DNA from: a virus
Direction: 5' to 3' (one strand)
Virus record (IMG/VR): IMGVR_UViG_3300025536_000015
Length of the DNA: 64,000 bases
Both the position numbers and the translations under genes were made by a program. This document shows positions 1-64,000 of this stretch, in pieces. The notes under the pieces are model-generated. The model was not told the DNA's origin. It did not search any database and saw nothing but the letters and a program-made list of their open reading frames with translations. Position 1 is the first letter of the stretch. Every line of letters starts with the position of its first letter.

Positions 1-2
1 CC

Positions 3-218
3 TCCGTCGCCGCTTGCTCCAGCGCGCCCGTAAAGGCCCCGCTGGCCGTCGGCTGCGGCCCGACCCAGTACACGCGTCAGATAAACGCCGCCTCGTCGGC
101 GGTCATCAACATGTGCTTCCTCGCGGACGGCAGCGTCAAGTGGACCGACGGCGAGGCCGTCCCCGTCGCCCCGCAGATTAAACCGAAGAAGACCGCCACT
201 GCTACGAACAAGAAATAG
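3..218 (+). CDS. 3' part of a small, probably exported protein (truncated by window start)
   Basis: Open frame from nt 3 (SVAACSSAPVKAPLAVGCGP...TATNKK) ending TAG 216-218, 9 nt before the rep gene. Confidence 0.5.
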   Translation, partial: SVAACSSAPVKAPLAVGCGPTQYTRQINAASSAVINMCFLADGSVKWTDGEAVPVAPQIKPKKTATATNKK

Positions 219-227
219 CCTGCGGCA

Positions 228-1049
228 ATGGCCTCTCCGCAAACCGAAAACGGCTACTTCAAAGTCGCCAACGAACTAGCCGACGCGATATTCCTTTTCC
301 CATTCAGCGGCCCGCAGTTGCGGCTCGTGATTTGGGTAATGCGATACTCCTACGGCTGGCGGCGTAAGGAAACGCAGTCCATCACTCTCGACGGATTGAC
401 GTCGATCACCACCATCCCGCGTTCCACCCTCAGTTGGACGATTCAGCAACTGGTGGGCAGCGGCGTACTGGTGCGGAGCAAGGACTTGACCTACCGCCTC
501 AACAAGAACTACGAGGAGTGGATCGTGACCGGATCCGACATGCTACCGCTTAGGTCCAACCCATTGGATATCCAACCCATTGGAATAGATTCCAACCCAT
601 TGGACCTACAGCGTCCCCCTATAAGGAACTTAAAGACAATTAGTAAAGACAAAGGTGGACACGAACGCCCAACGGCTATTTTCAGCCCCCCCTCTCTTTC
701 AGCGGTCAAAGCTTACTGCACGGAACGGAAAAGCGTGGTGGACCCCGACAAGTTCTTCCACCACTTCGAGGCGAACGGCTGGTACATGGGCCGCACGAAG
801 ATGACCAACTGGAAGTCCGCCGTCTGCTACTGGGAGCGCACGCAGTACCCCGGCAACGGCCGCACCGCAGTCCTCGATGGAAAGGTCTGTCCGATCTGCG
901 ACAAGAACCAGATGGAGAAGGGCGCGACCGTCTGCGTATCCTGCGCCCGATGCAAGAAGTGCGGCGAGAGTACCCCCAACTTAAAGATCGGCAAGCGGCC
1001 GGACGGGACCAAGACGGCTTGGTGCCTCCGCTGCGTTAAAAACAAATGA
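228..1049 (+). CDS. Phage replication initiator, lambda O-like
   Basis: N-terminus ENGYFKVANEL...RYSYGW typical of the O family; internal iterons; C-terminal helical domain (FFHHFEANGW...NWKSA) and Cys-rich tail. Confidence 0.85.
   Translation: MASPQTENGYFKVANELADAIFLFPFSGPQLRLVIWVMRYSYGWRRKETQSITLDGLTSITTIPRSTLSWTIQQLVGSGVLVRSKDLTYRLNKNYEEWIVTGSDMLPLRSNPLDIQPIGIDSNPLDLQRPPIRNLKTISKDKGGHERPTAIFSPPSLSAVKAYCTERKSVVDPDKFFHHFEANGWYMGRTKMTNWKSAVCYWERTQYPGNGRTAVLDGKVCPICDKNQMEKGATVCVSCARCKKCGESTPNLKIGKRPDGTKTAWCLRCVKNK
555..651. promoter_or_regulatory. Probable replication origin: three iterons TCCAACCCATTGGA (555-568, 571-584, 591-604) plus AT-rich tract
   Basis: Exact 14-bp dyad repeats inside the initiator gene followed by an AT-rich segment (615-651), as in lambdoid origins. 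Confidence 0.8.
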
Positions 1050-1069
1050 CGGACAGGAGACGACACGCC

Positions 1070-1363
1070 ATGACCCACCGACAAGAAGTACTCAAGGACG
1101 TCCTGCCGCCGCTCACGCCCCTGCAGGAAGCCGCTCGGATCTACCTCGAAGCGGAGCAGGAGGCCGCGAACCTGAAGACGCGCGCCGGCAAGCGCAAGGA
1201 GGAGATGATCACGATGGCGAACAGGATCGGCGAGGACTTCGTCAAGGTCCGCGACGAGGACGGATTCATGCACACGTTCGCCTTCGAGAGCAAAGCGGCC
1301 GTCCGCCACAGCAAACTGCTCGACGTGAAGGTCGTCAAGCACGACAGCGCCGCCGACGCCTAA
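1070..1363 (+). CDS. Hypothetical protein
   Basis: ORF with AGGAGA SD upstream. Confidence 0.6.
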   Translation: MTHRQEVLKDVLPPLTPLQEAARIYLEAEQEAANLKTRAGKRKEEMITMANRIGEDFVKVRDEDGFMHTFAFESKAAVRHSKLLDVKVVKHDSAADA

Positions 1364-1369
1364 AGCGAC

Positions 1370-1726
1370 ATGAAGTTGACCATCCACGTGAAGCCGCTGT
1401 CGATCAACGACGCGTACCGCGGCGCCCACTACCCGACGAAGGAAAAGACGCAGTACGAGACGGCCCTGCGCTACGCGCTTCCGAACGTGCGCGTGGCGCC
1501 GGGCCCGTACTACCGGATCGCCTTCGACTTCCACCTGGTCAACTTCGCGCTCACGGACTACGACAATCTCATCAAGATCACGCAGGACTGCCTCGTCAAG
1601 CGCGGCATTATGACCGACGACCGCCTGATAGTCGACGCACGTATCCGTAAGTTTAAAGCCGACAAGGACCGCATCGAGATCGACCTGCAGCCCGCCGCCG
1701 ACGCTTTGGAGCCAAACCTAATATGA
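1370..1726 (+). CDS. rusA: RusA-family Holliday junction resolvase
   Basis: DYDNLIK...DCL...DDRLI motif. Confidence 0.85.
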   Translation: MKLTIHVKPLSINDAYRGAHYPTKEKTQYETALRYALPNVRVAPGPYYRIAFDFHLVNFALTDYDNLIKITQDCLVKRGIMTDDRLIVDARIRKFKADKDRIEIDLQPAADALEPNLI

Positions 1727-3165
1727 AAAATGAAGCCCCCGAAACCGTCCAGGCCATACGCGCCAAAGCGGCACCGTACAACCCACGCACGATCACGCCG
1801 GCGCAGGAAAAGATGTTGGCCGCAGCCATGACCGAGTTCGGCGATCTTGGCGGTCTGGTGGTCAACGTCAAGACCGGCCGCGTTGTTGGCGGCCACCAGC
1901 GGCTGAAGCAGCTCGATCCGTCCTGGCCTGTCGTTAAAAAATCCTACACGGACAAGACCGGAACCGTCGCGCTAGGCTACGTCGAAACGCCCCGAGGCCG
2001 GTGGGCATACCGCGAGGTCGACTGGCCCGAGGCCAAGGAAAAGGCGGCGAACATCGCGGCGAACAAGCACGGCGGCGCGTTCGACATTCCGAAGCTCAAG
2101 GACATCCTTGTTGAAATTCAGGCCGCCGAGATACCGCTCGAGCTCACCGGATTCGACGCCGACGACCTGGCCGAGATGCTCGCCGAGGAAGGCGCGGCGA
2201 TTCCGGAGAACGTGGACGACTTACCCCCCCCCATGGCGCAATCTAAGACCAAGCGCGGCGACGTCTGGATATGCGGCGACCACCGGGTCATGTGCGGCGA
2301 CAGCACGAGCGCCGCCGACATCTCACGCCTGATGGGAGACGACCGGGCCGCGCTATACTTCTCCGACCCGCCATACGGCGTGTCCTACGAGGGCGGAGGC
2401 TTCGACGTGATCAAGGGCGACCACAAGCGCGACGACGACCTCTACAACCTGGTCACCGGCGCGCTGAAGCAGGCCGTCGCCCACACGACGCCCGGCGCCG
2501 CCTTCTACATCTGGCACGCCAGCAGCACGCGCCGCGAGTTCGAGGACGCCATGCGCGACGCCGGCCTAATCGAGAAGCAGTACCTGATCTGGGTTAAGAA
2601 CTCGATCGTCCTCGGCCACGCCGACTACCACTGGACCCACGAGCCGTGCTTCTACGCCGGCAAGGAAGGCCAGAAGGTCGCCTTTCACGGCGACCGCACC
2701 CAGTCGACCGTCTGGCGCGCCACGCTCAAGAAGCGGGACGGCCTGGCGACCACCCTCGGCCAAGCCCTCCTGCTGACCGACGGCAAGGGCGGGCAGATCG
2801 CTTTGACCCCGCGCATGCCCAAGGGCAAGAAAACACGCACGGCGAGGCTCGTAGAGGGCCAGACGATGCGGATCGAGATACCCAGCAACAGTGTGGACGT
2901 TCTCGAGGTCGGCCGCGACCTGGACGGCTACAAGCATCCGACCCAGAAGCCGGTAGCCCTGTCGATGGTGGCGATCGCCAACAGCACGAAGCCGGGCGAG
3001 ATCGTCCTCGACACGTTCAGCGGAAGCGGATCCACCCTGCTCGGGTGCGAGGCGACCGGCCGGCGCGGCCGGGTGATGGACCTCGACCCCACGTACGCCT
3101 GGGTTGCGGTGGAGCGGTGGCAGGACCTGACGGGCCGCAAAGCGTTTGTCGAAAAAGGAGCTTAA
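1723..3165 (+). CDS. ParB-like domain fused to N6/N4 DNA methyltransferase
   Basis: N-terminal YNPR...GGHQRL ParB-like domain; SDPPYG, HPTQKPV and DTFSGSGST motifs. Confidence 0.88.
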   Translation: MKNEAPETVQAIRAKAAPYNPRTITPAQEKMLAAAMTEFGDLGGLVVNVKTGRVVGGHQRLKQLDPSWPVVKKSYTDKTGTVALGYVETPRGRWAYREVDWPEAKEKAANIAANKHGGAFDIPKLKDILVEIQAAEIPLELTGFDADDLAEMLAEEGAAIPENVDDLPPPMAQSKTKRGDVWICGDHRVMCGDSTSAADISRLMGDDRAALYFSDPPYGVSYEGGGFDVIKGDHKRDDDLYNLVTGALKQAVAHTTPGAAFYIWHASSTRREFEDAMRDAGLIEKQYLIWVKNSIVLGHADYHWTHEPCFYAGKEGQKVAFHGDRTQSTVWRATLKKRDGLATTLGQALLLTDGKGGQIALTPRMPKGKKTRTARLVEGQTMRIEIPSNSVDVLEVGRDLDGYKHPTQKPVALSMVAIANSTKPGEIVLDTFSGSGSTLLGCEATGRRGRVMDLDPTYAWVAVERWQDLTGRKAFVEKGA

Positions 3166-3687
3166 ATGCGATACGCCGCCGAAACCAGCGTCAGCAGCGA
3201 GAAGTCCAAAGGCGAGATCGAGGCCACGCTTCGACGCTACGGCGCCGACCAGTTTGGATCGATGTGGGAGGACGGCCGCGCGGCTATTCAATTTAGAATA
3301 AAGAGCAAGATGGTCCGATTCAACCTCCCGTTGCCCGACCAGCGCGACGACGAGTTCGCCAAGGGCGGGTGCATCCGGGCCGGGTGGCACGACGAGGACC
3401 CGACGCACCTGTCCCACTCGCGCGGGTGCTTCGCGCCGCGGCCGCCGGAAGTTTCCGCGCGACTCTGGGAGCAGGCCTGCCGACAACGGTGGCGCGCGCT
3501 GGCGCTGGCGATCAAAGCCAAGCTCGAGGCCGTCGAGTGCGGCATCACGACGTTCGAGGAGGAGTTTCTTAGCCACCTCGTGGTACCAGGCCAGAAGGGA
3601 AAGACCGTAGGCCAGATGATTATAAGCCAAATCGAAAGCGCCTACGTAACCGGGAAGACACCGTCGCTGGGCTGGGAGGAGAAGTAG
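3166..3687 (+). CDS. Conserved phage hypothetical protein
   Basis: YAAETSVS..SKGEIE..L..YGA and RQRWRALALAIKAKLEAVE...TFEEEFL pattern common in phages. Confidence 0.7.
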   Translation: MRYAAETSVSSEKSKGEIEATLRRYGADQFGSMWEDGRAAIQFRIKSKMVRFNLPLPDQRDDEFAKGGCIRAGWHDEDPTHLSHSRGCFAPRPPEVSARLWEQACRQRWRALALAIKAKLEAVECGITTFEEEFLSHLVVPGQKGKTVGQMIISQIESAYVTGKTPSLGWEEK

Positions 3688-4668
3688 ATGGACCGCACGA
3701 AAATCGAATGGACAGATGCGACGTGGAACCCGCTCCGTGGTTGCTCGCGCGTGAGCGAGGGGTGCCGCAACTGCTACGCCGAGCGCGTGGCCGCGCGATT
3801 CATCGGCAAAGGACAGGCATACGAAGGCTTGGCCTATCGCCACTACGAGAACGACACCGTGGCCAACACGATCGACTATGAACCGCGTTGGACCGGTGAG
3901 GTTCGACTTATTCGAGAAGCGATGGATCAGCCGCTAAAATGGAAACGTCCTAGAAAAATCTTCGTGAACAGCATGAGCGATCTGTTCCATGAGAAGGTAA
4001 GCGACGGCGTGATCTGGCAAATATTCAACGTGATGCGCCGCGCGCATTGGCACACGTTTCAGGTGCTCACAAAAAGACCTGAGAGAATGCTGAGATGGTT
4101 CCAAGAGATTGATCGTGGGACACTACGAGACCGAGACTTCCAGTGGCCGCTTCCAAACGTCTGGCTCGGCGTCAGCGTCGAGACGCAGGGAAATGCCGAC
4201 AAGAGGATCCCGCTCCTGCTACGAACGCCGGCCGCCGTACGTTGGATCAGCGCCGAGCCGCTGCTTGGGCCTTTAGACATCTCGCAGTTTACGCCCGGCG
4301 GATGGGGTTGCTCCGGATGCGGATACCGAGAGAGAGGGAGCGTCGGTCGATGTTACGGCTACTGCCAGGACCCGAGCGGCAGGTCCTGCGATGCGGTGCC
4401 GTGTCCGCGGTGCGGCAAGCGCCACTACTGGACCGGCAGCGTGGCGTCAATCAAATGGGTTGTGGCCGGCGGCGAGAGTGGGCCAGGAGCTAGGCCGATG
4501 GACGTAGCGTGGGCCTGGGAGCTCAAGGACCAGTGCAATAAAACCAACGTGCCGTTTCTGTTCAAGCAGTGGGGGGAATACGGCGAGAACGGAAGGAAGG
4601 TAGGTAAAAAAGTTGCTGGCCGTCTTCTGCTTGGAAAAACCTACGACGAATACCCGGTGCCAGCGTGA
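3688..4668 (+). CDS. Gp37/Gp68-family (DUF5131) protein
   Basis: IEWTDATWNP..GC..VS.GC.NCYA, IFVNSMSDLFH, WLGVSVE, WVVAGGESG. Confidence 0.88.
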   Translation: MDRTKIEWTDATWNPLRGCSRVSEGCRNCYAERVAARFIGKGQAYEGLAYRHYENDTVANTIDYEPRWTGEVRLIREAMDQPLKWKRPRKIFVNSMSDLFHEKVSDGVIWQIFNVMRRAHWHTFQVLTKRPERMLRWFQEIDRGTLRDRDFQWPLPNVWLGVSVETQGNADKRIPLLLRTPAAVRWISAEPLLGPLDISQFTPGGWGCSGCGYRERGSVGRCYGYCQDPSGRSCDAVPCPRCGKRHYWTGSVASIKWVVAGGESGPGARPMDVAWAWELKDQCNKTNVPFLFKQWGEYGENGRKVGKKVAGRLLLGKTYDEYPVPA

Positions 4669-4835
4669 TGAGCCTGCTCGCCTACATAGCTATTTTATTT
4701 TGGTTCCTTAGCGCCACATCTGCGCCCGGAAATCAAGGCAAGGCGGAAATAAAAACGTCTGGACACACGGTCATGGCCATCTGGGATTTCTTGATAGTCC
4801 TGGCGCTATGCGGGCGAGTGTTAGGGTGGTGGTGA
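4668..4835 (+). CDS. Small two-helix membrane protein (not in ORF track)
   Basis: MSLLAYIAILFWFLS...AIWDFLIVLALCGRVLGWW; start overlaps upstream stop. Confidence 0.5.
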   Translation: MSLLAYIAILFWFLSATSAPGNQGKAEIKTSGHTVMAIWDFLIVLALCGRVLGWW

Positions 4836-4841
4836 CGCATC

Positions 4842-5651
4842 ATGCAGCAGGACATGAAGCAACGCGCCGAGAATGGCCTGCGCGACTACCTGATCTATCT
4901 GCGCGACAAGGGCGATGCCTCAGAATCGTATGCGGTCAAGCGAACATTCATGGAGCGATCGTCAGCCCGTGGCAACTGCGGCCCGCACAAGGCTCGAGGC
5001 GACTTCGGTACCATGGATGGAATTGGAGCCGATACAGCGCGTTCTCGTCGATCAGTGGACCTCTGGGAGAAGCGCAAGCTGAACTCGTGGCGTGCCGGGG
5101 GTCGCTTGACGGCAAGCGGCCTGCTGAGAGTGTCCACGCGTCTGGCAAAGCCGTGGACGTTGGAGCAGGTGGCGAAGGCGGCGCCCGAGGCGAACTTCTG
5201 GGACCACCTGGCCGCGCTCATAATTTTAGACGGAGTCGTGAGGAGGAGATTCATGGACTCGCTTAAAAACATTCGAGAGGTCGTCGAGGGAATAGCGGAC
5301 GAACGCCTTCAGCGGTCGCTGCTTGATCCAAACAACTCTGGCCCGATTCGGTCCCTGATCCGCGAAGAAATCGGCCACATGTTTGGAGAGTTGCTCGGCG
5401 TGATTCAACGCAAGGTTCCGCAGCAGGAGCCATCCGTCATGAGTCGCGGCCAACGCAAGTGCTCGCGTTGCGGCGTCCTGGGCCACACCGCCAAGACGTG
5501 TCAGGCCAGAGGTCCCGTGGCACCCGACAAGTGGGCTTGCATGAAATGCTCGGACAAGGAGGGGCGCACCCTGGACAACCCTGTTACCCATGAGGTCCGA
5601 TCGGAAGAGTTCCACGATAAAGACGACGAGACGCAAATTCAAGGAGAGTAG
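4842..5651 (+). CDS. Hypothetical protein with zinc knuckle
   Basis: CSRCGVLGHTAKTC motif near the C-terminus. Confidence 0.55.
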   Translation: MQQDMKQRAENGLRDYLIYLRDKGDASESYAVKRTFMERSSARGNCGPHKARGDFGTMDGIGADTARSRRSVDLWEKRKLNSWRAGGRLTASGLLRVSTRLAKPWTLEQVAKAAPEANFWDHLAALIILDGVVRRRFMDSLKNIREVVEGIADERLQRSLLDPNNSGPIRSLIREEIGHMFGELLGVIQRKVPQQEPSVMSRGQRKCSRCGVLGHTAKTCQARGPVAPDKWACMKCSDKEGRTLDNPVTHEVRSEEFHDKDDETQIQGE

Positions 5652-5652
5652 A

Positions 5653-5994
5653 ATGAACTACCGAGAAGAAGTCTTACGAAACTGTCCCAACTTCAGCACC
5701 GACACGTTGATGCAGAAGTTGAGCCTGAGCGGACTCGGCGTCGCAGGCGAGGCCGGTGAAGTTGCCGACATCATAAAGAAGGTCCTGCACCACGAAGTGC
5801 CGATCATGTCGGTGCGAGAAAAGCTGATCAAAGAGATGGGCGACGTCCACTGGTACCTCGAATATCTCGCAGCGACGCTCGGAACGACGACCGAAGAAGT
5901 GCAACGTCTGAACGTGGAGAAGCTCCGCGCCCGACATCCGAACGGATGGACGCCTGCTTCGCAACAGGCGAAGGCCGACGAGGCTCTGCGCTAG
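5653..5994 (+). CDS. mazG: MazG-like nucleotide pyrophosphohydrolase
   Basis: GVAGEAGEVADIIKK...EMGDVHWYL motif. Confidence 0.88.
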   Translation: MNYREEVLRNCPNFSTDTLMQKLSLSGLGVAGEAGEVADIIKKVLHHEVPIMSVREKLIKEMGDVHWYLEYLAATLGTTTEEVQRLNVEKLRARHPNGWTPASQQAKADEALR

Positions 5995-6182
5995 TGAAAA
6001 GCTCTAACCGGCGGCCGGTCGCGCAAGCGCCGGCGGTGGAACGCTCCGGGGTCCGCTCCTGCTTCGACAGGATCGGCTCGCCTCGACAAGGACTCCACGC
6101 CGCGATCCAGTTGGGCGTAGCGTCCGCGCTGATACCGCGGACCTGGATTGTCGCCGGGTATTATTTTTGTTGAAAATATATG

Positions 6183-6211
6183 TTGACAAACGCAACGGCA
6201 CATGCCAAAAT
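6183..6211 (+). promoter_or_regulatory. Sigma70-like promoter TTGACA-N17-CAAAAT
   Basis: Consensus -35, 17-nt spacer, AT-rich upstream tract. Confidence 0.65.
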
Positions 6212-6278
6212 CAAAACGCACCTGGACCGAGGCCAGAAACGGTCGGACCTAAGACGCAGAACGCAAAGGAGCCGAACA

Positions 6279-6533
6279 ATGTCCGACGTCGAATCCGCAC
6301 CGAAGATGTGCCTAAGATGCGCCCGTCGCGCGTTGGCTAAACTTCCCGCCAAGCCCTGCGGCGCCTGCCCGTTGCTCAACGTAGATCGCCTGGCCCAGGT
6401 TCGCGCCAACGCCGCGCGCCCGTCGCCCCTGCAACGGTTCACATTCGCCTCGGCCGAAGCCAACGCGGCTCAGGTGGAGCCTCTGGCGTATGGCGAGCAA
6501 CACCGCCTGACGTCGTGGGAGCGCGGCGAGTGA
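6279..6533 (+). CDS. Hypothetical Cys-containing protein
   Basis: AAGGAG SD; CxxC motifs. Confidence 0.55.
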   Translation: MSDVESAPKMCLRCARRALAKLPAKPCGACPLLNVDRLAQVRANAARPSPLQRFTFASAEANAAQVEPLAYGEQHRLTSWERGE

Positions 6534-6724
6534 AGTGCATGACCTACGTAGAAAAGCGCATGTACGGCCGCCCCGGCCCCTGCGAGTACCCGCGCGGCGT
6601 CAAGGTCGTCCGTTGGGCCCCGACGCCGATGACCACGAAGGTCATCAAAGGCCTCTGCGCCGCGCACAAGAAGGTCCTCGACGCAGGTCGGCGCATAAAG
6701 CTGGTCGACGGCACGATCCTATGA
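6530..6724 (+). CDS. Hypothetical protein
   Basis: GTGA-coupled ORF. Confidence 0.5.
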   Translation: MKCMTYVEKRMYGRPGPCEYPRGVKVVRWAPTPMTTKVIKGLCAAHKKVLDAGRRIKLVDGTIL

Positions 6725-6930
6725 GCGACACGCGCGAAGACTTAGCGATTAACAAAATCGCCGAGCAGGCGCGCCTGCACCGCGACCCGTTCCCGTGCGA
6801 CTCCTTTCGCGCGATGTCGGAGAGCATCCCGCTCTGCGACCGATGCGGTTGGGACGTCGGGCCGCACCTCGACCAGATACACGACGAAGCGCTCGAGATG
6901 GACGCCGAGCGCCGCGAGGACCCATCATGA
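6721..6930 (+). CDS. Hypothetical protein
   Basis: ATGA-coupled ORF; CDRCGW. Confidence 0.5.
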   Translation: MSDTREDLAINKIAEQARLHRDPFPCDSFRAMSESIPLCDRCGWDVGPHLDQIHDEALEMDAERREDPS

Positions 6931-7181
6931 TCCAAGAGCAAGACGACGACGTCATCCAGATCGGCAAGTTGCGCCGTCCCGGTCGTCCGGCCGCGTCCGT
7001 GACCTACGACCCCGGCTACGGCATGCGCGTCGACGGTGAAGGCGCTCCGCCCGACGCCGAGCAGGCCGCGCGGTGGGTCAAGGCTTCCGGCGGCTGGTTG
7101 CGCCTGCGCGGCGACGTACGACGGCTGGCCAAGGCTCATCCCGAGGTTGCCTACTTCCTAAAGGCGGTGCGCCGGCGATGA
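6927..7181 (+). CDS. Hypothetical protein
   Basis: ATGA-coupled ORF. Confidence 0.5.
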   Translation: MIQEQDDDVIQIGKLRRPGRPAASVTYDPGYGMRVDGEGAPPDAEQAARWVKASGGWLRLRGDVRRLAKAHPEVAYFLKAVRRR

Positions 7182-7798
7182 AAAAAGACACGATCGTGAT
7201 CGACCTCGACGGCACCCTGGCCGACGTGAAGCACCGCCGGCACTTGGTCGCCGGAAAGAAGCGCAACTACGAGGCCTTCCATGCCTTGCTCAAGCAGGAT
7301 CCTGTCAACACGCCCGTCGCTATGCTGATGAGCGGGATGGCGTTCTACGGACGAAGCCAATACACCGATAGCATCTATAAAGTCGTCATCGTCAGCGCAC
7401 GGCCAGAATCAGTCGTAGAAGAAACTCGCGTCTGGCTGATGTTGAACGAGATCCAGTACGACGAACTCCACCTGTTGCGCCCCACCGACGACAGCACCCC
7501 CGACCAGGAACTCAAGCGCGCCTGGCTGAACAAGTACGGCAAGGAGCGCATCCTGTTCGTCGTCGACGACCGAGCCAAGGTTGTAAAGATGTGGAGGGAG
7601 GAGGGCATCACCTGTCTGCAGTGCGACGATTGGGAGGAGAAGGATGCCCTGGAAAAGAAAGATCAGGTCCTGCGCGATCTCGCCAATCTTCTCGGGGGGC
7701 CGACGATGAGCTACTCGCCTGATTACGAGAGCAAAGAACGCGCCGCTAGAATAAAAAAAGCAGTTGAGATGATCGCCAAGGAGTTAAAATCAAAATGA
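7178..7798 (+). CDS. HAD phosphatase, PseT/polynucleotide-kinase phosphatase type
   Basis: VIDLDGTLAD, VSAR, K, VDDR motifs. Confidence 0.85.
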   Translation: MKKDTIVIDLDGTLADVKHRRHLVAGKKRNYEAFHALLKQDPVNTPVAMLMSGMAFYGRSQYTDSIYKVVIVSARPESVVEETRVWLMLNEIQYDELHLLRPTDDSTPDQELKRAWLNKYGKERILFVVDDRAKVVKMWREEGITCLQCDDWEEKDALEKKDQVLRDLANLLGGPTMSYSPDYESKERAARIKKAVEMIAKELKSK

Positions 7799-8145
7799 AA
7801 ATATGGATACTCGTCGCGCTCATGGCTGTGTGCGCGTCGGAGGTGGCCACGCCGGAAGCCCCTGCGGATGCCCCAGCGGCGCCGTCGGCCGACAAGCCGA
7901 AGGAAGACGAGAAGGAAACGCCGGAGGAGCTCAAGAAGCGCGCCCGCAAGCCGCCGGCCGAAGGCCCGTGCAAGATGTGCGAGCAGATGCGGCAACTAAA
8001 TCGCCTGCTCCTCTGCTATCCCTGCTGGCTCAAGGACAAGCTCCACAAGGACAGCGGCGGCACGTGGCTCCCCGGCGACCCGCACCCCGCCTCGTGCGGT
8101 TGCGACGGCCCCGGCGGGTGCTCGACCAAGCGGAGAGGCAATTGA
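7795..8145 (+). CDS. Predicted secreted Cys-rich protein
   Basis: MKIWILVALMAVCA signal-like start; several Cys pairs. Confidence 0.55.
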   Translation: MKIWILVALMAVCASEVATPEAPADAPAAPSADKPKEDEKETPEELKKRARKPPAEGPCKMCEQMRQLNRLLLCYPCWLKDKLHKDSGGTWLPGDPHPASCGCDGPGGCSTKRRGN

Positions 8146-8404
8146 GCGAGCCATCCCCTTACCGCGAGCTCGGAGTGCAGGCCGACGTGCGCTCCTTCGC
8201 CGCACGGGGCCTGCGTAAGCCCAATAAGAACCGCGAGCGCGACCTCTACTCAGGCGCGCCGGCGGCGGCCCGCGGCAACCACTACTGGGAGAACGTCTAC
8301 AGCCGCGCCGACGTCGTCAGCAACACGCAACGATGTCGGAAGTGCGGGCGCCCCAAGTTCGCCGTAGACGGCCTGCGATGCGCCGGCCGCAAAGGAGTCC
8401 GACG

Positions 8405-8728
8405 ATGATGAGCGAGGATTTATTGATTTGGGCCGAACAGCTGTCTCCGATCACAAAGCGCCAACCGACAGACTTCGATCGCGTGAAGGCAATAGTTGCC
8501 TACGCACGAACACTCGAACGAATGCTCGAGGAAAAAAGCGGAGGTGGGCAATGGGACCCAGGCGCGCGGCCACTGCCAAACCCAACAACCGACAATGAGA
8601 CGTTAGAGGGTCGGCTACGCGAAGACGATAGTCCGGTCATCCGGGCCTATTCGTGGAGCAAGGTCGACACGTTCTTATTTCTCGGCATTGCCGCCTTCTG
8701 CTTCCTGGCCTGGCTCAAAACGAGGTAG
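8405..8728 (+). CDS. Hypothetical protein with C-terminal transmembrane helix
   Basis: AAGGAG SD; hydrophobic C-terminus. Confidence 0.55.
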   Translation: MMSEDLLIWAEQLSPITKRQPTDFDRVKAIVAYARTLERMLEEKSGGGQWDPGARPLPNPTTDNETLEGRLREDDSPVIRAYSWSKVDTFLFLGIAAFCFLAWLKTR

Positions 8729-8763
8729 GCCTAAAGACCCATACAAAAATAGGCCCTATGCCA

Positions 8764-8792
8764 TTGACATACCGCATGGCATATGCCATACT
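8764..8792 (+). promoter_or_regulatory. Sigma70-like promoter TTGACA-N17-CATACT containing palindrome ATGGCATATGCCAT (8776-8789)
   Basis: Direct reading; lies 43 nt upstream of ATG 8835. Confidence 0.7.
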
Positions 8793-8834
8793 AAAGCAAG
8801 AAGCAAGGACGAACCAAAGAGAGGTAGCAAAAAA

Positions 8835-9167
8835 ATGAAAAGCGAGATTACGAAGGTGACCTGCGAAGAAGCCGAAGACCAGATCGAACAAATCTCCGCC
8901 CTGCTCGGCGTGAACGGCCACGACGAACTCGGCGGCGGCCTCGTCGGGTTCGTGTTCGCGCACCCGACCAAACAAGACGTCACGCTCACGTTCGGCTACG
9001 CCCAGGGCCCGCTCGGCCATAGCGAGTTTGACGACGCGACCGGGCAACCGGGCGACTGCGGCGACATGCCCGAGGACGGACCGCACGACGCCGCCGCCCA
9101 GGCGGACTACATCAAGAGCGTCTGCGCGCGCCTCGGCTACGTCATCCCGACGACGGATGGCCGCTGA
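8835..9167 (+). CDS. Hypothetical protein
   Basis: GAGGT SD, downstream of promoter. Confidence 0.6.
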   Translation: MKSEITKVTCEEAEDQIEQISALLGVNGHDELGGGLVGFVFAHPTKQDVTLTFGYAQGPLGHSEFDDATGQPGDCGDMPEDGPHDAAAQADYIKSVCARLGYVIPTTDGR

Positions 9168-9168
9168 C

Positions 9169-9417
9169 ATGACCAGGCACCAAGCCAAACATAAGCAAAC
9201 GTTCGCGCAACGCGTCGCTGACCCGGACAAGGCCACGCTCGACGGTTCATTCGTAGAGAGCATCGTTATGACCGCCGCCAACAACGAACGCACGGCGGAC
9301 GACATCTGGGCCATGTGGATCGAGTACGTCCGCACATGCGAGGGCTACGACCAAAGCCCCGTCTTCCGAGAATTTTGCAACTGGAACAAGCTCGCCGGCG
9401 CGGGGCCGCTCTCATGA
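9169..9417 (+). CDS. Hypothetical protein
   Basis: Tightly packed ORF. Confidence 0.5.
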   Translation: MTRHQAKHKQTFAQRVADPDKATLDGSFVESIVMTAANNERTADDIWAMWIEYVRTCEGYDQSPVFREFCNWNKLAGAGPLS

Positions 9418-9608
9418 TCGCCGCCGACTACATGCTTCGTCGCCGCCTATTGCTCAAGGACATCAAGCATCTCCGCGACCAGATAGTAGTTATCACGACA
9501 CGCGTGGCGCAGATGCAGGCGTCCGCTGATCGATTAAACCAACAGGCCGACCGATTATGCCGAGAGTTGGCATCCCTTGACAGAAAAAAATCGCAGGAGG
9601 GACAGTGA
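9414..9608 (+). CDS. Small coiled-coil protein
   Basis: ATGA-coupled ORF with heptad pattern. Confidence 0.45.
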   Translation: MIAADYMLRRRLLLKDIKHLRDQIVVITTRVAQMQASADRLNQQADRLCRELASLDRKKSQEGQ

Positions 9609-9922
9609 GACATATCAGCCAAAGCCTGGCCTGCCTGTTGGTTGCCGCCGCCGCCGCAACCTTGAGCGGGTGCGTCGCCACCCGTGACGACCTCCGCCGC
9701 GCCGACGAGGCCTTCCTGCGCGCCGGGCTGACCGTCGCTCAGGCGGAGGCGCAGCTCGGGACATCCACGGGCCCCGTCACCGTCCTGGCGACCGCGCGCC
9801 GCAGTTGCACCACCGCGCGCTACACCCGAATCTACGGCCTGGCCGGCATGGCCCCCGTCAACGACTACTACCTGACCTACTGCGGCGGCCGGCTCGTCAC
9901 CTGGGTGATCGAACGACGATGA
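9605..9922 (+). CDS. Predicted lipoprotein
   Basis: Signal peptide ending in lipobox LSGC. Confidence 0.65.
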   Translation: MRHISQSLACLLVAAAAATLSGCVATRDDLRRADEAFLRAGLTVAQAEAQLGTSTGPVTVLATARRSCTTARYTRIYGLAGMAPVNDYYLTYCGGRLVTWVIERR

Positions 9923-10161
9923 AGACGCGCTTCCCCGAGATCGGCATGACCGTCCGCAAGCACTACAAGTGCGCCTGCGGCCGTTGGGTCACGCGCTCGA
10001 AACGCTTCTACCAGACGATAAACCCATACAACGTCACGGCCAGCGGCTTCATGAAGGACCAGTACCAGATCCTCGCGGAGTGCCGCCAGGAAGCCGCCGC
10101 CTGGACGCGCAAAAAGGATCCATGCACCCACAGCGCCCACGCCGTCAAGGAGATCAGATGA
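9919..10161 (+). CDS. Hypothetical zinc-ribbon protein
   Basis: ATGA-coupled; KCACGRW. Confidence 0.5.
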   Translation: MKTRFPEIGMTVRKHYKCACGRWVTRSKRFYQTINPYNVTASGFMKDQYQILAECRQEAAAWTRKKDPCTHSAHAVKEIR

Positions 10162-10376
10162 ACCGCGCCACGCTCGAGGAAGCCGAGGTCAAGTGCCGCC
10201 GCATCGGCACGCTCATCGGCAAGGACATGCCCGCCGGCTGGGGCTTCACCCTCATCCTGACCAGCTTCGGCGACAACGGCTACAGCACCTACCTCAGCAA
10301 CTGCCAGCGGCCCGACATGATCAAGGCCCTGCGCGAGATGGCCGACAAGCTCGAGAGCGGCGCACCGCAGCGATGA
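10158..10376 (+). CDS. Conserved hypothetical protein
   Basis: AAGGAG SD; GFTLIL...YLSN..R.DMI.ALRE. Confidence 0.55.
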   Translation: MNRATLEEAEVKCRRIGTLIGKDMPAGWGFTLILTSFGDNGYSTYLSNCQRPDMIKALREMADKLESGAPQR

Positions 10377-10603
10377 GCGAAAACTTGGATCCGTTCTGCC
10401 CGCATTGCAAACAGGCGATTGTCCCGCGTTATATTCGGATTCACCATATCCCGATGTGTGCCGATCTCGCCGCCGCAAGGGCCGCGCTGATGAAGATCGA
10501 CGACCGCGTGAACAATGAAGGCGATGACTCTCAGGCTTGTGTCAGCGATATTGGACACATTGCCCGCGCGGTCCTCGCCAAGCACACCGGGGGCAAGCCA
10601 TGA
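10373..10603 (+). CDS. Hypothetical protein
   Basis: ATGA-coupled; FCPHC. Confidence 0.45.
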   Translation: MSENLDPFCPHCKQAIVPRYIRIHHIPMCADLAAARAALMKIDDRVNNEGDDSQACVSDIGHIARAVLAKHTGGKP

Positions 10604-10752
10604 GCCAAGATAAAGTTCATAAATGCCGTGGAGACTACCGCACGGTTTGCGGGAAGAAATGCGGGAGAGTGTGGTGCCGAGGCCGCAATGGCAGAATTAA
10701 AGTAACCTGCCTGCGCTGTCGCCGCGTCTCCCCCAAGGGCGCGGGCAACTGA
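10600..10752 (+). CDS. Small Cys-rich protein
   Basis: ATGA-coupled; TVCG...VTCLRC. Confidence 0.45.
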   Translation: MSQDKVHKCRGDYRTVCGKKCGRVWCRGRNGRIKVTCLRCRRVSPKGAGN

Positions 10753-10896
10753 CGCGCGACACAGATCGATGGGTGGCCGCGCTGAACAAGCTCGCCCGAG
10801 ATATGGACGAGAATGCCGAGGCGATGCACGAAAGCGCCTGGAAAGAACAACTGGCCCCAGAGCGCGAGGCCTACACGAATCTGGCGAAACGCGGCC

Positions 10897-11010
10897 CTAC
10901 TGCGCGCAGGTGTTCGGCCAGACGCAAGGCTTAAACTGAGCGGCCGCCGGCGCGGGCCGGAGCGCGGCCCAGGCGAGCAGGAGCAACACGACGATCGCGG
11001 TGTTTTTCAT
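10897..11010 (-). CDS. 37-aa secreted peptide precursor MKNTAIVVLLLLAWAALRPAPAAA-QFKPCVWPNTCAQ
   Basis: Manual translation; n/h/c signal peptide ending AAA; 13-aa mature part with C-x5-C; too short for the ORF track. Confidence 0.65.
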   Translation of the reverse strand: MKNTAIVVLLLLAWAALRPAPAAAQFKPCVWPNTCAQ

Positions 11011-11072
11011 GCGCTCATCTTAGCGTAGCCCCCCGGCCGCGGTCCTTGACCGGAGTCAACTCCTCCCACTAT

Positions 11073-11102
11073 TTGCGTCAGGCGTATAAGCCCTGTTACC
11101 AT
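11073..11102 (+). promoter_or_regulatory. Candidate promoter TTGCGT-N18-TACCAT upstream of terS
   Basis: Extended -10 TG; same architecture as 18459 and 24752. Confidence 0.4.
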
Positions 11103-11109
11103 ATGACGC

Positions 11110-11760
11110 ATGCCGAGGAAGAAATCGGGCGAGGGAATCCAACAATACGAGGCCTTCGAGACCTGGTTCTGGATGCACCCGCGCTCGTTCGATAAGTTGG
11201 CGGAAGGCTTGAAAGTCACCTCCTCGATCGTGCGCGTCTGGCACGCAAAATATCGGTGGGAGGAACGCGCCGAGGAACGCGAGAAAAAGATCAAGACAGA
11301 CCTCGCCAACAAGAACGACGCCGAGGCGGTCAAGCAGCGCTCCAACATCATCAACGTGATGCAGGCCACCATGGCGCGCTACGCCGCCCGCCTGCTCAAA
11401 GACCCTGCGGTGCGCGACCAGCACGGCGTCACGCAGTACGAGCCGACTGCGGCCGACGCGGTCCGCGCCGCCCAGTTGCAGATCGTATTGGGAGGCGGGG
11501 CCACGAGCCGCACCGACATCACGATGGGCTCAGGCTTCACCGACGCCCTGCTCGCCATGGTGGGTGCCACCCTGCGCCGCGAGCTTCCGACCTGTTGCCC
11601 GAACTGCCGCGCCGACCTGGGCGGCCTGCCGGGGCGCATCAGCATGAAGCTCATCGAAGCCGCCTCCGGCCTGGCGGCCGACGCCGCCGCCGCCGTTCCG
11701 GTGCCGTTAGCGGGCTCCGTGGGCCGCGCCGAGAACCCCGACGAAGCGGGGCCGGAGTGA
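11110..11760 (+). CDS. Probable terminase small subunit
   Basis: N-terminal HTH (RSFDKLAEGLKVTSSIVRVWHAKYRWEER); position before TerL. Confidence 0.7.
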   Translation: MPRKKSGEGIQQYEAFETWFWMHPRSFDKLAEGLKVTSSIVRVWHAKYRWEERAEEREKKIKTDLANKNDAEAVKQRSNIINVMQATMARYAARLLKDPAVRDQHGVTQYEPTAADAVRAAQLQIVLGGGATSRTDITMGSGFTDALLAMVGATLRRELPTCCPNCRADLGGLPGRISMKLIEAASGLAADAAAAVPVPLAGSVGRAENPDEAGPE

Positions 11761-11960
11761 ACTCCCTGCGCGACCCGAAGGCGCTCGCCGGCAACGACCA
11801 GGACGGAACGATCTGGTGCGGCCTCTGCGCCTGGACGAGCAAGGCGCGCACGGTGGAGCTCGTAGAACACCGCGTCCAACAGCACCTGGCCGCAGCGCAC
11901 GGCCGGCGCGCGTTGTCGCGGTTCGACCACGACCTGCAGAAAAAGGTGATGCTCCCGTGA
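11757..11960 (+). CDS. Small C2H2-type zinc-binding protein
   Basis: WCGLCAW...HRVQQHLAAAH; GTGA-coupled at both ends. Confidence 0.5.
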   Translation: MNSLRDPKALAGNDQDGTIWCGLCAWTSKARTVELVEHRVQQHLAAAHGRRALSRFDHDLQKKVMLP

Positions 11961-13519
11961 TCCTGCAAAGCGCCGCGCCCGCCTTCGACCAAGCCGCCAT
12001 CGCCCGCCTCCCGTTTGCCGCCCTGGTCGCCAGCAGCATGCGCACCCTGGCGCGCGGCATCGACTCCGAGCACGTGCGCCTGCGCGACTTCTTCCGGCCC
12101 GCCTGGGGCATCGTCAACCCCGGCGTGCAGTACGTCCCGAACTGGCACAACGACCTGATCGCCGAGCATCTCGAGGCCGTCCACCTGGGCCAGATCAAGC
12201 TCCTCGACATCGAGATGCCCCCCCGCATGGGCAAGAGCTTCCACGTCTCGGTCGCCTTCCCGGCCTGGGAGTGGACCGAGGACGCCGGCGAGCGCTTCCT
12301 GTTCTCGTCGTACAACCAGAAGCTCTGCAACCGCCACAGCCTCGACCGCCGCGCCGTGATCTCGAGCGCGTGGTACCAGAAGAAGTGGGGCGAGTTCGTC
12401 ACCCTAGCCCCCGACCAGAACCTCAAAACGGAGTTTCAAAACACCGCGCGCGGGCACATGATCACGGCCCCGTTCGGCTCGAGCGGCACGGGGTCCGGCG
12501 GCCGGCGCCTGGTCATCGACGACCCGCTCAACCCGAAGCAGGCGAGCTCGAAGGTGCAGCGCGAGGCCGCCCACGACTACTACCGCGGCACCCTCTCCAC
12601 CCGCCTCGACGACGAGCACCACAGCGCGATCATCATGGTCGCCCAGCGCACCGACGTCGACGACCTGCAGGGCAAGTTCGTCAACGAGAAGGACGGCTGG
12701 ACGGTCCTGAAGATCCCGATCCAGGCCAAGAGCCGCACGGTGTACATCTTCCCGATTTCCAAGACGGAGAAGGTCTACGAGGCCGGCGAACTGCTCTGCC
12801 CGGCCCGCAAGTCGCAGAAGGGCGTCGACGCCCTGCGCAAGGCACTCAGCAACCGCGCGGCCGCGCAGCTGGACCAGGAACCGGAAGCGGCGAGCGGAAA
12901 CCTGTTCCCGCGCAACAGCTGGAAGAAGATGACGGAGATGCCCACGCCGCTATTCATCCTTAACGCCTGGGACACCGCCGTCAAGGAGCGCGAGGAAAAC
13001 GACCCGAGCGCCGGCCTTTGCATCGTCCTCCACGAGGGTGGCTTCCATTTCTGCAAAGGCGTCACGCACGGGCATATGCGCTTCTCGGAATTGAAACTCG
13101 CCGTGCGCGAGAGGTTTGACCTCGACCGCCCCGACGCCGTCTTCATCGAGGACAAGTCCAGCGGCCAGCAACTGATCCAGGAGTTCCAAGACGACCGCCA
13201 GGTGAACATGCCGCTCGTCGTGTTCAACCCCGACGACGAGGGGCCCGAGGCCGAGGCTTGGAAAGCCTGGTTCAAGATGGACAAGTACGCGCGCGCCCAA
13301 CTCGTTCAACCCTTGTGGGCCGCTGGCCGAGTGTCCTATGATCCGAACATGGAAGGCGCCGCCGACATGATCGCCGAGTTTGCGTCTTTTCCCAAAGGCC
13401 TTAAGGACCGCGTCGACGCCGGCGTCCACGGCGTGCGCTACTTGTCCCGCCTCAACCTGAACGCCCCGCCGACCGAGGAGGTCGAGCAGGCCGACGGCGA
13501 CATCACCGACGGACTCTAG
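11957..13519 (+). CDS. Terminase large subunit
   Basis: Walker A PPRMGKS, Walker B VIDDP, nuclease AWDTA...DRVDA; start probably GTG 11957. Confidence 0.92.
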   Translation: MILQSAAPAFDQAAIARLPFAALVASSMRTLARGIDSEHVRLRDFFRPAWGIVNPGVQYVPNWHNDLIAEHLEAVHLGQIKLLDIEMPPRMGKSFHVSVAFPAWEWTEDAGERFLFSSYNQKLCNRHSLDRRAVISSAWYQKKWGEFVTLAPDQNLKTEFQNTARGHMITAPFGSSGTGSGGRRLVIDDPLNPKQASSKVQREAAHDYYRGTLSTRLDDEHHSAIIMVAQRTDVDDLQGKFVNEKDGWTVLKIPIQAKSRTVYIFPISKTEKVYEAGELLCPARKSQKGVDALRKALSNRAAAQLDQEPEAASGNLFPRNSWKKMTEMPTPLFILNAWDTAVKEREENDPSAGLCIVLHEGGFHFCKGVTHGHMRFSELKLAVRERFDLDRPDAVFIEDKSSGQQLIQEFQDDRQVNMPLVVFNPDDEGPEAEAWKAWFKMDKYARAQLVQPLWAAGRVSYDPNMEGAADMIAEFASFPKGLKDRVDAGVHGVRYLSRLNLNAPPTEEVEQADGDITDGL

Positions 13520-13534
13520 CGAGGAGAACCGATT

Positions 13535-15253
13535 ATGCCCCCTAAGAAAACGACGTCCGCTGCTCCGAAGCCTGACGACAACGCGCCAGTTCTCGAGGAG
13601 TACGGTTCGGTGCTCAACAGCATCCGCGACGAGCTCGCTGCACAGCCGTGGGCCGTGGCGACGTCGAACAGCGATGAGTTCGAGGAAGGCGCGCCGCGCA
13701 GGACGCTCGTCGAGACCATCCCCGGCGGCGGCGTGAAGGTGACGGAGGGCGGACAAACGAAGATCATCAAGGCCGGGAAGAAGCTGACGGAGGCTGAGGC
13801 CGGTGACACCTTCAACCGCACGCTCTACAGCGAGGGAGGCTTGTCCGAAGGATACCTGACCAACGAAGCGCGCGTCGTCGCCATGCGCCAGTCGCTGATC
13901 ATGTACCGCGACGACCCCATGTATCGCGCCATCATTGACGGCTTCACATATTTCGTCATCGGCAAGGGCCTGAAGTTTAAGGCGCGCGACGAGAACCCGG
14001 CGGTGCAGGAACACCTCGACGCCTTCTGGAAGGAGTCTAAGATGGACGGCCGCGACGCCGACATCGTCCGCCGCTTCTTCAAGTACGGCGAGGTCCTCAT
14101 CCGCTACTTCAAGACCGGTGCCGGCGGCGGCCTGGCCAAGACGCCGCGCGTGCGCCTCGTTCCGTTCTGGCGCATCGACACCATGAGCGTCGACGCCGTG
14201 GATCCAGAGACGCTCAAAGGATTTAAGCTGAACAACTACAACGTCGAAGGCTTCAGCAGCGGTCCCGCCGAGGAGCTGGCCGCCGACGACGTACAATATC
14301 TTGTACATTCCGAGAACAGCGGCGGCCGCGGCGAGCCGCCGTTTCTCGTCGCCATGCGAGCCTGCAAGTGGTACGCCGACTTCATCCTCAACCGCGTCAC
14401 CCTCAACCGCTACCGTACCGCCTTCGTGCTGTTCAAAAAGATCACGGCTGCAGGGCCGAGTCGCGTGAGCACGGTGGACAACGCGGCGAGCAACGCGACG
14501 GCAACCGGCAAGAACGGCCAGCCGCAGAAGCGCCTGCCGAAGCCGGGCACGGTGGTCGTCCATAACAGCGGCATCGAGTACGAGTGGAAGTCCCCGCAAA
14601 CCGGCGCGATCGACGGCCAGGCCGACGGCAAGATGATCAAATCATACATCGCCGCCGGCGCGATGGTCCCCGAGTTCCTGCTCGGCGACGCCTCCCAGGC
14701 CAACCAGGACAACAGCCTCGTCGCCGACAACCCGTTCGTGCGCAAGGTCGAGTTTTATCAGGACTACTTCGAGGACGTCTTCGGCGAGATGTTCAAGCGC
14801 GTCATCGAGCAGGGCATCGCCACCGGCAAGATCCCGAAGACAAGCACCGAGACCGTGCTCACTGAGGCCGGGGCCATGAGACGCACGACCGCGCGCGCGT
14901 TGCGCAAGATCGGATTCGCCGAGGCGGCCGCCGCGATTGAGAAGCCCGGCAAGACCACAAAGGCTGTGCCTACCAGCACGGCTGTCGACATTGACTGGCC
15001 GACCCTCATCCAGAAGGACGCGCTCAAGGAAGCGCAGACGCTGGCGATCGACGCCAGCCTGGGCCTCGTGTCTGTCGAGACGATGCGCGGCAAGCGCGGC
15101 TACGACGACGAGGTCGAGGAGAAACGCCTCGAGCGCGACCGCGAACAGGGCCAGGACGCCATGGCCGCGGCTCGGGACGAGGAGATCGACGCCGAGGACG
15201 GCGACGAGCAGAACCCGCCCGCGAAAACCAAAAAAGACAAGGGAGCCGAATAA
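13535..15253 (+). CDS. Portal protein
   Basis: Size and position after TerL; portal-like pattern with acidic C-terminus. Confidence 0.82.
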   Translation: MPPKKTTSAAPKPDDNAPVLEEYGSVLNSIRDELAAQPWAVATSNSDEFEEGAPRRTLVETIPGGGVKVTEGGQTKIIKAGKKLTEAEAGDTFNRTLYSEGGLSEGYLTNEARVVAMRQSLIMYRDDPMYRAIIDGFTYFVIGKGLKFKARDENPAVQEHLDAFWKESKMDGRDADIVRRFFKYGEVLIRYFKTGAGGGLAKTPRVRLVPFWRIDTMSVDAVDPETLKGFKLNNYNVEGFSSGPAEELAADDVQYLVHSENSGGRGEPPFLVAMRACKWYADFILNRVTLNRYRTAFVLFKKITAAGPSRVSTVDNAASNATATGKNGQPQKRLPKPGTVVVHNSGIEYEWKSPQTGAIDGQADGKMIKSYIAAGAMVPEFLLGDASQANQDNSLVADNPFVRKVEFYQDYFEDVFGEMFKRVIEQGIATGKIPKTSTETVLTEAGAMRRTTARALRKIGFAEAAAAIEKPGKTTKAVPTSTAVDIDWPTLIQKDALKEAQTLAIDASLGLVSVETMRGKRGYDDEVEEKRLERDREQGQDAMAAARDEEIDAEDGDEQNPPAKTKKDKGAE

Positions 15254-15254
15254 C

Positions 15255-15548
15255 ATGAAGACCATCGACATCGAAGAAGCCGAGAAGAACAAGATCGGGG
15301 CCGCGGACCTTCGCGCCCTTTGCACCGAAGCCTACGTCGACCTGTCTGTAGGCACCGACGACGACCTGCGCAAGCTACGCGACATGATGATAAAGAAGCA
15401 CGGCAAGGTGCTCAAGGGCTTCTCCGACCTCGGCGACCAACGCTACTCCTCGCCCGAGGGCAACGAGTACATGCGCGACATGAACTACTACAACGAGCTC
15501 ATCCGACGGATCGAGAACGAAATGTCGTACCGGATGATCACGCTCTAA
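15255..15548 (+). CDS. Hypothetical protein
   Basis: GGAG SD; coding-like ORF. Confidence 0.55.
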   Translation: MKTIDIEEAEKNKIGAADLRALCTEAYVDLSVGTDDDLRKLRDMMIKKHGKVLKGFSDLGDQRYSSPEGNEYMRDMNYYNELIRRIENEMSYRMITL

Positions 15549-15554
15549 ACCGCC

Positions 15555-15764
15555 ATGGCCTCGCAGATGCCGCAGGAAAAGATCACGCTCCACTTGGACC
15601 TGTTGTGCCCAGTGTGCCGTGAGAACTTGGCCGGGCCAACGACGCAGGGCGTGGCCAAGCTCGGCCTAAACTTTCAAGAGATATTCCTGCAGCTGCCTCT
15701 GATCAAGAGCCGAGCCTGGGGCGGCTTCATGGTCAAGCACGTCCATCGGTGTCACCTGAACTGA
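15555..15764 (+). CDS. Hypothetical protein
   Basis: Packed ORF; CPVC. Confidence 0.45.
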   Translation: MASQMPQEKITLHLDLLCPVCRENLAGPTTQGVAKLGLNFQEIFLQLPLIKSRAWGGFMVKHVHRCHLN

Positions 15765-15767
15765 AAC

Positions 15768-15992
15768 ATGATGACTCGCGAGAACGTCCTGCGCAAGATC
15801 GCGTCTCTGAACAAGCTGGCCGCGGCCGGATCCGGCGCGACGCATGCCGAGCGCGACACCGCTCGAGCGATGGCCTCCAAGCTTGAGCGAATCTATCCAC
15901 CTGAAAAAACAGGAGATGGAGTCCAATGGTCGTATCAAAATGGAGCCGCTGAAATACGATTTACCTGGTCAACAGACACGACGACCTATTAA
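15768..15992 (+). CDS. DUF2786-like small protein
   Basis: VLRKIASLNKLA..GATHAERDTA..MA.KL. Confidence 0.55.
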   Translation: MMTRENVLRKIASLNKLAAAGSGATHAERDTARAMASKLERIYPPEKTGDGVQWSYQNGAAEIRFTWSTDTTTY

Positions 15993-16006
15993 ACTGGGAG
16001 GACTGC

Positions 16007-16507
16007 ATGCCGAACGATAAAGCGCCGGACTACACGACGAAGACCACGCGGCCGTGGGGCCACTTCCGACTGCTCGACCAAGGCCCCGGCTTCATCGTCA
16101 AAGCCATGCTGGTCAAAGGCGAGCAGCGCCTGAGTCTGCAACGGCACACGCATCGCGAGGAGCGCTGGACCGTTGCCATGGGGAACGCGGTCGCCACTGT
16201 TTCAGGGGTGAAACACGCGCTCGCTGCCGGAGACTCGGTTGTGATCCCGCGTGGTGCCGCGCACCGCCTGGCCAACCCCGCCAAAGAGCCGCTCATGGTT
16301 GTCGAGGTCTGGCTCGGCAACGACCTGCGCGAGGACGACATCGAGCGCCTCGAGGACGACTACGGACGCGTCGAGTTCGCCAAAGGTGGCGTGATCAGTG
16401 GCCCCCCCAAAGACATCAAGATCGGCAACGGCGAGAAGGAGCACGTTGTCCCGCTCAAGGAGACGAAGCACATCGAAAAGCACCCTGGCGGAAGGAACTG
16501 GGAATGA
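16007..16507 (+). CDS. Mannose-6-phosphate isomerase type II (ManC C-terminal) cupin with extra C-terminal motif
   Basis: RPWG...LSLQRH.HREE.W...HRL.N...VEVW.G..L.EDDIERLEDDYGR. Confidence 0.88.
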   Translation: MPNDKAPDYTTKTTRPWGHFRLLDQGPGFIVKAMLVKGEQRLSLQRHTHREERWTVAMGNAVATVSGVKHALAAGDSVVIPRGAAHRLANPAKEPLMVVEVWLGNDLREDDIERLEDDYGRVEFAKGGVISGPPKDIKIGNGEKEHVVPLKETKHIEKHPGGRNWE

Positions 16508-16734
16508 ATCCCCCAGAGGATAGTCGCTTCCAGTACGCGCACGGCCTGGTCTGGGACCGCGAGACCGAGCAGGGCGTGCCGCGCGCCAAGAACAACCCGC
16601 CGTCCTGCGACCGCGTCGCGGCGCTTTCGTGCTGGACGCCGAAGCCAAGGGTGATGCACGTCTACCGCCTACCAAACGGCCAGCACGTCTGGCAATGGGA
16701 GCCGCAGCCTCCCGGCGGTCAATATGCCCGCTGA
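16504..16734 (+). CDS. Hypothetical protein
   Basis: ATGA-coupled ORF. Confidence 0.45.
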   Translation: MNPPEDSRFQYAHGLVWDRETEQGVPRAKNNPPSCDRVAALSCWTPKPRVMHVYRLPNGQHVWQWEPQPPGGQYAR

Positions 16735-17887
16735 TCTGCCAGACGACGCGATAAGAATCCGCAACCTCTACCCGGTCATGAAGTGCGACCGCTCGGTGTG
16801 GAAGCGGATCATTGCTCTCTGTCGGAAAGGCGACGAAGCCAGCGTGTCCGCGGCCGAGGACCTGGCCAAAGCTTGCACCTCGAGGACTACGCGAACGCGC
16901 GCGCTACACATCGGCGCTCTCCGCAAGCGCGTTATGCGCCGTGCCTTCCTAGTCCAGCAGAAGCGCGATGAGCATGTCACGGCGGACGCGCTGCGCACGC
17001 TGGCCGACCGCGCGGACACGATCTTAAACCGATACGGGAAAACCGGCGCCATTCCTTCGAACCGATATCCGTCGATCGTAAGAGACCTATCCGATCGGAA
17101 CAAAGAGGCCTACGCGACCATTGCTCAGGGCTTCCAGGCCGCTCTCCGGGCCGCCGTCAAAGTGGGCCTCTCCCACTCCATGCAGAACGCGGAGGCCGTT
17201 GTAGCCCACGCCAGAGGCAAAACCACTGAGCAGGAATGGGCTGACCTGGAGCTTGTGTACCGATCCGGCTGCTACGTCTACGTTCCGCTTGACGAGGCCG
17301 ACCCTCTGAACCAGCAACTGACCTACGCGCCGAGCAGCAACGTTTTCAAAAAGCTGTTCAAAGGCGCGCTCAAGGACACGATGACGGCAGGGCTGTTCGG
17401 CAAGAGCAAGCGCGTTTCGAGCAGGGTCTGGGACCTGCGCGGCCAGAACATGGCGCAGATGAAGCGACTCGTGTCCGGCGGCATCGCCCGCGGCGAAGAC
17501 CCGGCCACGATCAGCCGCGCCATTCGGGGCCTACTCGTCCAACCGAAGACCCTGCGCGGCGCGGCGCGCGCTGATGCGACGCCAGGCGCTGGTTCATACA
17601 GGTCAGCCTACGCCAACGCCATGCGCCTCACGCGCACCGAGACCAACCGCGCCTACATCCTATCCGACACGATCTTCGCCGACAAGAAGGGCTGGAATCT
17701 GATCTGGCAGGTCAGCGCCGGCCAGCGCGAGGAGGACGAGTGCGACGACTTGGGTGGCAAGGAGATGACCCCGGAGGAGTTCGCTGACAATTATCCGCAA
17801 CATCCGCAGTGCTTGTGCTATTCAATTCTCGCGCCGAAAACGGAGTTCGATAGCCCGCTTTCGGACACGCCGGCGGACCCCGAATGA
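16724..17887 (+). CDS. Head morphogenesis / minor capsid protein (SPP1 gp7, Mu gpF-like)
   Basis: RLTRTETNRAY...W...ECDDL...PQHPQCLC. Confidence 0.8.
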   Translation: MPADLPDDAIRIRNLYPVMKCDRSVWKRIIALCRKGDEASVSAAEDLAKACTSRTTRTRALHIGALRKRVMRRAFLVQQKRDEHVTADALRTLADRADTILNRYGKTGAIPSNRYPSIVRDLSDRNKEAYATIAQGFQAALRAAVKVGLSHSMQNAEAVVAHARGKTTEQEWADLELVYRSGCYVYVPLDEADPLNQQLTYAPSSNVFKKLFKGALKDTMTAGLFGKSKRVSSRVWDLRGQNMAQMKRLVSGGIARGEDPATISRAIRGLLVQPKTLRGAARADATPGAGSYRSAYANAMRLTRTETNRAYILSDTIFADKKGWNLIWQVSAGQREEDECDDLGGKEMTPEEFADNYPQHPQCLCYSILAPKTEFDSPLSDTPADPE

Positions 17888-17907
17888 TGCGTCAAAAAGC
17901 AGTCAGG

Positions 17908-18037
17908 TCTAATGGATTGGAAGTCGCATATACGCGAGTTCCAATGGGTTGGATATCCAATGGGTTGGACAAACAGTCCAATGGGTTGGATATTTCGCCG
18001 CCCCCTATAAGGTACTTAAAGACAATTTGTAAAGACA
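17908..18037. repeat. Second copy of origin elements: iterons TCCAATGGGTTGGA (17940, 17956, 17977; degenerate 17908) plus 35/37-nt copy of the AT-rich tract
   Basis: Iterons are the reverse complement of those at 555-604; 18001-18037 matches 615-651 in direct orientation. Confidence 0.88.
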
Positions 18038-18071
18038 TGGTAGACAACCGCCCCCGCTTTTTAGAAAAAAG

Positions 18072-18239
18072 ATGAACAACAGCATATGCCAAGTCAGCGG
18101 TAAGATCATGCACGCGACCGCAGCGGCTGCGCACCGCCATATTCCGCGGAGAGGCGGCAAGCGAGAACGCGGCACGGCCTACCGTTGCGGCTACTGCCAC
18201 CACTGGCATACGACCTCGAGCATGACATCTCGATCATGA
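18072..18239 (+). CDS. Small zinc-finger protein (not in ORF track)
   Basis: CQVSGK...AYRCGYCHHWHTTS. Confidence 0.55.
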   Translation: MNNSICQVSGKIMHATAAAAHRHIPRRGGKRERGTAYRCGYCHHWHTTSSMTSRS

Positions 18240-18240
18240 C

Positions 18241-18444
18241 ATGACCGGCTACGAGCGCGACCCGTTGGTCAAGTGCGCACGTCAGCGACCAGTGTGCGGC
18301 CACACTCGCCGCGAGCACGGCAATGGGAAATGCTTCGGCGTGACCTTCGCTGTTGGCGTGGCCGGCGACTGCCACTGCAAGGGGATGATGGAGCCGCCGG
18401 ACCCAGCGCGATTTGCACGCGAAGGCGAGAGAGTTGACGAGTGA
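18241..18444 (+). CDS. Small Cys/His-rich protein
   Basis: CGH...EH...C...C.C. Confidence 0.45.
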   Translation: MTGYERDPLVKCARQRPVCGHTRREHGNGKCFGVTFAVGVAGDCHCKGMMEPPDPARFAREGERVDE

Positions 18445-18458
18445 TGACAAAAATATAT

Positions 18459-18488
18459 TTGCGTTGCGAACTGCCCGCATGGTATAAA
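18459..18488 (+). promoter_or_regulatory. Candidate promoter TTGCGT-N18-TATAAA
   Basis: Extended -10 TGGTATAAA; AT-rich upstream; 30 nt before the SDR start. Confidence 0.55.
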
Positions 18489-18517
18489 CTTCCCAACATG
18501 ATCTACAAAGCCAGCTG

Positions 18518-19513
18518 ATGCGTGCGCTGATCACCGGAGCAAACGGATTCGTTGGTTCCCACCTCATTGAGCATCTGATTTCAATCGGCGCTGAAGTCCA
18601 CGGCACGATCAGATCATTCCGCAGTGACCTCTCCAACCTGGCGCACATCGATCCCGTCACGTATACGATTCATTTTTGTGACATCACCGACGAAGTGGCG
18701 ATCACTGATCTCGTCGCGCGATTGATGCCCACGCACATCTTTCACCTGGCCGCGCACTCCTACGTGCCGACGTCTTGGGACGCGCCGCACGCAACGATCG
18801 ACGCGAACATCAAAGGGACGCTAAATCTTCTTGAGGCGGTGCGCCGCAGCGCACCTGGGGCGCGAGTCCAGGTGGCCGGGTCCAGCGAGGAGTATGGCCG
18901 CGTCGAAGCGCACGAAGTACCCATCGCGGAATCGCAGCCGCTGCGCCCGCTCTCGCCTTACGGCGTGTCGAAGGTCGGGGCTGAGATGTTCGCGCTGCAA
19001 TACGCCGCCAGCTACAATTTACATGTGATCGTCACACGGTCGTTTAACCACACCGGCCCGCGCCGCGGGAAGGTCTTCGCCGAAAGCGACTGGGCGAGGC
19101 AGGTCGCGCTCATCGAGGCAGGCTTGCAAGAGCCTGCCATTATGCACGGAAATCTTGACGCGATCCGCGACTACACCGACGTCCGCGACATTGTGCGCGG
19201 CTACGTCATGGCGATCGACAACGGACAGACCGGTGAGGTCTACAATCTCTGCTCAGGATCCGATGCGTCCCCGACCATGCGCCAAGTTCTCGACAACCTC
19301 TGCGCGCTCGCGCACGTCAATGTGACGAAGGTGCAGGACCCGAAGCGCATGCGTCCGTCGGACGTTGCGCGTTTGGTCGGCAACGGGATGAAAGCCCGTC
19401 TTGCTTTTGGATGGGAGCCGAGCATTCCGCTTGCGCGAACTTTGGCCGACCTGCTACAGTATTGGCGATCGACACTGCACGCCACAGGGTCGAAGATTCC
19501 GGAGCCTGCTTAG
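18518..19513 (+). CDS. GDP-mannose 4,6-dehydratase/Rmd-like extended SDR
   Basis: GANGFVG, HLAAHSYV, GSSEEYG, YGVSK, FNHTGPRR, GNLDA.RDYTDVRD. Confidence 0.88.
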   Translation: MRALITGANGFVGSHLIEHLISIGAEVHGTIRSFRSDLSNLAHIDPVTYTIHFCDITDEVAITDLVARLMPTHIFHLAAHSYVPTSWDAPHATIDANIKGTLNLLEAVRRSAPGARVQVAGSSEEYGRVEAHEVPIAESQPLRPLSPYGVSKVGAEMFALQYAASYNLHVIVTRSFNHTGPRRGKVFAESDWARQVALIEAGLQEPAIMHGNLDAIRDYTDVRDIVRGYVMAIDNGQTGEVYNLCSGSDASPTMRQVLDNLCALAHVNVTKVQDPKRMRPSDVARLVGNGMKARLAFGWEPSIPLARTLADLLQYWRSTLHATGSKIPEPA

Positions 19514-19520
19514 GAGCCCT

Positions 19521-20765
19521 GTGGCCAAACCTTTAGTCAAGACGTCGAAGAACAAGCTCGCCGACCAAGGCGTCTTCACGCTTTTCTTTGGCCTCAGCGA
19601 AGCGAAGACCGACGACTCCGCCGGCGACGACGGCAAGCCGAAGCACGAGATCGTGTTGACCGCTCTGCAGGAAGGGCGAGGAAACGAGCGCGACCGCCGC
19701 TACTACACGCGCGAAGCGGTCGTCGGCGCGGAAGGCGTCTTCAAGGCGCGCCGTAAACTTTTCGTCAACCACCTCGAGGAGGGCAAGCCGTCGTCCTCCG
19801 AGGACCTGCGCAACTGGTGTGCCACGCTCAAAGAGACCTGGATCGAAAACCTCCCGAGCGGGAAGGTCGCGCGCAAGGTGCGCCTTAAGATTCATGAGGA
19901 GTGGCTGTGGACGCGCTGCCTTGAGGCCCCCGAGGAAATCGCGCTGTCCATCGAAGGCAGCGGCGCCGGCAAAGAGGCCGTTGTTGAAGGCGAGACCTAC
20001 ATGGTCATCGAGAAGATTTGGTCGCTGAACGCCACGAAGTTCGTGACTTATCCCGGCAACGCAAAGATGGGGGCCGACCTCGTCGAAAGCGCCACCGAGG
20101 AATCTCCGGAGGAAACACCCATGGACCTGAAAGCTTTGACCGAAGCGCTCCTGAAGGAGCACCGCCCGGACCTCGTCGCCGCGATTGTCGCGAGCGTTGA
20201 GGCGTCGTACAAGGCCAAGCTGATCGAGGCCGAGGCCAAGGCGACGAAGATCGCCGAAGCTGCACCGACCCCCGCCACCTTCGCGGCCGCCGTTGCCGCC
20301 GAGGTCAAGGGCGTGAAAGATTCCTTCAACGCCTCTCTCGACGAGATGCGCAAGAAGCTCGACGAGTCCGACCGCAAGCTCGACGCCGCCGAGGTCAAGA
20401 CCCGCCTGGCCGAGAAGAAAGCCCTCATCGAGGCAAAGCTCAAGGAGTCCAAGCTGGCCCCCGAGGCGAAGACCGAGCGCTTCCTGGCTCGCTGCTACGC
20501 CGTCGCAGAGCGCAAAGAAGGCGACAAGGTCATCACCGTCGCCGAGCAGGTGGACGCCGAGATAGCCGAGCAGCTCAAGCTCACCACGTCCGAGTTCGGC
20601 GCGGTGCGCACCAGCGTCTCTGGCGAGACCAAGATCGCCGAGTCTGAAGTACTGACGGTTGAGGAGGAGCAAATCCTTTTCAACAACCGGGTGCTCGGAC
20701 ACGTTCTCACGCTCGAGCAGTTCCGCGAGCAGAAGAAGAAGGACGCCGCCGCAAAGACCGCGTAA
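19521..20765 (+). CDS. Prohead protease/scaffold fusion
   Basis: N-terminal protease-like region (RDRRYY...NHL...ALSI) followed by a long coiled coil; position before capsid genes. Confidence 0.7.
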   Translation: MAKPLVKTSKNKLADQGVFTLFFGLSEAKTDDSAGDDGKPKHEIVLTALQEGRGNERDRRYYTREAVVGAEGVFKARRKLFVNHLEEGKPSSSEDLRNWCATLKETWIENLPSGKVARKVRLKIHEEWLWTRCLEAPEEIALSIEGSGAGKEAVVEGETYMVIEKIWSLNATKFVTYPGNAKMGADLVESATEESPEETPMDLKALTEALLKEHRPDLVAAIVASVEASYKAKLIEAEAKATKIAEAAPTPATFAAAVAAEVKGVKDSFNASLDEMRKKLDESDRKLDAAEVKTRLAEKKALIEAKLKESKLAPEAKTERFLARCYAVAERKEGDKVITVAEQVDAEIAEQLKLTTSEFGAVRTSVSGETKIAESEVLTVEEEQILFNNRVLGHVLTLEQFREQKKKDAAAKTA

Positions 20766-20842
20766 AGATCAATCCGCAGCTGCAAGGCGTCCCCCCCGAG
20801 TCACGCCGCCGGGGACATCTGAAGTACGGAGGAATCTGATTT

Positions 20843-21790
20843 ATGGCCCAGAAGAAAGAGAACCGCGCCTGCTCGGCGGACAGCATCCAACTCATCCCCA
20901 AGGCGTCGACCGACATCTCGTCGGGCGACGTCGTGGTCATGGCTCGCAAGAACGACCCGATCAGCCTCTCGGCTCTCGGGCCGGCCGGGCGCGTCAGCCC
21001 GATCGCCGCGGCCCGCCAGGGCCAGTGGTGCGTCGGCGTGGCCGATAACGTCTTCACCTCGGCCGTGGTCGGCGCGACGGACTACGCCACCCCGGACGCG
21101 GACAACAAGATCAACGTCCTGCGCGAGGGGCAGTTCTACCTAGCCCTCTCCACTGCGGCTGGCAAGGCCGGCGACGCGGTCGTCTACGCGTCCGGCGCGT
21201 CCGGCGCGCAGCTGTTCGCGATCGACAACATGCGCCAGGGCTATGCGGTGGCGCGCGTGGTCAGCGACTTCTCGGGCGCCTCGTCCGGCGACCTGCAGCT
21301 GTGCGAGTTGATCCTCAAGCCCACCGGCGGGCCTGACGTCGCGCACTGGCTCGAGAACCGAGTGGTCAACGGCTGCGAGGTCTTGCTGCACGCCGCGCCC
21401 GGATCGCAGGTTAAGGTCGGCCACAACACCGGCACGGTCGTCCATAAGAACCTCGTGCTGATCCAGAACGCCATCAAGTCGATCGCCCAGGACGTGACGC
21501 TCGCGTTCGGCGGCGTCGGCTCTGCAGCGGCGTCCACCATCCGGTTCAAGTGGGTCGTGGCGCGCTCCGGATCATTCGCCATCCGCTCCGGATCCGGAAG
21601 CAAAGCCGCGTTGGCCTCCTACACGGTGGCCGGCGTGACGGCGGGCCTGCTCGCGCCTGTCACGATGACTGCCGGGGAGATTCCGATCGCCCTGCTGATC
21701 CAGTTCAGCGCGGCAACCCAGTCGGCGGCGCGCATCAAGAACATCCGCGGCCTCGGCGTCGTGCCCCGCGTCGGTTCTTGGGGCATCTAA
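20843..21790 (+). CDS. Head decoration/cement protein (DUF2190-like) with C-terminal extension
   Basis: ISSGDVV...GVAD...REGQF...AGDAVVY; position after scaffold. Confidence 0.5.
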   Translation: MAQKKENRACSADSIQLIPKASTDISSGDVVVMARKNDPISLSALGPAGRVSPIAAARQGQWCVGVADNVFTSAVVGATDYATPDADNKINVLREGQFYLALSTAAGKAGDAVVYASGASGAQLFAIDNMRQGYAVARVVSDFSGASSGDLQLCELILKPTGGPDVAHWLENRVVNGCEVLLHAAPGSQVKVGHNTGTVVHKNLVLIQNAIKSIAQDVTLAFGGVGSAAASTIRFKWVVARSGSFAIRSGSGSKAALASYTVAGVTAGLLAPVTMTAGEIPIALLIQFSAATQSAARIKNIRGLGVVPRVGSWGI

Positions 21791-21803
21791 GCATTACCCG
21801 TAA

Positions 21804-21835
21804 CTGGGGGCGGCGGGTTATCCTGCCGCCCCCAG
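21804..21835 (+). terminator. GC-rich hairpin / possible terminator
   Basis: CTGGGGGCGGC...GCCGCCCCCAG stem after the gene end; weak U-tract. Confidence 0.5.
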
Positions 21836-21874
21836 GTCTTCGTATCGACGATGCGACGAAAAGGAAAAACGGAA

Positions 21875-22861
21875 ATGTCTGATCTCTCCGAGAAGGCGAA
21901 GCAGGTGTCCTCGTTCATGGACTCGTGCGCCAACGAAAAGACGATCGAGGCGCGCGCCGATTCTTGGCTCGCCAACGTGACGGCCAATCGGCCTCACTTC
22001 CTCACCCCCAACCCGCCCCTGCTCGGCCTGACCGCCTTCGTGGTCGCGGCCGGCCCCTCTCTCCGCAAGAACGTCAAGGCGCTCAAGACCATCGGCCGCA
22101 TGGGCGTCATCGTATGCGTGGACGCCGCCTACCGATATCTGGTTGAGCAGGGCGTCACGCCCGACTACTGCGCCACGATTGACGCCGACACGCGCATGGT
22201 AACGATGATTGAAGGAGTGGATACGTCCAAGACTACTCTTGTCGCGCAAGCCTCCGCGAGCCCGGCCCTCATCAACGCGTGGCGCGGCCCGAAGTATTTC
22301 CTGCGCGCCACCGGCGGCTCTAGGGAGCTCGACGACAAGCTGCACGCGGCGCACCGAATCGTCAAGGCAAAGCGCGCCATGCTCCCCGGCGAGGAGATCG
22401 ACCCTGTCGCAGACGTCGAGGTGGTGTTTGCCGGCCTCAACGACGCGCTCGCCTGCGGCGGCAACGTGACGTCCTACGCGCATGTCTTCGCCCTCTCGCT
22501 GCTCCGGGCCACGAAGGTAGTCTTCGTCGGCGCCGACTACGCGTGGCTCGACGACAACGACTTCTACGCCGGCGGCGCCCACCAGAAGCTAGCCGCAGAG
22601 CGCATGTCCGGCGAACAGATTCTCTCCCACAGCGGCCTCGGCGGCGCAGAGAACGCGACGAACTTCACTCTCTTTCACCTGAAGTCGTGGCACGAGGAGA
22701 TCGCCTCCGCGCACCCCGGCCACTGCGTCAACGCGACCGAGGGCGGGATCTTGGGCGTCGGCAAGAAAGGCAACACCCTCGTTGGCTGGGAACACTTGTC
22801 TCTGGCGGACGCGGTCGCGAAGTATGCGCCCACCTGCGCGCGGGAAGCTGTCACGGCATGA
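21875..22861 (+). CDS. DUF115 (Maf/MptE-like) protein 1, putative nonulosonate transferase
   Basis: VAAGPSL, VCVDAA, PDY..TID, GGNV, VGADY, NATEGG. Confidence 0.8.
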   Translation: MSDLSEKAKQVSSFMDSCANEKTIEARADSWLANVTANRPHFLTPNPPLLGLTAFVVAAGPSLRKNVKALKTIGRMGVIVCVDAAYRYLVEQGVTPDYCATIDADTRMVTMIEGVDTSKTTLVAQASASPALINAWRGPKYFLRATGGSRELDDKLHAAHRIVKAKRAMLPGEEIDPVADVEVVFAGLNDALACGGNVTSYAHVFALSLLRATKVVFVGADYAWLDDNDFYAGGAHQKLAAERMSGEQILSHSGLGGAENATNFTLFHLKSWHEEIASAHPGHCVNATEGGILGVGKKGNTLVGWEHLSLADAVAKYAPTCAREAVTA

Positions 22862-23709
22862 GCCCCATGATCGCCCCTGACGTAAAAGAGGTCCTGGCCA
22901 ATCGTGGCCACGCATCTGCTGCGGCCCACAAGGACCGCTGGTCGCGTCACGCCGCGGCGAACAAGGGCCGAATTGTCTTCCAGGTGTCGCGCCTCTGGTG
23001 CGACGTCAACCCGAAGACCGGCGTGCTGATCGCCGCCGGCCCGAGCCTCAAGGACAGCCTCGCGGAGCTCAAGGCGATCGATAGGAACACGCACGAGATC
23101 GTGTGCGTCGACATGGCGCTCAAGTTCCTCCTCGACAACGGCTTGGTGCCCGACTACGTGATCTGCGCCGACGCCTCCGAGGAGATCGCGCGGACGCTGG
23201 TCGCGGCGCCTCCCGAGGTCGCGCTCTTGCTGAACGTCGTGGTCCACCCTGACACCGCGAAGGACTGGGTCGGCGACATCTTCTGGTTCTGCATGATGTC
23301 GAACTACCGCGACAAGGAAGCCAACGACTGGATGCAACACGACCACGCGAAGAAATCCGGAGTCTCCTCGTTTCTTGTCCCCGGCGGCAACGTCTCCAGC
23401 CTCGGCGTCAGCTTCCTCGGCTCCGTCCGGGCCGTTGCGAAGATACTGCTCTACGGACACGATTTTTGTTGGACCGACGACGCCGAGTTCTACGCGGGCG
23501 GCGTCCAGAAGGACCTGGCGGATATTCGCATCAAGACCGAAGCCGACGCAGGCACGGTCATGACTGTGCCCGACAGCCGCGGTAAGCCGGTGAAGACGAC
23601 GGGGAGCCTATTGGCGTTCGCGTCCTGGTACTCCGACATCGCCCGCACCATGCCCGGTCTGCTCGAGTCTCGCACGCCGACGACAATATTATCCCTCGGA
23701 GGAAACTGA
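22858..23709 (+). CDS. DUF115 (Maf/MptE-like) protein 2
   Basis: IAAGPSL, VCVDMA, PDYVICAD, GGNV, YGHDF. Confidence 0.78.
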   Translation: MSPMIAPDVKEVLANRGHASAAAHKDRWSRHAAANKGRIVFQVSRLWCDVNPKTGVLIAAGPSLKDSLAELKAIDRNTHEIVCVDMALKFLLDNGLVPDYVICADASEEIARTLVAAPPEVALLLNVVVHPDTAKDWVGDIFWFCMMSNYRDKEANDWMQHDHAKKSGVSSFLVPGGNVSSLGVSFLGSVRAVAKILLYGHDFCWTDDAEFYAGGVQKDLADIRIKTEADAGTVMTVPDSRGKPVKTTGSLLAFASWYSDIARTMPGLLESRTPTTILSLGGN

Positions 23710-23710
23710 T

Positions 23711-24721
23711 ATGACGATTCAAGAGATGGAAGCCGTAATCAAGAACGGCGACGGCAAGGCCCTCCGCGAGGCCATGACCCGCTCCGACTTCGCTGCCTTC
23801 ATGGCCAAAGGGCTCAAGGGCACGATCATCGACGCGTACTCCCGCGCGCAGGCGCAGACGAACTTCGAGCAGCTCACCGTCGACGAGACGAGCGAGTCCA
23901 ACGAGGAGACCTACCCGACGATGGGCGCGACCGAGCTGCCCCGCAAGGTGCTCGAGGGCGAGAAGTTCAAGACCCTGAACCCCGGCTCGCCGGACACCGT
24001 CAAGGTCACGAACTTCAAGTACGGCGGCATCATCGAGCTGACCAGCGAGGCCTCCGAAGACGACCAGACCCCCGGCAAGACCCTGTCCAAGCAGGCCGCG
24101 GCGCTCGGCTCCGGCCACGCCCGCTACAAGGACAAGGCCTTCTTCTCCATCCTGACGGACAATCCCCCGATCTACGACGGCGGGGACCTGTTCGCGCTCG
24201 ACCACCCCGGCTACACTGGCGGCGCGGCGCGCGGCAGCAACGACAACATCTACACCGCCGTGACGCTCTCGGCTAACGCCCTGGCGACGGTGCTCGGCAA
24301 GATCGCGATCTGGGAAGGCGCCGATGCCGACCAGGACCTCGACATCATGGTCGACGCGCTCGTCGTGCCCGTCACGCTGCAGCCGGTCGCCTTCGGCTTG
24401 ACGCGCGCGGACCTGCTGCCCGTCGGCTACGCTGCCGGCGCGCTCGGGCCGGCGACGAACAACGGCCTCATGCCCAACGCCTTGGGCCTCAAGAAGATCG
24501 GCGTCATCGCCAGCCACCGCCTGGACCGCGCGTCCTTGACGGACTGGTACGTGAAGACGAACTTCCCCGGCCTGATGCACCAGAAGCGCAAGGGTCTCGA
24601 GATCATGCAGGAAGGCCTCGGCACCGGGATGCACTTCGAGAACGGGATGCACCGCACCCGCACCGAGGAACGCTTCGGCGCCAAGATTGTGAACTGGCGC
24701 GGCTTCGTCCTCGTCAGCTAA
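23711..24721 (+). CDS. Major capsid protein (Mu gpT-like)
   Basis: 336 aa; KYGGIIELTSEASEDD, LVVPVTL, RTEERFGA pattern; followed by hairpin. Confidence 0.8.
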   Translation: MTIQEMEAVIKNGDGKALREAMTRSDFAAFMAKGLKGTIIDAYSRAQAQTNFEQLTVDETSESNEETYPTMGATELPRKVLEGEKFKTLNPGSPDTVKVTNFKYGGIIELTSEASEDDQTPGKTLSKQAAALGSGHARYKDKAFFSILTDNPPIYDGGDLFALDHPGYTGGAARGSNDNIYTAVTLSANALATVLGKIAIWEGADADQDLDIMVDALVVPVTLQPVAFGLTRADLLPVGYAAGALGPATNNGLMPNALGLKKIGVIASHRLDRASLTDWYVKTNFPGLMHQKRKGLEIMQEGLGTGMHFENGMHRTRTEERFGAKIVNWRGFVLVS

Positions 24722-24731
24722 ACGATCATAA

Positions 24732-24768
24732 GCCGCCGACTCGCGTGACTCTTGCGCGAGTCGGTGGC
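24732..24768 (+). terminator. 14-bp stem hairpin after capsid gene, overlapping candidate promoter TTGCGC-N18-TATAAA (24752-24781)
   Basis: GCCGCCGACTCGCG/CGCGAGTCGGTGGC. Confidence 0.5.
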
Positions 24769-24825
24769 GATGTCGTATAAAAGTCGCTCGTTCGCAACAT
24801 CTCAAAAACAAGGAGCAACACGCCA

Positions 24826-25290
24826 ATGCCTCCCAGAACCGCTGCCGTCATCAAGGTCGTCGAAGTCAAGGACATCATCGTCGGCGACAAGCTGCTCGCC
24901 GACCTCGTCGGCTACAAGGGCAACGTCCTCATCCATCGCGGCGTGACGATCTCCGCTCGCGAGGTGACGTGGCTGAAGAAGAAGCTCGCCGAGAACGCTC
25001 CCGTCCGCCCGAGCATCAAGTACCGAACCAACGTCAAAGCCATCGGCGACATCCGCACGAAGGCCGGCGTGCTCCTCGTGGCCCGCGGAACCGTGGTTGA
25101 GGAGGCTGTGTTGGCTCCCCTGCTGAAGGAAGGATTCGCGGTCGTCGACCTCATGGAGTCCGGCTCGAAGATGTTCCACAAGTCGCAGCCGTGGACCGAG
25201 AAGTCGAACGTCTCGGAGTTCAACCCCGCCGTCCAGGTTGAGCGCATCGAGCTCGTCAACGACGACGCGAAGACCCCCGTCAAAGCGTAG
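24826..25290 (+). CDS. Hypothetical protein with two copies of an HD-GYP N-terminal-like domain
   Basis: DIIVGDKLLADL...GNVLIHRGVTI; DIRTKAGVLLVARGT. Confidence 0.55.
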   Translation: MPPRTAAVIKVVEVKDIIVGDKLLADLVGYKGNVLIHRGVTISAREVTWLKKKLAENAPVRPSIKYRTNVKAIGDIRTKAGVLLVARGTVVEEAVLAPLLKEGFAVVDLMESGSKMFHKSQPWTEKSNVSEFNPAVQVERIELVNDDAKTPVKA

Positions 25291-25293
25291 GGC

Positions 25294-25695
25294 ATGCGCG
25301 CGACGCGCTACATCGGCATCGCCCGGAAGGTTCACGTTAAGGACCTGCAGCCCGGCATGGCGCTCATCGACCCCATCGTGGGTTTGCGAGGCAAGGTCCT
25401 TGTCTGCGCCGGCGAGGTCCTATCCGTGAAGCACGTCGCCCAGCTTAAGAAGGTCATCGAGCGGCCCGGCGTCGGTTGCCTGCTGAACTACACCAGAGAG
25501 GTGTGGGCGCAGGCGACCGACGCGTCCGGCGACGAGAAGCCGGCCTGCGAGACCAATCCTTACGAGGCTTTCAGCGTGCAGCGCGTGTGGAAGAAGGGCA
25601 TGAGCGCGGCCGGCCCGCAGGCGGCGGCACAACCCTCGAGCGCGCGGAAGGTTTACCGTATGGTGGACGGCCAGATGACGGAGGTCGACGCGTGA
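25294..25695 (+). CDS. Hypothetical protein with one HD-GYP N-terminal-like domain
   Basis: VKDLQPGMALIDPI...GKVLVCAGEVLS..HVAQL. Confidence 0.55.
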   Translation: MRATRYIGIARKVHVKDLQPGMALIDPIVGLRGKVLVCAGEVLSVKHVAQLKKVIERPGVGCLLNYTREVWAQATDASGDEKPACETNPYEAFSVQRVWKKGMSAAGPQAAAQPSSARKVYRMVDGQMTEVDA

Positions 25696-26054
25696 AGACG
25701 CCCAAGGTGAATGGATTCCGACCGTCGTATATGCGTCGCGCCCTGCAGGACTACTCCACGGCCAGCCAGGAGGCCGAGCGCGTCACCGCAGCGAAGGCCT
25801 TCGTGGAGATGTGGATCGCGGACGCGGTCGCCGGCGACGCCGCCCTGGGCCGCACCGGCGCCTGCTTTGTCGTCTCCCCGCAGGAGGCCGTGGACCAGGC
25901 CACGCGCAAAGCCCTGCTGGTCCGCGGCATCGTCTGCTACGCCGGCAGCGGCAACTACTTCCAAGCGGATCTGACCGGTGACACGCCGCGCGTGATCCAG
26001 CGCCGGCCGCTGGCCCAGCGCTTCGTCCAACTCGCCCCAGGAGGCAACGCCTAA
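25692..26054 (+). CDS. Hypothetical protein
   Basis: GTGA-coupled ORF. Confidence 0.55.
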   Translation: MKTPKVNGFRPSYMRRALQDYSTASQEAERVTAAKAFVEMWIADAVAGDAALGRTGACFVVSPQEAVDQATRKALLVRGIVCYAGSGNYFQADLTGDTPRVIQRRPLAQRFVQLAPGGNA

Positions 26055-26055
26055 A

Positions 26056-26811
26056 ATGCGCTATTTCGTCATCCCAGCACGCGCCGGCAGCAAAGCAATC
26101 CTCGACAAGAACCTGGTCGACCTAGGTGGCCATCCTCTCGTCGCCTGGACGATCCACGCCGCCAAGGAAGCTGCCAAGTCCTACGACGGCGCGCGCGTCT
26201 ACGTCACGTCCGAGGACCGCAAGATTCTCGACGTGGCCGAGTCCTACGGCGCGGTCCCGCACCTGCGCCCGCCCCACCTCGCCGACGACCAGGCGTCCAT
26301 GGTTGGCGTCCTCCGCGACTTCTTCCGGATGCACGAAGACGCCCACGAGGTCGTCCTGCTCTACCCCACCTGCCCGTTCCGAATGGCCTCAACGATCAAG
26401 AACGCGATCGCGGCCTTCGAGTCCGGCCCGCTGCACGCCGAGCACGAAAGCCTGATGAGCGTGACCGCCTTCAACGGCCGGCCCTACGGCGGGGTCATGA
26501 TCGTCAACGGAAAGCTCGAGTACGCGGAGTCGGCCGAGGCGTTCTACCGCAAGCAGGACACCCCAAAGCTCTACCACGCCAACGGGGCCATTTTCATCCT
26601 GCGCCGCGGCGTATTGGACAAGCTGAACACCCAGCTGTTCTGCAAGGAGACAGTGCCTTACGAGATATACGGCATTGAACCGCTGGACATCGACACCCCC
26701 TTCGACCTCGAAGTGGCCCGCGCTTGGGTCGCCTCTGGCCGCGCCAAGCTGGCCTTAAAGGACACCTTCACCGTGGCTGAAGGCATTGAAACGATGGGGC
26801 ACGCTCCTTGA
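26056..26811 (+). CDS. neuA: Acylneuraminate (CMP-nonulosonate) cytidylyltransferase
   Basis: IPARAGSKAILDKN, LYPTCPFR, NGAIF, DIDTPFD. Confidence 0.9.
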   Translation: MRYFVIPARAGSKAILDKNLVDLGGHPLVAWTIHAAKEAAKSYDGARVYVTSEDRKILDVAESYGAVPHLRPPHLADDQASMVGVLRDFFRMHEDAHEVVLLYPTCPFRMASTIKNAIAAFESGPLHAEHESLMSVTAFNGRPYGGVMIVNGKLEYAESAEAFYRKQDTPKLYHANGAIFILRRGVLDKLNTQLFCKETVPYEIYGIEPLDIDTPFDLEVARAWVASGRAKLALKDTFTVAEGIETMGHAP

Positions 26812-28448
26812 CCAATACAGGCCAACTTAATCACTTACCTCAAGTCGTTAAGTCGGCCATCAGTTCGAGCCTGCGCGGCCTCAGAGCGATGATTATAAAC
26901 ATGCCCCTGCGCGAGGACGCCCCTCCCAACTGCGCCCCGCTGGGGCCAGCCCTGCTCGCCGCACGACTCCTGCAGCACGAGGCCGACTGCTCCATTGTGG
27001 ACCTCAACGCATACCGGGTAGGACCTTTTCAGCGACACTTGACAGGCGGCGAAGCCATGGGGCTGATCGTCCGGACGGCCCACAAGCACGGCTCGCCGCA
27101 CCTGATCGGTATGGGCGGCATGGTCACGACGCTACGCTGGCAGCGCATGCTGGCGAAGGAACTGCGCCGGATATTTCCCGACGCCATGCTCGTCAGCGGC
27201 GCCGGCCTGGCGACCGAGTTCCGCGCCGGATTGTTCAACTGGATCCCTGAACTGGATGCCATTGTTCATAGCGAAGCAGACGACGTCATCCTGCAGGTAG
27301 GTCAAGATGCGCTTCTATCCCACAAGATCGGGCGAGGCTTGCTGAATCTGCTCGAGCCAAAAGTGTACGCAGGCGACCGCCCTGCCGACCTCGACGCGCT
27401 CCCGCTCCCGGCCTGGGACCTGCTCGCCGCCGACGTCGACGGCTTCCCGGTCCTCGAGACGTACATCAAGAACCAAATCTGGGGCCTCGAGGCGAACAAC
27501 TCGAGCGCCACGCCGTTCAAGATGACGCGATCGCTCAACACCGTTTCTTCGCGCGGGTGCCCGTACGCCTGCAAGTTCTGCTTCCGCGGCGCGCAGGGGG
27601 AGCGTGAGTACGGCGTACGTACAGCCGCGAGCCTGACCCATGAGGCGATGTACCTGCACGAGCGCTACGGCATCGACTTCCTCGGCGTCTTGGACGACAA
27701 CTGCTTGGTCCAAGCCAAGCGCCTCGAGGACATGGTGCCGACCCTCGGCCGCTTCTGCCGCGACAGCGGCATGCGCTGGGGCACGCACGGACGCCTGGAT
27801 GAAGCCGCGGACCTGCGACCGAACGGCTCCGGCGGCTTCGTGCGAGCCGCGCGCCGGCGCACTCAGGCCCTCGCGGAGAGCGGGTGCGTCTACGTTGGAT
27901 TCGGCGCTGAGAGCGCCAGCCCTGCGGTCCTCCTTGCCATGGGCAAGGGAGGCTTCATGCTGGCCAACGGGACCGAAAACGTCGGCGGCTACGACCTGCC
28001 CAAGACCATGCTCGAGGGCTACCGCAACACCGTTGAGGCCGGCCTGCACGGCAACTGCACCTGGATCATGGGCTACCCCGGCGAGGGCCTGCGCGAACTG
28101 CAGCACAGCGTCGCCTTCATCGCCTGGCAGAAGACGCTCCTGAACAACCCGGCCGCCGTCAACAGCCGCATGTTCACCGCGACCGCCTACCCCGGCACGG
28201 AGATGTTCAAGAACCAGAAGGTGCAGGCGCGCCTCGCGCGCGGCTTCGGCCTGTCCTTCGACGCCGCCGGCGAGCCGATCTGCGACAACGCCCTCCTCGC
28301 CTACTGCCTTGAGCTCGACGACGCCACAAAGGTCCTCAAGGACAAGAACGGCGACGACGTCTACTACGGTGACATGACCATGGCGCAGTTCGAGAAGTGC
28401 CGCAACCTGGTAGACGCCGGCAAGACCGAGGAGATCCTGTCCCTATGA
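26808..28448 (+). CDS. Cobalamin-binding radical SAM protein
   Basis: N-terminal PLGPALLA B12-type domain; SRGCPYACKFC; GAES; IMGYPGE. Confidence 0.88.
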   Translation: MTNTGQLNHLPQVVKSAISSSLRGLRAMIINMPLREDAPPNCAPLGPALLAARLLQHEADCSIVDLNAYRVGPFQRHLTGGEAMGLIVRTAHKHGSPHLIGMGGMVTTLRWQRMLAKELRRIFPDAMLVSGAGLATEFRAGLFNWIPELDAIVHSEADDVILQVGQDALLSHKIGRGLLNLLEPKVYAGDRPADLDALPLPAWDLLAADVDGFPVLETYIKNQIWGLEANNSSATPFKMTRSLNTVSSRGCPYACKFCFRGAQGEREYGVRTAASLTHEAMYLHERYGIDFLGVLDDNCLVQAKRLEDMVPTLGRFCRDSGMRWGTHGRLDEAADLRPNGSGGFVRAARRRTQALAESGCVYVGFGAESASPAVLLAMGKGGFMLANGTENVGGYDLPKTMLEGYRNTVEAGLHGNCTWIMGYPGEGLRELQHSVAFIAWQKTLLNNPAAVNSRMFTATAYPGTEMFKNQKVQARLARGFGLSFDAAGEPICDNALLAYCLELDDATKVLKDKNGDDVYYGDMTMAQFEKCRNLVDAGKTEEILSL

Positions 28449-28819
28449 GCAAACGCATCTCTGGCGTCATATTCGACGAGGCCAACGTGGGGTGCCGCGT
28501 CCATCGATCATATGCCGATACCTCCGGAACCGGTTTGCAGTTGTTGCAGGCCGGTGTGCCCGGCAAGTGCATCCGCATCCTGGCCGGCCTGCTGATGTCG
28601 TCGGGGGAGTGCGCGGTCTATTTTGCGTCAGGTGCTCAGGGATCAAAGAAAAGCGGCACATACCCGCTGATCGTCAACCAGGGCTTCAACCTCAACAAGG
28701 ACGACGACGGCCACTTTCAAACCAACAAGGGCGAGGGCCTCTACATCAACCACGGCTCGTCGACAACGCTCGGCGTTACGTTTCGATTCATACTGACTGA
28801 AGTTGAGGACCCCATATGA
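28445..28819 (+). CDS. Hypothetical protein, possibly virion-associated
   Basis: ATGA-coupled ORF. Confidence 0.55.
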   Translation: MSKRISGVIFDEANVGCRVHRSYADTSGTGLQLLQAGVPGKCIRILAGLLMSSGECAVYFASGAQGSKKSGTYPLIVNQGFNLNKDDDGHFQTNKGEGLYINHGSSTTLGVTFRFILTEVEDPI

Positions 28820-29067
28820 TCAAGAAAATAGTCGGACGACTGCTCGGAACGGACCGGCCGTCGCCGAACTACTACCACGAGTGCATGGTCCAGTCGGGCG
28901 CCGATAAGTTCGGACGCTTTCCCTGGACCGTCCGCGTGTACGGACGCGTCGGCTCCGGGCCTGTTGAAGTTTTGGAAGGGTTCGAGGTATCGCACGAGAA
29001 GGCCAAGAAGGTGGCCTACGCAGCAGCCGTTAAGGTCGTGAAGGCCAAGGAGGCCGCATGGCGATAG
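28816..29067 (+). CDS. Hypothetical protein
   Basis: ATGA-coupled ORF. Confidence 0.5.
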   Translation: MIKKIVGRLLGTDRPSPNYYHECMVQSGADKFGRFPWTVRVYGRVGSGPVEVLEGFEVSHEKAKKVAYAAAVKVVKAKEAAWR

Positions 29068-29459
29068 GATACGCGACGACGCTGCGCAACGCACGGCTCG
29101 ACCAGATCAAGACGGCGATCGACGCAGGGGCCGGGGCTGGCCTACTGCGCTTCTATGACGGGTCTCGACCGGCCACCGGCGGCGCCGCCACTACGCTGCT
29201 CGCCGAACTGACCATGTCGGATCCGTCCGCTGGCGCGGCCTCTGGCGGTGTTCTAACTCTCAGCGCCATCACGGCAGACTCGAGCGCGAACGCGACCGGC
29301 ACTGCGACGTGGGCGCGCATCGTAGACTCGACCGGGGCCTTCGTCCTCGACTGCTCCGTCGGCACGTCTGGCGCGGACATCAACCTTAACAGCGTGGCCA
29401 TTCAGGTCGGCGCGCAGGTTAGCATCACGAGTGCTACGATCACTGAGGGGAATCCATAA
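29058..29459 (+). CDS. Conserved phage virion-type protein
   Basis: RNARLD...LRFYDG.RPA...LLAEL...ATGTATWARI pattern of phage structural proteins. Confidence 0.65.
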   Translation: MAIGYATTLRNARLDQIKTAIDAGAGAGLLRFYDGSRPATGGAATTLLAELTMSDPSAGAASGGVLTLSAITADSSANATGTATWARIVDSTGAFVLDCSVGTSGADINLNSVAIQVGAQVSITSATITEGNP

Positions 29460-30140
29460 ATGGCTGCTCCTATCGACGCAATAATCACACTGCCGGATGA
29501 TTCTGGCAACACCGGAAAGAAAGTCAGAACGCAGACCGAGGTCGTCGGAGCCAACACTGTTCATACGCATTACTTCGTGATGCAGAGGGCGAAGAAGGTC
29601 ATCACGACATATCGACTCGCGCTCGTCCAGGCGACCGTTCTTGCGTCTGCGCAGAACGGAACGACGGCCGGAATGCTGTTCGGTCACATGGGCTCTGCTG
29701 TCAGCGGCAAGGCGATGAGGATTCGAAGGATCGGCGTGTCCTCTCAGCACTCAACTGCTCTTGCCACGCCGACGGCACCGCGCCTCCTCATCCGACGATT
29801 CACATCATCCGGGGCGCTCAACACGTCGTTGATTTCCCCAAACACAAACGACTCAACGCAGACTGCTCCCGCTGCGCTGTTCTCGTTGGTGAACACTGGA
29901 TGCACCGTAGTTCATGTCGGAATAGGCTTTGCCCATGCAGCTCTCGCTGGTGCTATAACCGCCGTTGGTGCCTACGAGCCGTGCGATAAGGACATGATTG
30001 ACCCAGCGGCAGAAGAAGACGCGTGGCCAGTATTCCGTCCTGGCGAGGGCTTCGTGATATACCAGGACGTAGCCGGGACTACCTCGGACACGCGCAAGTT
30101 CAATATCGAGATCAGTTGTGATGAGATCGACATCGCCTGA
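29460..30140 (+). CDS. Hypothetical beta-rich virion-type protein
   Basis: Coupled ORF; lower GC than neighbours. Confidence 0.6.
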   Translation: MAAPIDAIITLPDDSGNTGKKVRTQTEVVGANTVHTHYFVMQRAKKVITTYRLALVQATVLASAQNGTTAGMLFGHMGSAVSGKAMRIRRIGVSSQHSTALATPTAPRLLIRRFTSSGALNTSLISPNTNDSTQTAPAALFSLVNTGCTVVHVGIGFAHAALAGAITAVGAYEPCDKDMIDPAAEEDAWPVFRPGEGFVIYQDVAGTTSDTRKFNIEISCDEIDIA

Positions 30141-30143
30141 TGA

Positions 30144-31073
30144 ATGGCCTGGGAACTAAACGACGTCGCGCCGGTATCGATTGGGCAAGAGTTCTCAGCC
30201 CCTGCATCGCCGTGGACGGAGCAGGGGTGGTTCCTCGGCTACTCCATGCCAACCGGAGGAGCCCCGCCAATTACCGGCACGTTGGCGGTGTCTCTGGCAG
30301 CCGACACGTCATCGGCGTCTGGCAAGGAAATATTTACCGGATCAGCGGCACCGACATTATCCCCAGACGTCATGGCCGGAGTCGGGAAAGAGGTCTTCTC
30401 TGGGAGCGCTTCGGCTACTTCAGCCGGCGACTCCTCGGCAGTGGTCGGCAAGTTGAATTTCACAGGCACGTCCGCGCAGACGGAAACAGCGGATGCAATG
30501 GCTGCTACCGGGACCGCTGGCTCGAGCTTCGACGGAACATTAGAGGTTACGAACGACGACGACGCACAAGCAGCGTCCGGGTTGCTGCTGTTCTCAGGGA
30601 CCGCGTCGACGTCGTCTGCGAACGACGCGATGGCCGCCGCAGGAGTGATGAGCTTCTCCGGTTCTTCCGGTCCCACCTTGGGCGCGGACGTGTTGGAGGC
30701 GACAGCTCAACTAAACTTTGCTGGGGCGGAATCGCCGGCGACAGCATCAGACATCTCGTCGGCCTCTGGCCTCTTGACGTTCTCAGGATCGGCGGCGGTC
30801 GCATGCGCTGGGGACGCGCTGACGGCTTCGGGCTTGCAAAGATTTATCGGTGCATTCTCGACAACGAACGAGCCAGACGTTCTGTCGCTGTCCGCGGAGC
30901 TTGGGTTCCGAGGTCCGATGTCCGTGACGCTTTTGTCAGACACGCCGACGGCTGCAGGAAAGGAAGACTTCGTCGGCGTGATGTCCACGACGATGCAGAA
31001 CGACAGCGGCTACAAGCAAGGCATGGTGATCCGCTACAACACCATCATGAACCCGGTGTCGCCTTCAGACTGA
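30144..31073 (+). CDS. 21-aa repeat, Ser/Thr/Ala-rich fibre-like protein
   Basis: About 12 tandem repeats F-x-G-x8-D-x5-G. Confidence 0.7.
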   Translation: MAWELNDVAPVSIGQEFSAPASPWTEQGWFLGYSMPTGGAPPITGTLAVSLAADTSSASGKEIFTGSAAPTLSPDVMAGVGKEVFSGSASATSAGDSSAVVGKLNFTGTSAQTETADAMAATGTAGSSFDGTLEVTNDDDAQAASGLLLFSGTASTSSANDAMAAAGVMSFSGSSGPTLGADVLEATAQLNFAGAESPATASDISSASGLLTFSGSAAVACAGDALTASGLQRFIGAFSTTNEPDVLSLSAELGFRGPMSVTLLSDTPTAAGKEDFVGVMSTTMQNDSGYKQGMVIRYNTIMNPVSPSD

Positions 31074-31074
31074 T

Positions 31075-31296
31075 ATGAGAAAAAAGAGATTGACCTTCGA
31101 GCAGAAACGGGCGTTGTCGATTCAGCGTCAGGCGCGCATCGGCATCACCATCCTGGCGGTGTTGGTGGTCACGTTTATTTACACCGTTCTGTTCAGCGTG
31201 CCGCGAGAACAAGAACCAATGCTATTATTTCCGCCAGGCACGAAAGTGAATCTTGGATTTGGAAAATATCAAACAGGAGGTCATGCTCGCCCATGA
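31075..31296 (+). CDS. Small membrane protein
   Basis: Basic N-terminus plus one transmembrane helix. Confidence 0.55.
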   Translation: MRKKRLTFEQKRALSIQRQARIGITILAVLVVTFIYTVLFSVPREQEPMLLFPPGTKVNLGFGKYQTGGHARP

Positions 31297-31976
31297 CTAC
31301 AAAGAAGAAGTCGTCAAAGTCTGTCACCGCAACGCTCGAGCAGCCGAAGGCCGGCGTGCTGGCCAAAGAGCACGAGGAGCGAATCGACATCGAGCGCACC
31401 GACATTTATCCCGAGGATATGATCAAGCGCCACCGCGAGCGCTACTGCTGGTCAATCTCAGAAATCTCCAAGCGCTTCTGCCGCGCTGGACGCGTACTCG
31501 ACGCAGCTTGTGGGACAGGGTACGGATCAAGCCTGCTCCTCGGCATCTCGAACAAAGTCGTTGGACTTGACGGCGACCACGGAGCTCTTGACCACGCGCG
31601 CAAGCGCTTCGGCGGATCGCTCCTGTCCTTCCGTTGGTCAGACCTGAACCATACTATCGCTGGTAACACCGAGGAGTTCGACGCGGCCGTGACCATCGAA
31701 ACGATCGAGCACTTGCCCGAGGAAGGCGCTCAGTTCTTCCTCTCTGAGCTTCACCGAGTCATCGCCAAGAACGGCCTGCTCCTTATCTCCACGCCAGAAT
31801 TTAACGCCGAGCGCGGCCTGACGTCCACGTTTCACCTGAAAGAGTACACGCCGAATGAGATGATCGCGCTCGTCACGGCGGCCGGATTTGTTGACGTGGT
31901 GCTCTCCGATGCAACGAACATCTGGGTGAAAGACTTGCCCGGCTTCATCTTCCTCAGCGCACGGAAGCCAGGATGA
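31293..31976 (+). CDS. Class I SAM-dependent methyltransferase (type common in glycan clusters)
   Basis: HRERY, VLDAACGTGYGS, ETIEH, LLISTP. Confidence 0.85.
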   Translation: MTTKKKSSKSVTATLEQPKAGVLAKEHEERIDIERTDIYPEDMIKRHRERYCWSISEISKRFCRAGRVLDAACGTGYGSSLLLGISNKVVGLDGDHGALDHARKRFGGSLLSFRWSDLNHTIAGNTEEFDAAVTIETIEHLPEEGAQFFLSELHRVIAKNGLLLISTPEFNAERGLTSTFHLKEYTPNEMIALVTAAGFVDVVLSDATNIWVKDLPGFIFLSARKPG

Positions 31977-33118
31977 GCCGCATTCCACAAGCGGCGCCGG
32001 CCGCCATCGAGATATTTGGCAAGAAGGTCGGCAACGAAGCTGTAACCTTTGCGCAGGCTTCGAACGCTGGCGCGCACCCGTGCCTGATCGTGGCCGAGTG
32101 CGGCATCAACCACGGCGGGGACACGGCCCGCGCCATGGACATGGTCCGCGCCGCGGCCGACGCCGGCGTGGACGTTGTGAAATTCCAGCGGCGCGACCTA
32201 CAGGCGACCTACACGCCCGAGGCGTTCGCCGACCCCAACCGCGCGGCGCACGGCCTGGCCCACTACCTGCCCGTGCTGAAGCAGACGCAGTTGCCGGACA
32301 AGGACTATCCCAGGCTGAAGGCGCTGGCCGAGGCCTTGGGCCTGGGCTTCTTGGTCACTCCGTTCGACGAGCCGTCCGTCGACTTCCTCGAGGCGCTCTG
32401 CGTCGATGCCTACAAGGTGGCGTCGTGCGACTTCAACAACCCGTTCCTGCACGCGAAGATCGCGGCGACCGGAAAGCCGGTGATCGTGTCGACAGGCATG
32501 CAACACGAGATCGCGCTGTTCGAAGTGATCCCGACGCTGAAGGAGATGTTCCCCGGCCGGCTCGCGCTTATGCACACGGTGTCGAGCTACCCAACGGCCT
32601 TCCGCGACTGCCAGCTGCACAGCATCCTGCGCATGAAGATCAACCACGGCGTCCCCGTCGGCTGGTCCGGCCACGAGCGCGGTGTCGCCGTCAGCACCTC
32701 GGCGGCTGCGCTGGGCGCAGACATCATCGAGCGCCACTTCACGCTCGACCGGACCCTGCCCGGCCCCGACCAAGCGGCCTCGCTCGAGCCGGACGGCCTC
32801 AAGAAGCTCGTGGAGCGGATCCGCGCGACCGAGGACGCCTACGGGGACCCGTACTCCACGAAGGTGCCGACGCGCGGCGAGGCGCAGACGCAGGAGATCC
32901 TCGGCAAGAGCCTCTGCGCGCGGCGCGACATCAAGGCCGGTGAGCCCGTCACCATGGACATGCTCGAGGCGAGGTCCCCCGGCCGCGGCCTGTCGCCGTT
33001 CCTCGCCACCTACCTCGTCCGAACGCACGCAGTTATGGCGCGCGACGTCGCGGCCGGTGTACACTTAAGCGCGCAGGACATCGACAAGAAGGTGACGGTG
33101 GGGGCCGGCCCATGCTGA
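31973..33118 (+). CDS. neuB: NeuB-family nonulosonic acid synthase with C-terminal SAF domain
   Basis: IVAECGINHGG, DVVKFQ, YKVAS, STGM, GWSGHE, IERHFTLD..LPGPDQAASLEP. Confidence 0.92.
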   Translation: MSRIPQAAPAAIEIFGKKVGNEAVTFAQASNAGAHPCLIVAECGINHGGDTARAMDMVRAAADAGVDVVKFQRRDLQATYTPEAFADPNRAAHGLAHYLPVLKQTQLPDKDYPRLKALAEALGLGFLVTPFDEPSVDFLEALCVDAYKVASCDFNNPFLHAKIAATGKPVIVSTGMQHEIALFEVIPTLKEMFPGRLALMHTVSSYPTAFRDCQLHSILRMKINHGVPVGWSGHERGVAVSTSAAALGADIIERHFTLDRTLPGPDQAASLEPDGLKKLVERIRATEDAYGDPYSTKVPTRGEAQTQEILGKSLCARRDIKAGEPVTMDMLEARSPGRGLSPFLATYLVRTHAVMARDVAAGVHLSAQDIDKKVTVGAGPC

Positions 33119-33206
33119 CCGACCAAAACAATTTGTCCCGTTCCTCCGGACTGTGGGGGCGTGCCCACGGCGAGGAGGGGCGGGGCATTCGTTTTATGGT
33201 GACGCG

Positions 33207-34028
33207 ATGCTGAACGTTCGCGGCATTAAGGCGCGCCCGCGTGACCTGCACGAGATGATGGCGCACAAGCCGTCGCTCGTCGAGATGCACTGCTCCGTAG
33301 ACGACCTGCTCTGGACGCCGCCGAGCACCTACGACGCGCCGCTCGCCGTCCACCTGCCTGAGTACGACAAAGGCGACCTGGTTGACGCAGCAAGCCTCAA
33401 CGAAACCAAGCGACGCGCGGCGGAAGACCTCTACTGCATGGCTGTCCGCAAAGCCGTCCAGTGGGCTCCGCATTTCGCGAATTGCAAACCGAAAATTGTC
33501 TTCCACCCTGGCGGCATGGACGTCGACGTGTTCACGCAGTCGCAGATAGACGACGCTCGCTCTCAGCTTGGCAGGACGATCGAGTCCATGGTCGCGGCTG
33601 CCGGCAACGAGGCCGACATCCTCATCGAGAACGTGCCTCGCCACTGCTGGTTCTTTGGCGGTGACTGGATCGCCAACCTCGGCGTGGACGTAAAACAGAT
33701 GGCCGAGATTTGCACCACTCACAAGATCGGCATGACCCTCGACCTCTGCCACCTCTACCTCGCGTCGCAGGCGATGAAGTTCGACGTCTCCGAAGCTGTT
33801 TCACTGGTGAAAGAACACGTTCGTCACATACACTATTCAGGAGCGAAGGGCATGGACGGTGAGGGCCTGGCGATCGACGACCCGGCCAACACCTTCGACC
33901 TTGGCTCTGAGCTCCAACGGCTGCGAGACATCGACGCCGTGGCGGTGCCAGAGATATGGTTCGGGCACGAGAACGGCGGTGCCGGCTTCGTGAAGGCGTG
34001 GGCGTCGGCGGAACAGGCACTCGGATAA
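33207..34028 (+). CDS. Xylose-isomerase/AP-endonuclease-2-like TIM barrel protein
   Basis: VEMH, VHLPE, HPGG, IENVP, TLDLCH, HIHYSGAKG..GEGL, PEIWFGH. Confidence 0.75.
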   Translation: MLNVRGIKARPRDLHEMMAHKPSLVEMHCSVDDLLWTPPSTYDAPLAVHLPEYDKGDLVDAASLNETKRRAAEDLYCMAVRKAVQWAPHFANCKPKIVFHPGGMDVDVFTQSQIDDARSQLGRTIESMVAAAGNEADILIENVPRHCWFFGGDWIANLGVDVKQMAEICTTHKIGMTLDLCHLYLASQAMKFDVSEAVSLVKEHVRHIHYSGAKGMDGEGLAIDDPANTFDLGSELQRLRDIDAVAVPEIWFGHENGGAGFVKAWASAEQALG

Positions 34029-34032
34029 AACT

Positions 34033-34320
34033 ATGGCAGAGCTAACCCAGACGGAGCTCGAAGACAAGATCAGCGCGATCGACACCGCGATCGCTGCCGG
34101 CGTCACTGCACTGTCCAGCGCCACGGAGTCGGCGGCTTGGGTCGACTACACGATGGGCGACAAGTCCGTCAGTGCGTCACAGAAGCTGGCGCAACTCCAA
34201 GAACTCCGCAAGATGTACCAGGGCATGCTCGACGTCTACCCGAAGGAGATCACGCGCAACGCGAGCTATGACGTGGACCGCGACGGCACGGACAACTCGG
34301 ACCTCGAGGGCGATCAGTGA
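34033..34320 (+). CDS. Head-tail connector / head completion protein
   Basis: DYTMGDKSV...LQELRKMY (gpW-like); first gene of the neck block. Confidence 0.55.
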   Translation: MAELTQTELEDKISAIDTAIAAGVTALSSATESAAWVDYTMGDKSVSASQKLAQLQELRKMYQGMLDVYPKEITRNASYDVDRDGTDNSDLEGDQ

Positions 34321-34679
34321 GCGTCGCCCAGGACACGGTCTCCATCCTCGCCGTCTGGGGCCAGACCGTGACCATCATGCGCAAGACGCCGACTTTTTCC
34401 GATAGTGGCGCGCCGACTCCTGTCTGGGCATCCGTTGGGACGGCCACAGCCGACATCCAGCCGATCGACGGAAGCGAGAAGCGGATCGAACTCGGCGAGC
34501 GCGTGCTGACCACGCACGAAATCTATTTCCCCAACGGGACCGACATCCGCGGAGGCGACCGCGTGCAGCCTGCTGGCTGGGCCGCCGGCGACGACGAGTA
34601 CGAGGTCCGCGCGCTCATCGCTGAGACACCGAGCCACGTCCGCGTCAACGCGACGCTCGTCCGGGGGCACGGTGGCTGA
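34317..34679 (+). CDS. Head closure / head-tail adaptor
   Basis: ADIQP, THEIYFP..TDIRGGDRV. Confidence 0.7.
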   Translation: MSVAQDTVSILAVWGQTVTIMRKTPTFSDSGAPTPVWASVGTATADIQPIDGSEKRIELGERVLTTHEIYFPNGTDIRGGDRVQPAGWAAGDDEYEVRALIAETPSHVRVNATLVRGHGG

Positions 34680-35166
34680 CGGGTTCCAGATTTCTGTGAC
34701 AGCGAAGAACCTCAAGTTCGACAAGTATGCCTTGTCTGCCGAGGACTTAATTATTGACGCGATCGACGTGACCATCGGCGAGGTCCAGGCCCACATCCGC
34801 GACGGCCACCCTAAGGTGAACAAGCTGACCTTAAAACGAACGCGCGGCGATCGCGACTCGCTCGACACCTACCGCGTGCGCACCGGCGGCGAGGTCGGCG
34901 AGTTCCGCGGAATGATGCGCTGGCTCACACATACCGGAGTGTCGCGCAATTCGGTCTTCCTGGTGCAGGCCAAAGTCTCAGGCACCGGCTTCACGCGGAG
35001 CATCTCCGGCAAGGTCTACAGCGCGCAGAAGCACATGAATGATTTGGAGTTCGGCACGGCCGGCCGGCGCGCCTTCCCAGCCTTCCGGCCAGCTCTGATC
35101 GCCAAGGGACCGCGAGGGCAGTACCTAGTCCGCGAAGCACTCCTACGGGCGGCGGCGCGCTTGTGA
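34672..35166 (+). CDS. HK97 gp10-like neck protein
   Basis: LEFGT...FPAFRPAL. Confidence 0.65.
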   Translation: MADGFQISVTAKNLKFDKYALSAEDLIIDAIDVTIGEVQAHIRDGHPKVNKLTLKRTRGDRDSLDTYRVRTGGEVGEFRGMMRWLTHTGVSRNSVFLVQAKVSGTGFTRSISGKVYSAQKHMNDLEFGTAGRRAFPAFRPALIAKGPRGQYLVREALLRAAARL

Positions 35167-35627
35167 AGGTCCTTAAGGAGATGGTCCATAAGGCCATGCG
35201 TGACGACGCGACCTTGCGCACGCTTCTGGCCCACGCGGCCACGCCATACGGCGTCTACGAGGGCCACTTCCCAACCACGCCTGACTTCAGCGCGGCGGCC
35301 GGCGCGGCCCGTTCCTACGTCACCTGGATGTTCATCGGGGGCGGCGGCGACGGATCGACCAACGGGCCTGAGATGCGCCTTGGAGAAAAGGTTTTCACCG
35401 TGACCGCGTGGAGCGCCAACCCAGACACCGTCGAGTCAGCGCACAAGCGGATCCGGCGCCTACTCACCGACCTCTACGGCTGCACGCTCCCGACGACCGA
35501 CGCAAACGTGACCGGCCTCAAGCCTGAGCCAGGCGGCTACGGCCCGGACCTGTTCGACGACGAGGCCAAGGCGTACTTCCGATCAGAGACCTACCGCGTC
35601 TGGTACCGCGAGGACGTCACCTCATGA
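35163..35627 (+). CDS. Tail terminator-like protein
   Basis: Position and size; D..L..L start; fourth gene of neck block. Confidence 0.55.
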   Translation: MKVLKEMVHKAMRDDATLRTLLAHAATPYGVYEGHFPTTPDFSAAAGAARSYVTWMFIGGGGDGSTNGPEMRLGEKVFTVTAWSANPDTVESAHKRIRRLLTDLYGCTLPTTDANVTGLKPEPGGYGPDLFDDEAKAYFRSETYRVWYREDVTS

Positions 35628-36652
35628 GCGAAGTGGCCGCAGAAGTCAACAAGGACGAGGAGATCGAGCGCGGCCTCGAGCGCATGCACGCCATGGGCGT
35701 CGAGGTAAAGACGCTCAAGCACCCGCTCATCGTCGACCGCAACTGGGAGGCCGAACAGGAGATGCAGGGATGGGTCGGCCCCTACATGCGCAACATCGCC
35801 TGGCACTACCACGACATCCTGGCCGCCGGCCACATCGGCCCCCTGCTCAACAGGCTCGGCGGCCGCCCCGTTGCCGTGGTCGGCGCTGGCGCGAGCCTGG
35901 ACAAGAACGTGGACAGCTTGCGAGACTTCCCAGGCATCATCATCGCGTGCGACCGAGCGGCGAAGGCGCTCACGGCGCGGGACATTTGTCCGGACATTGT
36001 GGTCGCCGTGGACCCGCGGCCATACCACATCGCTAAGATGCTGGACTACCCGCAGAGTAAGGGCCAGACGCTCGTCGCGTCCGTCTGCTTGCACCCAGAC
36101 GTGGTCCAAGCCTGGCGCGGCCGCGTGCGCTACATGAGCCATGAGAACCCAGGCACGCAGTTCTTCGACCACGGCCTGCCGCATCTGTTCCCCGGCATGC
36201 CAGCGCTCTACTGCCTAGGAAACGTCGGGAACATGGCCGTGCAGCTTGCGGCGGAGATGGGGGCCGGAAAGATCGTCCTAGTCGGTCAGGACTACGGCTA
36301 CACCGACGGCAAGATGAGCGCCGACGACTGGGTCTACCAGCATCAATCGATGTTCTTGGAAAGCGGCTGGCGGCGCGAAGTGCCCGACCACGCCTACAAC
36401 CTCGAGCGGCGCACAGGCAAGGTGATGACGAAAGGCATCGACGGTGAGGTGCAGACCTACGCACCGTTCCTCGGCTATCGTGATTCTCTTTATAACATCG
36501 TGAAACTTTGGAATCTCGACGTGGTCAACGCGACGGAGGGCGGCATCCTAGTCGACCTTCCGCAGATGGCCCTGTCAAAAGTCGTAACAAGCCTGTTACA
36601 ATTTAACGCCGGGGAGGCACGCACCCTCCTTAGTCAGGCGCTCGGGGGATAA
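35624..36652 (+). CDS. DUF115 (Maf/MptE-like) protein 3
   Basis: VVGAGASLDKN, IACDRA, PDIVVAVDP, GNVGN, VGQDYG, NATEGG. Confidence 0.82.
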   Translation: MSEVAAEVNKDEEIERGLERMHAMGVEVKTLKHPLIVDRNWEAEQEMQGWVGPYMRNIAWHYHDILAAGHIGPLLNRLGGRPVAVVGAGASLDKNVDSLRDFPGIIIACDRAAKALTARDICPDIVVAVDPRPYHIAKMLDYPQSKGQTLVASVCLHPDVVQAWRGRVRYMSHENPGTQFFDHGLPHLFPGMPALYCLGNVGNMAVQLAAEMGAGKIVLVGQDYGYTDGKMSADDWVYQHQSMFLESGWRREVPDHAYNLERRTGKVMTKGIDGEVQTYAPFLGYRDSLYNIVKLWNLDVVNATEGGILVDLPQMALSKVVTSLLQFNAGEARTLLSQALGG

Positions 36653-36653
36653 T

Positions 36654-37409
36654 ATGGTTGAAACCAATAATCTGTTGCTCGGCCTCGGCAAGCTTTACCT
36701 CAAGCGCGAGGGCGACACCGACGGCAAGTACCGCATGGTCGGCGCGCTGAAGGACAAGGTAGAGTTCACCTACAAGCAGGAGATCGTCAAGCAGAAGGTG
36801 GGCGAGCTCATGGGCGCGCCGCGCGCTGACCGTATCAATGAGGAGGCCATGCTTAAGGCCCAGATATGCGACTTCAAGATCGAGCAGCTCATTCCGTTGC
36901 TCGGCCTGACCGTCTCGACGACCGCCCTCACGGTGACGAACTCCATCCGCCGCGTCGAGGAGCATATCACAGGCATCTCCACGACCGACACGCAGACGCT
37001 GTCGCAGACCGCCAAGTCGAAGACCTCAGTTCATATCACGAGCCTAGACCGCGCCACGGACTACGTGCAGGGCACCGACTTCACCATGCCCACCGCCCGC
37101 GGGATCAAGCCGGTGACGTCCGCGTTCCGCAACCTCACCGTCCTTGCGCACTACACGTCGCGCCGCACCACGAAGCGCGTGCGCATCGGCGACCACAAGA
37201 CACTGCCCGTGATGAGCCTGATGTTCACCCACAAGATGAAGAACGGCAAGATGATCAGCCTGATCATTCCGCGCTGCCACATCGAGGGAGACATCACAAT
37301 CCCGTGGGGCGAGAAGGAGTACACCGCATACGACATCTCGTTCTCGGCGCTTGCTGACACCACGCAGCCCGAGGGTCGGCGCCTGTTCCACATCGTGAAG
37401 GAGTCGTAA
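36654..37409 (+). CDS. Major tail (tube) protein
   Basis: LLLGLGKLY...VEFTY...YDISFSALAD; precedes chaperone and tape measure genes. Confidence 0.72.
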   Translation: MVETNNLLLGLGKLYLKREGDTDGKYRMVGALKDKVEFTYKQEIVKQKVGELMGAPRADRINEEAMLKAQICDFKIEQLIPLLGLTVSTTALTVTNSIRRVEEHITGISTTDTQTLSQTAKSKTSVHITSLDRATDYVQGTDFTMPTARGIKPVTSAFRNLTVLAHYTSRRTTKRVRIGDHKTLPVMSLMFTHKMKNGKMISLIIPRCHIEGDITIPWGEKEYTAYDISFSALADTTQPEGRRLFHIVKES

Positions 37410-37434
37410 TCCAAACCGTAGGAGGCCATTCGTA

Positions 37435-37881
37435 ATGACGAGCACGCCAGACGAAGACGTTCTTATCCCTGTGCCGGTCGTATTTCGGCTCGGGGCGCAC
37501 GAGATCCGCGTCACGCCGCTGCCGGTGCGGCGCGTCAAGGAACTGATCCGCGCTGTCGAAGGACACAAGGACCTGCTGGAGAAGCTGCCGCAAGTGTTGC
37601 AGATCGGCGTCGAGACGTTCCTCGACAAAGAAATCTACAAACGTCTCAACGCGCTCGTGCGCTTGGTCGTCTCGCCGGCGTCCGCGCACGAGTTTATGAC
37701 GGACGAGTGGTGCGAGGAAAACATGACGCACGCGCACTACCGGGCTATCTTCATGACGGTGCTGAAGCAGAACGAGTTGCACGGCGTTTTTCTAAAGGCG
37801 AAGGCCTTTCTGGGGGCGAACATGGACGGAGCCCTTCGCCAGGCGCTGACGAAGGTAAACCCGGACGCACCGTTGAACTGA
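37435..37881 (+). CDS. Tail assembly chaperone (G-like)
   Basis: Position between tail tube and tape measure genes. Confidence 0.7.
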   Translation: MTSTPDEDVLIPVPVVFRLGAHEIRVTPLPVRRVKELIRAVEGHKDLLEKLPQVLQIGVETFLDKEIYKRLNALVRLVVSPASAHEFMTDEWCEENMTHAHYRAIFMTVLKQNELHGVFLKAKAFLGANMDGALRQALTKVNPDAPLN

Positions 37882-38147
37882 CGGAGATCCTGCATCTGTT
37901 GATGTCGTCGTACGGCTGGACGCTGGACCAGGCGCTGGACCTGACGTATCCGCAGATCAAGGCGCTCTATCGGACCTTGATGAAGTGGCCGACGGCGAAT
38001 ATGTTTGTAGCCATGATGTCGCAGCACCTGAACGAAGGCAAGGACGAAACCGGGAAGCTCGAAAGCATGAAATCCGGGTCTGTCTCCGTGGTCGACGGAG
38101 CAGATTTTTTTAGCAAGCTCGGCATCAAACCTGAACCGGAGGGCTAG
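37857..38147 (+). CDS. Tail assembly chaperone extension (T-like), probably reached by -1 frameshift
   Basis: Overlapping -1 frame (YGWTLDQALDLTYPQ); heptamer A AAC CCG at 37857-37863. Confidence 0.55.
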   Translation, partial: KPGRTVELTEILHLLMSSYGWTLDQALDLTYPQIKALYRTLMKWPTANMFVAMMSQHLNEGKDETGKLESMKSGSVSVVDGADFFSKLGIKPEPEG

Positions 38148-39847
38148 TGGCGACGAACGCGGGCATCCTTGAAGTCGTCATCACGGCTACCACCTCCGGC
38201 CTCACGGCCGGCATAGCCAATGCCCGCGACGCCATCAACAAGGCTGGCCCCGACTTCAAGCGGTACGGGGCCTTACTGTTCGGCTCCGTGGTCGTCGGCC
38301 TGACCGCCAGCGTCCACGCCTTCGGGGAAGCCGAGAAGAACGCAACACTCCTAAGCCAAGCGCTCGCAAACCAAGGCATCCACTCGCGCGAGGCGCTCGA
38401 GGAACTGCTGAAGCTCTCGACCGAGCTGCAACACCTCAGTGGAATCTCCGACGATGCCATCCAAAATGCTGAAAAAATAATCGTCACGTTCGGCGCGACC
38501 GGCAAAGAGCTTGAGCGCATGACGCGCGCTGCTGTTGACGCTGCGGCACAAGGGAAGGACCTTGAAGGCGCGGCCGAAGCGCTCGGCAAAGCCTACCTCG
38601 GCGAGACCGGCCGACTCAAACAGTACGGGATCACGATCGACGAAGCGGTCCCCAAGGCGTTGCGCTTCGCAGAGGCCCTACGTCAGTGGGAGAAGTTATA
38701 CGGCGGGTCTGCGGCTGCCAAAGGAAAAACATTCTTCGGGATGATCGGAATCGCCAAGGAAGATATTGAAGATTTCGGCGAGGAAATCGGTCGCAACCTT
38801 GTGCCGACCGTCAAGCGGTTTGTCCAGTTCATGATCGACAACCGCGACGTGCTCATGAAAGCATCAGCAGACATTGGTCGCGGCATCCTGAAATGGGCAG
38901 ACGATTTTGCGACTGTCTTCACGTACTTCAAGACGAAATATGCCCAGTTAAAAGCGTTCATGGCAAGCAGCCCGAATCTATTCTTCGGGAAGACGACGCC
39001 AGAGCAAAAGAAATTATGGGATGACTTTTCTGATCCTGGCAACTCACCCACACACGTCGATACGAAGCCTGCAACGCTTGTGCCTGCTGGTATGTCTGCT
39101 GGCGCCAAGGACGACGACAAAAAAGGTAAAGGGAGCCCCAGCGAATTTAGCGAGCTGTGGAAGCAGGCGTACAGCGAAATCTTTGCTGACGGCAAGATTG
39201 TATTCGACGGCATCAAGGACCTCATCAGCGGCACGATCGGCGTCCTCTCGCAGACCTTCCAGCAGGTGTTCATCAACCTGGCCGAGGGCGGCAAGAACTT
39301 CACGCAGATCATGTCCAACCTTGGCACGAGCTTCCGCAACCTCATGTTCAAGGTGATCGCCGACATCCTGGCCAAACAGATCACCGCGATCCTGATGAGC
39401 GTCACGGCGGAGCGCGCGGCCGCGCTGGCCAAGGTCGCCTTCCATAAGGCCGTCGCGTTCGCCGGCGCACTGGCCGCGCACGCGCCCATCCCTTTCGTCG
39501 GCGTCGCGCTGGGCTTGGCGGCTGCGGCCGCGATCGCGGCCTACCTGGCCGGGGCCATCCAATTCGCCGAAGGCGGCATCGTCAACGGGCCGACGTTGGG
39601 CCTGGTAGGCGAGGCCGGCCCGGAGGCCATCATCCCCCTCAAGAAGGGCAAGGAGATGGGCATCTTTGGCGGCGGGGGCGGCGGCGGGACCACCGAGGTC
39701 CACCTGCACTTCGACGGCGCCGCGCTCGTGGACGGCGACGAGACGAAGTGGGACAACATCGCTCGCCGCCACATCATCCCGGCCCTGGCCGCTTACCAGG
39801 ACAAGACCCGTGCCAACGACTTCCGGCGCTGGCCGACGAGGGGCTGA
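38147..39847 (+). CDS. Tape measure protein
   Basis: Helical Ala-rich sequence; C-terminal FAEGGIVNGPTLGLVGEAGPEAIIPL. Confidence 0.85.
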   Translation: MATNAGILEVVITATTSGLTAGIANARDAINKAGPDFKRYGALLFGSVVVGLTASVHAFGEAEKNATLLSQALANQGIHSREALEELLKLSTELQHLSGISDDAIQNAEKIIVTFGATGKELERMTRAAVDAAAQGKDLEGAAEALGKAYLGETGRLKQYGITIDEAVPKALRFAEALRQWEKLYGGSAAAKGKTFFGMIGIAKEDIEDFGEEIGRNLVPTVKRFVQFMIDNRDVLMKASADIGRGILKWADDFATVFTYFKTKYAQLKAFMASSPNLFFGKTTPEQKKLWDDFSDPGNSPTHVDTKPATLVPAGMSAGAKDDDKKGKGSPSEFSELWKQAYSEIFADGKIVFDGIKDLISGTIGVLSQTFQQVFINLAEGGKNFTQIMSNLGTSFRNLMFKVIADILAKQITAILMSVTAERAAALAKVAFHKAVAFAGALAAHAPIPFVGVALGLAAAAAIAAYLAGAIQFAEGGIVNGPTLGLVGEAGPEAIIPLKKGKEMGIFGGGGGGGTTEVHLHFDGAALVDGDETKWDNIARRHIIPALAAYQDKTRANDFRRWPTRG

Positions 39848-41031
39848 TGGCGAACCAAGTCCTGACCACCAGCCTCACCCCGAGCCTCGACTGGGCCGAC
39901 GTCTCTGGCGCGCTCGAGTACTGGGTGCAGGTCGCTACGGACCCGCGCTTCCGAACGATCACGCAGCAGAAGACCGGCCTGGCGACGAGCACCCACACCA
40001 TCGCCTCCTCGCTGACCGACGCCAAGAAGTACTACTGGCGCTTCCGGACGCGCACCACGGCGGCCTACACGACCGACCAGGCGCAGACCACACAAGGCGC
40101 TGTCGGAGTCGCCCTGCGTGACGCGGCGGCGCGGACCGGCCTGGCCCAGTCCTTTAAGCCAACATACTCCCTGCCGATCGCGCGCATCGCGCTCAGTCTA
40201 AAGAAGACCCTCGCGCCGACCGGGAACATCTGGGTGGAGATATGGACCGACTCGCCCGGCGCGCCCAGCGCCCAGCTGCTGGCCGATAGCGCCGTCGTGA
40301 ACATCGCCACACTCACGACCAGCTTCGCCTCCTACAACTTCGACTTCACCTTCCCCATCCCGGTCGTCGCCGGCACGACCTACTACGTTGTCCTGCAAGC
40401 AGACAACGCCATCGACGCCGCGAACTACGCCACTTGGGAGACATCAGGCTCCAACAACTACAGCCGCGGCGGGCCGTTCCAACACGACGGCTCCGTGGCC
40501 TGGACGGCGCCCAACACGTTCGACCACGTCTTCAATACGCAGTACCAGGGTGGCTGGGGGACTTGGTCGCCGACGTGGTCCTTCTGGGTGGACTCGACCG
40601 CTGAGGCCGCGTTCACGCCTAGCGTGTCGAACGCCGTCGGCCGCTACAGCTACATCGACCCCGACGAAACCACAGACACCTATACCTTTGCCTGCAACCC
40701 GAAGACCAAGGCCGACCCCGTGCAAATGCAGAAGGCGTTCGAGCGCAACCTGTCCGGCGACCTGCTCTCCGAGTTCATCGCCACGCGCGCGCTGATCAAG
40801 CTGGACTTCAACGAAACGTACATAGCCCTCGAGCAGAAGACGGAGATCGAACGCTTTGCGAACAAGCGCAAGGACGTCTACCTCGTGGTCCTGAGCTACA
40901 ACCGCCAGGACGTCGTCGAGAACATCTACAAGGTGGCATTCACGAAGGGGCCGACGTTCGAGCCGCTGGCACACGGCCGCGAGGACTTGTTCGTCGGCGA
41001 CGTGGAGCACGAGGAGTCGGCAAACACATGA
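39847..41031 (+). CDS. Tail protein (Ig/Fn3-like and beta-sandwich domains, distal-tail-like C-terminus)
   Basis: Follows TMP; YYWRFR Fn3-like motif; AQSF...YYVVL domain. Confidence 0.62.
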   Translation: MANQVLTTSLTPSLDWADVSGALEYWVQVATDPRFRTITQQKTGLATSTHTIASSLTDAKKYYWRFRTRTTAAYTTDQAQTTQGAVGVALRDAAARTGLAQSFKPTYSLPIARIALSLKKTLAPTGNIWVEIWTDSPGAPSAQLLADSAVVNIATLTTSFASYNFDFTFPIPVVAGTTYYVVLQADNAIDAANYATWETSGSNNYSRGGPFQHDGSVAWTAPNTFDHVFNTQYQGGWGTWSPTWSFWVDSTAEAAFTPSVSNAVGRYSYIDPDETTDTYTFACNPKTKADPVQMQKAFERNLSGDLLSEFIATRALIKLDFNETYIALEQKTEIERFANKRKDVYLVVLSYNRQDVVENIYKVAFTKGPTFEPLAHGREDLFVGDVEHEESANT

Positions 41032-41041
41032 GGATTTCTAT

Positions 41042-41374
41042 ATGCCCGAAATAGGAAGCGGGGGCGGCAGCGGGTACCCGGCCGCCATCGACTCAGACGC
41101 GACGCTCGAAACGAACGCCGACTACGCGCGCATCCAGGTCCCCAACGACTTGGCCGCGTGCATTGTCGCGATCGAGACGGAGCTCGGTATCGCGCCGTCC
41201 GGGGGATATGCTACGGTCGTTGCCCGATTGGACACTTTAAGCAATACGTCCGGCGGCGTGCCGAGAGGCGCGAACTCAGCTCGTCCAGCTGCCAGCGCCG
41301 GCACGTTTTATCTGAGCACCGATCTCGGAATCTTCGAATACAGTGACGGCACGAACTGGTTCCCGATCCTATAA
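41042..41374 (+). CDS. Small tail-associated protein
   Basis: AIETELG...ARLD; GTFYLSTD...YSDGTNW. Confidence 0.6.
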   Translation: MPEIGSGGGSGYPAAIDSDATLETNADYARIQVPNDLAACIVAIETELGIAPSGGYATVVARLDTLSNTSGGVPRGANSARPAASAGTFYLSTDLGIFEYSDGTNWFPIL

Positions 41375-41378
41375 AAAT

Positions 41379-44024
41379 ATGAAAAAACTTCGACACCTCC
41401 TGACGGCAATCGGACTCCTCGCCTGCGTGGCGGCGCCTTCCGCCGCCGTCACGCTCACCACGACCGGCTACTACAGCCTGCAATACGACACGGTCAAAGG
41501 CACGTCTACGATCCAGATCGCCGGAGAGATAAAGGTCGCCCAGAGTTCGATGACGCTGTCCACGGCTAAGGTGATCATCAACGGCACGACCGGCTTCATC
41601 ACGCTGGCCGGCGCGCTGACGCTGTCCGGCGCGTCGGCCAACGCAGTATTTCCGGCCTCTACAACCGTCTCCGGCGTGTTTGGACGGAGCGCATCTTTTA
41701 TCACCATCGATCAGACCGGAGCCGCCGGATACATCACCTCGGTGTCCTCCGTAAACGCTGCTTCGTTCTGGGGCGACGGCTCTCATTTGACCGGAATAGG
41801 CGTTGGCGGCGATGGTGCTGTTCAGTTCGTAAAGAGCGGCAGTCTATTCGGACGCACCGACAAAATCTATTTCAATGAGCTCACTGGCACGCTCGCGCTC
41901 GGAACCGGCGTCTCGACGACCAGGGGACTAAAGATATCTTCAACTGTCATAGCCGAGATCGATGTTTGCTCTGTCACCGGAACACCGACCTGCGGTGGCA
42001 TTTTTACCGCCTCCTCAGGTGCCAATCCGTACACCACAATTACTGCTGATGGTGCGCTGCGCTTTAACTCCGCCGGGTCCAATCGCGGTGGCTTCTCGAC
42101 TGGTGGGGCGCTCTACATCGGCACCGATCCAGTGGCCGCCGGCGGAACTGCTGGAGACCTCTATTTGTCTGGCAACGTCACGTCCGACCTTGCGGTAATC
42201 GCTCTGAACTTCACGCAGAACGGAGCTGCTGGGAGATATTCCGGAGCCTCGTCTGTCACAGCCTCCGGCTTCTTTGGGGACGGATCACAACTGAAAGGCA
42301 TCCCATCCACGTCATCGATCAGCGGGGTCTACCTGCCCCTGGCTGGCGGCTACATGTCCGGCCAGCTGACCAACACGTCGAGCATAACAGCGACCGTGCG
42401 GATGCTTTCGCCGCTCTACACACCTCTGGTCGGCAACGGCAACAGCATCGCCATCACCGCCAACAACGGGGCCGCCGCGCCTGCTGGTTCAATCACGCTT
42501 ACCGGCGGCACCGGCTCATCTTCCGGCGGAGCAGGCGGCAACATCGTCATCAATGGCGGCGGGTCAAATGCCAATGACGCGGACGGCGGGGACATCACGA
42601 TTACAGGCGGTGGTGCCGACAACGCGTCCACGCCTGGCGGTGGAGACGTGACGATTACTGCCGGAAGCGGCAACAACGGGGACGGCGGCGTCTTGACCCT
42701 GGCCGGAGGAACTGGCGCTGGGGCCAACGCCGGATACATCGCCTTCTTGTCCAGCGGCATCGAGCGCGGGCGCCTGTCGCAGACTGGGAACCTGACGTTT
42801 TATAGCTCAGTCACCGCGTCGGCTTTCTACGGAAACGGGGCTGGCTTGGTCGGAGTGACTGGGACAGAGGCCAACACCTACACCTCCTCCAAGACGTTCA
42901 CCAGCACCGTGCAAACCGCCGCGCTGTACTCCACGTCTTCATCCTTTCGCAATTCAATCAGCACCCAGGCGCAGTTCTACGGCATGGCCGTCGGTGTCCC
43001 GAGCGATTTAAACGGGTCAATCGGTCTTGGAAATGCCGCCGTTGCGCGAGGCATTCTTCAATACCAGGGGAACACCAATGGGTTCTTCTATCTCGATAAC
43101 ACCTACAACAACGACAACGCCGACTTTGTATTTAGATCAAAAACCTCCGTTTTGGCGCAGGAGAATTTCCGGATTCGCGGGAATGGACATGCCGGGTTTG
43201 GCGTAGCGGCTCCTGCGTCTTCTTGGGGGGCGTCGAAGACGGTTGAAATTTCAACCGGGAACAATGGCCCGAGCCTGTCTCTGACAAATACAGGAGGCAC
43301 AGCTTCTAGATGGGAGCTTATCGCGAAGGGCGGGTCGTCTGGCGAAGTTGCGCTCGCCGAAAGCGGCACTACTCTGTGGATTCTGGATAAGACCACGGGC
43401 CGGATGACGCTCGGGTCAACGGCTGGAACTGGGGTTGGTGGTCTTATCGCCGGGTCGGCTATTATCGATGCCGGGTCGGGAGTCTCCACGGTAACGGTCG
43501 GCAACGCCTCCAACGGCTCCGGCTCTGTAATGATCTATGCCAACAGCGGCGTCACCAACGGGATAACTATTGGACCATCAGTCGATTTAGGGGCACGGAT
43601 CAGGTACAACTCGAATGGGAATCTGGACATCAGCCCGCGCGAAGGCTTCCATATCAATTTTAGAGGCGGCGGCCAGGTCTATTCATCCTCTGGGACCTGG
43701 ACACCGGCATGGACCGGGTTCAGTGCCGACCCCACTGGAACCACCGCCGTCTTGCAGATCGGGAAGATGGTGAAGGCCGAAATTGAACTTTCGGGGCATG
43801 GAACAAGCAACGCCACCACACTCACCGTCACACTCCCCGTCGCGGCAAAGCGGGCCACAAGCTATCCGATGCAAGTCGTAGACAATGGCACCAACGTCAT
43901 TGGTGTTTGCGACACAGCTGCCGCGTCTAACATTCTTACTTGCTACGCATCTTCGGCCTACGCCAGTTTCACCGGATCAGGGCTTAAGAGCGTGCGGATA
44001 AATATCTCGTACATCGCCAACTAA
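41379..44024 (+). CDS. Gly/Ser/Thr-rich tail-fibre/adhesin-like protein with N-terminal signal peptide
   Basis: MKKLRHLLTAIGLLACVAAPSAA; three SSV.AS.F.GDG repeats; C-terminal GTWTPAWTG fibre-tip motif. Confidence 0.7.
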   Translation: MKKLRHLLTAIGLLACVAAPSAAVTLTTTGYYSLQYDTVKGTSTIQIAGEIKVAQSSMTLSTAKVIINGTTGFITLAGALTLSGASANAVFPASTTVSGVFGRSASFITIDQTGAAGYITSVSSVNAASFWGDGSHLTGIGVGGDGAVQFVKSGSLFGRTDKIYFNELTGTLALGTGVSTTRGLKISSTVIAEIDVCSVTGTPTCGGIFTASSGANPYTTITADGALRFNSAGSNRGGFSTGGALYIGTDPVAAGGTAGDLYLSGNVTSDLAVIALNFTQNGAAGRYSGASSVTASGFFGDGSQLKGIPSTSSISGVYLPLAGGYMSGQLTNTSSITATVRMLSPLYTPLVGNGNSIAITANNGAAAPAGSITLTGGTGSSSGGAGGNIVINGGGSNANDADGGDITITGGGADNASTPGGGDVTITAGSGNNGDGGVLTLAGGTGAGANAGYIAFLSSGIERGRLSQTGNLTFYSSVTASAFYGNGAGLVGVTGTEANTYTSSKTFTSTVQTAALYSTSSSFRNSISTQAQFYGMAVGVPSDLNGSIGLGNAAVARGILQYQGNTNGFFYLDNTYNNDNADFVFRSKTSVLAQENFRIRGNGHAGFGVAAPASSWGASKTVEISTGNNGPSLSLTNTGGTASRWELIAKGGSSGEVALAESGTTLWILDKTTGRMTLGSTAGTGVGGLIAGSAIIDAGSGVSTVTVGNASNGSGSVMIYANSGVTNGITIGPSVDLGARIRYNSNGNLDISPREGFHINFRGGGQVYSSSGTWTPAWTGFSADPTGTTAVLQIGKMVKAEIELSGHGTSNATTLTVTLPVAAKRATSYPMQVVDNGTNVIGVCDTAAASNILTCYASSAYASFTGSGLKSVRINISYIAN

Positions 44025-44081
44025 AATGACCGCCCCCCTCCACCTGCTCTACCCCCGGCTGGTTAAGCTGGCGGAGCGCGC

Positions 44082-45269
44082 GTGAGCTTCCTATCCCGTC
44101 TCAAGTCGACGCTTCTGTCTGCCGTGGATCTGGTCAACGGCAAGCGTCCGGCCTTCGCGCGCCCGCCGTCCTTTGACGAAGCGTGGAGCATCCACGACGG
44201 CACGACCCGCCTCGAGGCCATCCGCGCGTCTGCTGAGATGGAGATTTCTGCCTTCGTCCGATCTGGCGACTTTGTGGCGCAGAAGCCCAACGACCTCGGC
44301 GACGCCTGCATCTGGCAAGGCGTCTACACCGCGATGTGCGTACACCGCTGGCGCGTGACCAAGAGCGATGTCTTGCGCATCGAGATGGTCTGGGCCGCGC
44401 AAGCGCTGGCAAAATATATCCGATCGGGGATACTCCACCGCGGAGCCATGCCAACGTCGCTCCAAGGTGTTTTGTTTCACAAAGACGCGACAAAAATCTA
44501 CCTGGACGACCCGGACGGGTATACTTACCGCGACGACGCGTCCCTCGACTCGCTCCTGGGCTTCTGCTTCGGCGCGGCCACGGTCCTGCGGTACGGAGAC
44601 GCCGAGACGTGGAGCCTGCTCCGGCCGGCGGTGGTCGCGCTCGCAAAGCGCTTCGAGGACGACGGCTTCCGCCTGGTCAAGCGCGACGGCACGCCGACGC
44701 AGTACGGCGACTGCCGCCCTGGCCTCATCCAAGCCCCCGTGCGCGTCTTGGCGGCTGCCCTGCCGTCCCTGCTGGCCGGCGGTGAGGCCTGGCGCAAGAT
44801 CGCCAAGTCGCACGCGCCAGAGTTCCGCACGCCCGACACGCAGATCCCCGGAAAGATGTCCTGGGTGAACGCCCACTTGGCCATGCTGGCTTCGCTGGCG
44901 TACGCCACGGCGACGCACACCGGCGACCCCGGCCGTAAGGAAGCGGAGGACGGCCTACGATCGCTTCTGACGAAGTACGCGCCCACCGGAAACGCCTTCT
45001 TGATCAACGCGTGCGGCGCGGCCGGCCTCGCGGTCCGCGCCGAGGACCAGCGCGTTGCCGCGCAGGTGCTGTCCGAGTTCCCCGTTGGCGGCAAGCCCAT
45101 GACGCCCATCGCGCCGAAGAACGTCTACCCCACGCCGGCGCACCTGCGCCCGCGCTTCGACGTGTTCTGGCAGCGCGACCCATATGAACAGGGCAGCGGC
45201 GAGGAGATGAGCGTCGCCATAAGCCGCATAGATTTCTTGCTGGCCTACTACATGGGAGCGGGGGCTTGA
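44082..45269 (+). CDS. Hypothetical enzyme-like helical protein
   Basis: 395-aa ORF, GTG start; family not recognised. Confidence 0.6.
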   Translation: MSFLSRLKSTLLSAVDLVNGKRPAFARPPSFDEAWSIHDGTTRLEAIRASAEMEISAFVRSGDFVAQKPNDLGDACIWQGVYTAMCVHRWRVTKSDVLRIEMVWAAQALAKYIRSGILHRGAMPTSLQGVLFHKDATKIYLDDPDGYTYRDDASLDSLLGFCFGAATVLRYGDAETWSLLRPAVVALAKRFEDDGFRLVKRDGTPTQYGDCRPGLIQAPVRVLAAALPSLLAGGEAWRKIAKSHAPEFRTPDTQIPGKMSWVNAHLAMLASLAYATATHTGDPGRKEAEDGLRSLLTKYAPTGNAFLINACGAAGLAVRAEDQRVAAQVLSEFPVGGKPMTPIAPKNVYPTPAHLRPRFDVFWQRDPYEQGSGEEMSVAISRIDFLLAYYMGAGA

Positions 45270-45270
45270 T

Positions 45271-45693
45271 ATGAATATCACTGCCGACGGCGTCGCCGCA
45301 GTTTGTGCCGTGATTGTGGTCGTGGGAGGCGCGATCGGCGCCTACCTCGCCGTCGTCGACCGCCGCCAGGCTGCGGAGATCAAGGACCTCAAGGACGCGG
45401 CCAAGGAGGCCAAAGACGAGATGACGCGCCGCATCGACGGCTTCCACTCGTCCGTCAACTCCCAGATGCGCGACGCCGAGAACCTGCGCCGTGACCTCGA
45501 ACGGCGCCTGGGCGAGGTACAGCGCGAGCATATCACGCGCACCGATCAAGCCGAGTTTCGCGCGGAGATGCTGTCGACCGTGGACAAGGTCGGCGATCGT
45601 ATCGGCCACTCCATCGACAAGCTGAGTTCCGAGATCCGAGAGGACATGAAGGCGATCTCCAAGCGCGTCTCTGACGTCGAGGCCAGAAGCTAA
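45271..45693 (+). CDS. Membrane-anchored coiled-coil protein (possibly holin-like)
   Basis: N-terminal transmembrane helix then coiled coil. Confidence 0.55.
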   Translation: MNITADGVAAVCAVIVVVGGAIGAYLAVVDRRQAAEIKDLKDAAKEAKDEMTRRIDGFHSSVNSQMRDAENLRRDLERRLGEVQREHITRTDQAEFRAEMLSTVDKVGDRIGHSIDKLSSEIREDMKAISKRVSDVEARS

Positions 45694-45694
45694 A

Positions 45695-47479
45695 ATGCCG
45701 ACGCCACAGAAGTGGGGAACGTCGCGTTGGGGAACATTCCTATGGGGCGGCAGCAACAGCGCCGCGCTCACAGAACTCCTCGACCGCAAGGACGGCCTAC
45801 ACGTCCATCGCCGCATCATCTGGGAGCTGGACGCTGCCGACCAGAACATCACTCCGTATTTCCTGAGCGCGTCGTCCGTCTACCAGGAGAAGGAGCGCTC
45901 GCCCGACCGCGTGGCCGCCGGCGACGCCACGCTTACGTTCAGTAACTACAACGACGCCTTCACCGAGACGGACTCTTCGAGCTTCCTCTACAACGTCAAC
46001 TACCATAACCGAAACGTGACGATCGAGGTTGGCTTGGAGCTCGACGACGGCACCATCGAGTACGTCAAGGTCGCGACGATGAAGGTCCGATCAATAACCC
46101 TTTCTTCGGACAAGTCGCGCGTGACGATCCGCATCTACGACCTCATACGCCGCTTGCTGACCGAGACGATCAACCGGAAGCCCGAGGCCGCAGTCGCCGT
46201 CGCCGGCGGCTCCAACGTCGGCAACGGCACCTGCTCTGACGTGGACGTGAAGCCATTCGTAAACGTCTCGCAGACGTGGGCCGTAACCTGCACCCTCGGC
46301 GGCGGCACCGGCGTCGCTACCTTCAGCGTCGTCGGATCGGTCTCCGGCAACATCGGCACGCTGACCGACGGCACCGAGTTCTCGAACGCCACGACCGGCG
46401 GCATCAAGCTCTCCATCCGCGGCGGCACGATCAACTGGGTCATCGGCGACGTCTTCACCTTCTCGACGTTCAAGATGATGGAGTACAACGTCGTCAACCC
46501 CGTCAAGATACTATGGTCGCTGCTGACCGGGGTCAACTGGGACACCGGCCTCAACGAGGACTGGAAGGCGCGCACGCCGCAACTGGACGGCACGCTTAAC
46601 AGCGCGAACGTCGACCTCAACTACGGCGGCTTTGCCTCGGCCGTCGATAACGCCACCTTCGACATCAAGGGCTTTGTCCCGTGGGACTACGACCTCGTGA
46701 AGGTCATCGAGGAAATCATGATGCACTTCCTCGGCTCGATCAACGTCGACTCGAACGGCCGCCTCTACGTGAAGATATGGCGGCCGGAGCTTGGCCTGGT
46801 CCGAACCTTCGCCGACACGAAGAAGAACCGATCCATGAGCCTGACGCGCGACACCCAGGACATGATCAACTGGGTCAACGTCAAGTACCGGAAAGCCGAC
46901 TCGTGGCCGTGGAGCAACGAGCGCGAGGAGGACACGCTGGACGGAGTGTACGTCGCCAAGAACCAGGACTCCTACGACGACTTCGGCCAGTGGTTCACGC
47001 TCAACCTAGAGACGCGCTGGTACAACGCCGCTGCCGACCAGGCGAGCTTCCCGGCCACGCGCCTCGTCGACAAGTACGCGATCCCGCCGCGCCGTTTCAC
47101 CTTCAAGACCGGCCTGGACGGTCTCGAGACACAGATCGGCGACGTCATCGGCGTCACGGACGAGAAGCTCGGCTATACGGATTATCAGGTAGAGGTCATG
47201 CGCAAGGACGGCGACTACGCCGCGCGACCCGCCGCCATCGTCTTCGAGGCCGAGGACACCGGCACCGCCGGCGTCAAGTGGGTCTTCCTCGGCTCGACCG
47301 ACGACGAAGGCGACGACGCCAGCCCGCAGGCCACGAGCTTCCTGACCGCGACGGACGCCGACAAACAATTTTGTTACTTGAGTCAGACCGGGGGCAGCGG
47401 CTCTACCGGCCCCGACTACTATTTGTTCAGCCTGCTCGCGTGCCTATTGTGCCACGCGCGGGACTTGGTTACACTTTAG
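45695..47479 (+). CDS. Tail tip / baseplate hub protein
   Basis: KWGTSRWG start; LETQIGDVI..TD hub-type C-terminal motif. Confidence 0.65.
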   Translation: MPTPQKWGTSRWGTFLWGGSNSAALTELLDRKDGLHVHRRIIWELDAADQNITPYFLSASSVYQEKERSPDRVAAGDATLTFSNYNDAFTETDSSSFLYNVNYHNRNVTIEVGLELDDGTIEYVKVATMKVRSITLSSDKSRVTIRIYDLIRRLLTETINRKPEAAVAVAGGSNVGNGTCSDVDVKPFVNVSQTWAVTCTLGGGTGVATFSVVGSVSGNIGTLTDGTEFSNATTGGIKLSIRGGTINWVIGDVFTFSTFKMMEYNVVNPVKILWSLLTGVNWDTGLNEDWKARTPQLDGTLNSANVDLNYGGFASAVDNATFDIKGFVPWDYDLVKVIEEIMMHFLGSINVDSNGRLYVKIWRPELGLVRTFADTKKNRSMSLTRDTQDMINWVNVKYRKADSWPWSNEREEDTLDGVYVAKNQDSYDDFGQWFTLNLETRWYNAAADQASFPATRLVDKYAIPPRRFTFKTGLDGLETQIGDVIGVTDEKLGYTDYQVEVMRKDGDYAARPAAIVFEAEDTGTAGVKWVFLGSTDDEGDDASPQATSFLTATDADKQFCYLSQTGGSGSTGPDYYLFSLLACLLCHARDLVTL

Positions 47480-47481
47480 CC

Positions 47482-47832
47482 ATGGAACCGCAACCTCCCG
47501 CCGCCGCGTGCCGCCCCGCGAAGACGAAGGCCGAGACCGCGATCACGATCACGCTCGAGACGAACACCTGCTACCGCGAGAGCAAGTTTCCTGCTGGCCA
47601 CCCCGCGCGTGAGTGTCACGTTGGCCTGGCCGCGCTCGACCCGCTCATCTGCTCGCACTGCACGTGGTACGGCGCCGTCGCCAAGAAGCAGATGGCCAAG
47701 TTGACCGGCGAGCACCGCGTCGCGCTCGTCACGTTCCTCAAGCGACTGCAGCAGGACGGCGTGCCAGGCGTCGACGCGCACGAGCCGCAGCCCACGGGCT
47801 GGCTGGCGCGTCTGCGGAGGATACTCCAATAG
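47482..47832 (+). CDS. Hypothetical Cys-containing protein
   Basis: ORF following the hub gene. Confidence 0.5.
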   Translation: MEPQPPAAACRPAKTKAETAITITLETNTCYRESKFPAGHPARECHVGLAALDPLICSHCTWYGAVAKKQMAKLTGEHRVALVTFLKRLQQDGVPGVDAHEPQPTGWLARLRRILQ

Positions 47833-48521
47833 CATACACCGACCTTAGCAGCACGTTCGTCTACCGGCTCTTGCTGACGCATCAGCTCATGGACCAGCTC
47901 GCCGAGAACGACAAGGTCTTCAACAACTTGCTCACGGCGGCCGCGGACATGCCGAACTTCCTGCAGTTCGACAACACGTTCGGCGTCAAAGGCGAGATCG
48001 CCGCCGGCTCGACGTACAAGAAGCTGATCTTGCTCGACGCGAGCAACGTCGTCCAACTCGGCGAGAGCGGGACCGAGGTGCGCGTGCCGGCAGACCCCTC
48101 GAACGCGCTCGGGGTCGCCACCAAGCAGTACGTCGACGGAGTCCAAATGTTTCAGTCCCAAGCGATCGTGACGGTGAACAGCGGCCTAACCGGGTCCTTC
48201 GCCACCATCCTAAGTTTGTCCGCAACGACGCGCGGCGTCGTACACGCCATCTGGATCGACACCGCCGGCGGCAGCAGCACCTGCCGGATCAAGGTTACTG
48301 TCGACGGCACGCTGATCATCGACGACACGTCAGGCGCGCTAACGAATAACCGCTTCTACGCTATGCGCGCCAACGGTAATATAGAAACAACCGCCAGCAC
48401 CGACGCCGGCGATGCCGGCCACCCGCTCGAGATACGCTTCACATCCACGCTGCTGATCGAGGCGACGTCCGGCGACGGAAACAGCCGGGCCATCAGTGTG
48501 CGCTACTCGAAGATACCCTAA
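47829..48521 (+). CDS. Tail-associated protein, probable ATA start
   Basis: GGAGG 8 nt upstream of ATA-GCA-TAC; ATKQYVD fibre-like motif. Confidence 0.55.
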   Translation: MAYTDLSSTFVYRLLLTHQLMDQLAENDKVFNNLLTAAADMPNFLQFDNTFGVKGEIAAGSTYKKLILLDASNVVQLGESGTEVRVPADPSNALGVATKQYVDGVQMFQSQAIVTVNSGLTGSFATILSLSATTRGVVHAIWIDTAGGSSTCRIKVTVDGTLIIDDTSGALTNNRFYAMRANGNIETTASTDAGDAGHPLEIRFTSTLLIEATSGDGNSRAISVRYSKIP

Positions 48522-48793
48522 TGAAATTTATCCAACTGATGACCTGCAAGATAGGCGACAAGTCTGTGACCTACACCGGTCGCCAGCCGTTCCGTATCGA
48601 CAACGACGCTGCGTTCGAAGCCGCCCTGCTGGCCATCGGCGTCTTCGAGCGTCTCGAAGACGGGACCATGCGCTACTCCGGCGGCGTCACCGTGCCTCTC
48701 AAGGACGGCGGCGAAGCGAAGGTGGACGTCGACGGCAATATCCAGCACGGAAAAGCTGACCTGTTGGCGTACGACAAGGGCTCATTCATTTGA
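48521..48793 (+). CDS. Hypothetical protein
   Basis: TAATG-coupled ORF. Confidence 0.55.
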   Translation: MKFIQLMTCKIGDKSVTYTGRQPFRIDNDAAFEAALLAIGVFERLEDGTMRYSGGVTVPLKDGGEAKVDVDGNIQHGKADLLAYDKGSFI

Positions 48794-49461
48794 TGGCCAT
48801 GTTCAACTGGCTGGCTGCGTGGCTCGGCAGCACGCGCGACAGCCGCCTTGCCGCCCTCAACCCTCCTGTCGCTCCGGATAGTCATAAAAACGTACACACT
48901 TTTATGACACCAGAGGCATACGTCATCATCAATCCTAAGCCGCCGGTCACGTCGCGCTTTGAGCAGAGCCCCGACTTCCGTAGCAACGGCGACGTCGCGC
49001 GCAAGATCGACCTCATGGTCCTGCACTGCACCGAGGGCTCGTTCCTGAGCGCGGTCGCCTGGCTCACGGCCAAGGACGACACGCTCGTCTCCGCCCACTA
49101 CACGGTCAGCAAGGCCGGCCACGTTGTGCAGACGGTCGGGATCAACGACGTCGCCTACCACGCCGGCGGGACGAAGGAGAAGCCGTCGTCCTGGCGTGGC
49201 CGCGGCAACATCAACGGTCGGTCCATCGGGGTCGAGATCGAGAACAAGAACGACGGCCTCGACCCCTACACCCCCATGCAGCTGTCCGTCTGCCTCTGGC
49301 TGGCCCTGCGCACCTGCCGCCAGAACAACATGACCGCCGAGCAGGTGGTCGGCCACGAGGACGTGGACCCAGGCCGGAAGACGGACCCGCGCAACTTCCC
49401 ATGGCCACTCTTTAGGACGTCGCTGGCTGTACACCTGAGCCGCCCCGGAGGAATCGCATGA
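48790..49461 (+). CDS. Endolysin, N-acetylmuramoyl-L-alanine amidase (Amidase_2)
   Basis: VLHCT, SAHY, AYHAG, SIGVEIEN, GHEDV..RKTDP. Confidence 0.9.
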   Translation: MMAMFNWLAAWLGSTRDSRLAALNPPVAPDSHKNVHTFMTPEAYVIINPKPPVTSRFEQSPDFRSNGDVARKIDLMVLHCTEGSFLSAVAWLTAKDDTLVSAHYTVSKAGHVVQTVGINDVAYHAGGTKEKPSSWRGRGNINGRSIGVEIENKNDGLDPYTPMQLSVCLWLALRTCRQNNMTAEQVVGHEDVDPGRKTDPRNFPWPLFRTSLAVHLSRPGGIA

Positions 49462-49973
49462 CCCGACTCACCCGCGCCCTGATGCTGATGCTCGCCGTCG
49501 CCCTGCCCGCCGCCGCGAACCCGTACCTGCGCCCGATCGACCTGTCCCGCCCGCACTTCATCGCCGGCGGCTACTTGGACGTCGAGGAAGTCGGCTCGAG
49601 CGAGGGCGGCACCGCCGTCGCGCTCCTGACCCACTCCACCGAGGACGGCTGCGGCCTGCCGTCCATCGTCTGCACGGACTGGACGCCGCTCGCCGTGGGC
49701 GGCCTGTTCAACGGCGGCAGCATAAAGGTGGCCGTCGGGCCGGTCTTCAACGTCGCCCCGATCGCCAAGAGCCTCCTGCTCAAAGGCCTACAGGCCGTCA
49801 CGGCCGAGGGCTCCTTCGGGAACCTCAAGCAGAGCCTTGGGTCCGTGGCGCTCAGTGGGAACGACGTCACGGTGTCCATGGGGCCGGCGTGGGTCTTGGC
49901 GCCGCAGGACAACTTCAAAGGATACTTCCGCGTCTTCGTGGGTGGTGAGCTCCGGTTCGGCGCAAAGCAGTAA
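49458..49973 (+). CDS. Secreted beta-rich protein, outer-membrane-protein-like
   Basis: Signal peptide ending AAA; terminal FRVFVGGELRF strand. Confidence 0.55.
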   Translation: MTRLTRALMLMLAVALPAAANPYLRPIDLSRPHFIAGGYLDVEEVGSSEGGTAVALLTHSTEDGCGLPSIVCTDWTPLAVGGLFNGGSIKVAVGPVFNVAPIAKSLLLKGLQAVTAEGSFGNLKQSLGSVALSGNDVTVSMGPAWVLAPQDNFKGYFRVFVGGELRFGAKQ

Positions 49974-50005
49974 AAATTGTAAAAATTCGTAAAGGAGCAT
50001 CTGCC

Positions 50006-50554
50006 ATGAACCGACTGCTCAAAGCCCTCGCCTGGCTCGGCCTACGCGCCCCGGCCGCGCTCGCCTTCCTGCTCCTTCCCATCATCCTGCACGCTGCCGA
50101 TGGCACCACCGGCCTGTTGGACGTCGCCAAGGCCAACGTAGCTGCCGTTGGCATGGGCCTTGGTGGAACCGTACTATTCGGAATTTCCTTCATGTTGGCC
50201 GGCCGCTTCGTCCCCGGCATCGTGGTCGGCAAGCTGCGCAAGGTCTTCGAGGAGGCCAAGGCGTCGCCCTGGTGGCGCGAGAAGCCGCACCGCGCAAAGT
50301 TCCTCCACGCCGCTGTCGTCTTCCTTGAGGCCGAGGTGCCGGACGCCGGCGAGGGCCAGGAGGTCTACGACGCCTTCGGGGCCTGGGCCAACGCGCACGC
50401 GCGGGTCGGCGGCATGCCTCTCGGCAGCGCCGCGCAGTGGGCCGCGCTCGCGCGCAAGGGCGGGGACGCCATCGACCTACAACTGAACGCTGAAATAGTG
50501 GAAATAGCCGCGATCGTGCCGCAAACGCAGTCCGACGTGCCGCCTGCCGCTTAA
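50006..50554 (+). CDS. Membrane protein
   Basis: Two hydrophobic segments; AAGGAG SD. Confidence 0.6.
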   Translation: MNRLLKALAWLGLRAPAALAFLLLPIILHAADGTTGLLDVAKANVAAVGMGLGGTVLFGISFMLAGRFVPGIVVGKLRKVFEEAKASPWWREKPHRAKFLHAAVVFLEAEVPDAGEGQEVYDAFGAWANAHARVGGMPLGSAAQWAALARKGGDAIDLQLNAEIVEIAAIVPQTQSDVPPAA

Positions 50555-50581
50555 CGCGCGCAAAGAAAGGAGGCCACCTTT

Positions 50582-51502
50582 ATGGCGGACATCGGACGAT
50601 CCATCGTGACCATACCCGGTCCCGGTCGCGTCACCCTGCACGCGCTGGCTGACTTGCAGTACGGCTCCAAGTCTTCCGACGAGACGCTGATGCGGCGCAA
50701 GCTCAAGGACATCGTCGACGATCCCACCGGCGGCATGTCCGTCGTCCTTGGCGACCTGACCGACGACGACCGGCCGACCACCCGGATCATGCGCAAAGCC
50801 GCCTTTGCCGGCCGGCCTGAAGTCCTCGACGCCGACGCCCGCGATAAGAAGTTCTTCGTCGACGACAAGGTGATCCCAATGCTCCTGCCGCTGGCGTCCA
50901 CGAAGCACGGCATCATCGGCGTCCTGGCCGGCCACCATTGGAGCTACGTCCGCGTCGAGGATGAGAAGGGCGTCAAGTACGTCAACTCAGCGCGCTACAT
51001 CTGCGACGAGCTCGGGCGGATGACCAAGCGAAAAGTCCCCTACCTCGGGATCATGTCCGCGTGGATTCAGCTGGTGATCGAGATGAAAAGCAATCACCAG
51101 AGCGTCCTGCAGATGATCCATATCCAGCACGGCGTCGGCGGCGGCCAGACGCTGGCCTCGGCGCTCAACAAGCTCGAGACGACCGCCCGCTGGGCCGAGG
51201 CTGACCTGCTGATCCGCGCGCACGACTGCAAGCTGGTCGCCGGCAAGATCGTCCGCCTTGGACCCCGGATGCAACGCAGCGGCATGACGCGTTCGCTGAA
51301 GTCCTCTACCATCGGCTTGCTCAACATCGGCTCGATGACGCGCGGCTACGTCATCGGCGAGGAGGAGCCAGACTACGTCGAGATGGAGATGATGCGGCCC
51401 ACCTCGATGGGCTGGGGCAAGGCCCACTTCAATATCCGGAAGTCATCCCGTGTTGAGGATCCGAATCAAAACTTCCGCGCTGACCTAACCTGCGAGATAT
51501 GA
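50582..51502 (+). CDS. Calcineurin-like metallophosphoesterase
   Basis: ADLQYG, LGDLTD, AGHH, QHG, RAHD motifs. Confidence 0.72.
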   Translation: MADIGRSIVTIPGPGRVTLHALADLQYGSKSSDETLMRRKLKDIVDDPTGGMSVVLGDLTDDDRPTTRIMRKAAFAGRPEVLDADARDKKFFVDDKVIPMLLPLASTKHGIIGVLAGHHWSYVRVEDEKGVKYVNSARYICDELGRMTKRKVPYLGIMSAWIQLVIEMKSNHQSVLQMIHIQHGVGGGQTLASALNKLETTARWAEADLLIRAHDCKLVAGKIVRLGPRMQRSGMTRSLKSSTIGLLNIGSMTRGYVIGEEEPDYVEMEMMRPTSMGWGKAHFNIRKSSRVEDPNQNFRADLTCEI

Positions 51503-51729
51503 AGAAACGACCCAGCCCCCTGCGCCCCTTCGACTTGACGCGCTACGTCGGCAGCGAGGAGCGCGGCATCCCGGCCCGCTACACGCCCGCCCAGCTGATC
51601 GTCCTAAGCGCTGGCGCCGTCGGCCTCCTGGCCGCGTTGGCCCAGCCCACCGAACCCGCCGCCCGCGCGGCGGCGCACCTGGCCAGCAAGCACAACCGCC
51701 GTCGATTTCAACCTCGCTTGAATAAATAA
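51499..51729 (+). CDS. Small hypothetical membrane protein
   Basis: ATGA-coupled; hydrophobic stretch. Confidence 0.45.
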   Translation: MKKRPSPLRPFDLTRYVGSEERGIPARYTPAQLIVLSAGAVGLLAALAQPTEPAARAAAHLASKHNRRRFQPRLNK

Positions 51730-51769
51730 CCCGCGCCACGCGCGACTTCCCAGACGAAGAAAATAGCAC

Positions 51770-51798
51770 TTGACAAGTGCCATGGCATCCTTTATACT
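51770..51798 (+). promoter_or_regulatory. Sigma70-like promoter TTGACA-N17-TATACT with palindromes GCACTTGACAAGTGC and TGCCATGGCA
   Basis: Near-consensus boxes at the start of the early block. Confidence 0.75.
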
Positions 51799-51840
51799 TT
51801 GTTCAGAAGGATCAAGACGCACCTGAGAGGTCACAAAAAA

Positions 51841-52083
51841 ATGAAGAACGAGATCAACCAGCACCTCGCCGCCTACCGAGCCAACGACCACCTGAAGTCC
51901 ACCTGCGAAGCCGTCTGTCGCAAGCCCTGCGACCAGGCCGTGAAGCAGGGCCCGAACGGCCGGTGGTTCATAACCGCCGGACACGCCGGCTTCAACAGCC
52001 ACGCGAACAACCGGAGCGGCTACAAGACGTGCGGCACCGCCGAACGCATCACCCACCAATACGCGGCCAAGGCGGGCCGCTAA
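51841..52083 (+). CDS. Hypothetical early protein
   Basis: GAGGT SD downstream of promoter. Confidence 0.55.
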   Translation: MKNEINQHLAAYRANDHLKSTCEAVCRKPCDQAVKQGPNGRWFITAGHAGFNSHANNRSGYKTCGTAERITHQYAAKAGR

Positions 52084-52084
52084 C

Positions 52085-52297
52085 ATGGCCCAAGTCTACA
52101 TCGTAAAAAACGATTGCCTCCCGCCGACCACGTGGGGCATCTACCGCGTCGGAACCGGCCCCGGACGAGGCGAGGCCTTGGGCTTCACCATGGTCGCAGA
52201 GGCCCGACGATGGGCCAAGGTCCATGGCCACGAAGTCGTCACGCTCACCATGAAGACGGAAGCCAAAAAGACCAGAACATCAAGGAGCCAAAAATGA
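52085..52297 (+). CDS. Hypothetical protein
   Basis: Packed ORF. Confidence 0.5.
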   Translation: MAQVYIVKNDCLPPTTWGIYRVGTGPGRGEALGFTMVAEARRWAKVHGHEVVTLTMKTEAKKTRTSRSQK

Positions 52298-52569
52298 CCA
52301 ACCCCGCCGTCGCCCCAGAAGAACTGACCGTCGAGAGCCAGGCCATGAAGAACCTCCGCGCCGCCCACGCCAGCTTCCATAGCGCTCGCCTCGGTGTGTT
52401 GCGCATGCACGACAAGCTCGAAAGCGTAACAGGCGTCGAGCGCGACAGCATCCTCGCCGCATTGAGCATCCTGCAGGAAGTAGACGGCCAGATCGCCATG
52501 GAATACGGCCGCCTTGCCTTCCTGCGCGACATGCCGAGCGTTCCGATAAGCCCGGAGGGCGCGCAATGA
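52294..52569 (+). CDS. Hypothetical protein
   Basis: AAGGAG SD. Confidence 0.55.
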   Translation: MTNPAVAPEELTVESQAMKNLRAAHASFHSARLGVLRMHDKLESVTGVERDSILAALSILQEVDGQIAMEYGRLAFLRDMPSVPISPEGAQ

Positions 52570-52793
52570 AAACGAGCTGCGGCCCCAAGTTCGGTCGTGG
52601 CCCCGCTCCGCTCGTGCGGCCGCGCAAGCACAAGGCCCACCATCGGATCGGCACCGCCGCGCGGCTGGCTTGGTATATCACTTGGCTCGTCGTCGTTGTC
52701 ACGCGCCCGCTCGCTGGCGCGGCCATATTCGCGCTCGTACTCCTGCTCAACTTGGAACGCAAGCGTAACGGCTTCTACGTGGAACGGCTATGA
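52566..52793 (+). CDS. Small membrane protein
   Basis: Hydrophobic C-terminal half. Confidence 0.5.
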   Translation: MKTSCGPKFGRGPAPLVRPRKHKAHHRIGTAARLAWYITWLVVVVTRPLAGAAIFALVLLLNLERKRNGFYVERL

Positions 52794-52941
52794 TCATGCG
52801 CTTCATCTGTTGGCTGACGGGTCGGCATTTCGTCTTTCGGACGACCGACATCGTGATGACGCCAAAGCTCTCTTGGCGCACGCGCCTCCGGTGCCGGTGC
52901 GGCCTCGTCGACTACTACCGCGACGGACTCGTGGAGCATCC

Positions 52942-54114
52942 GTGAGCGGGACGACGCTCGACCTGTCCGCCGACCAGAAGCGCGCCCACGACACCGTTGT
53001 CGATTGGCTTCGAAGCCGGAGCGGCAAGCTGATGACGTTGGGCGGCTACGCTGGCACGGGCAAAAGCACGACCCTCGGCGCAATCGCGCGGACGCTCAAG
53101 AAGCGCGACGAGCATCTGGCGATCGCTTTCGCCTGCTTCACGGGCAAGGCGGCGCACGGACTGCGCCTCAAGCTCGAGGCAGCTCGCGTCTTGGACGAAG
53201 ACGGCGGCGACTACTGCGGCACCCTCCACGGCCTCCTGTATGAAGCCGTACGCCTCCCGAGCGGCGGAGTGCGTTGGCGGCGGCGCCCGCGCAGCGAGAT
53301 GGCCTACGGCCTGTTCGTCCTCGACGAAGCCAGCATGGTCGACGAGCCGTTGCTCAAGGACCTATCTTCATATGGCATCCCGATCCTGGCCGTTGGCGAC
53401 CACGGCCAGCTGCCGCCGATTAACGGCGCGCTCAACCTCATGAAGAACCCCGACCTGCGCCTCGAGAAGATCCACCGCCAAGCGGAGGACAGCCCGATCA
53501 TCCGCCTGTCGATGATGGCCCGCCTCGACGGCAAGATTCCGGTCGGCGCGTACGGCCCCGGCGTATACAAAACGACCGACGCCAGCATCCTCGACCGCCT
53601 GCGCGACCCAAAGGCCGGCGTGGTCCTGTGCGCCACCAACCGCACCCGCGGACGCATCAACCGCCTCCTGCGCAAGCGGTGCGGCCACCTCGAGGCGGAA
53701 CCGCAGGTGGGCGAGCCGATCATCGCGCTCAAGAACGACCGCGACGCCGGGACCTATAACGGAATGGTGGGCATCCTGGCTTCTTGGAAGAAGGCGGAGC
53801 GCGCGACGCACGCCGAGGCGATTATAAACTTCCCCGACGCCGGCGTGACTTGGGCCGGCGACGCGTTGCGGGCGCAGTTCGGCGCAGGCAAGACATTGCA
53901 GGCGACCGAGGACATGCCGTGGCAGGAACTCGGCGGCTTGTTCGACTGGGCCTATGGGATCACGACGCACAAGGCGCAAGGCGCTGAATTTGAAAACGTC
54001 GTCGTGATCGAGGAAACCGACCATATGAAAACCGACGAAGAAAAGCGCCGCTGGCTGTACACCGCCGTCACCCGCGCCAAGCAGAAGCTCGTCATTATCG
54101 GAGCGCCATGTTGA
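52942..54114 (+). CDS. RecD/Dda-like SF1B helicase
   Basis: GYAGTGKS, DEASMV, VGDHGQLPP, AYGITTHKAQG, YTAVTRA. Confidence 0.9.
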   Translation: MSGTTLDLSADQKRAHDTVVDWLRSRSGKLMTLGGYAGTGKSTTLGAIARTLKKRDEHLAIAFACFTGKAAHGLRLKLEAARVLDEDGGDYCGTLHGLLYEAVRLPSGGVRWRRRPRSEMAYGLFVLDEASMVDEPLLKDLSSYGIPILAVGDHGQLPPINGALNLMKNPDLRLEKIHRQAEDSPIIRLSMMARLDGKIPVGAYGPGVYKTTDASILDRLRDPKAGVVLCATNRTRGRINRLLRKRCGHLEAEPQVGEPIIALKNDRDAGTYNGMVGILASWKKAERATHAEAIINFPDAGVTWAGDALRAQFGAGKTLQATEDMPWQELGGLFDWAYGITTHKAQGAEFENVVVIEETDHMKTDEEKRRWLYTAVTRAKQKLVIIGAPC

Positions 54115-54139
54115 CAAATGCCCCCACAAGTGCCATACT
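54111..54139 (+). promoter_or_regulatory. Sigma70-like promoter TTGACA-N17-CATACT
   Basis: Upstream of the HTH gene. Confidence 0.65.
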
Positions 54140-54167
54140 CCATCGATACCGTAAACTAGGAGATTAT

Positions 54168-54368
54168 ATGAACCGCCCGAAGCTGTTACCGCCCGAGATC
54201 GGACGCCTTCAAAAATACATCGACGCCCACGGAGGCCAAGAAAAGGTCGGCGTATCCTGGGGAGTCAACTCGAGCACCCTCAGCCGCATCCTCAACCGCC
54301 ACCACGCGCCGTCGCCTCTGCTCAAGCAGAAGCTCGTCGAGGTCGGCGTCGTCAAGCCGGCGAAGTAA
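54168..54368 (+). CDS. Cro/XRE-like HTH regulator
   Basis: GQEKVGVSWGVNSSTLSRILN. Confidence 0.75.
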   Translation: MNRPKLLPPEIGRLQKYIDAHGGQEKVGVSWGVNSSTLSRILNRHHAPSPLLKQKLVEVGVVKPAK

Positions 54369-54412
54369 GCCGCGCCGTTTTCTGTCGGACACGCCGCCAC
54401 CAGGAGACATCA

Positions 54413-55723
54413 ATGACCACCGACGCGCCTAAGAAGGACCTGACGACCAAGCGCAAGACCCTGCCGGAACTGTTGAACGACGAGAACAACAAGCAGCGAT
54501 TCGCGGAAATGCTCGGCAAGGACGCGCGTTCGTTTCAGCAGAACATCCTCACCGTCTACAACGGCAGCAAGTCGCTCCAGGAATGCGAACCCGAGAGCAT
54601 CATCGCCGCCTGCGCAATCTCGGCGTCGATTAACCTGAGCATCCTGCCGAGCCTCGGGCAGTCGTGCGTCGTCCCCTACAAGGACGGCGACCGCCTCGTG
54701 GCGCAATGGCAGATCATGTGGAAGGGCCTAATCCAGCTGGCGCACCGCTCCGGCCAATACGAGCGCATCCACCTCGCGCACGTTTACGAGGGCGAACTCG
54801 TCAGCTACGACAAGTTCAAGGGCATCATCCAGCTGGACGAGAGCAAAAAGAAATCCGGTCGGGTGCAGGGCTACTACTTCTACTTCAAGCTCCTGACCGG
54901 CGGCTCCTTCGAGTTCTATTGGTCGGCCAAGGAGTGCGTCGAGCACGGCCTGCGCTACTCGAAGTCCTTCCAGAAGGGCAGCGGGAAGTGGGCCGAGGAT
55001 CCGGAGTTCGAGAAGGTCAAGACCGTCAAGGCGTGGCTCGCTGGCAAGGAGCATTTCTTGACTGAGGGCAGCGGCGCCGACGCCATGAGCGCCAAGTCGA
55101 TCGTCAAGAACGAACTCCAAACCTGGGGACCGCTCGAAACCCGCATCAAGGAGATGGTCGCCAACGACCAGGCCGTCATCGGCGCGGACGGAACGAAGCG
55201 CTACATCGACACGACGGCCGAGCCGGCCGGCGAGCCGAAGACCTACGCCACGGCGCCGACGCCGAGCGGGGACCAGCCGTTCCCGGCGGAGAAGATCAAG
55301 TGGGCGCGCGACGCCGCCAAGAAACAGGGCGTTTCAAACGAACAGTTCGATGCCTGGCTGGCCCTGCAGGTCGGCGACGAAGCGGTCAAAGCGGCGGCGG
55401 CTGAGATCGCCTGGAAGAAGGTCGCGGCCAAGGAGGCCAAGGCCGTGGACGTCTTCGCGGTCAAGGCCCCGGAGGCCGCGCCGACGGAGCAGCAGGCGGC
55501 GTTCCTGGTGACCGGAACGGCCACCGCGGACTTCAACGGCAACCCAGACTGCTACGCGATCAAGGACGACAGCGACCCCGTCGTGAAGTACTACACCGAC
55601 CAGGAAGCCGTCTACCTGGCCGCGAAGACGGCGCAGAAGGACGAGGCCAAGCTCGTCGTGAAGTTCGTCGACAAGCCGACGGGCAACAAGACCGCTCGCT
55701 GGATCGTCGGCCTCGTCGCCTAA
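54413..55723 (+). CDS. recT: RecT-family single-strand annealing protein with long C-terminal extension
   Basis: CEPESII..C..SASINL...VVPY...WKGLIQLAHRSGQY. Confidence 0.85.
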   Translation: MTTDAPKKDLTTKRKTLPELLNDENNKQRFAEMLGKDARSFQQNILTVYNGSKSLQECEPESIIAACAISASINLSILPSLGQSCVVPYKDGDRLVAQWQIMWKGLIQLAHRSGQYERIHLAHVYEGELVSYDKFKGIIQLDESKKKSGRVQGYYFYFKLLTGGSFEFYWSAKECVEHGLRYSKSFQKGSGKWAEDPEFEKVKTVKAWLAGKEHFLTEGSGADAMSAKSIVKNELQTWGPLETRIKEMVANDQAVIGADGTKRYIDTTAEPAGEPKTYATAPTPSGDQPFPAEKIKWARDAAKKQGVSNEQFDAWLALQVGDEAVKAAAAEIAWKKVAAKEAKAVDVFAVKAPEAAPTEQQAAFLVTGTATADFNGNPDCYAIKDDSDPVVKYYTDQEAVYLAAKTAQKDEAKLVVKFVDKPTGNKTARWIVGLVA

Positions 55724-55737
55724 AGATTCGTGGCAGC

Positions 55738-55767
55738 GCGCGGCGGGGACACGCCTCCCCGCCGCGC
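55738..55767 (+). terminator. Perfect 12-bp stem hairpin
   Basis: GCGCGGCGGGGA/TCCCCGCCGCGC; weak U-tract. Confidence 0.5.
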
Positions 55768-55781
55768 TTGGGCCGGAGAAC

Positions 55782-56405
55782 ATGTTCCACTATACCGACG
55801 CGCCTGACCTAAAACGGGACGACCAGCACAAGTACTCGCTCATCCCCTCGAACGAAAACCCACTCGGCGTCACGGAAGTCATGGTCGACGTGGGCCTCGA
55901 GTCCGACGACTATTTCACCGAAACGGACAGCAGCCGCGGCATCGCCATCCACGCCGAACTAGCCAACGCCGCCCGCGGCATCGCCCCATTCCCATTCCTA
56001 GACCCCGACCTGTACGGCTGGCGTCAAAGCGGCCTCGACAAGCTCGCGGAACTCCTAGCCGACGGCGCCGTCATCCTCGGCGTCGAGGTCATGGCCTACC
56101 ACCCGCTCTACCGCTTCGCCGGCACCGTCGACCTCATCGTGCTTTGGCGCGGCTACGAATGGATACTGGACTGGAAGTCGGGCAAGGCGTCGAAGGTCAC
56201 GCGCTTTAAGCTCGCCGCCTACGACATGATCCTGGGCCCCGCGAAGAACGGCAAGCAACGCAAGCGGGCGGCAATTGAGGTGCAGGAGGACGGAAGTCGT
56301 GCGAAGCTAATCGAGTACAACACGCCCGATCATTTCCACGACGGCAACCGCTTCCTGAGCTACCTCAATACGTCCCGCGACCGTAAGACTTACGGCGCAA
56401 AATAG
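55782..56405 (+). CDS. PD-(D/E)xK nuclease (Cas4/exonuclease-like)
   Basis: E...AGTVDL...ILDWKSG; next to recT. Confidence 0.78.
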   Translation: MFHYTDAPDLKRDDQHKYSLIPSNENPLGVTEVMVDVGLESDDYFTETDSSRGIAIHAELANAARGIAPFPFLDPDLYGWRQSGLDKLAELLADGAVILGVEVMAYHPLYRFAGTVDLIVLWRGYEWILDWKSGKASKVTRFKLAAYDMILGPAKNGKQRKRAAIEVQEDGSRAKLIEYNTPDHFHDGNRFLSYLNTSRDRKTYGAK

Positions 56406-56407
56406 AT

Positions 56408-56436
56408 TTGACAAACGCCATGGCATCTGATACGAT
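56408..56436 (+). promoter_or_regulatory. Sigma70-like promoter TTGACA-N17-TACGAT
   Basis: Spacer contains GCCATGGCA. Confidence 0.65.
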
Positions 56437-56466
56437 CTGGCAACATTGCTAAAACACGGAGAACAC

Positions 56467-57705
56467 ATGGAAAACACAGACGAACCGACCACCGCTCTAG
56501 AAAGAATCCCGGTCCCCGAAGTCGTCGACCTCGAAATCATCCGTTCCTCGATCGGCCCGTCTATCGACAAGGCCCTGCACCACGCCGCAAAGATTGCGGC
56601 CAGCATCACTGACGACGCCTCCCGCGAGATCGCCATAGATGCGGTCGAGAAGGTCAAAGACGACTGCCTCACCGTTTTAGAGAAGTGGCGCGAAGACTAC
56701 TACGTCCCGAAGTACCGCGACGCCGAAGACGCCCGGTCCGTTTTCGACACGCGCATCAAGGAGGCCAAGGCTGTCGTCAAGACCATCATGAGCCACGTCT
56801 CCGACTACAACGTGCGCAAGAAGCGCGAGGCCGACCTGGCACGGGAGCGCGCCGAAGCCGAGGCGCGGCGCCTGCGCGAGGAACTGGAGCGCAAGCAACG
56901 GGAACTCGAAGCCGCCGAGCGCCGCGCCAATGAGGCGGCGGAGGCGGAGAAGCGCCGCATCAAGGAGGCCGAGGAGGCCGAGGAGCGCCGGATCGTGGCC
57001 GAGGCCGAAGCACGCATCCGCGCCGAACGCGCCGCCCGCGAAGCGGCCGCCGCCGAGACAGCCCGTAAGCTCAAGGAGGAGGAGGATGCCCGCCTCAAGC
57101 AGGCCCAGCTGGCCAAGGACGTCGGAAACGGGGACGCCAAGGTCGATACCATCCTCGAGAGCGCCACGCCGATCAGCCCAGTCCTGGCCAAGCCCGAGCA
57201 GGCCAAGGACCTCGAGACGCTTCGCCTGGAGAACGAACAGGCCACGCGCGTCGCCGAGGAGAAGGTCCTGCGGGAGCAGGCCGCTGCGGCCGAGGCCGAG
57301 AATGTGCGCCTAGCGGCCGAGGCCGACGCCAAAGCCAAGCGCGAGGAGCTGGCCACGGCCACCGCCGCCGCGACCAGCGCGGCCGCCGCCGCAGCGGCGA
57401 CATCGATCGCCACAACGACCGACTCCCGTACCGTAAGCGTGACCAGATGGAAGGTCGACTTAGCCAGCGACGGGACGGTGGACGGAGACCGCGCCGCAGT
57501 CATGACGCTACTCAAGGCGATCGTGGAAGGCCGTGCGCCCATCGAGGCCATGGGATTCGATGAGAACCACCCAGAGGATTTTAGGCCGTCTTGGGTCGTC
57601 AAGCAGGCAGCAGAAAAAAAGGATAGATTTTTTTGCCCTGGCTGGAAGGCTTATCCACAAGCTGATGAACAACTAAAACGTCGCACCGTAGGTGGGAGAC
57701 GTTAG
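56467..57705 (+). CDS. Long coiled-coil protein
   Basis: Extended E/A/R-rich helix. Confidence 0.65.
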   Translation: MENTDEPTTALERIPVPEVVDLEIIRSSIGPSIDKALHHAAKIAASITDDASREIAIDAVEKVKDDCLTVLEKWREDYYVPKYRDAEDARSVFDTRIKEAKAVVKTIMSHVSDYNVRKKREADLARERAEAEARRLREELERKQRELEAAERRANEAAEAEKRRIKEAEEAEERRIVAEAEARIRAERAAREAAAAETARKLKEEEDARLKQAQLAKDVGNGDAKVDTILESATPISPVLAKPEQAKDLETLRLENEQATRVAEEKVLREQAAAAEAENVRLAAEADAKAKREELATATAAATSAAAAAAATSIATTTDSRTVSVTRWKVDLASDGTVDGDRAAVMTLLKAIVEGRAPIEAMGFDENHPEDFRPSWVVKQAAEKKDRFFCPGWKAYPQADEQLKRRTVGGRR

Positions 57706-57706
57706 A

Positions 57707-58183
57707 ATGCCACGAGGCGTCTACGCTCGCACCATAAAATCTCTCCCGGAAAGATTCTGGGCCATGGTTGATAAGAACGGTCCAGCGCCAAAGCACAACC
57801 AAAAGATCGGAGCGTGCTGGTTGTGGACAGGATATCGTTCCACGAATGGATACGGCCAGATCAATCGCGGTGACCACCGCATCGATTATGCCCATCATGT
57901 CGCATTTGAGATTCAGAACGGGACGATCGACACCAATCTGGACGTAATGCATGAGTGCGACAATCGCCCCTGCGTACGCGGAACACACCTCGTGCAAGGG
58001 ACGCGAAGCAAGAACATTGGTGATTGCGTCGTTCGCGGAAGACACTTCTCACCATATCGCCATAGGACACATTGCAAAAACGGGCATCTGTTCACTGAAG
58101 AAAAACGCCCCGACGGTGAAGGAAGAATATGCCGAACATGCATTAATGATAGGGCAAGAAAATATCGTAAAGGGAGACGCTAA
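57707..58183 (+). CDS. HNH homing endonuclease
   Basis: CWLWTG..GYG...VMHECDNRPCV..HL...N; HCKNGH; lower GC. Confidence 0.85.
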   Translation: MPRGVYARTIKSLPERFWAMVDKNGPAPKHNQKIGACWLWTGYRSTNGYGQINRGDHRIDYAHHVAFEIQNGTIDTNLDVMHECDNRPCVRGTHLVQGTRSKNIGDCVVRGRHFSPYRHRTHCKNGHLFTEEKRPDGEGRICRTCINDRARKYRKGRR

Positions 58184-58185
58184 CC

Positions 58186-58527
58186 ATGGCCGAAGGTGGA
58201 GCCGTTTATAAAGAAATCATCCTCAAGACGATCCGCGAGAAGGAATGGAAGGATGGGAAAGGCTTCGGCGTTTGGGTGGTGCAGACCGTCAAGGACGACA
58301 AGAGCTTTAAGATTCAGGTCCGCGCCGGCATGTACCGGCCGGACAAGGTGACTGGCGAGAAGGTCCTGCCCAAAGACGGCCTCGATGAAGGCGACTTCAA
58401 AACCGTCCACGCCGCCTGGAAGGAAGTCGAGCCGTTGCTTCAGATCCCGAAAGGAACCGCCGTCGACCCGCGCACGACCGACGACACGCCGGAACCGGAG
58501 GCCGAACTGCCTCCGTGGATGAAGTAA
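58186..58527 (+). CDS. Possible ssDNA-binding protein (PC4-like)
   Basis: Beta-rich core with acidic tail ending ELPPWMK. Confidence 0.45.
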   Translation: MAEGGAVYKEIILKTIREKEWKDGKGFGVWVVQTVKDDKSFKIQVRAGMYRPDKVTGEKVLPKDGLDEGDFKTVHAAWKEVEPLLQIPKGTAVDPRTTDDTPEPEAELPPWMK

Positions 58528-58535
58528 GGAGAACC

Positions 58536-60035
58536 ATGAAATCACTGAGCAAGAGCCAGTACGTGCGCGGCAACCAATGCCTCAAGAGCCTGTGGTTGTA
58601 TAGAAACAGAAAAGATTTACAGGACCCCGTCGACCCGTTCCAGCAGTCGATCTTCCACTCCGGCACCGCCTTCGGCCTCCTGGCCATGAAACGGTTCGCC
58701 GGCGGCGTCCTCATCCATGCCGACCACGCGCATCCCGAGGACGCTCTGGCCCAAACGGCCGACGCCGTCGCCAGCGGCACCAAGATCATCTACGAGGCCG
58801 CGTTCTTGTTCGAGGACGTCCTGGTGCGCGCCGACGTCGTCACGAAGAACGACAACGGAACCTGGGACCTGACCGAGGTCAAGAGCGCCACGAAGATGAA
58901 CGACGTCTACCTCCTCGACGTCGCCGTGCAGCGCCATGTTATGAGCGGCGCTGGCTTCCCGGTTGCGCACGCGCGCGTGGCGCACGCCAACCCCGGATAC
59001 GTCCGCTACGGCGAGCTCGACCTCGACAAGCTGTTCGTGGTCGTAGACGTCACGGAGGCGTCCGAGCCGGCCCTGAGCGAGGTCCCCCAGCGCCTGGGGC
59101 GCATGAAGGTCTTCGCCGACGCGCCGGCCGCGCCCGAGATCGGCATCGGGAGCCATTGCGCCAACCCGTACCCCTGCGACTTCGAGGGGAACTGCTGGGC
59201 GCACGTTCCCGAGTACTCCGTCTTTAACCTGGCCTACGCGAAGATGGAAACGAAGCTGGACCTGTTCAACCGCGGCGTCCAGCTGGTCCATCAGGTCAAC
59301 CCAGACTTCGACAACCTTACCGACAAGCGCACGATCAAACAGGTCCAGATCGCGCGCCTGGGCAAGCCGTACGTGGACCTCGAGGCCATCGGCTCCTTCC
59401 TCAACGGCCTGCGCTACCCGATCGCGCACCTGGACTTCGAGACGGACAACCCGGTCATCCCACCGTACGACGGCCTCAAGCCCTACCAGCAGATGCCGTT
59501 CCAGGCTTCCGTGCGCGTCCAGCAGGAGCGCGGCGGGCCGCTCACCGAGTACGGCTACCTAGGCGACGGCTTGGAGGATCCGCGCCGCGACCTGATCGGC
59601 TTCCTCTCCGAACACGTTCCCGAGCAGGGCCACGTCCTGGCCTACTACAAGAGCTTCGAAGGCGGGCGCCTGAAGGAACTCGCGCAGGGCCCCGGCGTCG
59701 GCAACCGAGGGCCGCAGCTCCTCGACATGGCCGCGCGCCTCGTCGACCTGGCAGACCCGTTCAGCAAGAACTGGTACACGCATCCCGGCTTCAAGGGCAA
59801 GTGGTCGATCAAGAACGTCCTGCCTATCCTCGTCCCGACGATGACCTACGCCGGCCTCGTCATCCGCGACGGCACGGCTGCGATGGCCGCGTACGCCGAA
59901 CTCCGCGACCCGAAGCTCGACCCGGCGCGCCGCGCCATGCTCACCGAGGCGCTCAAGGTCTACTGCGGCCAGGACACGATGGCCATGGTTAAAATCCTCG
60001 AACACCTATGGGCGCAGGTCGGCGTAGCGGCGTAA
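58536..60035 (+). CDS. DUF2779-domain protein (PD-(D/E)xK plus RNase H-like domains)
   Basis: LSKSQY...C.K.LWL, EVKS, HC.NPYPCDF, LDFET, MPFQAS, YC.QDT. Confidence 0.82.
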   Translation: MKSLSKSQYVRGNQCLKSLWLYRNRKDLQDPVDPFQQSIFHSGTAFGLLAMKRFAGGVLIHADHAHPEDALAQTADAVASGTKIIYEAAFLFEDVLVRADVVTKNDNGTWDLTEVKSATKMNDVYLLDVAVQRHVMSGAGFPVAHARVAHANPGYVRYGELDLDKLFVVVDVTEASEPALSEVPQRLGRMKVFADAPAAPEIGIGSHCANPYPCDFEGNCWAHVPEYSVFNLAYAKMETKLDLFNRGVQLVHQVNPDFDNLTDKRTIKQVQIARLGKPYVDLEAIGSFLNGLRYPIAHLDFETDNPVIPPYDGLKPYQQMPFQASVRVQQERGGPLTEYGYLGDGLEDPRRDLIGFLSEHVPEQGHVLAYYKSFEGGRLKELAQGPGVGNRGPQLLDMAARLVDLADPFSKNWYTHPGFKGKWSIKNVLPILVPTMTYAGLVIRDGTAAMAAYAELRDPKLDPARRAMLTEALKVYCGQDTMAMVKILEHLWAQVGVAA

Positions 60036-60217
60036 TGACTTTGATGGGGCTGCCGGGAGACCCCGGACCGGAACGGACTTCGAAAGGCCGGTGCCTTCGG
60101 GCATGGCGGGCGCGAGGTTCGTTTCCTGCAAACTTGTGGTACCCAAGAAATGAAGGCGAGGTTAAACCTTGGCCGAAGCAGGCGCAAGACCTGCCCCCAT
60201 TACCGATTGGATTTTAG

Positions 60218-60246
60218 TTGACAAGTAACATGGCGTTTGCCATCAT
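60218..60246 (+). promoter_or_regulatory. Sigma70-like promoter TTGACA-N17-CATCAT
   Basis: Spacer contains ATGGC-N4-GCCAT. Confidence 0.6.
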
Positions 60247-60289
60247 ACGCAACGGATAAAATCCGGACGAATTGACGGACAGGAGAGCC

Positions 60290-60682
60290 ATGAGCGACAC
60301 GACGGGAATGGTCCACGCCGATCCGCGCCGCGCCGAGGCCGAGGCACTGGCCAAGGTCGCGCCGCACCTCAAGCGCATCAAGACACGTATCATGGCCTGG
60401 GCGACGAACGCCGGGGAGAACGGATTGACCCCCGACGAGTTCGCGCGGGAAACCGGGGCGCTCATCAACACGGTGCGCCGGCGCTTCGTGGACCTTTGGA
60501 AGGCCGGCGAGCTCAAGCCCACCAAGATGACGCGCCCGAACGCGCGCGGCAACCCGGAGACGGTCTGGGTCCTGGGCCACGACGCGCTCGGTGCGGCGGT
60601 GCGCGAGACCAAGGACCAGAAGATCAAACGCCTCGAGGCGCGCGTCGCGGAGCTTGAGAGCACCCTGAGCCGAGCGATATGA
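60290..60682 (+). CDS. Winged-helix DNA-binding protein
   Basis: GLTPDE...INTVRRRF.DL...G.L. Confidence 0.65.
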   Translation: MSDTTGMVHADPRRAEAEALAKVAPHLKRIKTRIMAWATNAGENGLTPDEFARETGALINTVRRRFVDLWKAGELKPTKMTRPNARGNPETVWVLGHDALGAAVRETKDQKIKRLEARVAELESTLSRAI

Positions 60683-60867
60683 CCAACGACCAGATCAAGG
60701 CGCACACGATCGACTTCGCCATCAAAATGGCCAACGACGGTGCCGAGCCGGCCGACCAGCTGACGGCCGTCGCGTTGCTGATCCAGTGCAGCTTAAAGGC
60801 CGTAACGCCTTTGCAACGGACGAAGATCGCCAGCATTTACTTCGACACGATCAGGGCAAACTTGTGA
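60679..60867 (+). CDS. Hypothetical protein
   Basis: ATGA-coupled ORF. Confidence 0.5.
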   Translation: MTNDQIKAHTIDFAIKMANDGAEPADQLTAVALLIQCSLKAVTPLQRTKIASIYFDTIRANL

Positions 60868-61448
60868 AAGGTTTCACCCATGAAACACCACGCCAGGGCG
60901 CGACCAACGTCTGGCTGACGCCGCACATCGGGAACGGAAGATTAAACCAAGAGCAGGCCATCGAACGTTTCCTGCCACGCTATAAACTGCTCGACGAATG
61001 GACTGGATTCGATAAGCAACACCGCTTTTTAGACACAGCCACCGGAAGGGTCGTAACAAAAAGCGGATATTCGGCACGTTCCTCTAGGAAATGGAAAGGT
61101 CGATGGGCCATGATACGAGAGAAGATTTGGCATGGATGTTCAGATAAGCCTTGGTACAGATGCTGGGAAGGGATGATCTCTAGGACCACAGACGGAAAAA
61201 AGAGATGTTACGATGGCATTGTCGTCTGCGTGGAATGGCGAGATCCGCGCGTCTTTGGAGAATGGGCAGAGCGCAACGGATTCGCGCCTGGATTGACCAT
61301 CGAGCGAAAAAACCCGCGCTCTCATTACGCGCCAGAAAATTGCGAGTGGATCACTAAGCAAGAAAACAGCTCGCGAAGTCATATCACAAGCCCGCGTCAC
61401 CATGATAGTAAAGGCCGGTTTGCCCGCGGCGTTTGGAAGCCGGCGTGA
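60864..61448 (+). CDS. HNH-like endonuclease with unusual N-terminus
   Basis: HG...WY..W.GM..R...VC.EW...F..WA..NG...LTIER...Y.PENC.W; lower GC. Confidence 0.75.
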   Translation: MKGFTHETPRQGATNVWLTPHIGNGRLNQEQAIERFLPRYKLLDEWTGFDKQHRFLDTATGRVVTKSGYSARSSRKWKGRWAMIREKIWHGCSDKPWYRCWEGMISRTTDGKKRCYDGIVVCVEWRDPRVFGEWAERNGFAPGLTIERKNPRSHYAPENCEWITKQENSSRSHITSPRHHDSKGRFARGVWKPA

Positions 61449-62554
61449 CGCCGGAACTCAACCGGATATACCTAGGCGACAACCTCGCCACCATGAAGAC
61501 GTGGCCGGACGCCTTCGTCCACACCTGCGTCACCTCGCCGCCTTATTTCGCGCTCCGCGACTACGGCACGGCATCGTGGGAAGGCGGAGACGCCTCGTGC
61601 GCGCACAGCGTCGGAGGACAGGTGCCGGACGGAAAGGCACCGGGCGCGATCTCTGCCGGCGTCCGCCCCGGGGTAGACGCCAGCAAGTGCCGCAAGTGCG
61701 GAGCGAAACGCATCGACCAACAGATCGGCCTCGAGGCCACGCCAGAGGCCTACGTCGCACGCCTCGTCGAATTGTTCCGCGAGGTCCGACGCGTTCTCCG
61801 CGATGACGGTACGCTCTGGCTCAACCTCGGCGACTCATATAACGCCTACAACGGCAACCGGGGCACCGAGAGCGAGTACGCCGGCAAGCGCAACGCCATG
61901 GAGCCGGCGTTCCCGGCTGGCCATGGCCTCATGGCGAAAGGGCTCAAGCCCAAGGACCTCATCGGGATCCCGTGGATGGTCGCACTCGCTCTGCGCGCCG
62001 ACGGCTGGTACCTGCGATGCGACATTATATGGGCCAAGAAGAACTGCATGCCGGAGAGCGTTACGGACCGGCCCACGAAGGCGCACGAGTATATTTTTCT
62101 GTTGTCGAAGTCGGAGAAATATTTTTACGACGCGGAGGCGATCAAGGAGGCGATCACAGAATCGTCCATCGCGCGCGTGGCGCAAAATGACGGACGGCCA
62201 GTGCTCAACACCGACCGCAAGCGCGATAGCACGCAGGCCGAACAGACGCTTGACATCGCGGCGATGGTGCCGGCGGACGGACGAAGGAACAAACGATCGG
62301 TGTGGAACGTCGCGCTTAAACCTTTCAACGAAGCACACTTCGCAACTTTCCCTCCGGACCTGATCTCCCCGTGCGTATTGGCCGGCGCGCCACGTGGGGG
62401 GGTCGTATTGGACCCATTCATGGGCGCGGGGACCACGGCCCTCGTCGCCGCCACACATGATCGCCAATATATCGGGTGCGAATTGAACCCGGAATATAAG
62501 TCCATAGCCGACGCGCGCGTGGCGAACGAATCCGCGCAAGAGAAAATGCTATGA
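61445..62554 (+). CDS. N4/N6 DNA methyltransferase (beta class)
   Basis: VTSPPYF, HFATFPP, VLDPFMGAGTT. Confidence 0.9.
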   Translation: MTPELNRIYLGDNLATMKTWPDAFVHTCVTSPPYFALRDYGTASWEGGDASCAHSVGGQVPDGKAPGAISAGVRPGVDASKCRKCGAKRIDQQIGLEATPEAYVARLVELFREVRRVLRDDGTLWLNLGDSYNAYNGNRGTESEYAGKRNAMEPAFPAGHGLMAKGLKPKDLIGIPWMVALALRADGWYLRCDIIWAKKNCMPESVTDRPTKAHEYIFLLSKSEKYFYDAEAIKEAITESSIARVAQNDGRPVLNTDRKRDSTQAEQTLDIAAMVPADGRRNKRSVWNVALKPFNEAHFATFPPDLISPCVLAGAPRGGVVLDPFMGAGTTALVAATHDRQYIGCELNPEYKSIADARVANESAQEKML

Positions 62555-64000
62555 GTAAGCGGAGGCCCCCGATGACGTTCGGTAGCGTCTGCTCGGGCAT
62601 CGAGGCCGCCAGCGTCGCCTGGCATCCGCTCGGCTGGCGTGCGGCGTGGTTGGCCGAGATCGATAAATTCCCCGCCGCCGTCCTGAAGCACCGCTACCCC
62701 GACGTGCCGAACCTCGGGGACATGACCAAGATCCACGAGTCGGAGGTTTTCAATGGAGCAGATATCGATGTTCTCGTCGGAGGAACCCCCTGCCAATCCT
62801 TCAGCGTCGCAGGACTTAGAGCGGGACTGGCGGACCCGCGCGGCAACTTGGCACTCGTCTTTCTTAGGCTTCTTGACCATAAACGCCCCCGCTGGGTGGT
62901 CTGGGAGAACGTCCCCGGCGTCCTATCCTCCTGGTCGGATGCGGCGGAGCGTCCTGCGACCGCCGGGGACTACGACGCCGCCGGACAACCCGACCCCGGA
63001 GACGGACGACGAGGAAGCGTCGTCGAGCAGTCCAGTGATTTTGACACCTTCACCTGCGGCCTTCGGGAACTCGGGTATGGTCTCGCCTGGCGAGTGCTTG
63101 ACGCTCAGTATTTCGGAGTTCCCCAGCGCCGGCGTCGCGTCTTCGTTATCGGCTATCTTGGAGACTGGCGACCTGCCGCGGCGGTTCTTTTTGAGCGCCA
63201 CAGCTTGTATGGGAATCCTCCGCCGAGCCGCAACAAGGGGGAAAACGTTGCCGGCCCGCTTGGAGCTTGCTCTGAAACAGGCGGCCGGAGGACAACAGAT
63301 TTAGATGGACACAGGGCTCATGTCGTATATGAAAACCATGGCCAGGACTCGCGCGTTAAGGAGTGCGACGTCAGCCCGCAGATCAATGCCAAGGCCGGCA
63401 CTGGCGGCGGGAACCTGCCGCTGACGATCACGCCTGCGCCAGTAATGTTTAAACCGTCGCACTACACGCGCGGTAAGGACGGCGCGCCGAGCGAGGTTTC
63501 GCCGCCGCTGTCCGCCGACGCCGACAAAGGCGACCAGGATCCTCTCGTGTTTGAAACACGCTTTGCGCGCAACGGGAGAGGAGCTCCGGACACCGTATGT
63601 CCCCCGCTCAAAGCGCAGAGCGGCGAGACGGGCAAGGGCGACGCCGCGCCCGTCGTGGCTTTCACACAGAACAGCCGATCAGAGGTCCGTGAGATAGGAG
63701 GCGACGGCCAGATCGTCGGCGCTCTGGCGGCGGAGCCGGGTGCCCAACAACAGAACTACATAGCCGCAGGGGGGGGGATACCTGCGCCGGGACAGGCGAC
63801 GGCTCGAACCGCCGTGCGTCGTCTCACGCCGCGCGAATGCGAACGCCTTCAGGGTTTCCCAGACGACTACACGAACATCGCGCGCAACGGGAAAGACACG
63901 ACCGACGGTCCGCGATACAAGGCACTCGGCAATTCCATGGCGGTCCCGGTCATGCGGTGGATCGGGGAACGGATACAGATGGTGGAAGATTTAAATAAAA
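62551..64000 (+). CDS. C5 cytosine DNA methyltransferase (runs off window end; absent from ORF track)
   Basis: SVCSGIEA, GGTPCQSFS, WENVPG, PQRRRRVF, RRLTPRECERLQGFPD, GNSMAVPV in one frame. Confidence 0.92.
   Translation, partial: MSKRRPPMTFGSVCSGIEAASVAWHPLGWRAAWLAEIDKFPAAVLKHRYPDVPNLGDMTKIHESEVFNGADIDVLVGGTPCQSFSVAGLRAGLADPRGNLALVFLRLLDHKRPRWVVWENVPGVLSSWSDAAERPATAGDYDAAGQPDPGDGRRGSVVEQSSDFDTFTCGLRELGYGLAWRVLDAQYFGVPQRRRRVFVIGYLGDWRPAAAVLFERHSLYGNPPPSRNKGENVAGPLGACSETGGRRTTDLDGHRAHVVYENHGQDSRVKECDVSPQINAKAGTGGGNLPLTITPAPVMFKPSHYTRGKDGAPSEVSPPLSADADKGDQDPLVFETRFARNGRGAPDTVCPPLKAQSGETGKGDAAPVVAFTQNSRSEVREIGGDGQIVGALAAEPGAQQQNYIAAGGGIPAPGQATARTAVRRLTPRECERLQGFPDDYTNIARNGKDTTDGPRYKALGNSMAVPVMRWIGERIQMVEDLNK

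Follow-up and report, generated by a model that had tools for sequence, protein, structure and literature searches.

To our knowledge, the two-origin layout of Bacillus phage SPP1 has been studied in little more than that single model phage, and what its second origin does is so far a proposal; phage lambda and its relatives have, as far as we know, a single origin. In iteron plasmids, an extra iteron cluster away from the origin (incA of P1, incC of F) controls copy number by titration or handcuffing. These extra plasmid clusters come without an unwinding element and sit on stably maintained low-copy replicons.

Both SPP1 origins combine repeats with an AT-rich unwinding element, and oriL lies inside the initiator gene 38 (PMC6316719, PMC3485210, PMC5737612); oriR lies in a late segment in which three moron genes interrupt the head genes (PMC6316719). 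[quoted passage not shown] In the SPP1 record (X97918), we found a 48-nt stretch, 87.5% identical between gene 38 (nt 395–441) and record positions 4901–4948, the latter in the gap that immediately follows gene 7 and precedes gene 8. The product of gene 7 is itself a Phage_Mu_F protein (E 6.8e-33). The two-origin layout is thus known from SPP1, and the phage described here is a new example of it with an initiator of an unrelated family, the lambda O type.

An uncultured phage with a predicted lambda-type origin in its initiator gene

The genome of this uncultured subsurface phage (65,591 bp, 62.6% GC) is a circularly assembled contig, C72, of 65,649 bp including a 58-bp terminal overlap. The window, by which we mean the whole 64,000-nucleotide stretch that was analyzed and to which our coordinates refer, is a rotated copy of this circular contig, with positions 55765–64000 wrapping to the contig start. 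It is a tailed-phage genome whose + strand carries nearly all genes; as a result, the GC skew falls steadily and gives no origin signal. The early and replication genes encode an SF1 helicase, RecT, a candidate PD-(D/E)XK nuclease, an HNH protein, several DNA methylases, ThyX, and a MazZ-like diphosphohydrolase, and this set is followed by the initiator gene rep (228–1049), RusA, a further methylase, and a DUF5131 gene. Next come the late genes for the small and large terminase subunits, the portal, a cupin, and a MuF-like protein (16724–17887). The stop codon of the MuF-like gene overlaps the start of the open reading frame that carries the second of the two sites discussed here (site 2; site 1 is the one inside rep), and 3′ of site 2 lie small ORFs, sugar-pathway genes, and then the major capsid gene at 23711. 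The first-pass annotation had placed site 2 inside a head operon, which fits the terminase, portal, and MuF-like genes upstream of it and the capsid gene downstream. Among the 50 ORFs scanned, which make up part of the genome, there was no integrase or partition gene or family. The features of the replication and recombination genes, of site 1, and of the MuF-like gene are as follows.

228–1049, + strand: rep, the initiator gene, with a lambda O-type N-domain (amino acids 5–98), a linker holding the putative origin, and a Cys-rich C-terminal domain
555, 571, and 591 (span 555–604), + strand: site 1 iterons, three exact 14-mers TCCAACCCATTGGA, in rep codons 110–126
615–651, + strand: site 1 AT-rich 37-mer, the presumed DNA-unwinding element, 35% GC, in rep codons 130–142
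1370–1726, + strand: RusA-type Holliday-junction resolvase gene (Pfam RusA, E 9.8e-9)
16724–17887, + strand: MuF/gp7-like head morphogenesis gene (Pfam Phage_Mu_F at E 0.003, below the cut-off; in synteny with the portal, cupin, and MuF genes of relatives)
54413–55723, + strand: RecT-family annealase gene (Pfam RecT, E 1.9e-25)
55782–56405, + strand: candidate PD-(D/E)XK nuclease gene (Pfam PDDEXK_1, a weak match at E 0.0029)

RusA, RecT, and the candidate nuclease are tools for fork processing and recombination-dependent replication. The N-domain of Rep matches Phage_rep_O (PF04492) with an E value of 2.4e-15 and 57.3 bits against a gathering cut-off of 28.7, and we collected 15 full-length Rep homologues at 41–55% identity; a search by sequence for a solved-structure relative of Rep found none. 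The ORF next to rep (1046–1363, 105 aa) has no Pfam family, and beside rep we recognized no gene for a P-type helicase loader, the partner that contacts the C-terminal domain of the initiator in lambda-type systems. The first-pass annotation had described three dyads followed by an AT-rich 37-mer in rep, and their coordinates and sequences are as it claimed. Each iteron consists of 5-bp palindromic arms around an asymmetric 4-bp centre, CCCA; the iterons are spaced 16 and 20 nt apart, and the 37-mer holds two TAAAGACA repeats. By this anatomy, site 1 is a predicted lambda-type origin inside its own initiator gene.

A copy of the origin-like module follows the MuF-like gene

Some 17 kb away, directly behind the MuF-like gene, the module recurs with its iterons on the opposite strand.

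17884–18075, + strand: carrier ORF of site 2, 63 codons, with its ATG in the ATGA that ends the MuF-like gene and its TGA overlapping the next ATG
17908–17921, − strand: degenerate iteron with two mismatches, rotated
17940, 17956, and 17977 (span 17940–17990), − strand: site 2 iterons, three exact copies of the 14-mer, each rotated by 180 degrees at its own position, with the centre reading TGGG on the + strand
18001–18037, + strand: site 2 AT-rich 37-mer in direct orientation, identical to that of site 1 at 35 of 37 positions
18072–18444, + strand: two small Cys-rich ORFs (55 and 67 aa) downstream of site 2
18459–18492, + strand: promoter-like site, TTGCnT and TGnTATAA separated by 17 nt, preceding the sugar and capsid genes and conserved in a five-way alignment

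Three exact reverse-complement iterons plus a degenerate copy at 17908–17990, and a direct 37-mer behind them, had been reported in the first pass; our own search placed the four iterons at the positions listed above, and recomputing the 37-mer comparison gave the same value. Counting the two-mismatch copy, TCCAACCCATTGGA has seven matches against 0.33 expected, a number that none of 100 shuffles reached, and the expected count for a recurrence of the 37-mer with two mismatches is 0. Furthermore, TCCAANNNNTTGGA with any centre occurs in the window only at the six iteron places, and the exact 14-mer has only six copies in the whole 3.09-Mb genome bin. The repeat is real, and its anatomy is origin-like. 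The iterons of site 2 are spaced 32 (from the degenerate copy), 16, and 21 nt apart, and at either site 29 nt separate the last iteron from the TATAAGG motif. When the 40-nt windows of the genome are ranked by GC content, the two AT-rich stretches fall among the six lowest (minimum 30% GC; lowest 0.08%). Judged by these elements, site 2 has the full anatomy of site 1, namely at least three exact iterons and an AT-rich stretch at an equal distance.

The two sites differ in what lies between these elements. The spacers have diverged (1 of 6 and 3 of 10 positions identical) while the arms and the 37-mer are kept, and past the 37-mer a weaker similarity between the sites continues for about 20 nt. 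Conserved elements with diverged spacers are the pattern expected from selection on the elements, and the conservation of the binding sites and the AT-rich stretch is selective in this sense. The order of the array is kept and the AT-rich stretch is direct, indicating that the flip is not the inversion of one block and that each binding site was turned by 180 degrees. A rotated iteron is physically the same duplex, so a protein with affinity for site 1 is expected to bind site 2 just as well, facing the opposite way. No Rfam match was found at site 2 at E values up to 1 and no terminator was found there, and the sole promoter-like match within it (17966–17994) is at chance level.

The open reading frame around site 2 and the promoter-like site downstream

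Site 2 had been described as lying in a coupled 63-aa ORF with a rep-like peptide, and this description holds: the ORF starts in an ATGA overlap and ends in a TGA/ATG overlap, and its peptide PPIRYLKTICKD aligns with PPIRNLKTISKD in Rep. The corresponding module of a second phage, L010, described below, lies in an ORF of 145 codons, absent from the gene calls and ATGA-coupled at both ends. Frames as open as these arise by chance in 1.8% of shuffles for the window and in 0.2% for the L010 counterpart. The iterons are read as the peptides SNGLD and PMGWI in the window and as SNPLD, PTHWT, and VQSIG in L010; that they fall in differing frames indicates conservation at the DNA level, not the protein level. 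Most likely, as at site 1, the frame is kept open so that ribosomes can pass through a cis element in the operon. We regard it as very improbable that the 63-aa ORF encodes a genuine small protein that is paralogous to the Rep linker and whose DNA similarity to rep would be a by-product of protein homology. A frame that is open and coupled at both ends in the window as well as in L010 speaks for such a protein, but the ORF has no Pfam family or homologue, the iterons are read in different frames, and the carrier ORFs of the two phages are unalike outside the DNA elements, the one in L010 having escaped gene calling altogether.

Of the two small ORFs that follow site 2, the 67-aa ORF has tblastn matches in L009 and L010, and similar small ORFs occupy this place in L017, L018, and L032; the 55-aa ORF matches L009 only (tblastn). 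The promoter-like site behind them, which a consensus scan did not flag, had been suggested in the first pass as a point where initiator binding might be linked to late transcription. This link is not borne out, as the promoter-like site lies about 420 bp downstream of the site 2 module and is kept in relatives that have no iterons (L009) or have other repeats (L032, L033).

An independent assembly supports both loci

Misassembly was a concern raised together with the original observation, and we compared the contig with an independent assembly of the source run at the contig level (Logan unitigs, k = 31), which supports both loci. One unitig of 17,413 bp covers 556–17968 at a depth of 92.3, and another of 48,234 bp runs from 17941 around the circle to 583 at a depth of 92.8; the two are joined by a 32-nt node (554–585) with a depth of 220, about double. 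The MuF-like gene is contiguous with the degenerate and first iterons (L008), and in the Logan assembly the site 2 iterons run on without a break into the AT-rich stretch and the genes downstream. Misassembly is therefore excluded as far as contigs allow. An artefact, whether a chimeric join or a collapsed repeat, would fit a genome that comes from a metagenome bin and a sequence held by the source run alone, and since that run is the only one with the stretch, it provides the one sample of this phage. Against it stand the equal depths of the two unitigs and the depth of the shared 32-mer, the unbroken path from the MuF-like gene through the iterons and the AT-rich stretch to the downstream genes, and the same architecture in L010, which comes from an unrelated sample; we put the chance of such an artefact close to nil.

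Distribution of the module among relatives

We collected relatives of site 2 by way of the MuF protein. In L010, whose proteins share 63% (MuF), 65% (portal), and 77% (capsid) identity with those of the window phage, the same post-MuF junction carries five exact and one near-exact iterons, all in normal orientation. The start of its AT-rich stretch is identical over 22 nt to that of site 2 in the window and lies 30 nt from the last iteron, and the flanks of the module cannot be aligned with the window. The L010 contig starts 9.3 kb upstream of its MuF gene, and the rep gene of that phage was not recovered.

In the closest relative, L009 (MuF 78% identical), the MuF stop codon runs straight into a homologue of ORF55 and small ORFs, with no module between them, and in L034 the post-MuF slot is likewise without it. 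A gene of 122–128 aa fills the slot in L017 and L018, and L020, L032, and L033 carry other, lineage-specific repeats in AT-rich DNA there (GTTCCGCTAGCGGAAC is the repeat named for the phage of L020). Among the relatives compared, two phages only, the window phage and L010, carry the post-MuF module of iterons and AT-rich stretch. The pattern among relatives is mixed: L010 has the same module at the same junction, but L009 and L034 lack it and others have different contents. Since the module is absent from L009 and others, the site is dispensable in this phage group.

An identical iteron, in the same layout with an AT-rich stretch, also occurs in the linker of diverged Reps from other samples, those of L014 and L015 (46% identity) and of L011 (34%); the AT-rich stretch there has a related start of TATAAGG, 3 nt, and TTAAAGA. 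P0002, the closest Rep homologue (55% identity), has an SNPLD-type linker at the protein level, and 13 other full-length Rep homologues have plain linkers. In L023, the one among these 13 that was examined, and in L024, both encoding P0012-type Reps, the linker is without iterons and the 10 kb to either side contain no iteron cluster; the origin of these phages lies elsewhere.

Database searches beyond these relatives returned little. Blastn of 17600–18520 against GenBank phages gave no match, tblastn of Rep against phages gave only distant O proteins below 35% identity, and IMG/VR yielded one distant match for Rep, none for MuF, and no occurrence of an exact 30-mer of the element. A MuF homologue was absent from 400 genomes of the same order as the bin. 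Three further contigs with repeats but without Rep or MuF context were set aside as unrelated or unresolved, namely L012 (iteron pairs with a 21-bp period and different flanks), L013 (eight copies with a 32-bp period on a marine contig), and L016 (iteron pairs in a cyanobacterial bin).

Comparison with described systems and possible roles of site 2

The layout of the two sites is SPP1-like. In both phages, one copy of the module, repeats plus AT-rich stretch, is embedded in the initiator gene, the other is situated in the late region right after a gene of the gp7/MuF family, next to moron genes and before the capsid module, and both phages encode a RusA-like resolvase and a RecT-type annealase. 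The initiators, by contrast, are unrelated (BLASTP E 1.5), with gp38 (G38P) matching only Phg_2220_C and Rep matching Phage_rep_O; site 2 would therefore resemble the second origin of SPP1 functionally, by analogy, and is not a homologue of the SPP1 system. The two phages also differ in host and lineage, the one described here being a 62.6% GC subsurface phage, and the second copy is direct and non-coding in SPP1, whereas here the iterons are rotated and the module sits in a coupled ORF. Binding has been demonstrated for SPP1 and is predicted here. That the same layout, down to the slot behind gp7/MuF, occurs with an unrelated initiator suggests a recurrent and probably convergent arrangement, which may answer a general problem of phage replication, for instance its timing, the change to concatemers, or a coupling with late transcription.

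Compared with the lambda origin, the phage shares an O-family N-domain, an origin-like site in the middle of the initiator gene, dyad-symmetric iterons followed by an AT-rich tract, and iterons that are translated as part of the linker. It differs in the Cys-rich C-terminal half of its initiator, in having no recognizable P-type loader gene adjoining rep, and in its three 14-bp iterons, where the lambda group has four to six longer ones. With the iteron plasmids it has in common a second cluster of repeats, predicted to bind the initiator, away from the origin; here, however, site 2 retains the AT-rich element at an unchanged distance, and the ORFs scanned include no maintenance genes. A plasmid-type iteron control locus is marked by the absence of an unwinding element and by a stably maintained low-copy replicon, and site 2, with its AT-rich element and with no integrase or partition family among the 50 ORFs scanned, shows neither.

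The reading we favor, with moderate confidence, is that site 2 (about 17908–18060) is a maintained, initiator-bound, origin-type second site, an auxiliary origin or a fork barrier, that is a second copy of the phage's own lambda-type module and comparable to SPP1 oriR. Among the three roles offered in the first-pass annotation, a second origin is the best supported and titration or handcuffing is possible; the third was the promoter link. We favor a second origin because the iterons and the AT-rich element are complete, because L010 keeps the module, and because the SPP1 layout is matched. From these features we infer that Rep binds and melts DNA at site 2 and that this has a role downstream. 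Rep, with its O-family N-domain, would presumably act as a dimer and should bind the three exact iterons of site 2 as well as those in rep, and with the AT-rich stretch at the same 29-nt distance, the complex should also melt the DNA there. Site 2 might then serve as an auxiliary or late initiation site, or as a block, formed by bound Rep, in the way of forks from the primary origin. Processing of this block by RusA, RecT, and the nuclease would then help to move replication from the circle-to-circle mode to the making of concatemers, in line with the proposal for SPP1. A role as a fork barrier is a proposal even for SPP1. Several points weigh against this reading: with the iterons rotated, Rep would face the AT-rich tract the other way round, and productive melting might fail; the similarity of the elements could be maintained by gene conversion from site 1, with no selection acting on site 2; and the module, carried by two phages among those compared, is absent from relatives as close as L009 and from L034 and replaced by another gene in L017 and L018, so that the site is dispensable in the group.

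Site 2 might instead never fire, and limit or time initiation by soaking up Rep or by pairing with site 1 through Rep-Rep contacts. Its iterons are exact, so that equal affinity is expected, it lies 17.4 kb from the origin, and the rotation of the iterons might disable firing yet keep binding, all of which suits titration or handcuffing. Titration, however, does not require the AT-rich stretch or its distance to the last iteron, both of which are kept in the window and in L010, and a phage with nearly all genes on one strand and no integrase or partition gene among the scanned ORFs (part of the genome) is not like a low-copy plasmid; we consider this role unlikely. Still less probable, in our estimate, is a neutral or selfish remnant, a rep-linker fragment of a related phage that was captured in the post-MuF slot by illegitimate or short-homology recombination and has no function. 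The presence or absence of the module does vary among close relatives, with clean boundaries in L009; the slot is variable, with differing contents in L017, L018, L020, L032, and L033; and both the peptide PPIR.LKTI.KD and its reading frame are similar to the rep linker. Decay of a neutral fragment should be even, however, and here the elements are exact and the spacers diverged. The iterons are exact in two phages with proteins only 61–77% identical, their number and spacing have been remodelled with the sequence kept, and simple capture would not rotate each iteron while the AT-rich stretch stays direct.

If site 2 is a second origin, the phage group would offer natural variants with which to learn what such an origin requires, with the iterons direct in L010 and rotated in the window, and with the site absent from L009. 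For annotation, AT-rich repeat clusters after MuF-like genes are candidate origin-type sites, as opposed to junk or small genes.

Rotation of the iterons

Every iteron of site 2 is rotated, with order, spacing, and the AT-rich stretch unchanged. There is a slim chance that this is a selected feature and not an accident. Were it selected, the Rep-DNA complex would face the unwinding element with opposite polarity, which could make the origin a polar fork trap or cause the helicase to be loaded in the other direction. The rotation might have arisen through wrong-strand annealing at the palindromic arms, for example mediated by RecT, which, if true, would be a route of iteron-array evolution not described before. 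Positions 17939–17970 are an exact 32-nt inverted repeat of 554–585, and the first two iterons, together with the palindromic TA between them, could have been rotated jointly as a single 32-nt unit. The exact inverted repeat could also allow inversion of the 17.4-kb segment that holds the replication and packaging genes.

Predicted in-gene origins and the Rep C-terminal domain

In the A1 alignment, the iteron-coding linker is absent from 13 of 16 full-length Rep homologues (e.g., L023:10001-10906), and the linker with its SNPLD repeats and AT-rich insert shows up as an insertion in the Rep proteins P0001-P0003, so the predicted origin inside the rep gene is a property of only part of the Rep family. 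Phages whose Rep lacks this linker must have their origin elsewhere. Within the C-terminal half (aa 150-273) of Rep (gene at window 228-1049), Cys residues are nearly invariant at C221, C224, C236, C239, C242, C245, and C266, which suggests predicted zinc ribbons where a lambda-like P-binding domain would stand. The genes adjoining rep include no evident DnaB-type helicase or helicase loader; an SF1 helicase gene is found at window 52597-54114.

Immediately upstream of rep, just before window position 1 on the circle, are a ThyX gene (E 1e-53) and a gene with a dATP/dGTP diphosphohydrolase N-domain (E 7e-16; together L031:654-2067). The phage genome also carries at least four DNA methylase genes, and this gene content hints at modified DNA or manipulation of the nucleotide pool.

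Repeats shared between the two sites and repeats in other elements

The origin module within rep (site 1) and its second copy after the MuF head gene (site 2) have in common an exact 32-nt inverted repeat, at window 554-585 and 17939-17970, respectively. In contig-level data, the k=31 assembly graph fits both possible orientations of the 17.4-kb segment that these repeats flank.

The post-MuF slot of three further relatives contains AT-rich DNA with different, lineage-specific repeats, and the 14-bp iteron core recurs in two other contigs.

Repeat clusters in relatives and other contigs
L020:11180-11325, post-MuF cluster of a 16-bp palindrome, GTTCCGCTAGCGGAAC
L032:3276-3555, post-MuF GGGACG-type hexamers and AAGACTGAGAA repeats
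L033:3846-3975, post-MuF ACCTAACCTT decamers and a TTTTACG palindrome
L012:3020-3160, intergenic 14-bp core array with a 21-bp period (CCnACCCATTGGAAAAATC), 60-kb soil contig
L013:631-868, eight copies of the 14-bp core with a 32-bp period, marine contig

The L020 palindrome is complete in three copies, of which one has a mismatch; a fourth copy is truncated at the contig end, and two contigs terminate within the cluster. Each of the three post-MuF clusters may be a second origin copy of its respective phage. Near the L012 and L013 arrays we found neither a Rep nor a MuF homologue, and these arrays may be where other elements, with related binding domains, have their origins.

Neighboring features of the head region

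A promoter-like site, kept across five relatives, lies upstream of the GDP-sugar dehydratase gene (window 18459-18492; L009:5169-5200; L010:11077-11108) and consists of an A/T-rich stretch, TTGCnT, 17 nt, and TGnTATAA, an extended -10. Transcription of the sugar and capsid genes probably begins at this predicted promoter.

Two MuF homologues, P0032 and P0033 (L033:2226-3845 and L032:1665-3275), contain Hint/intein domains; they are 61-66% identical and longer by about 150 aa, which would make this a case of an intein within a head morphogenesis protein.
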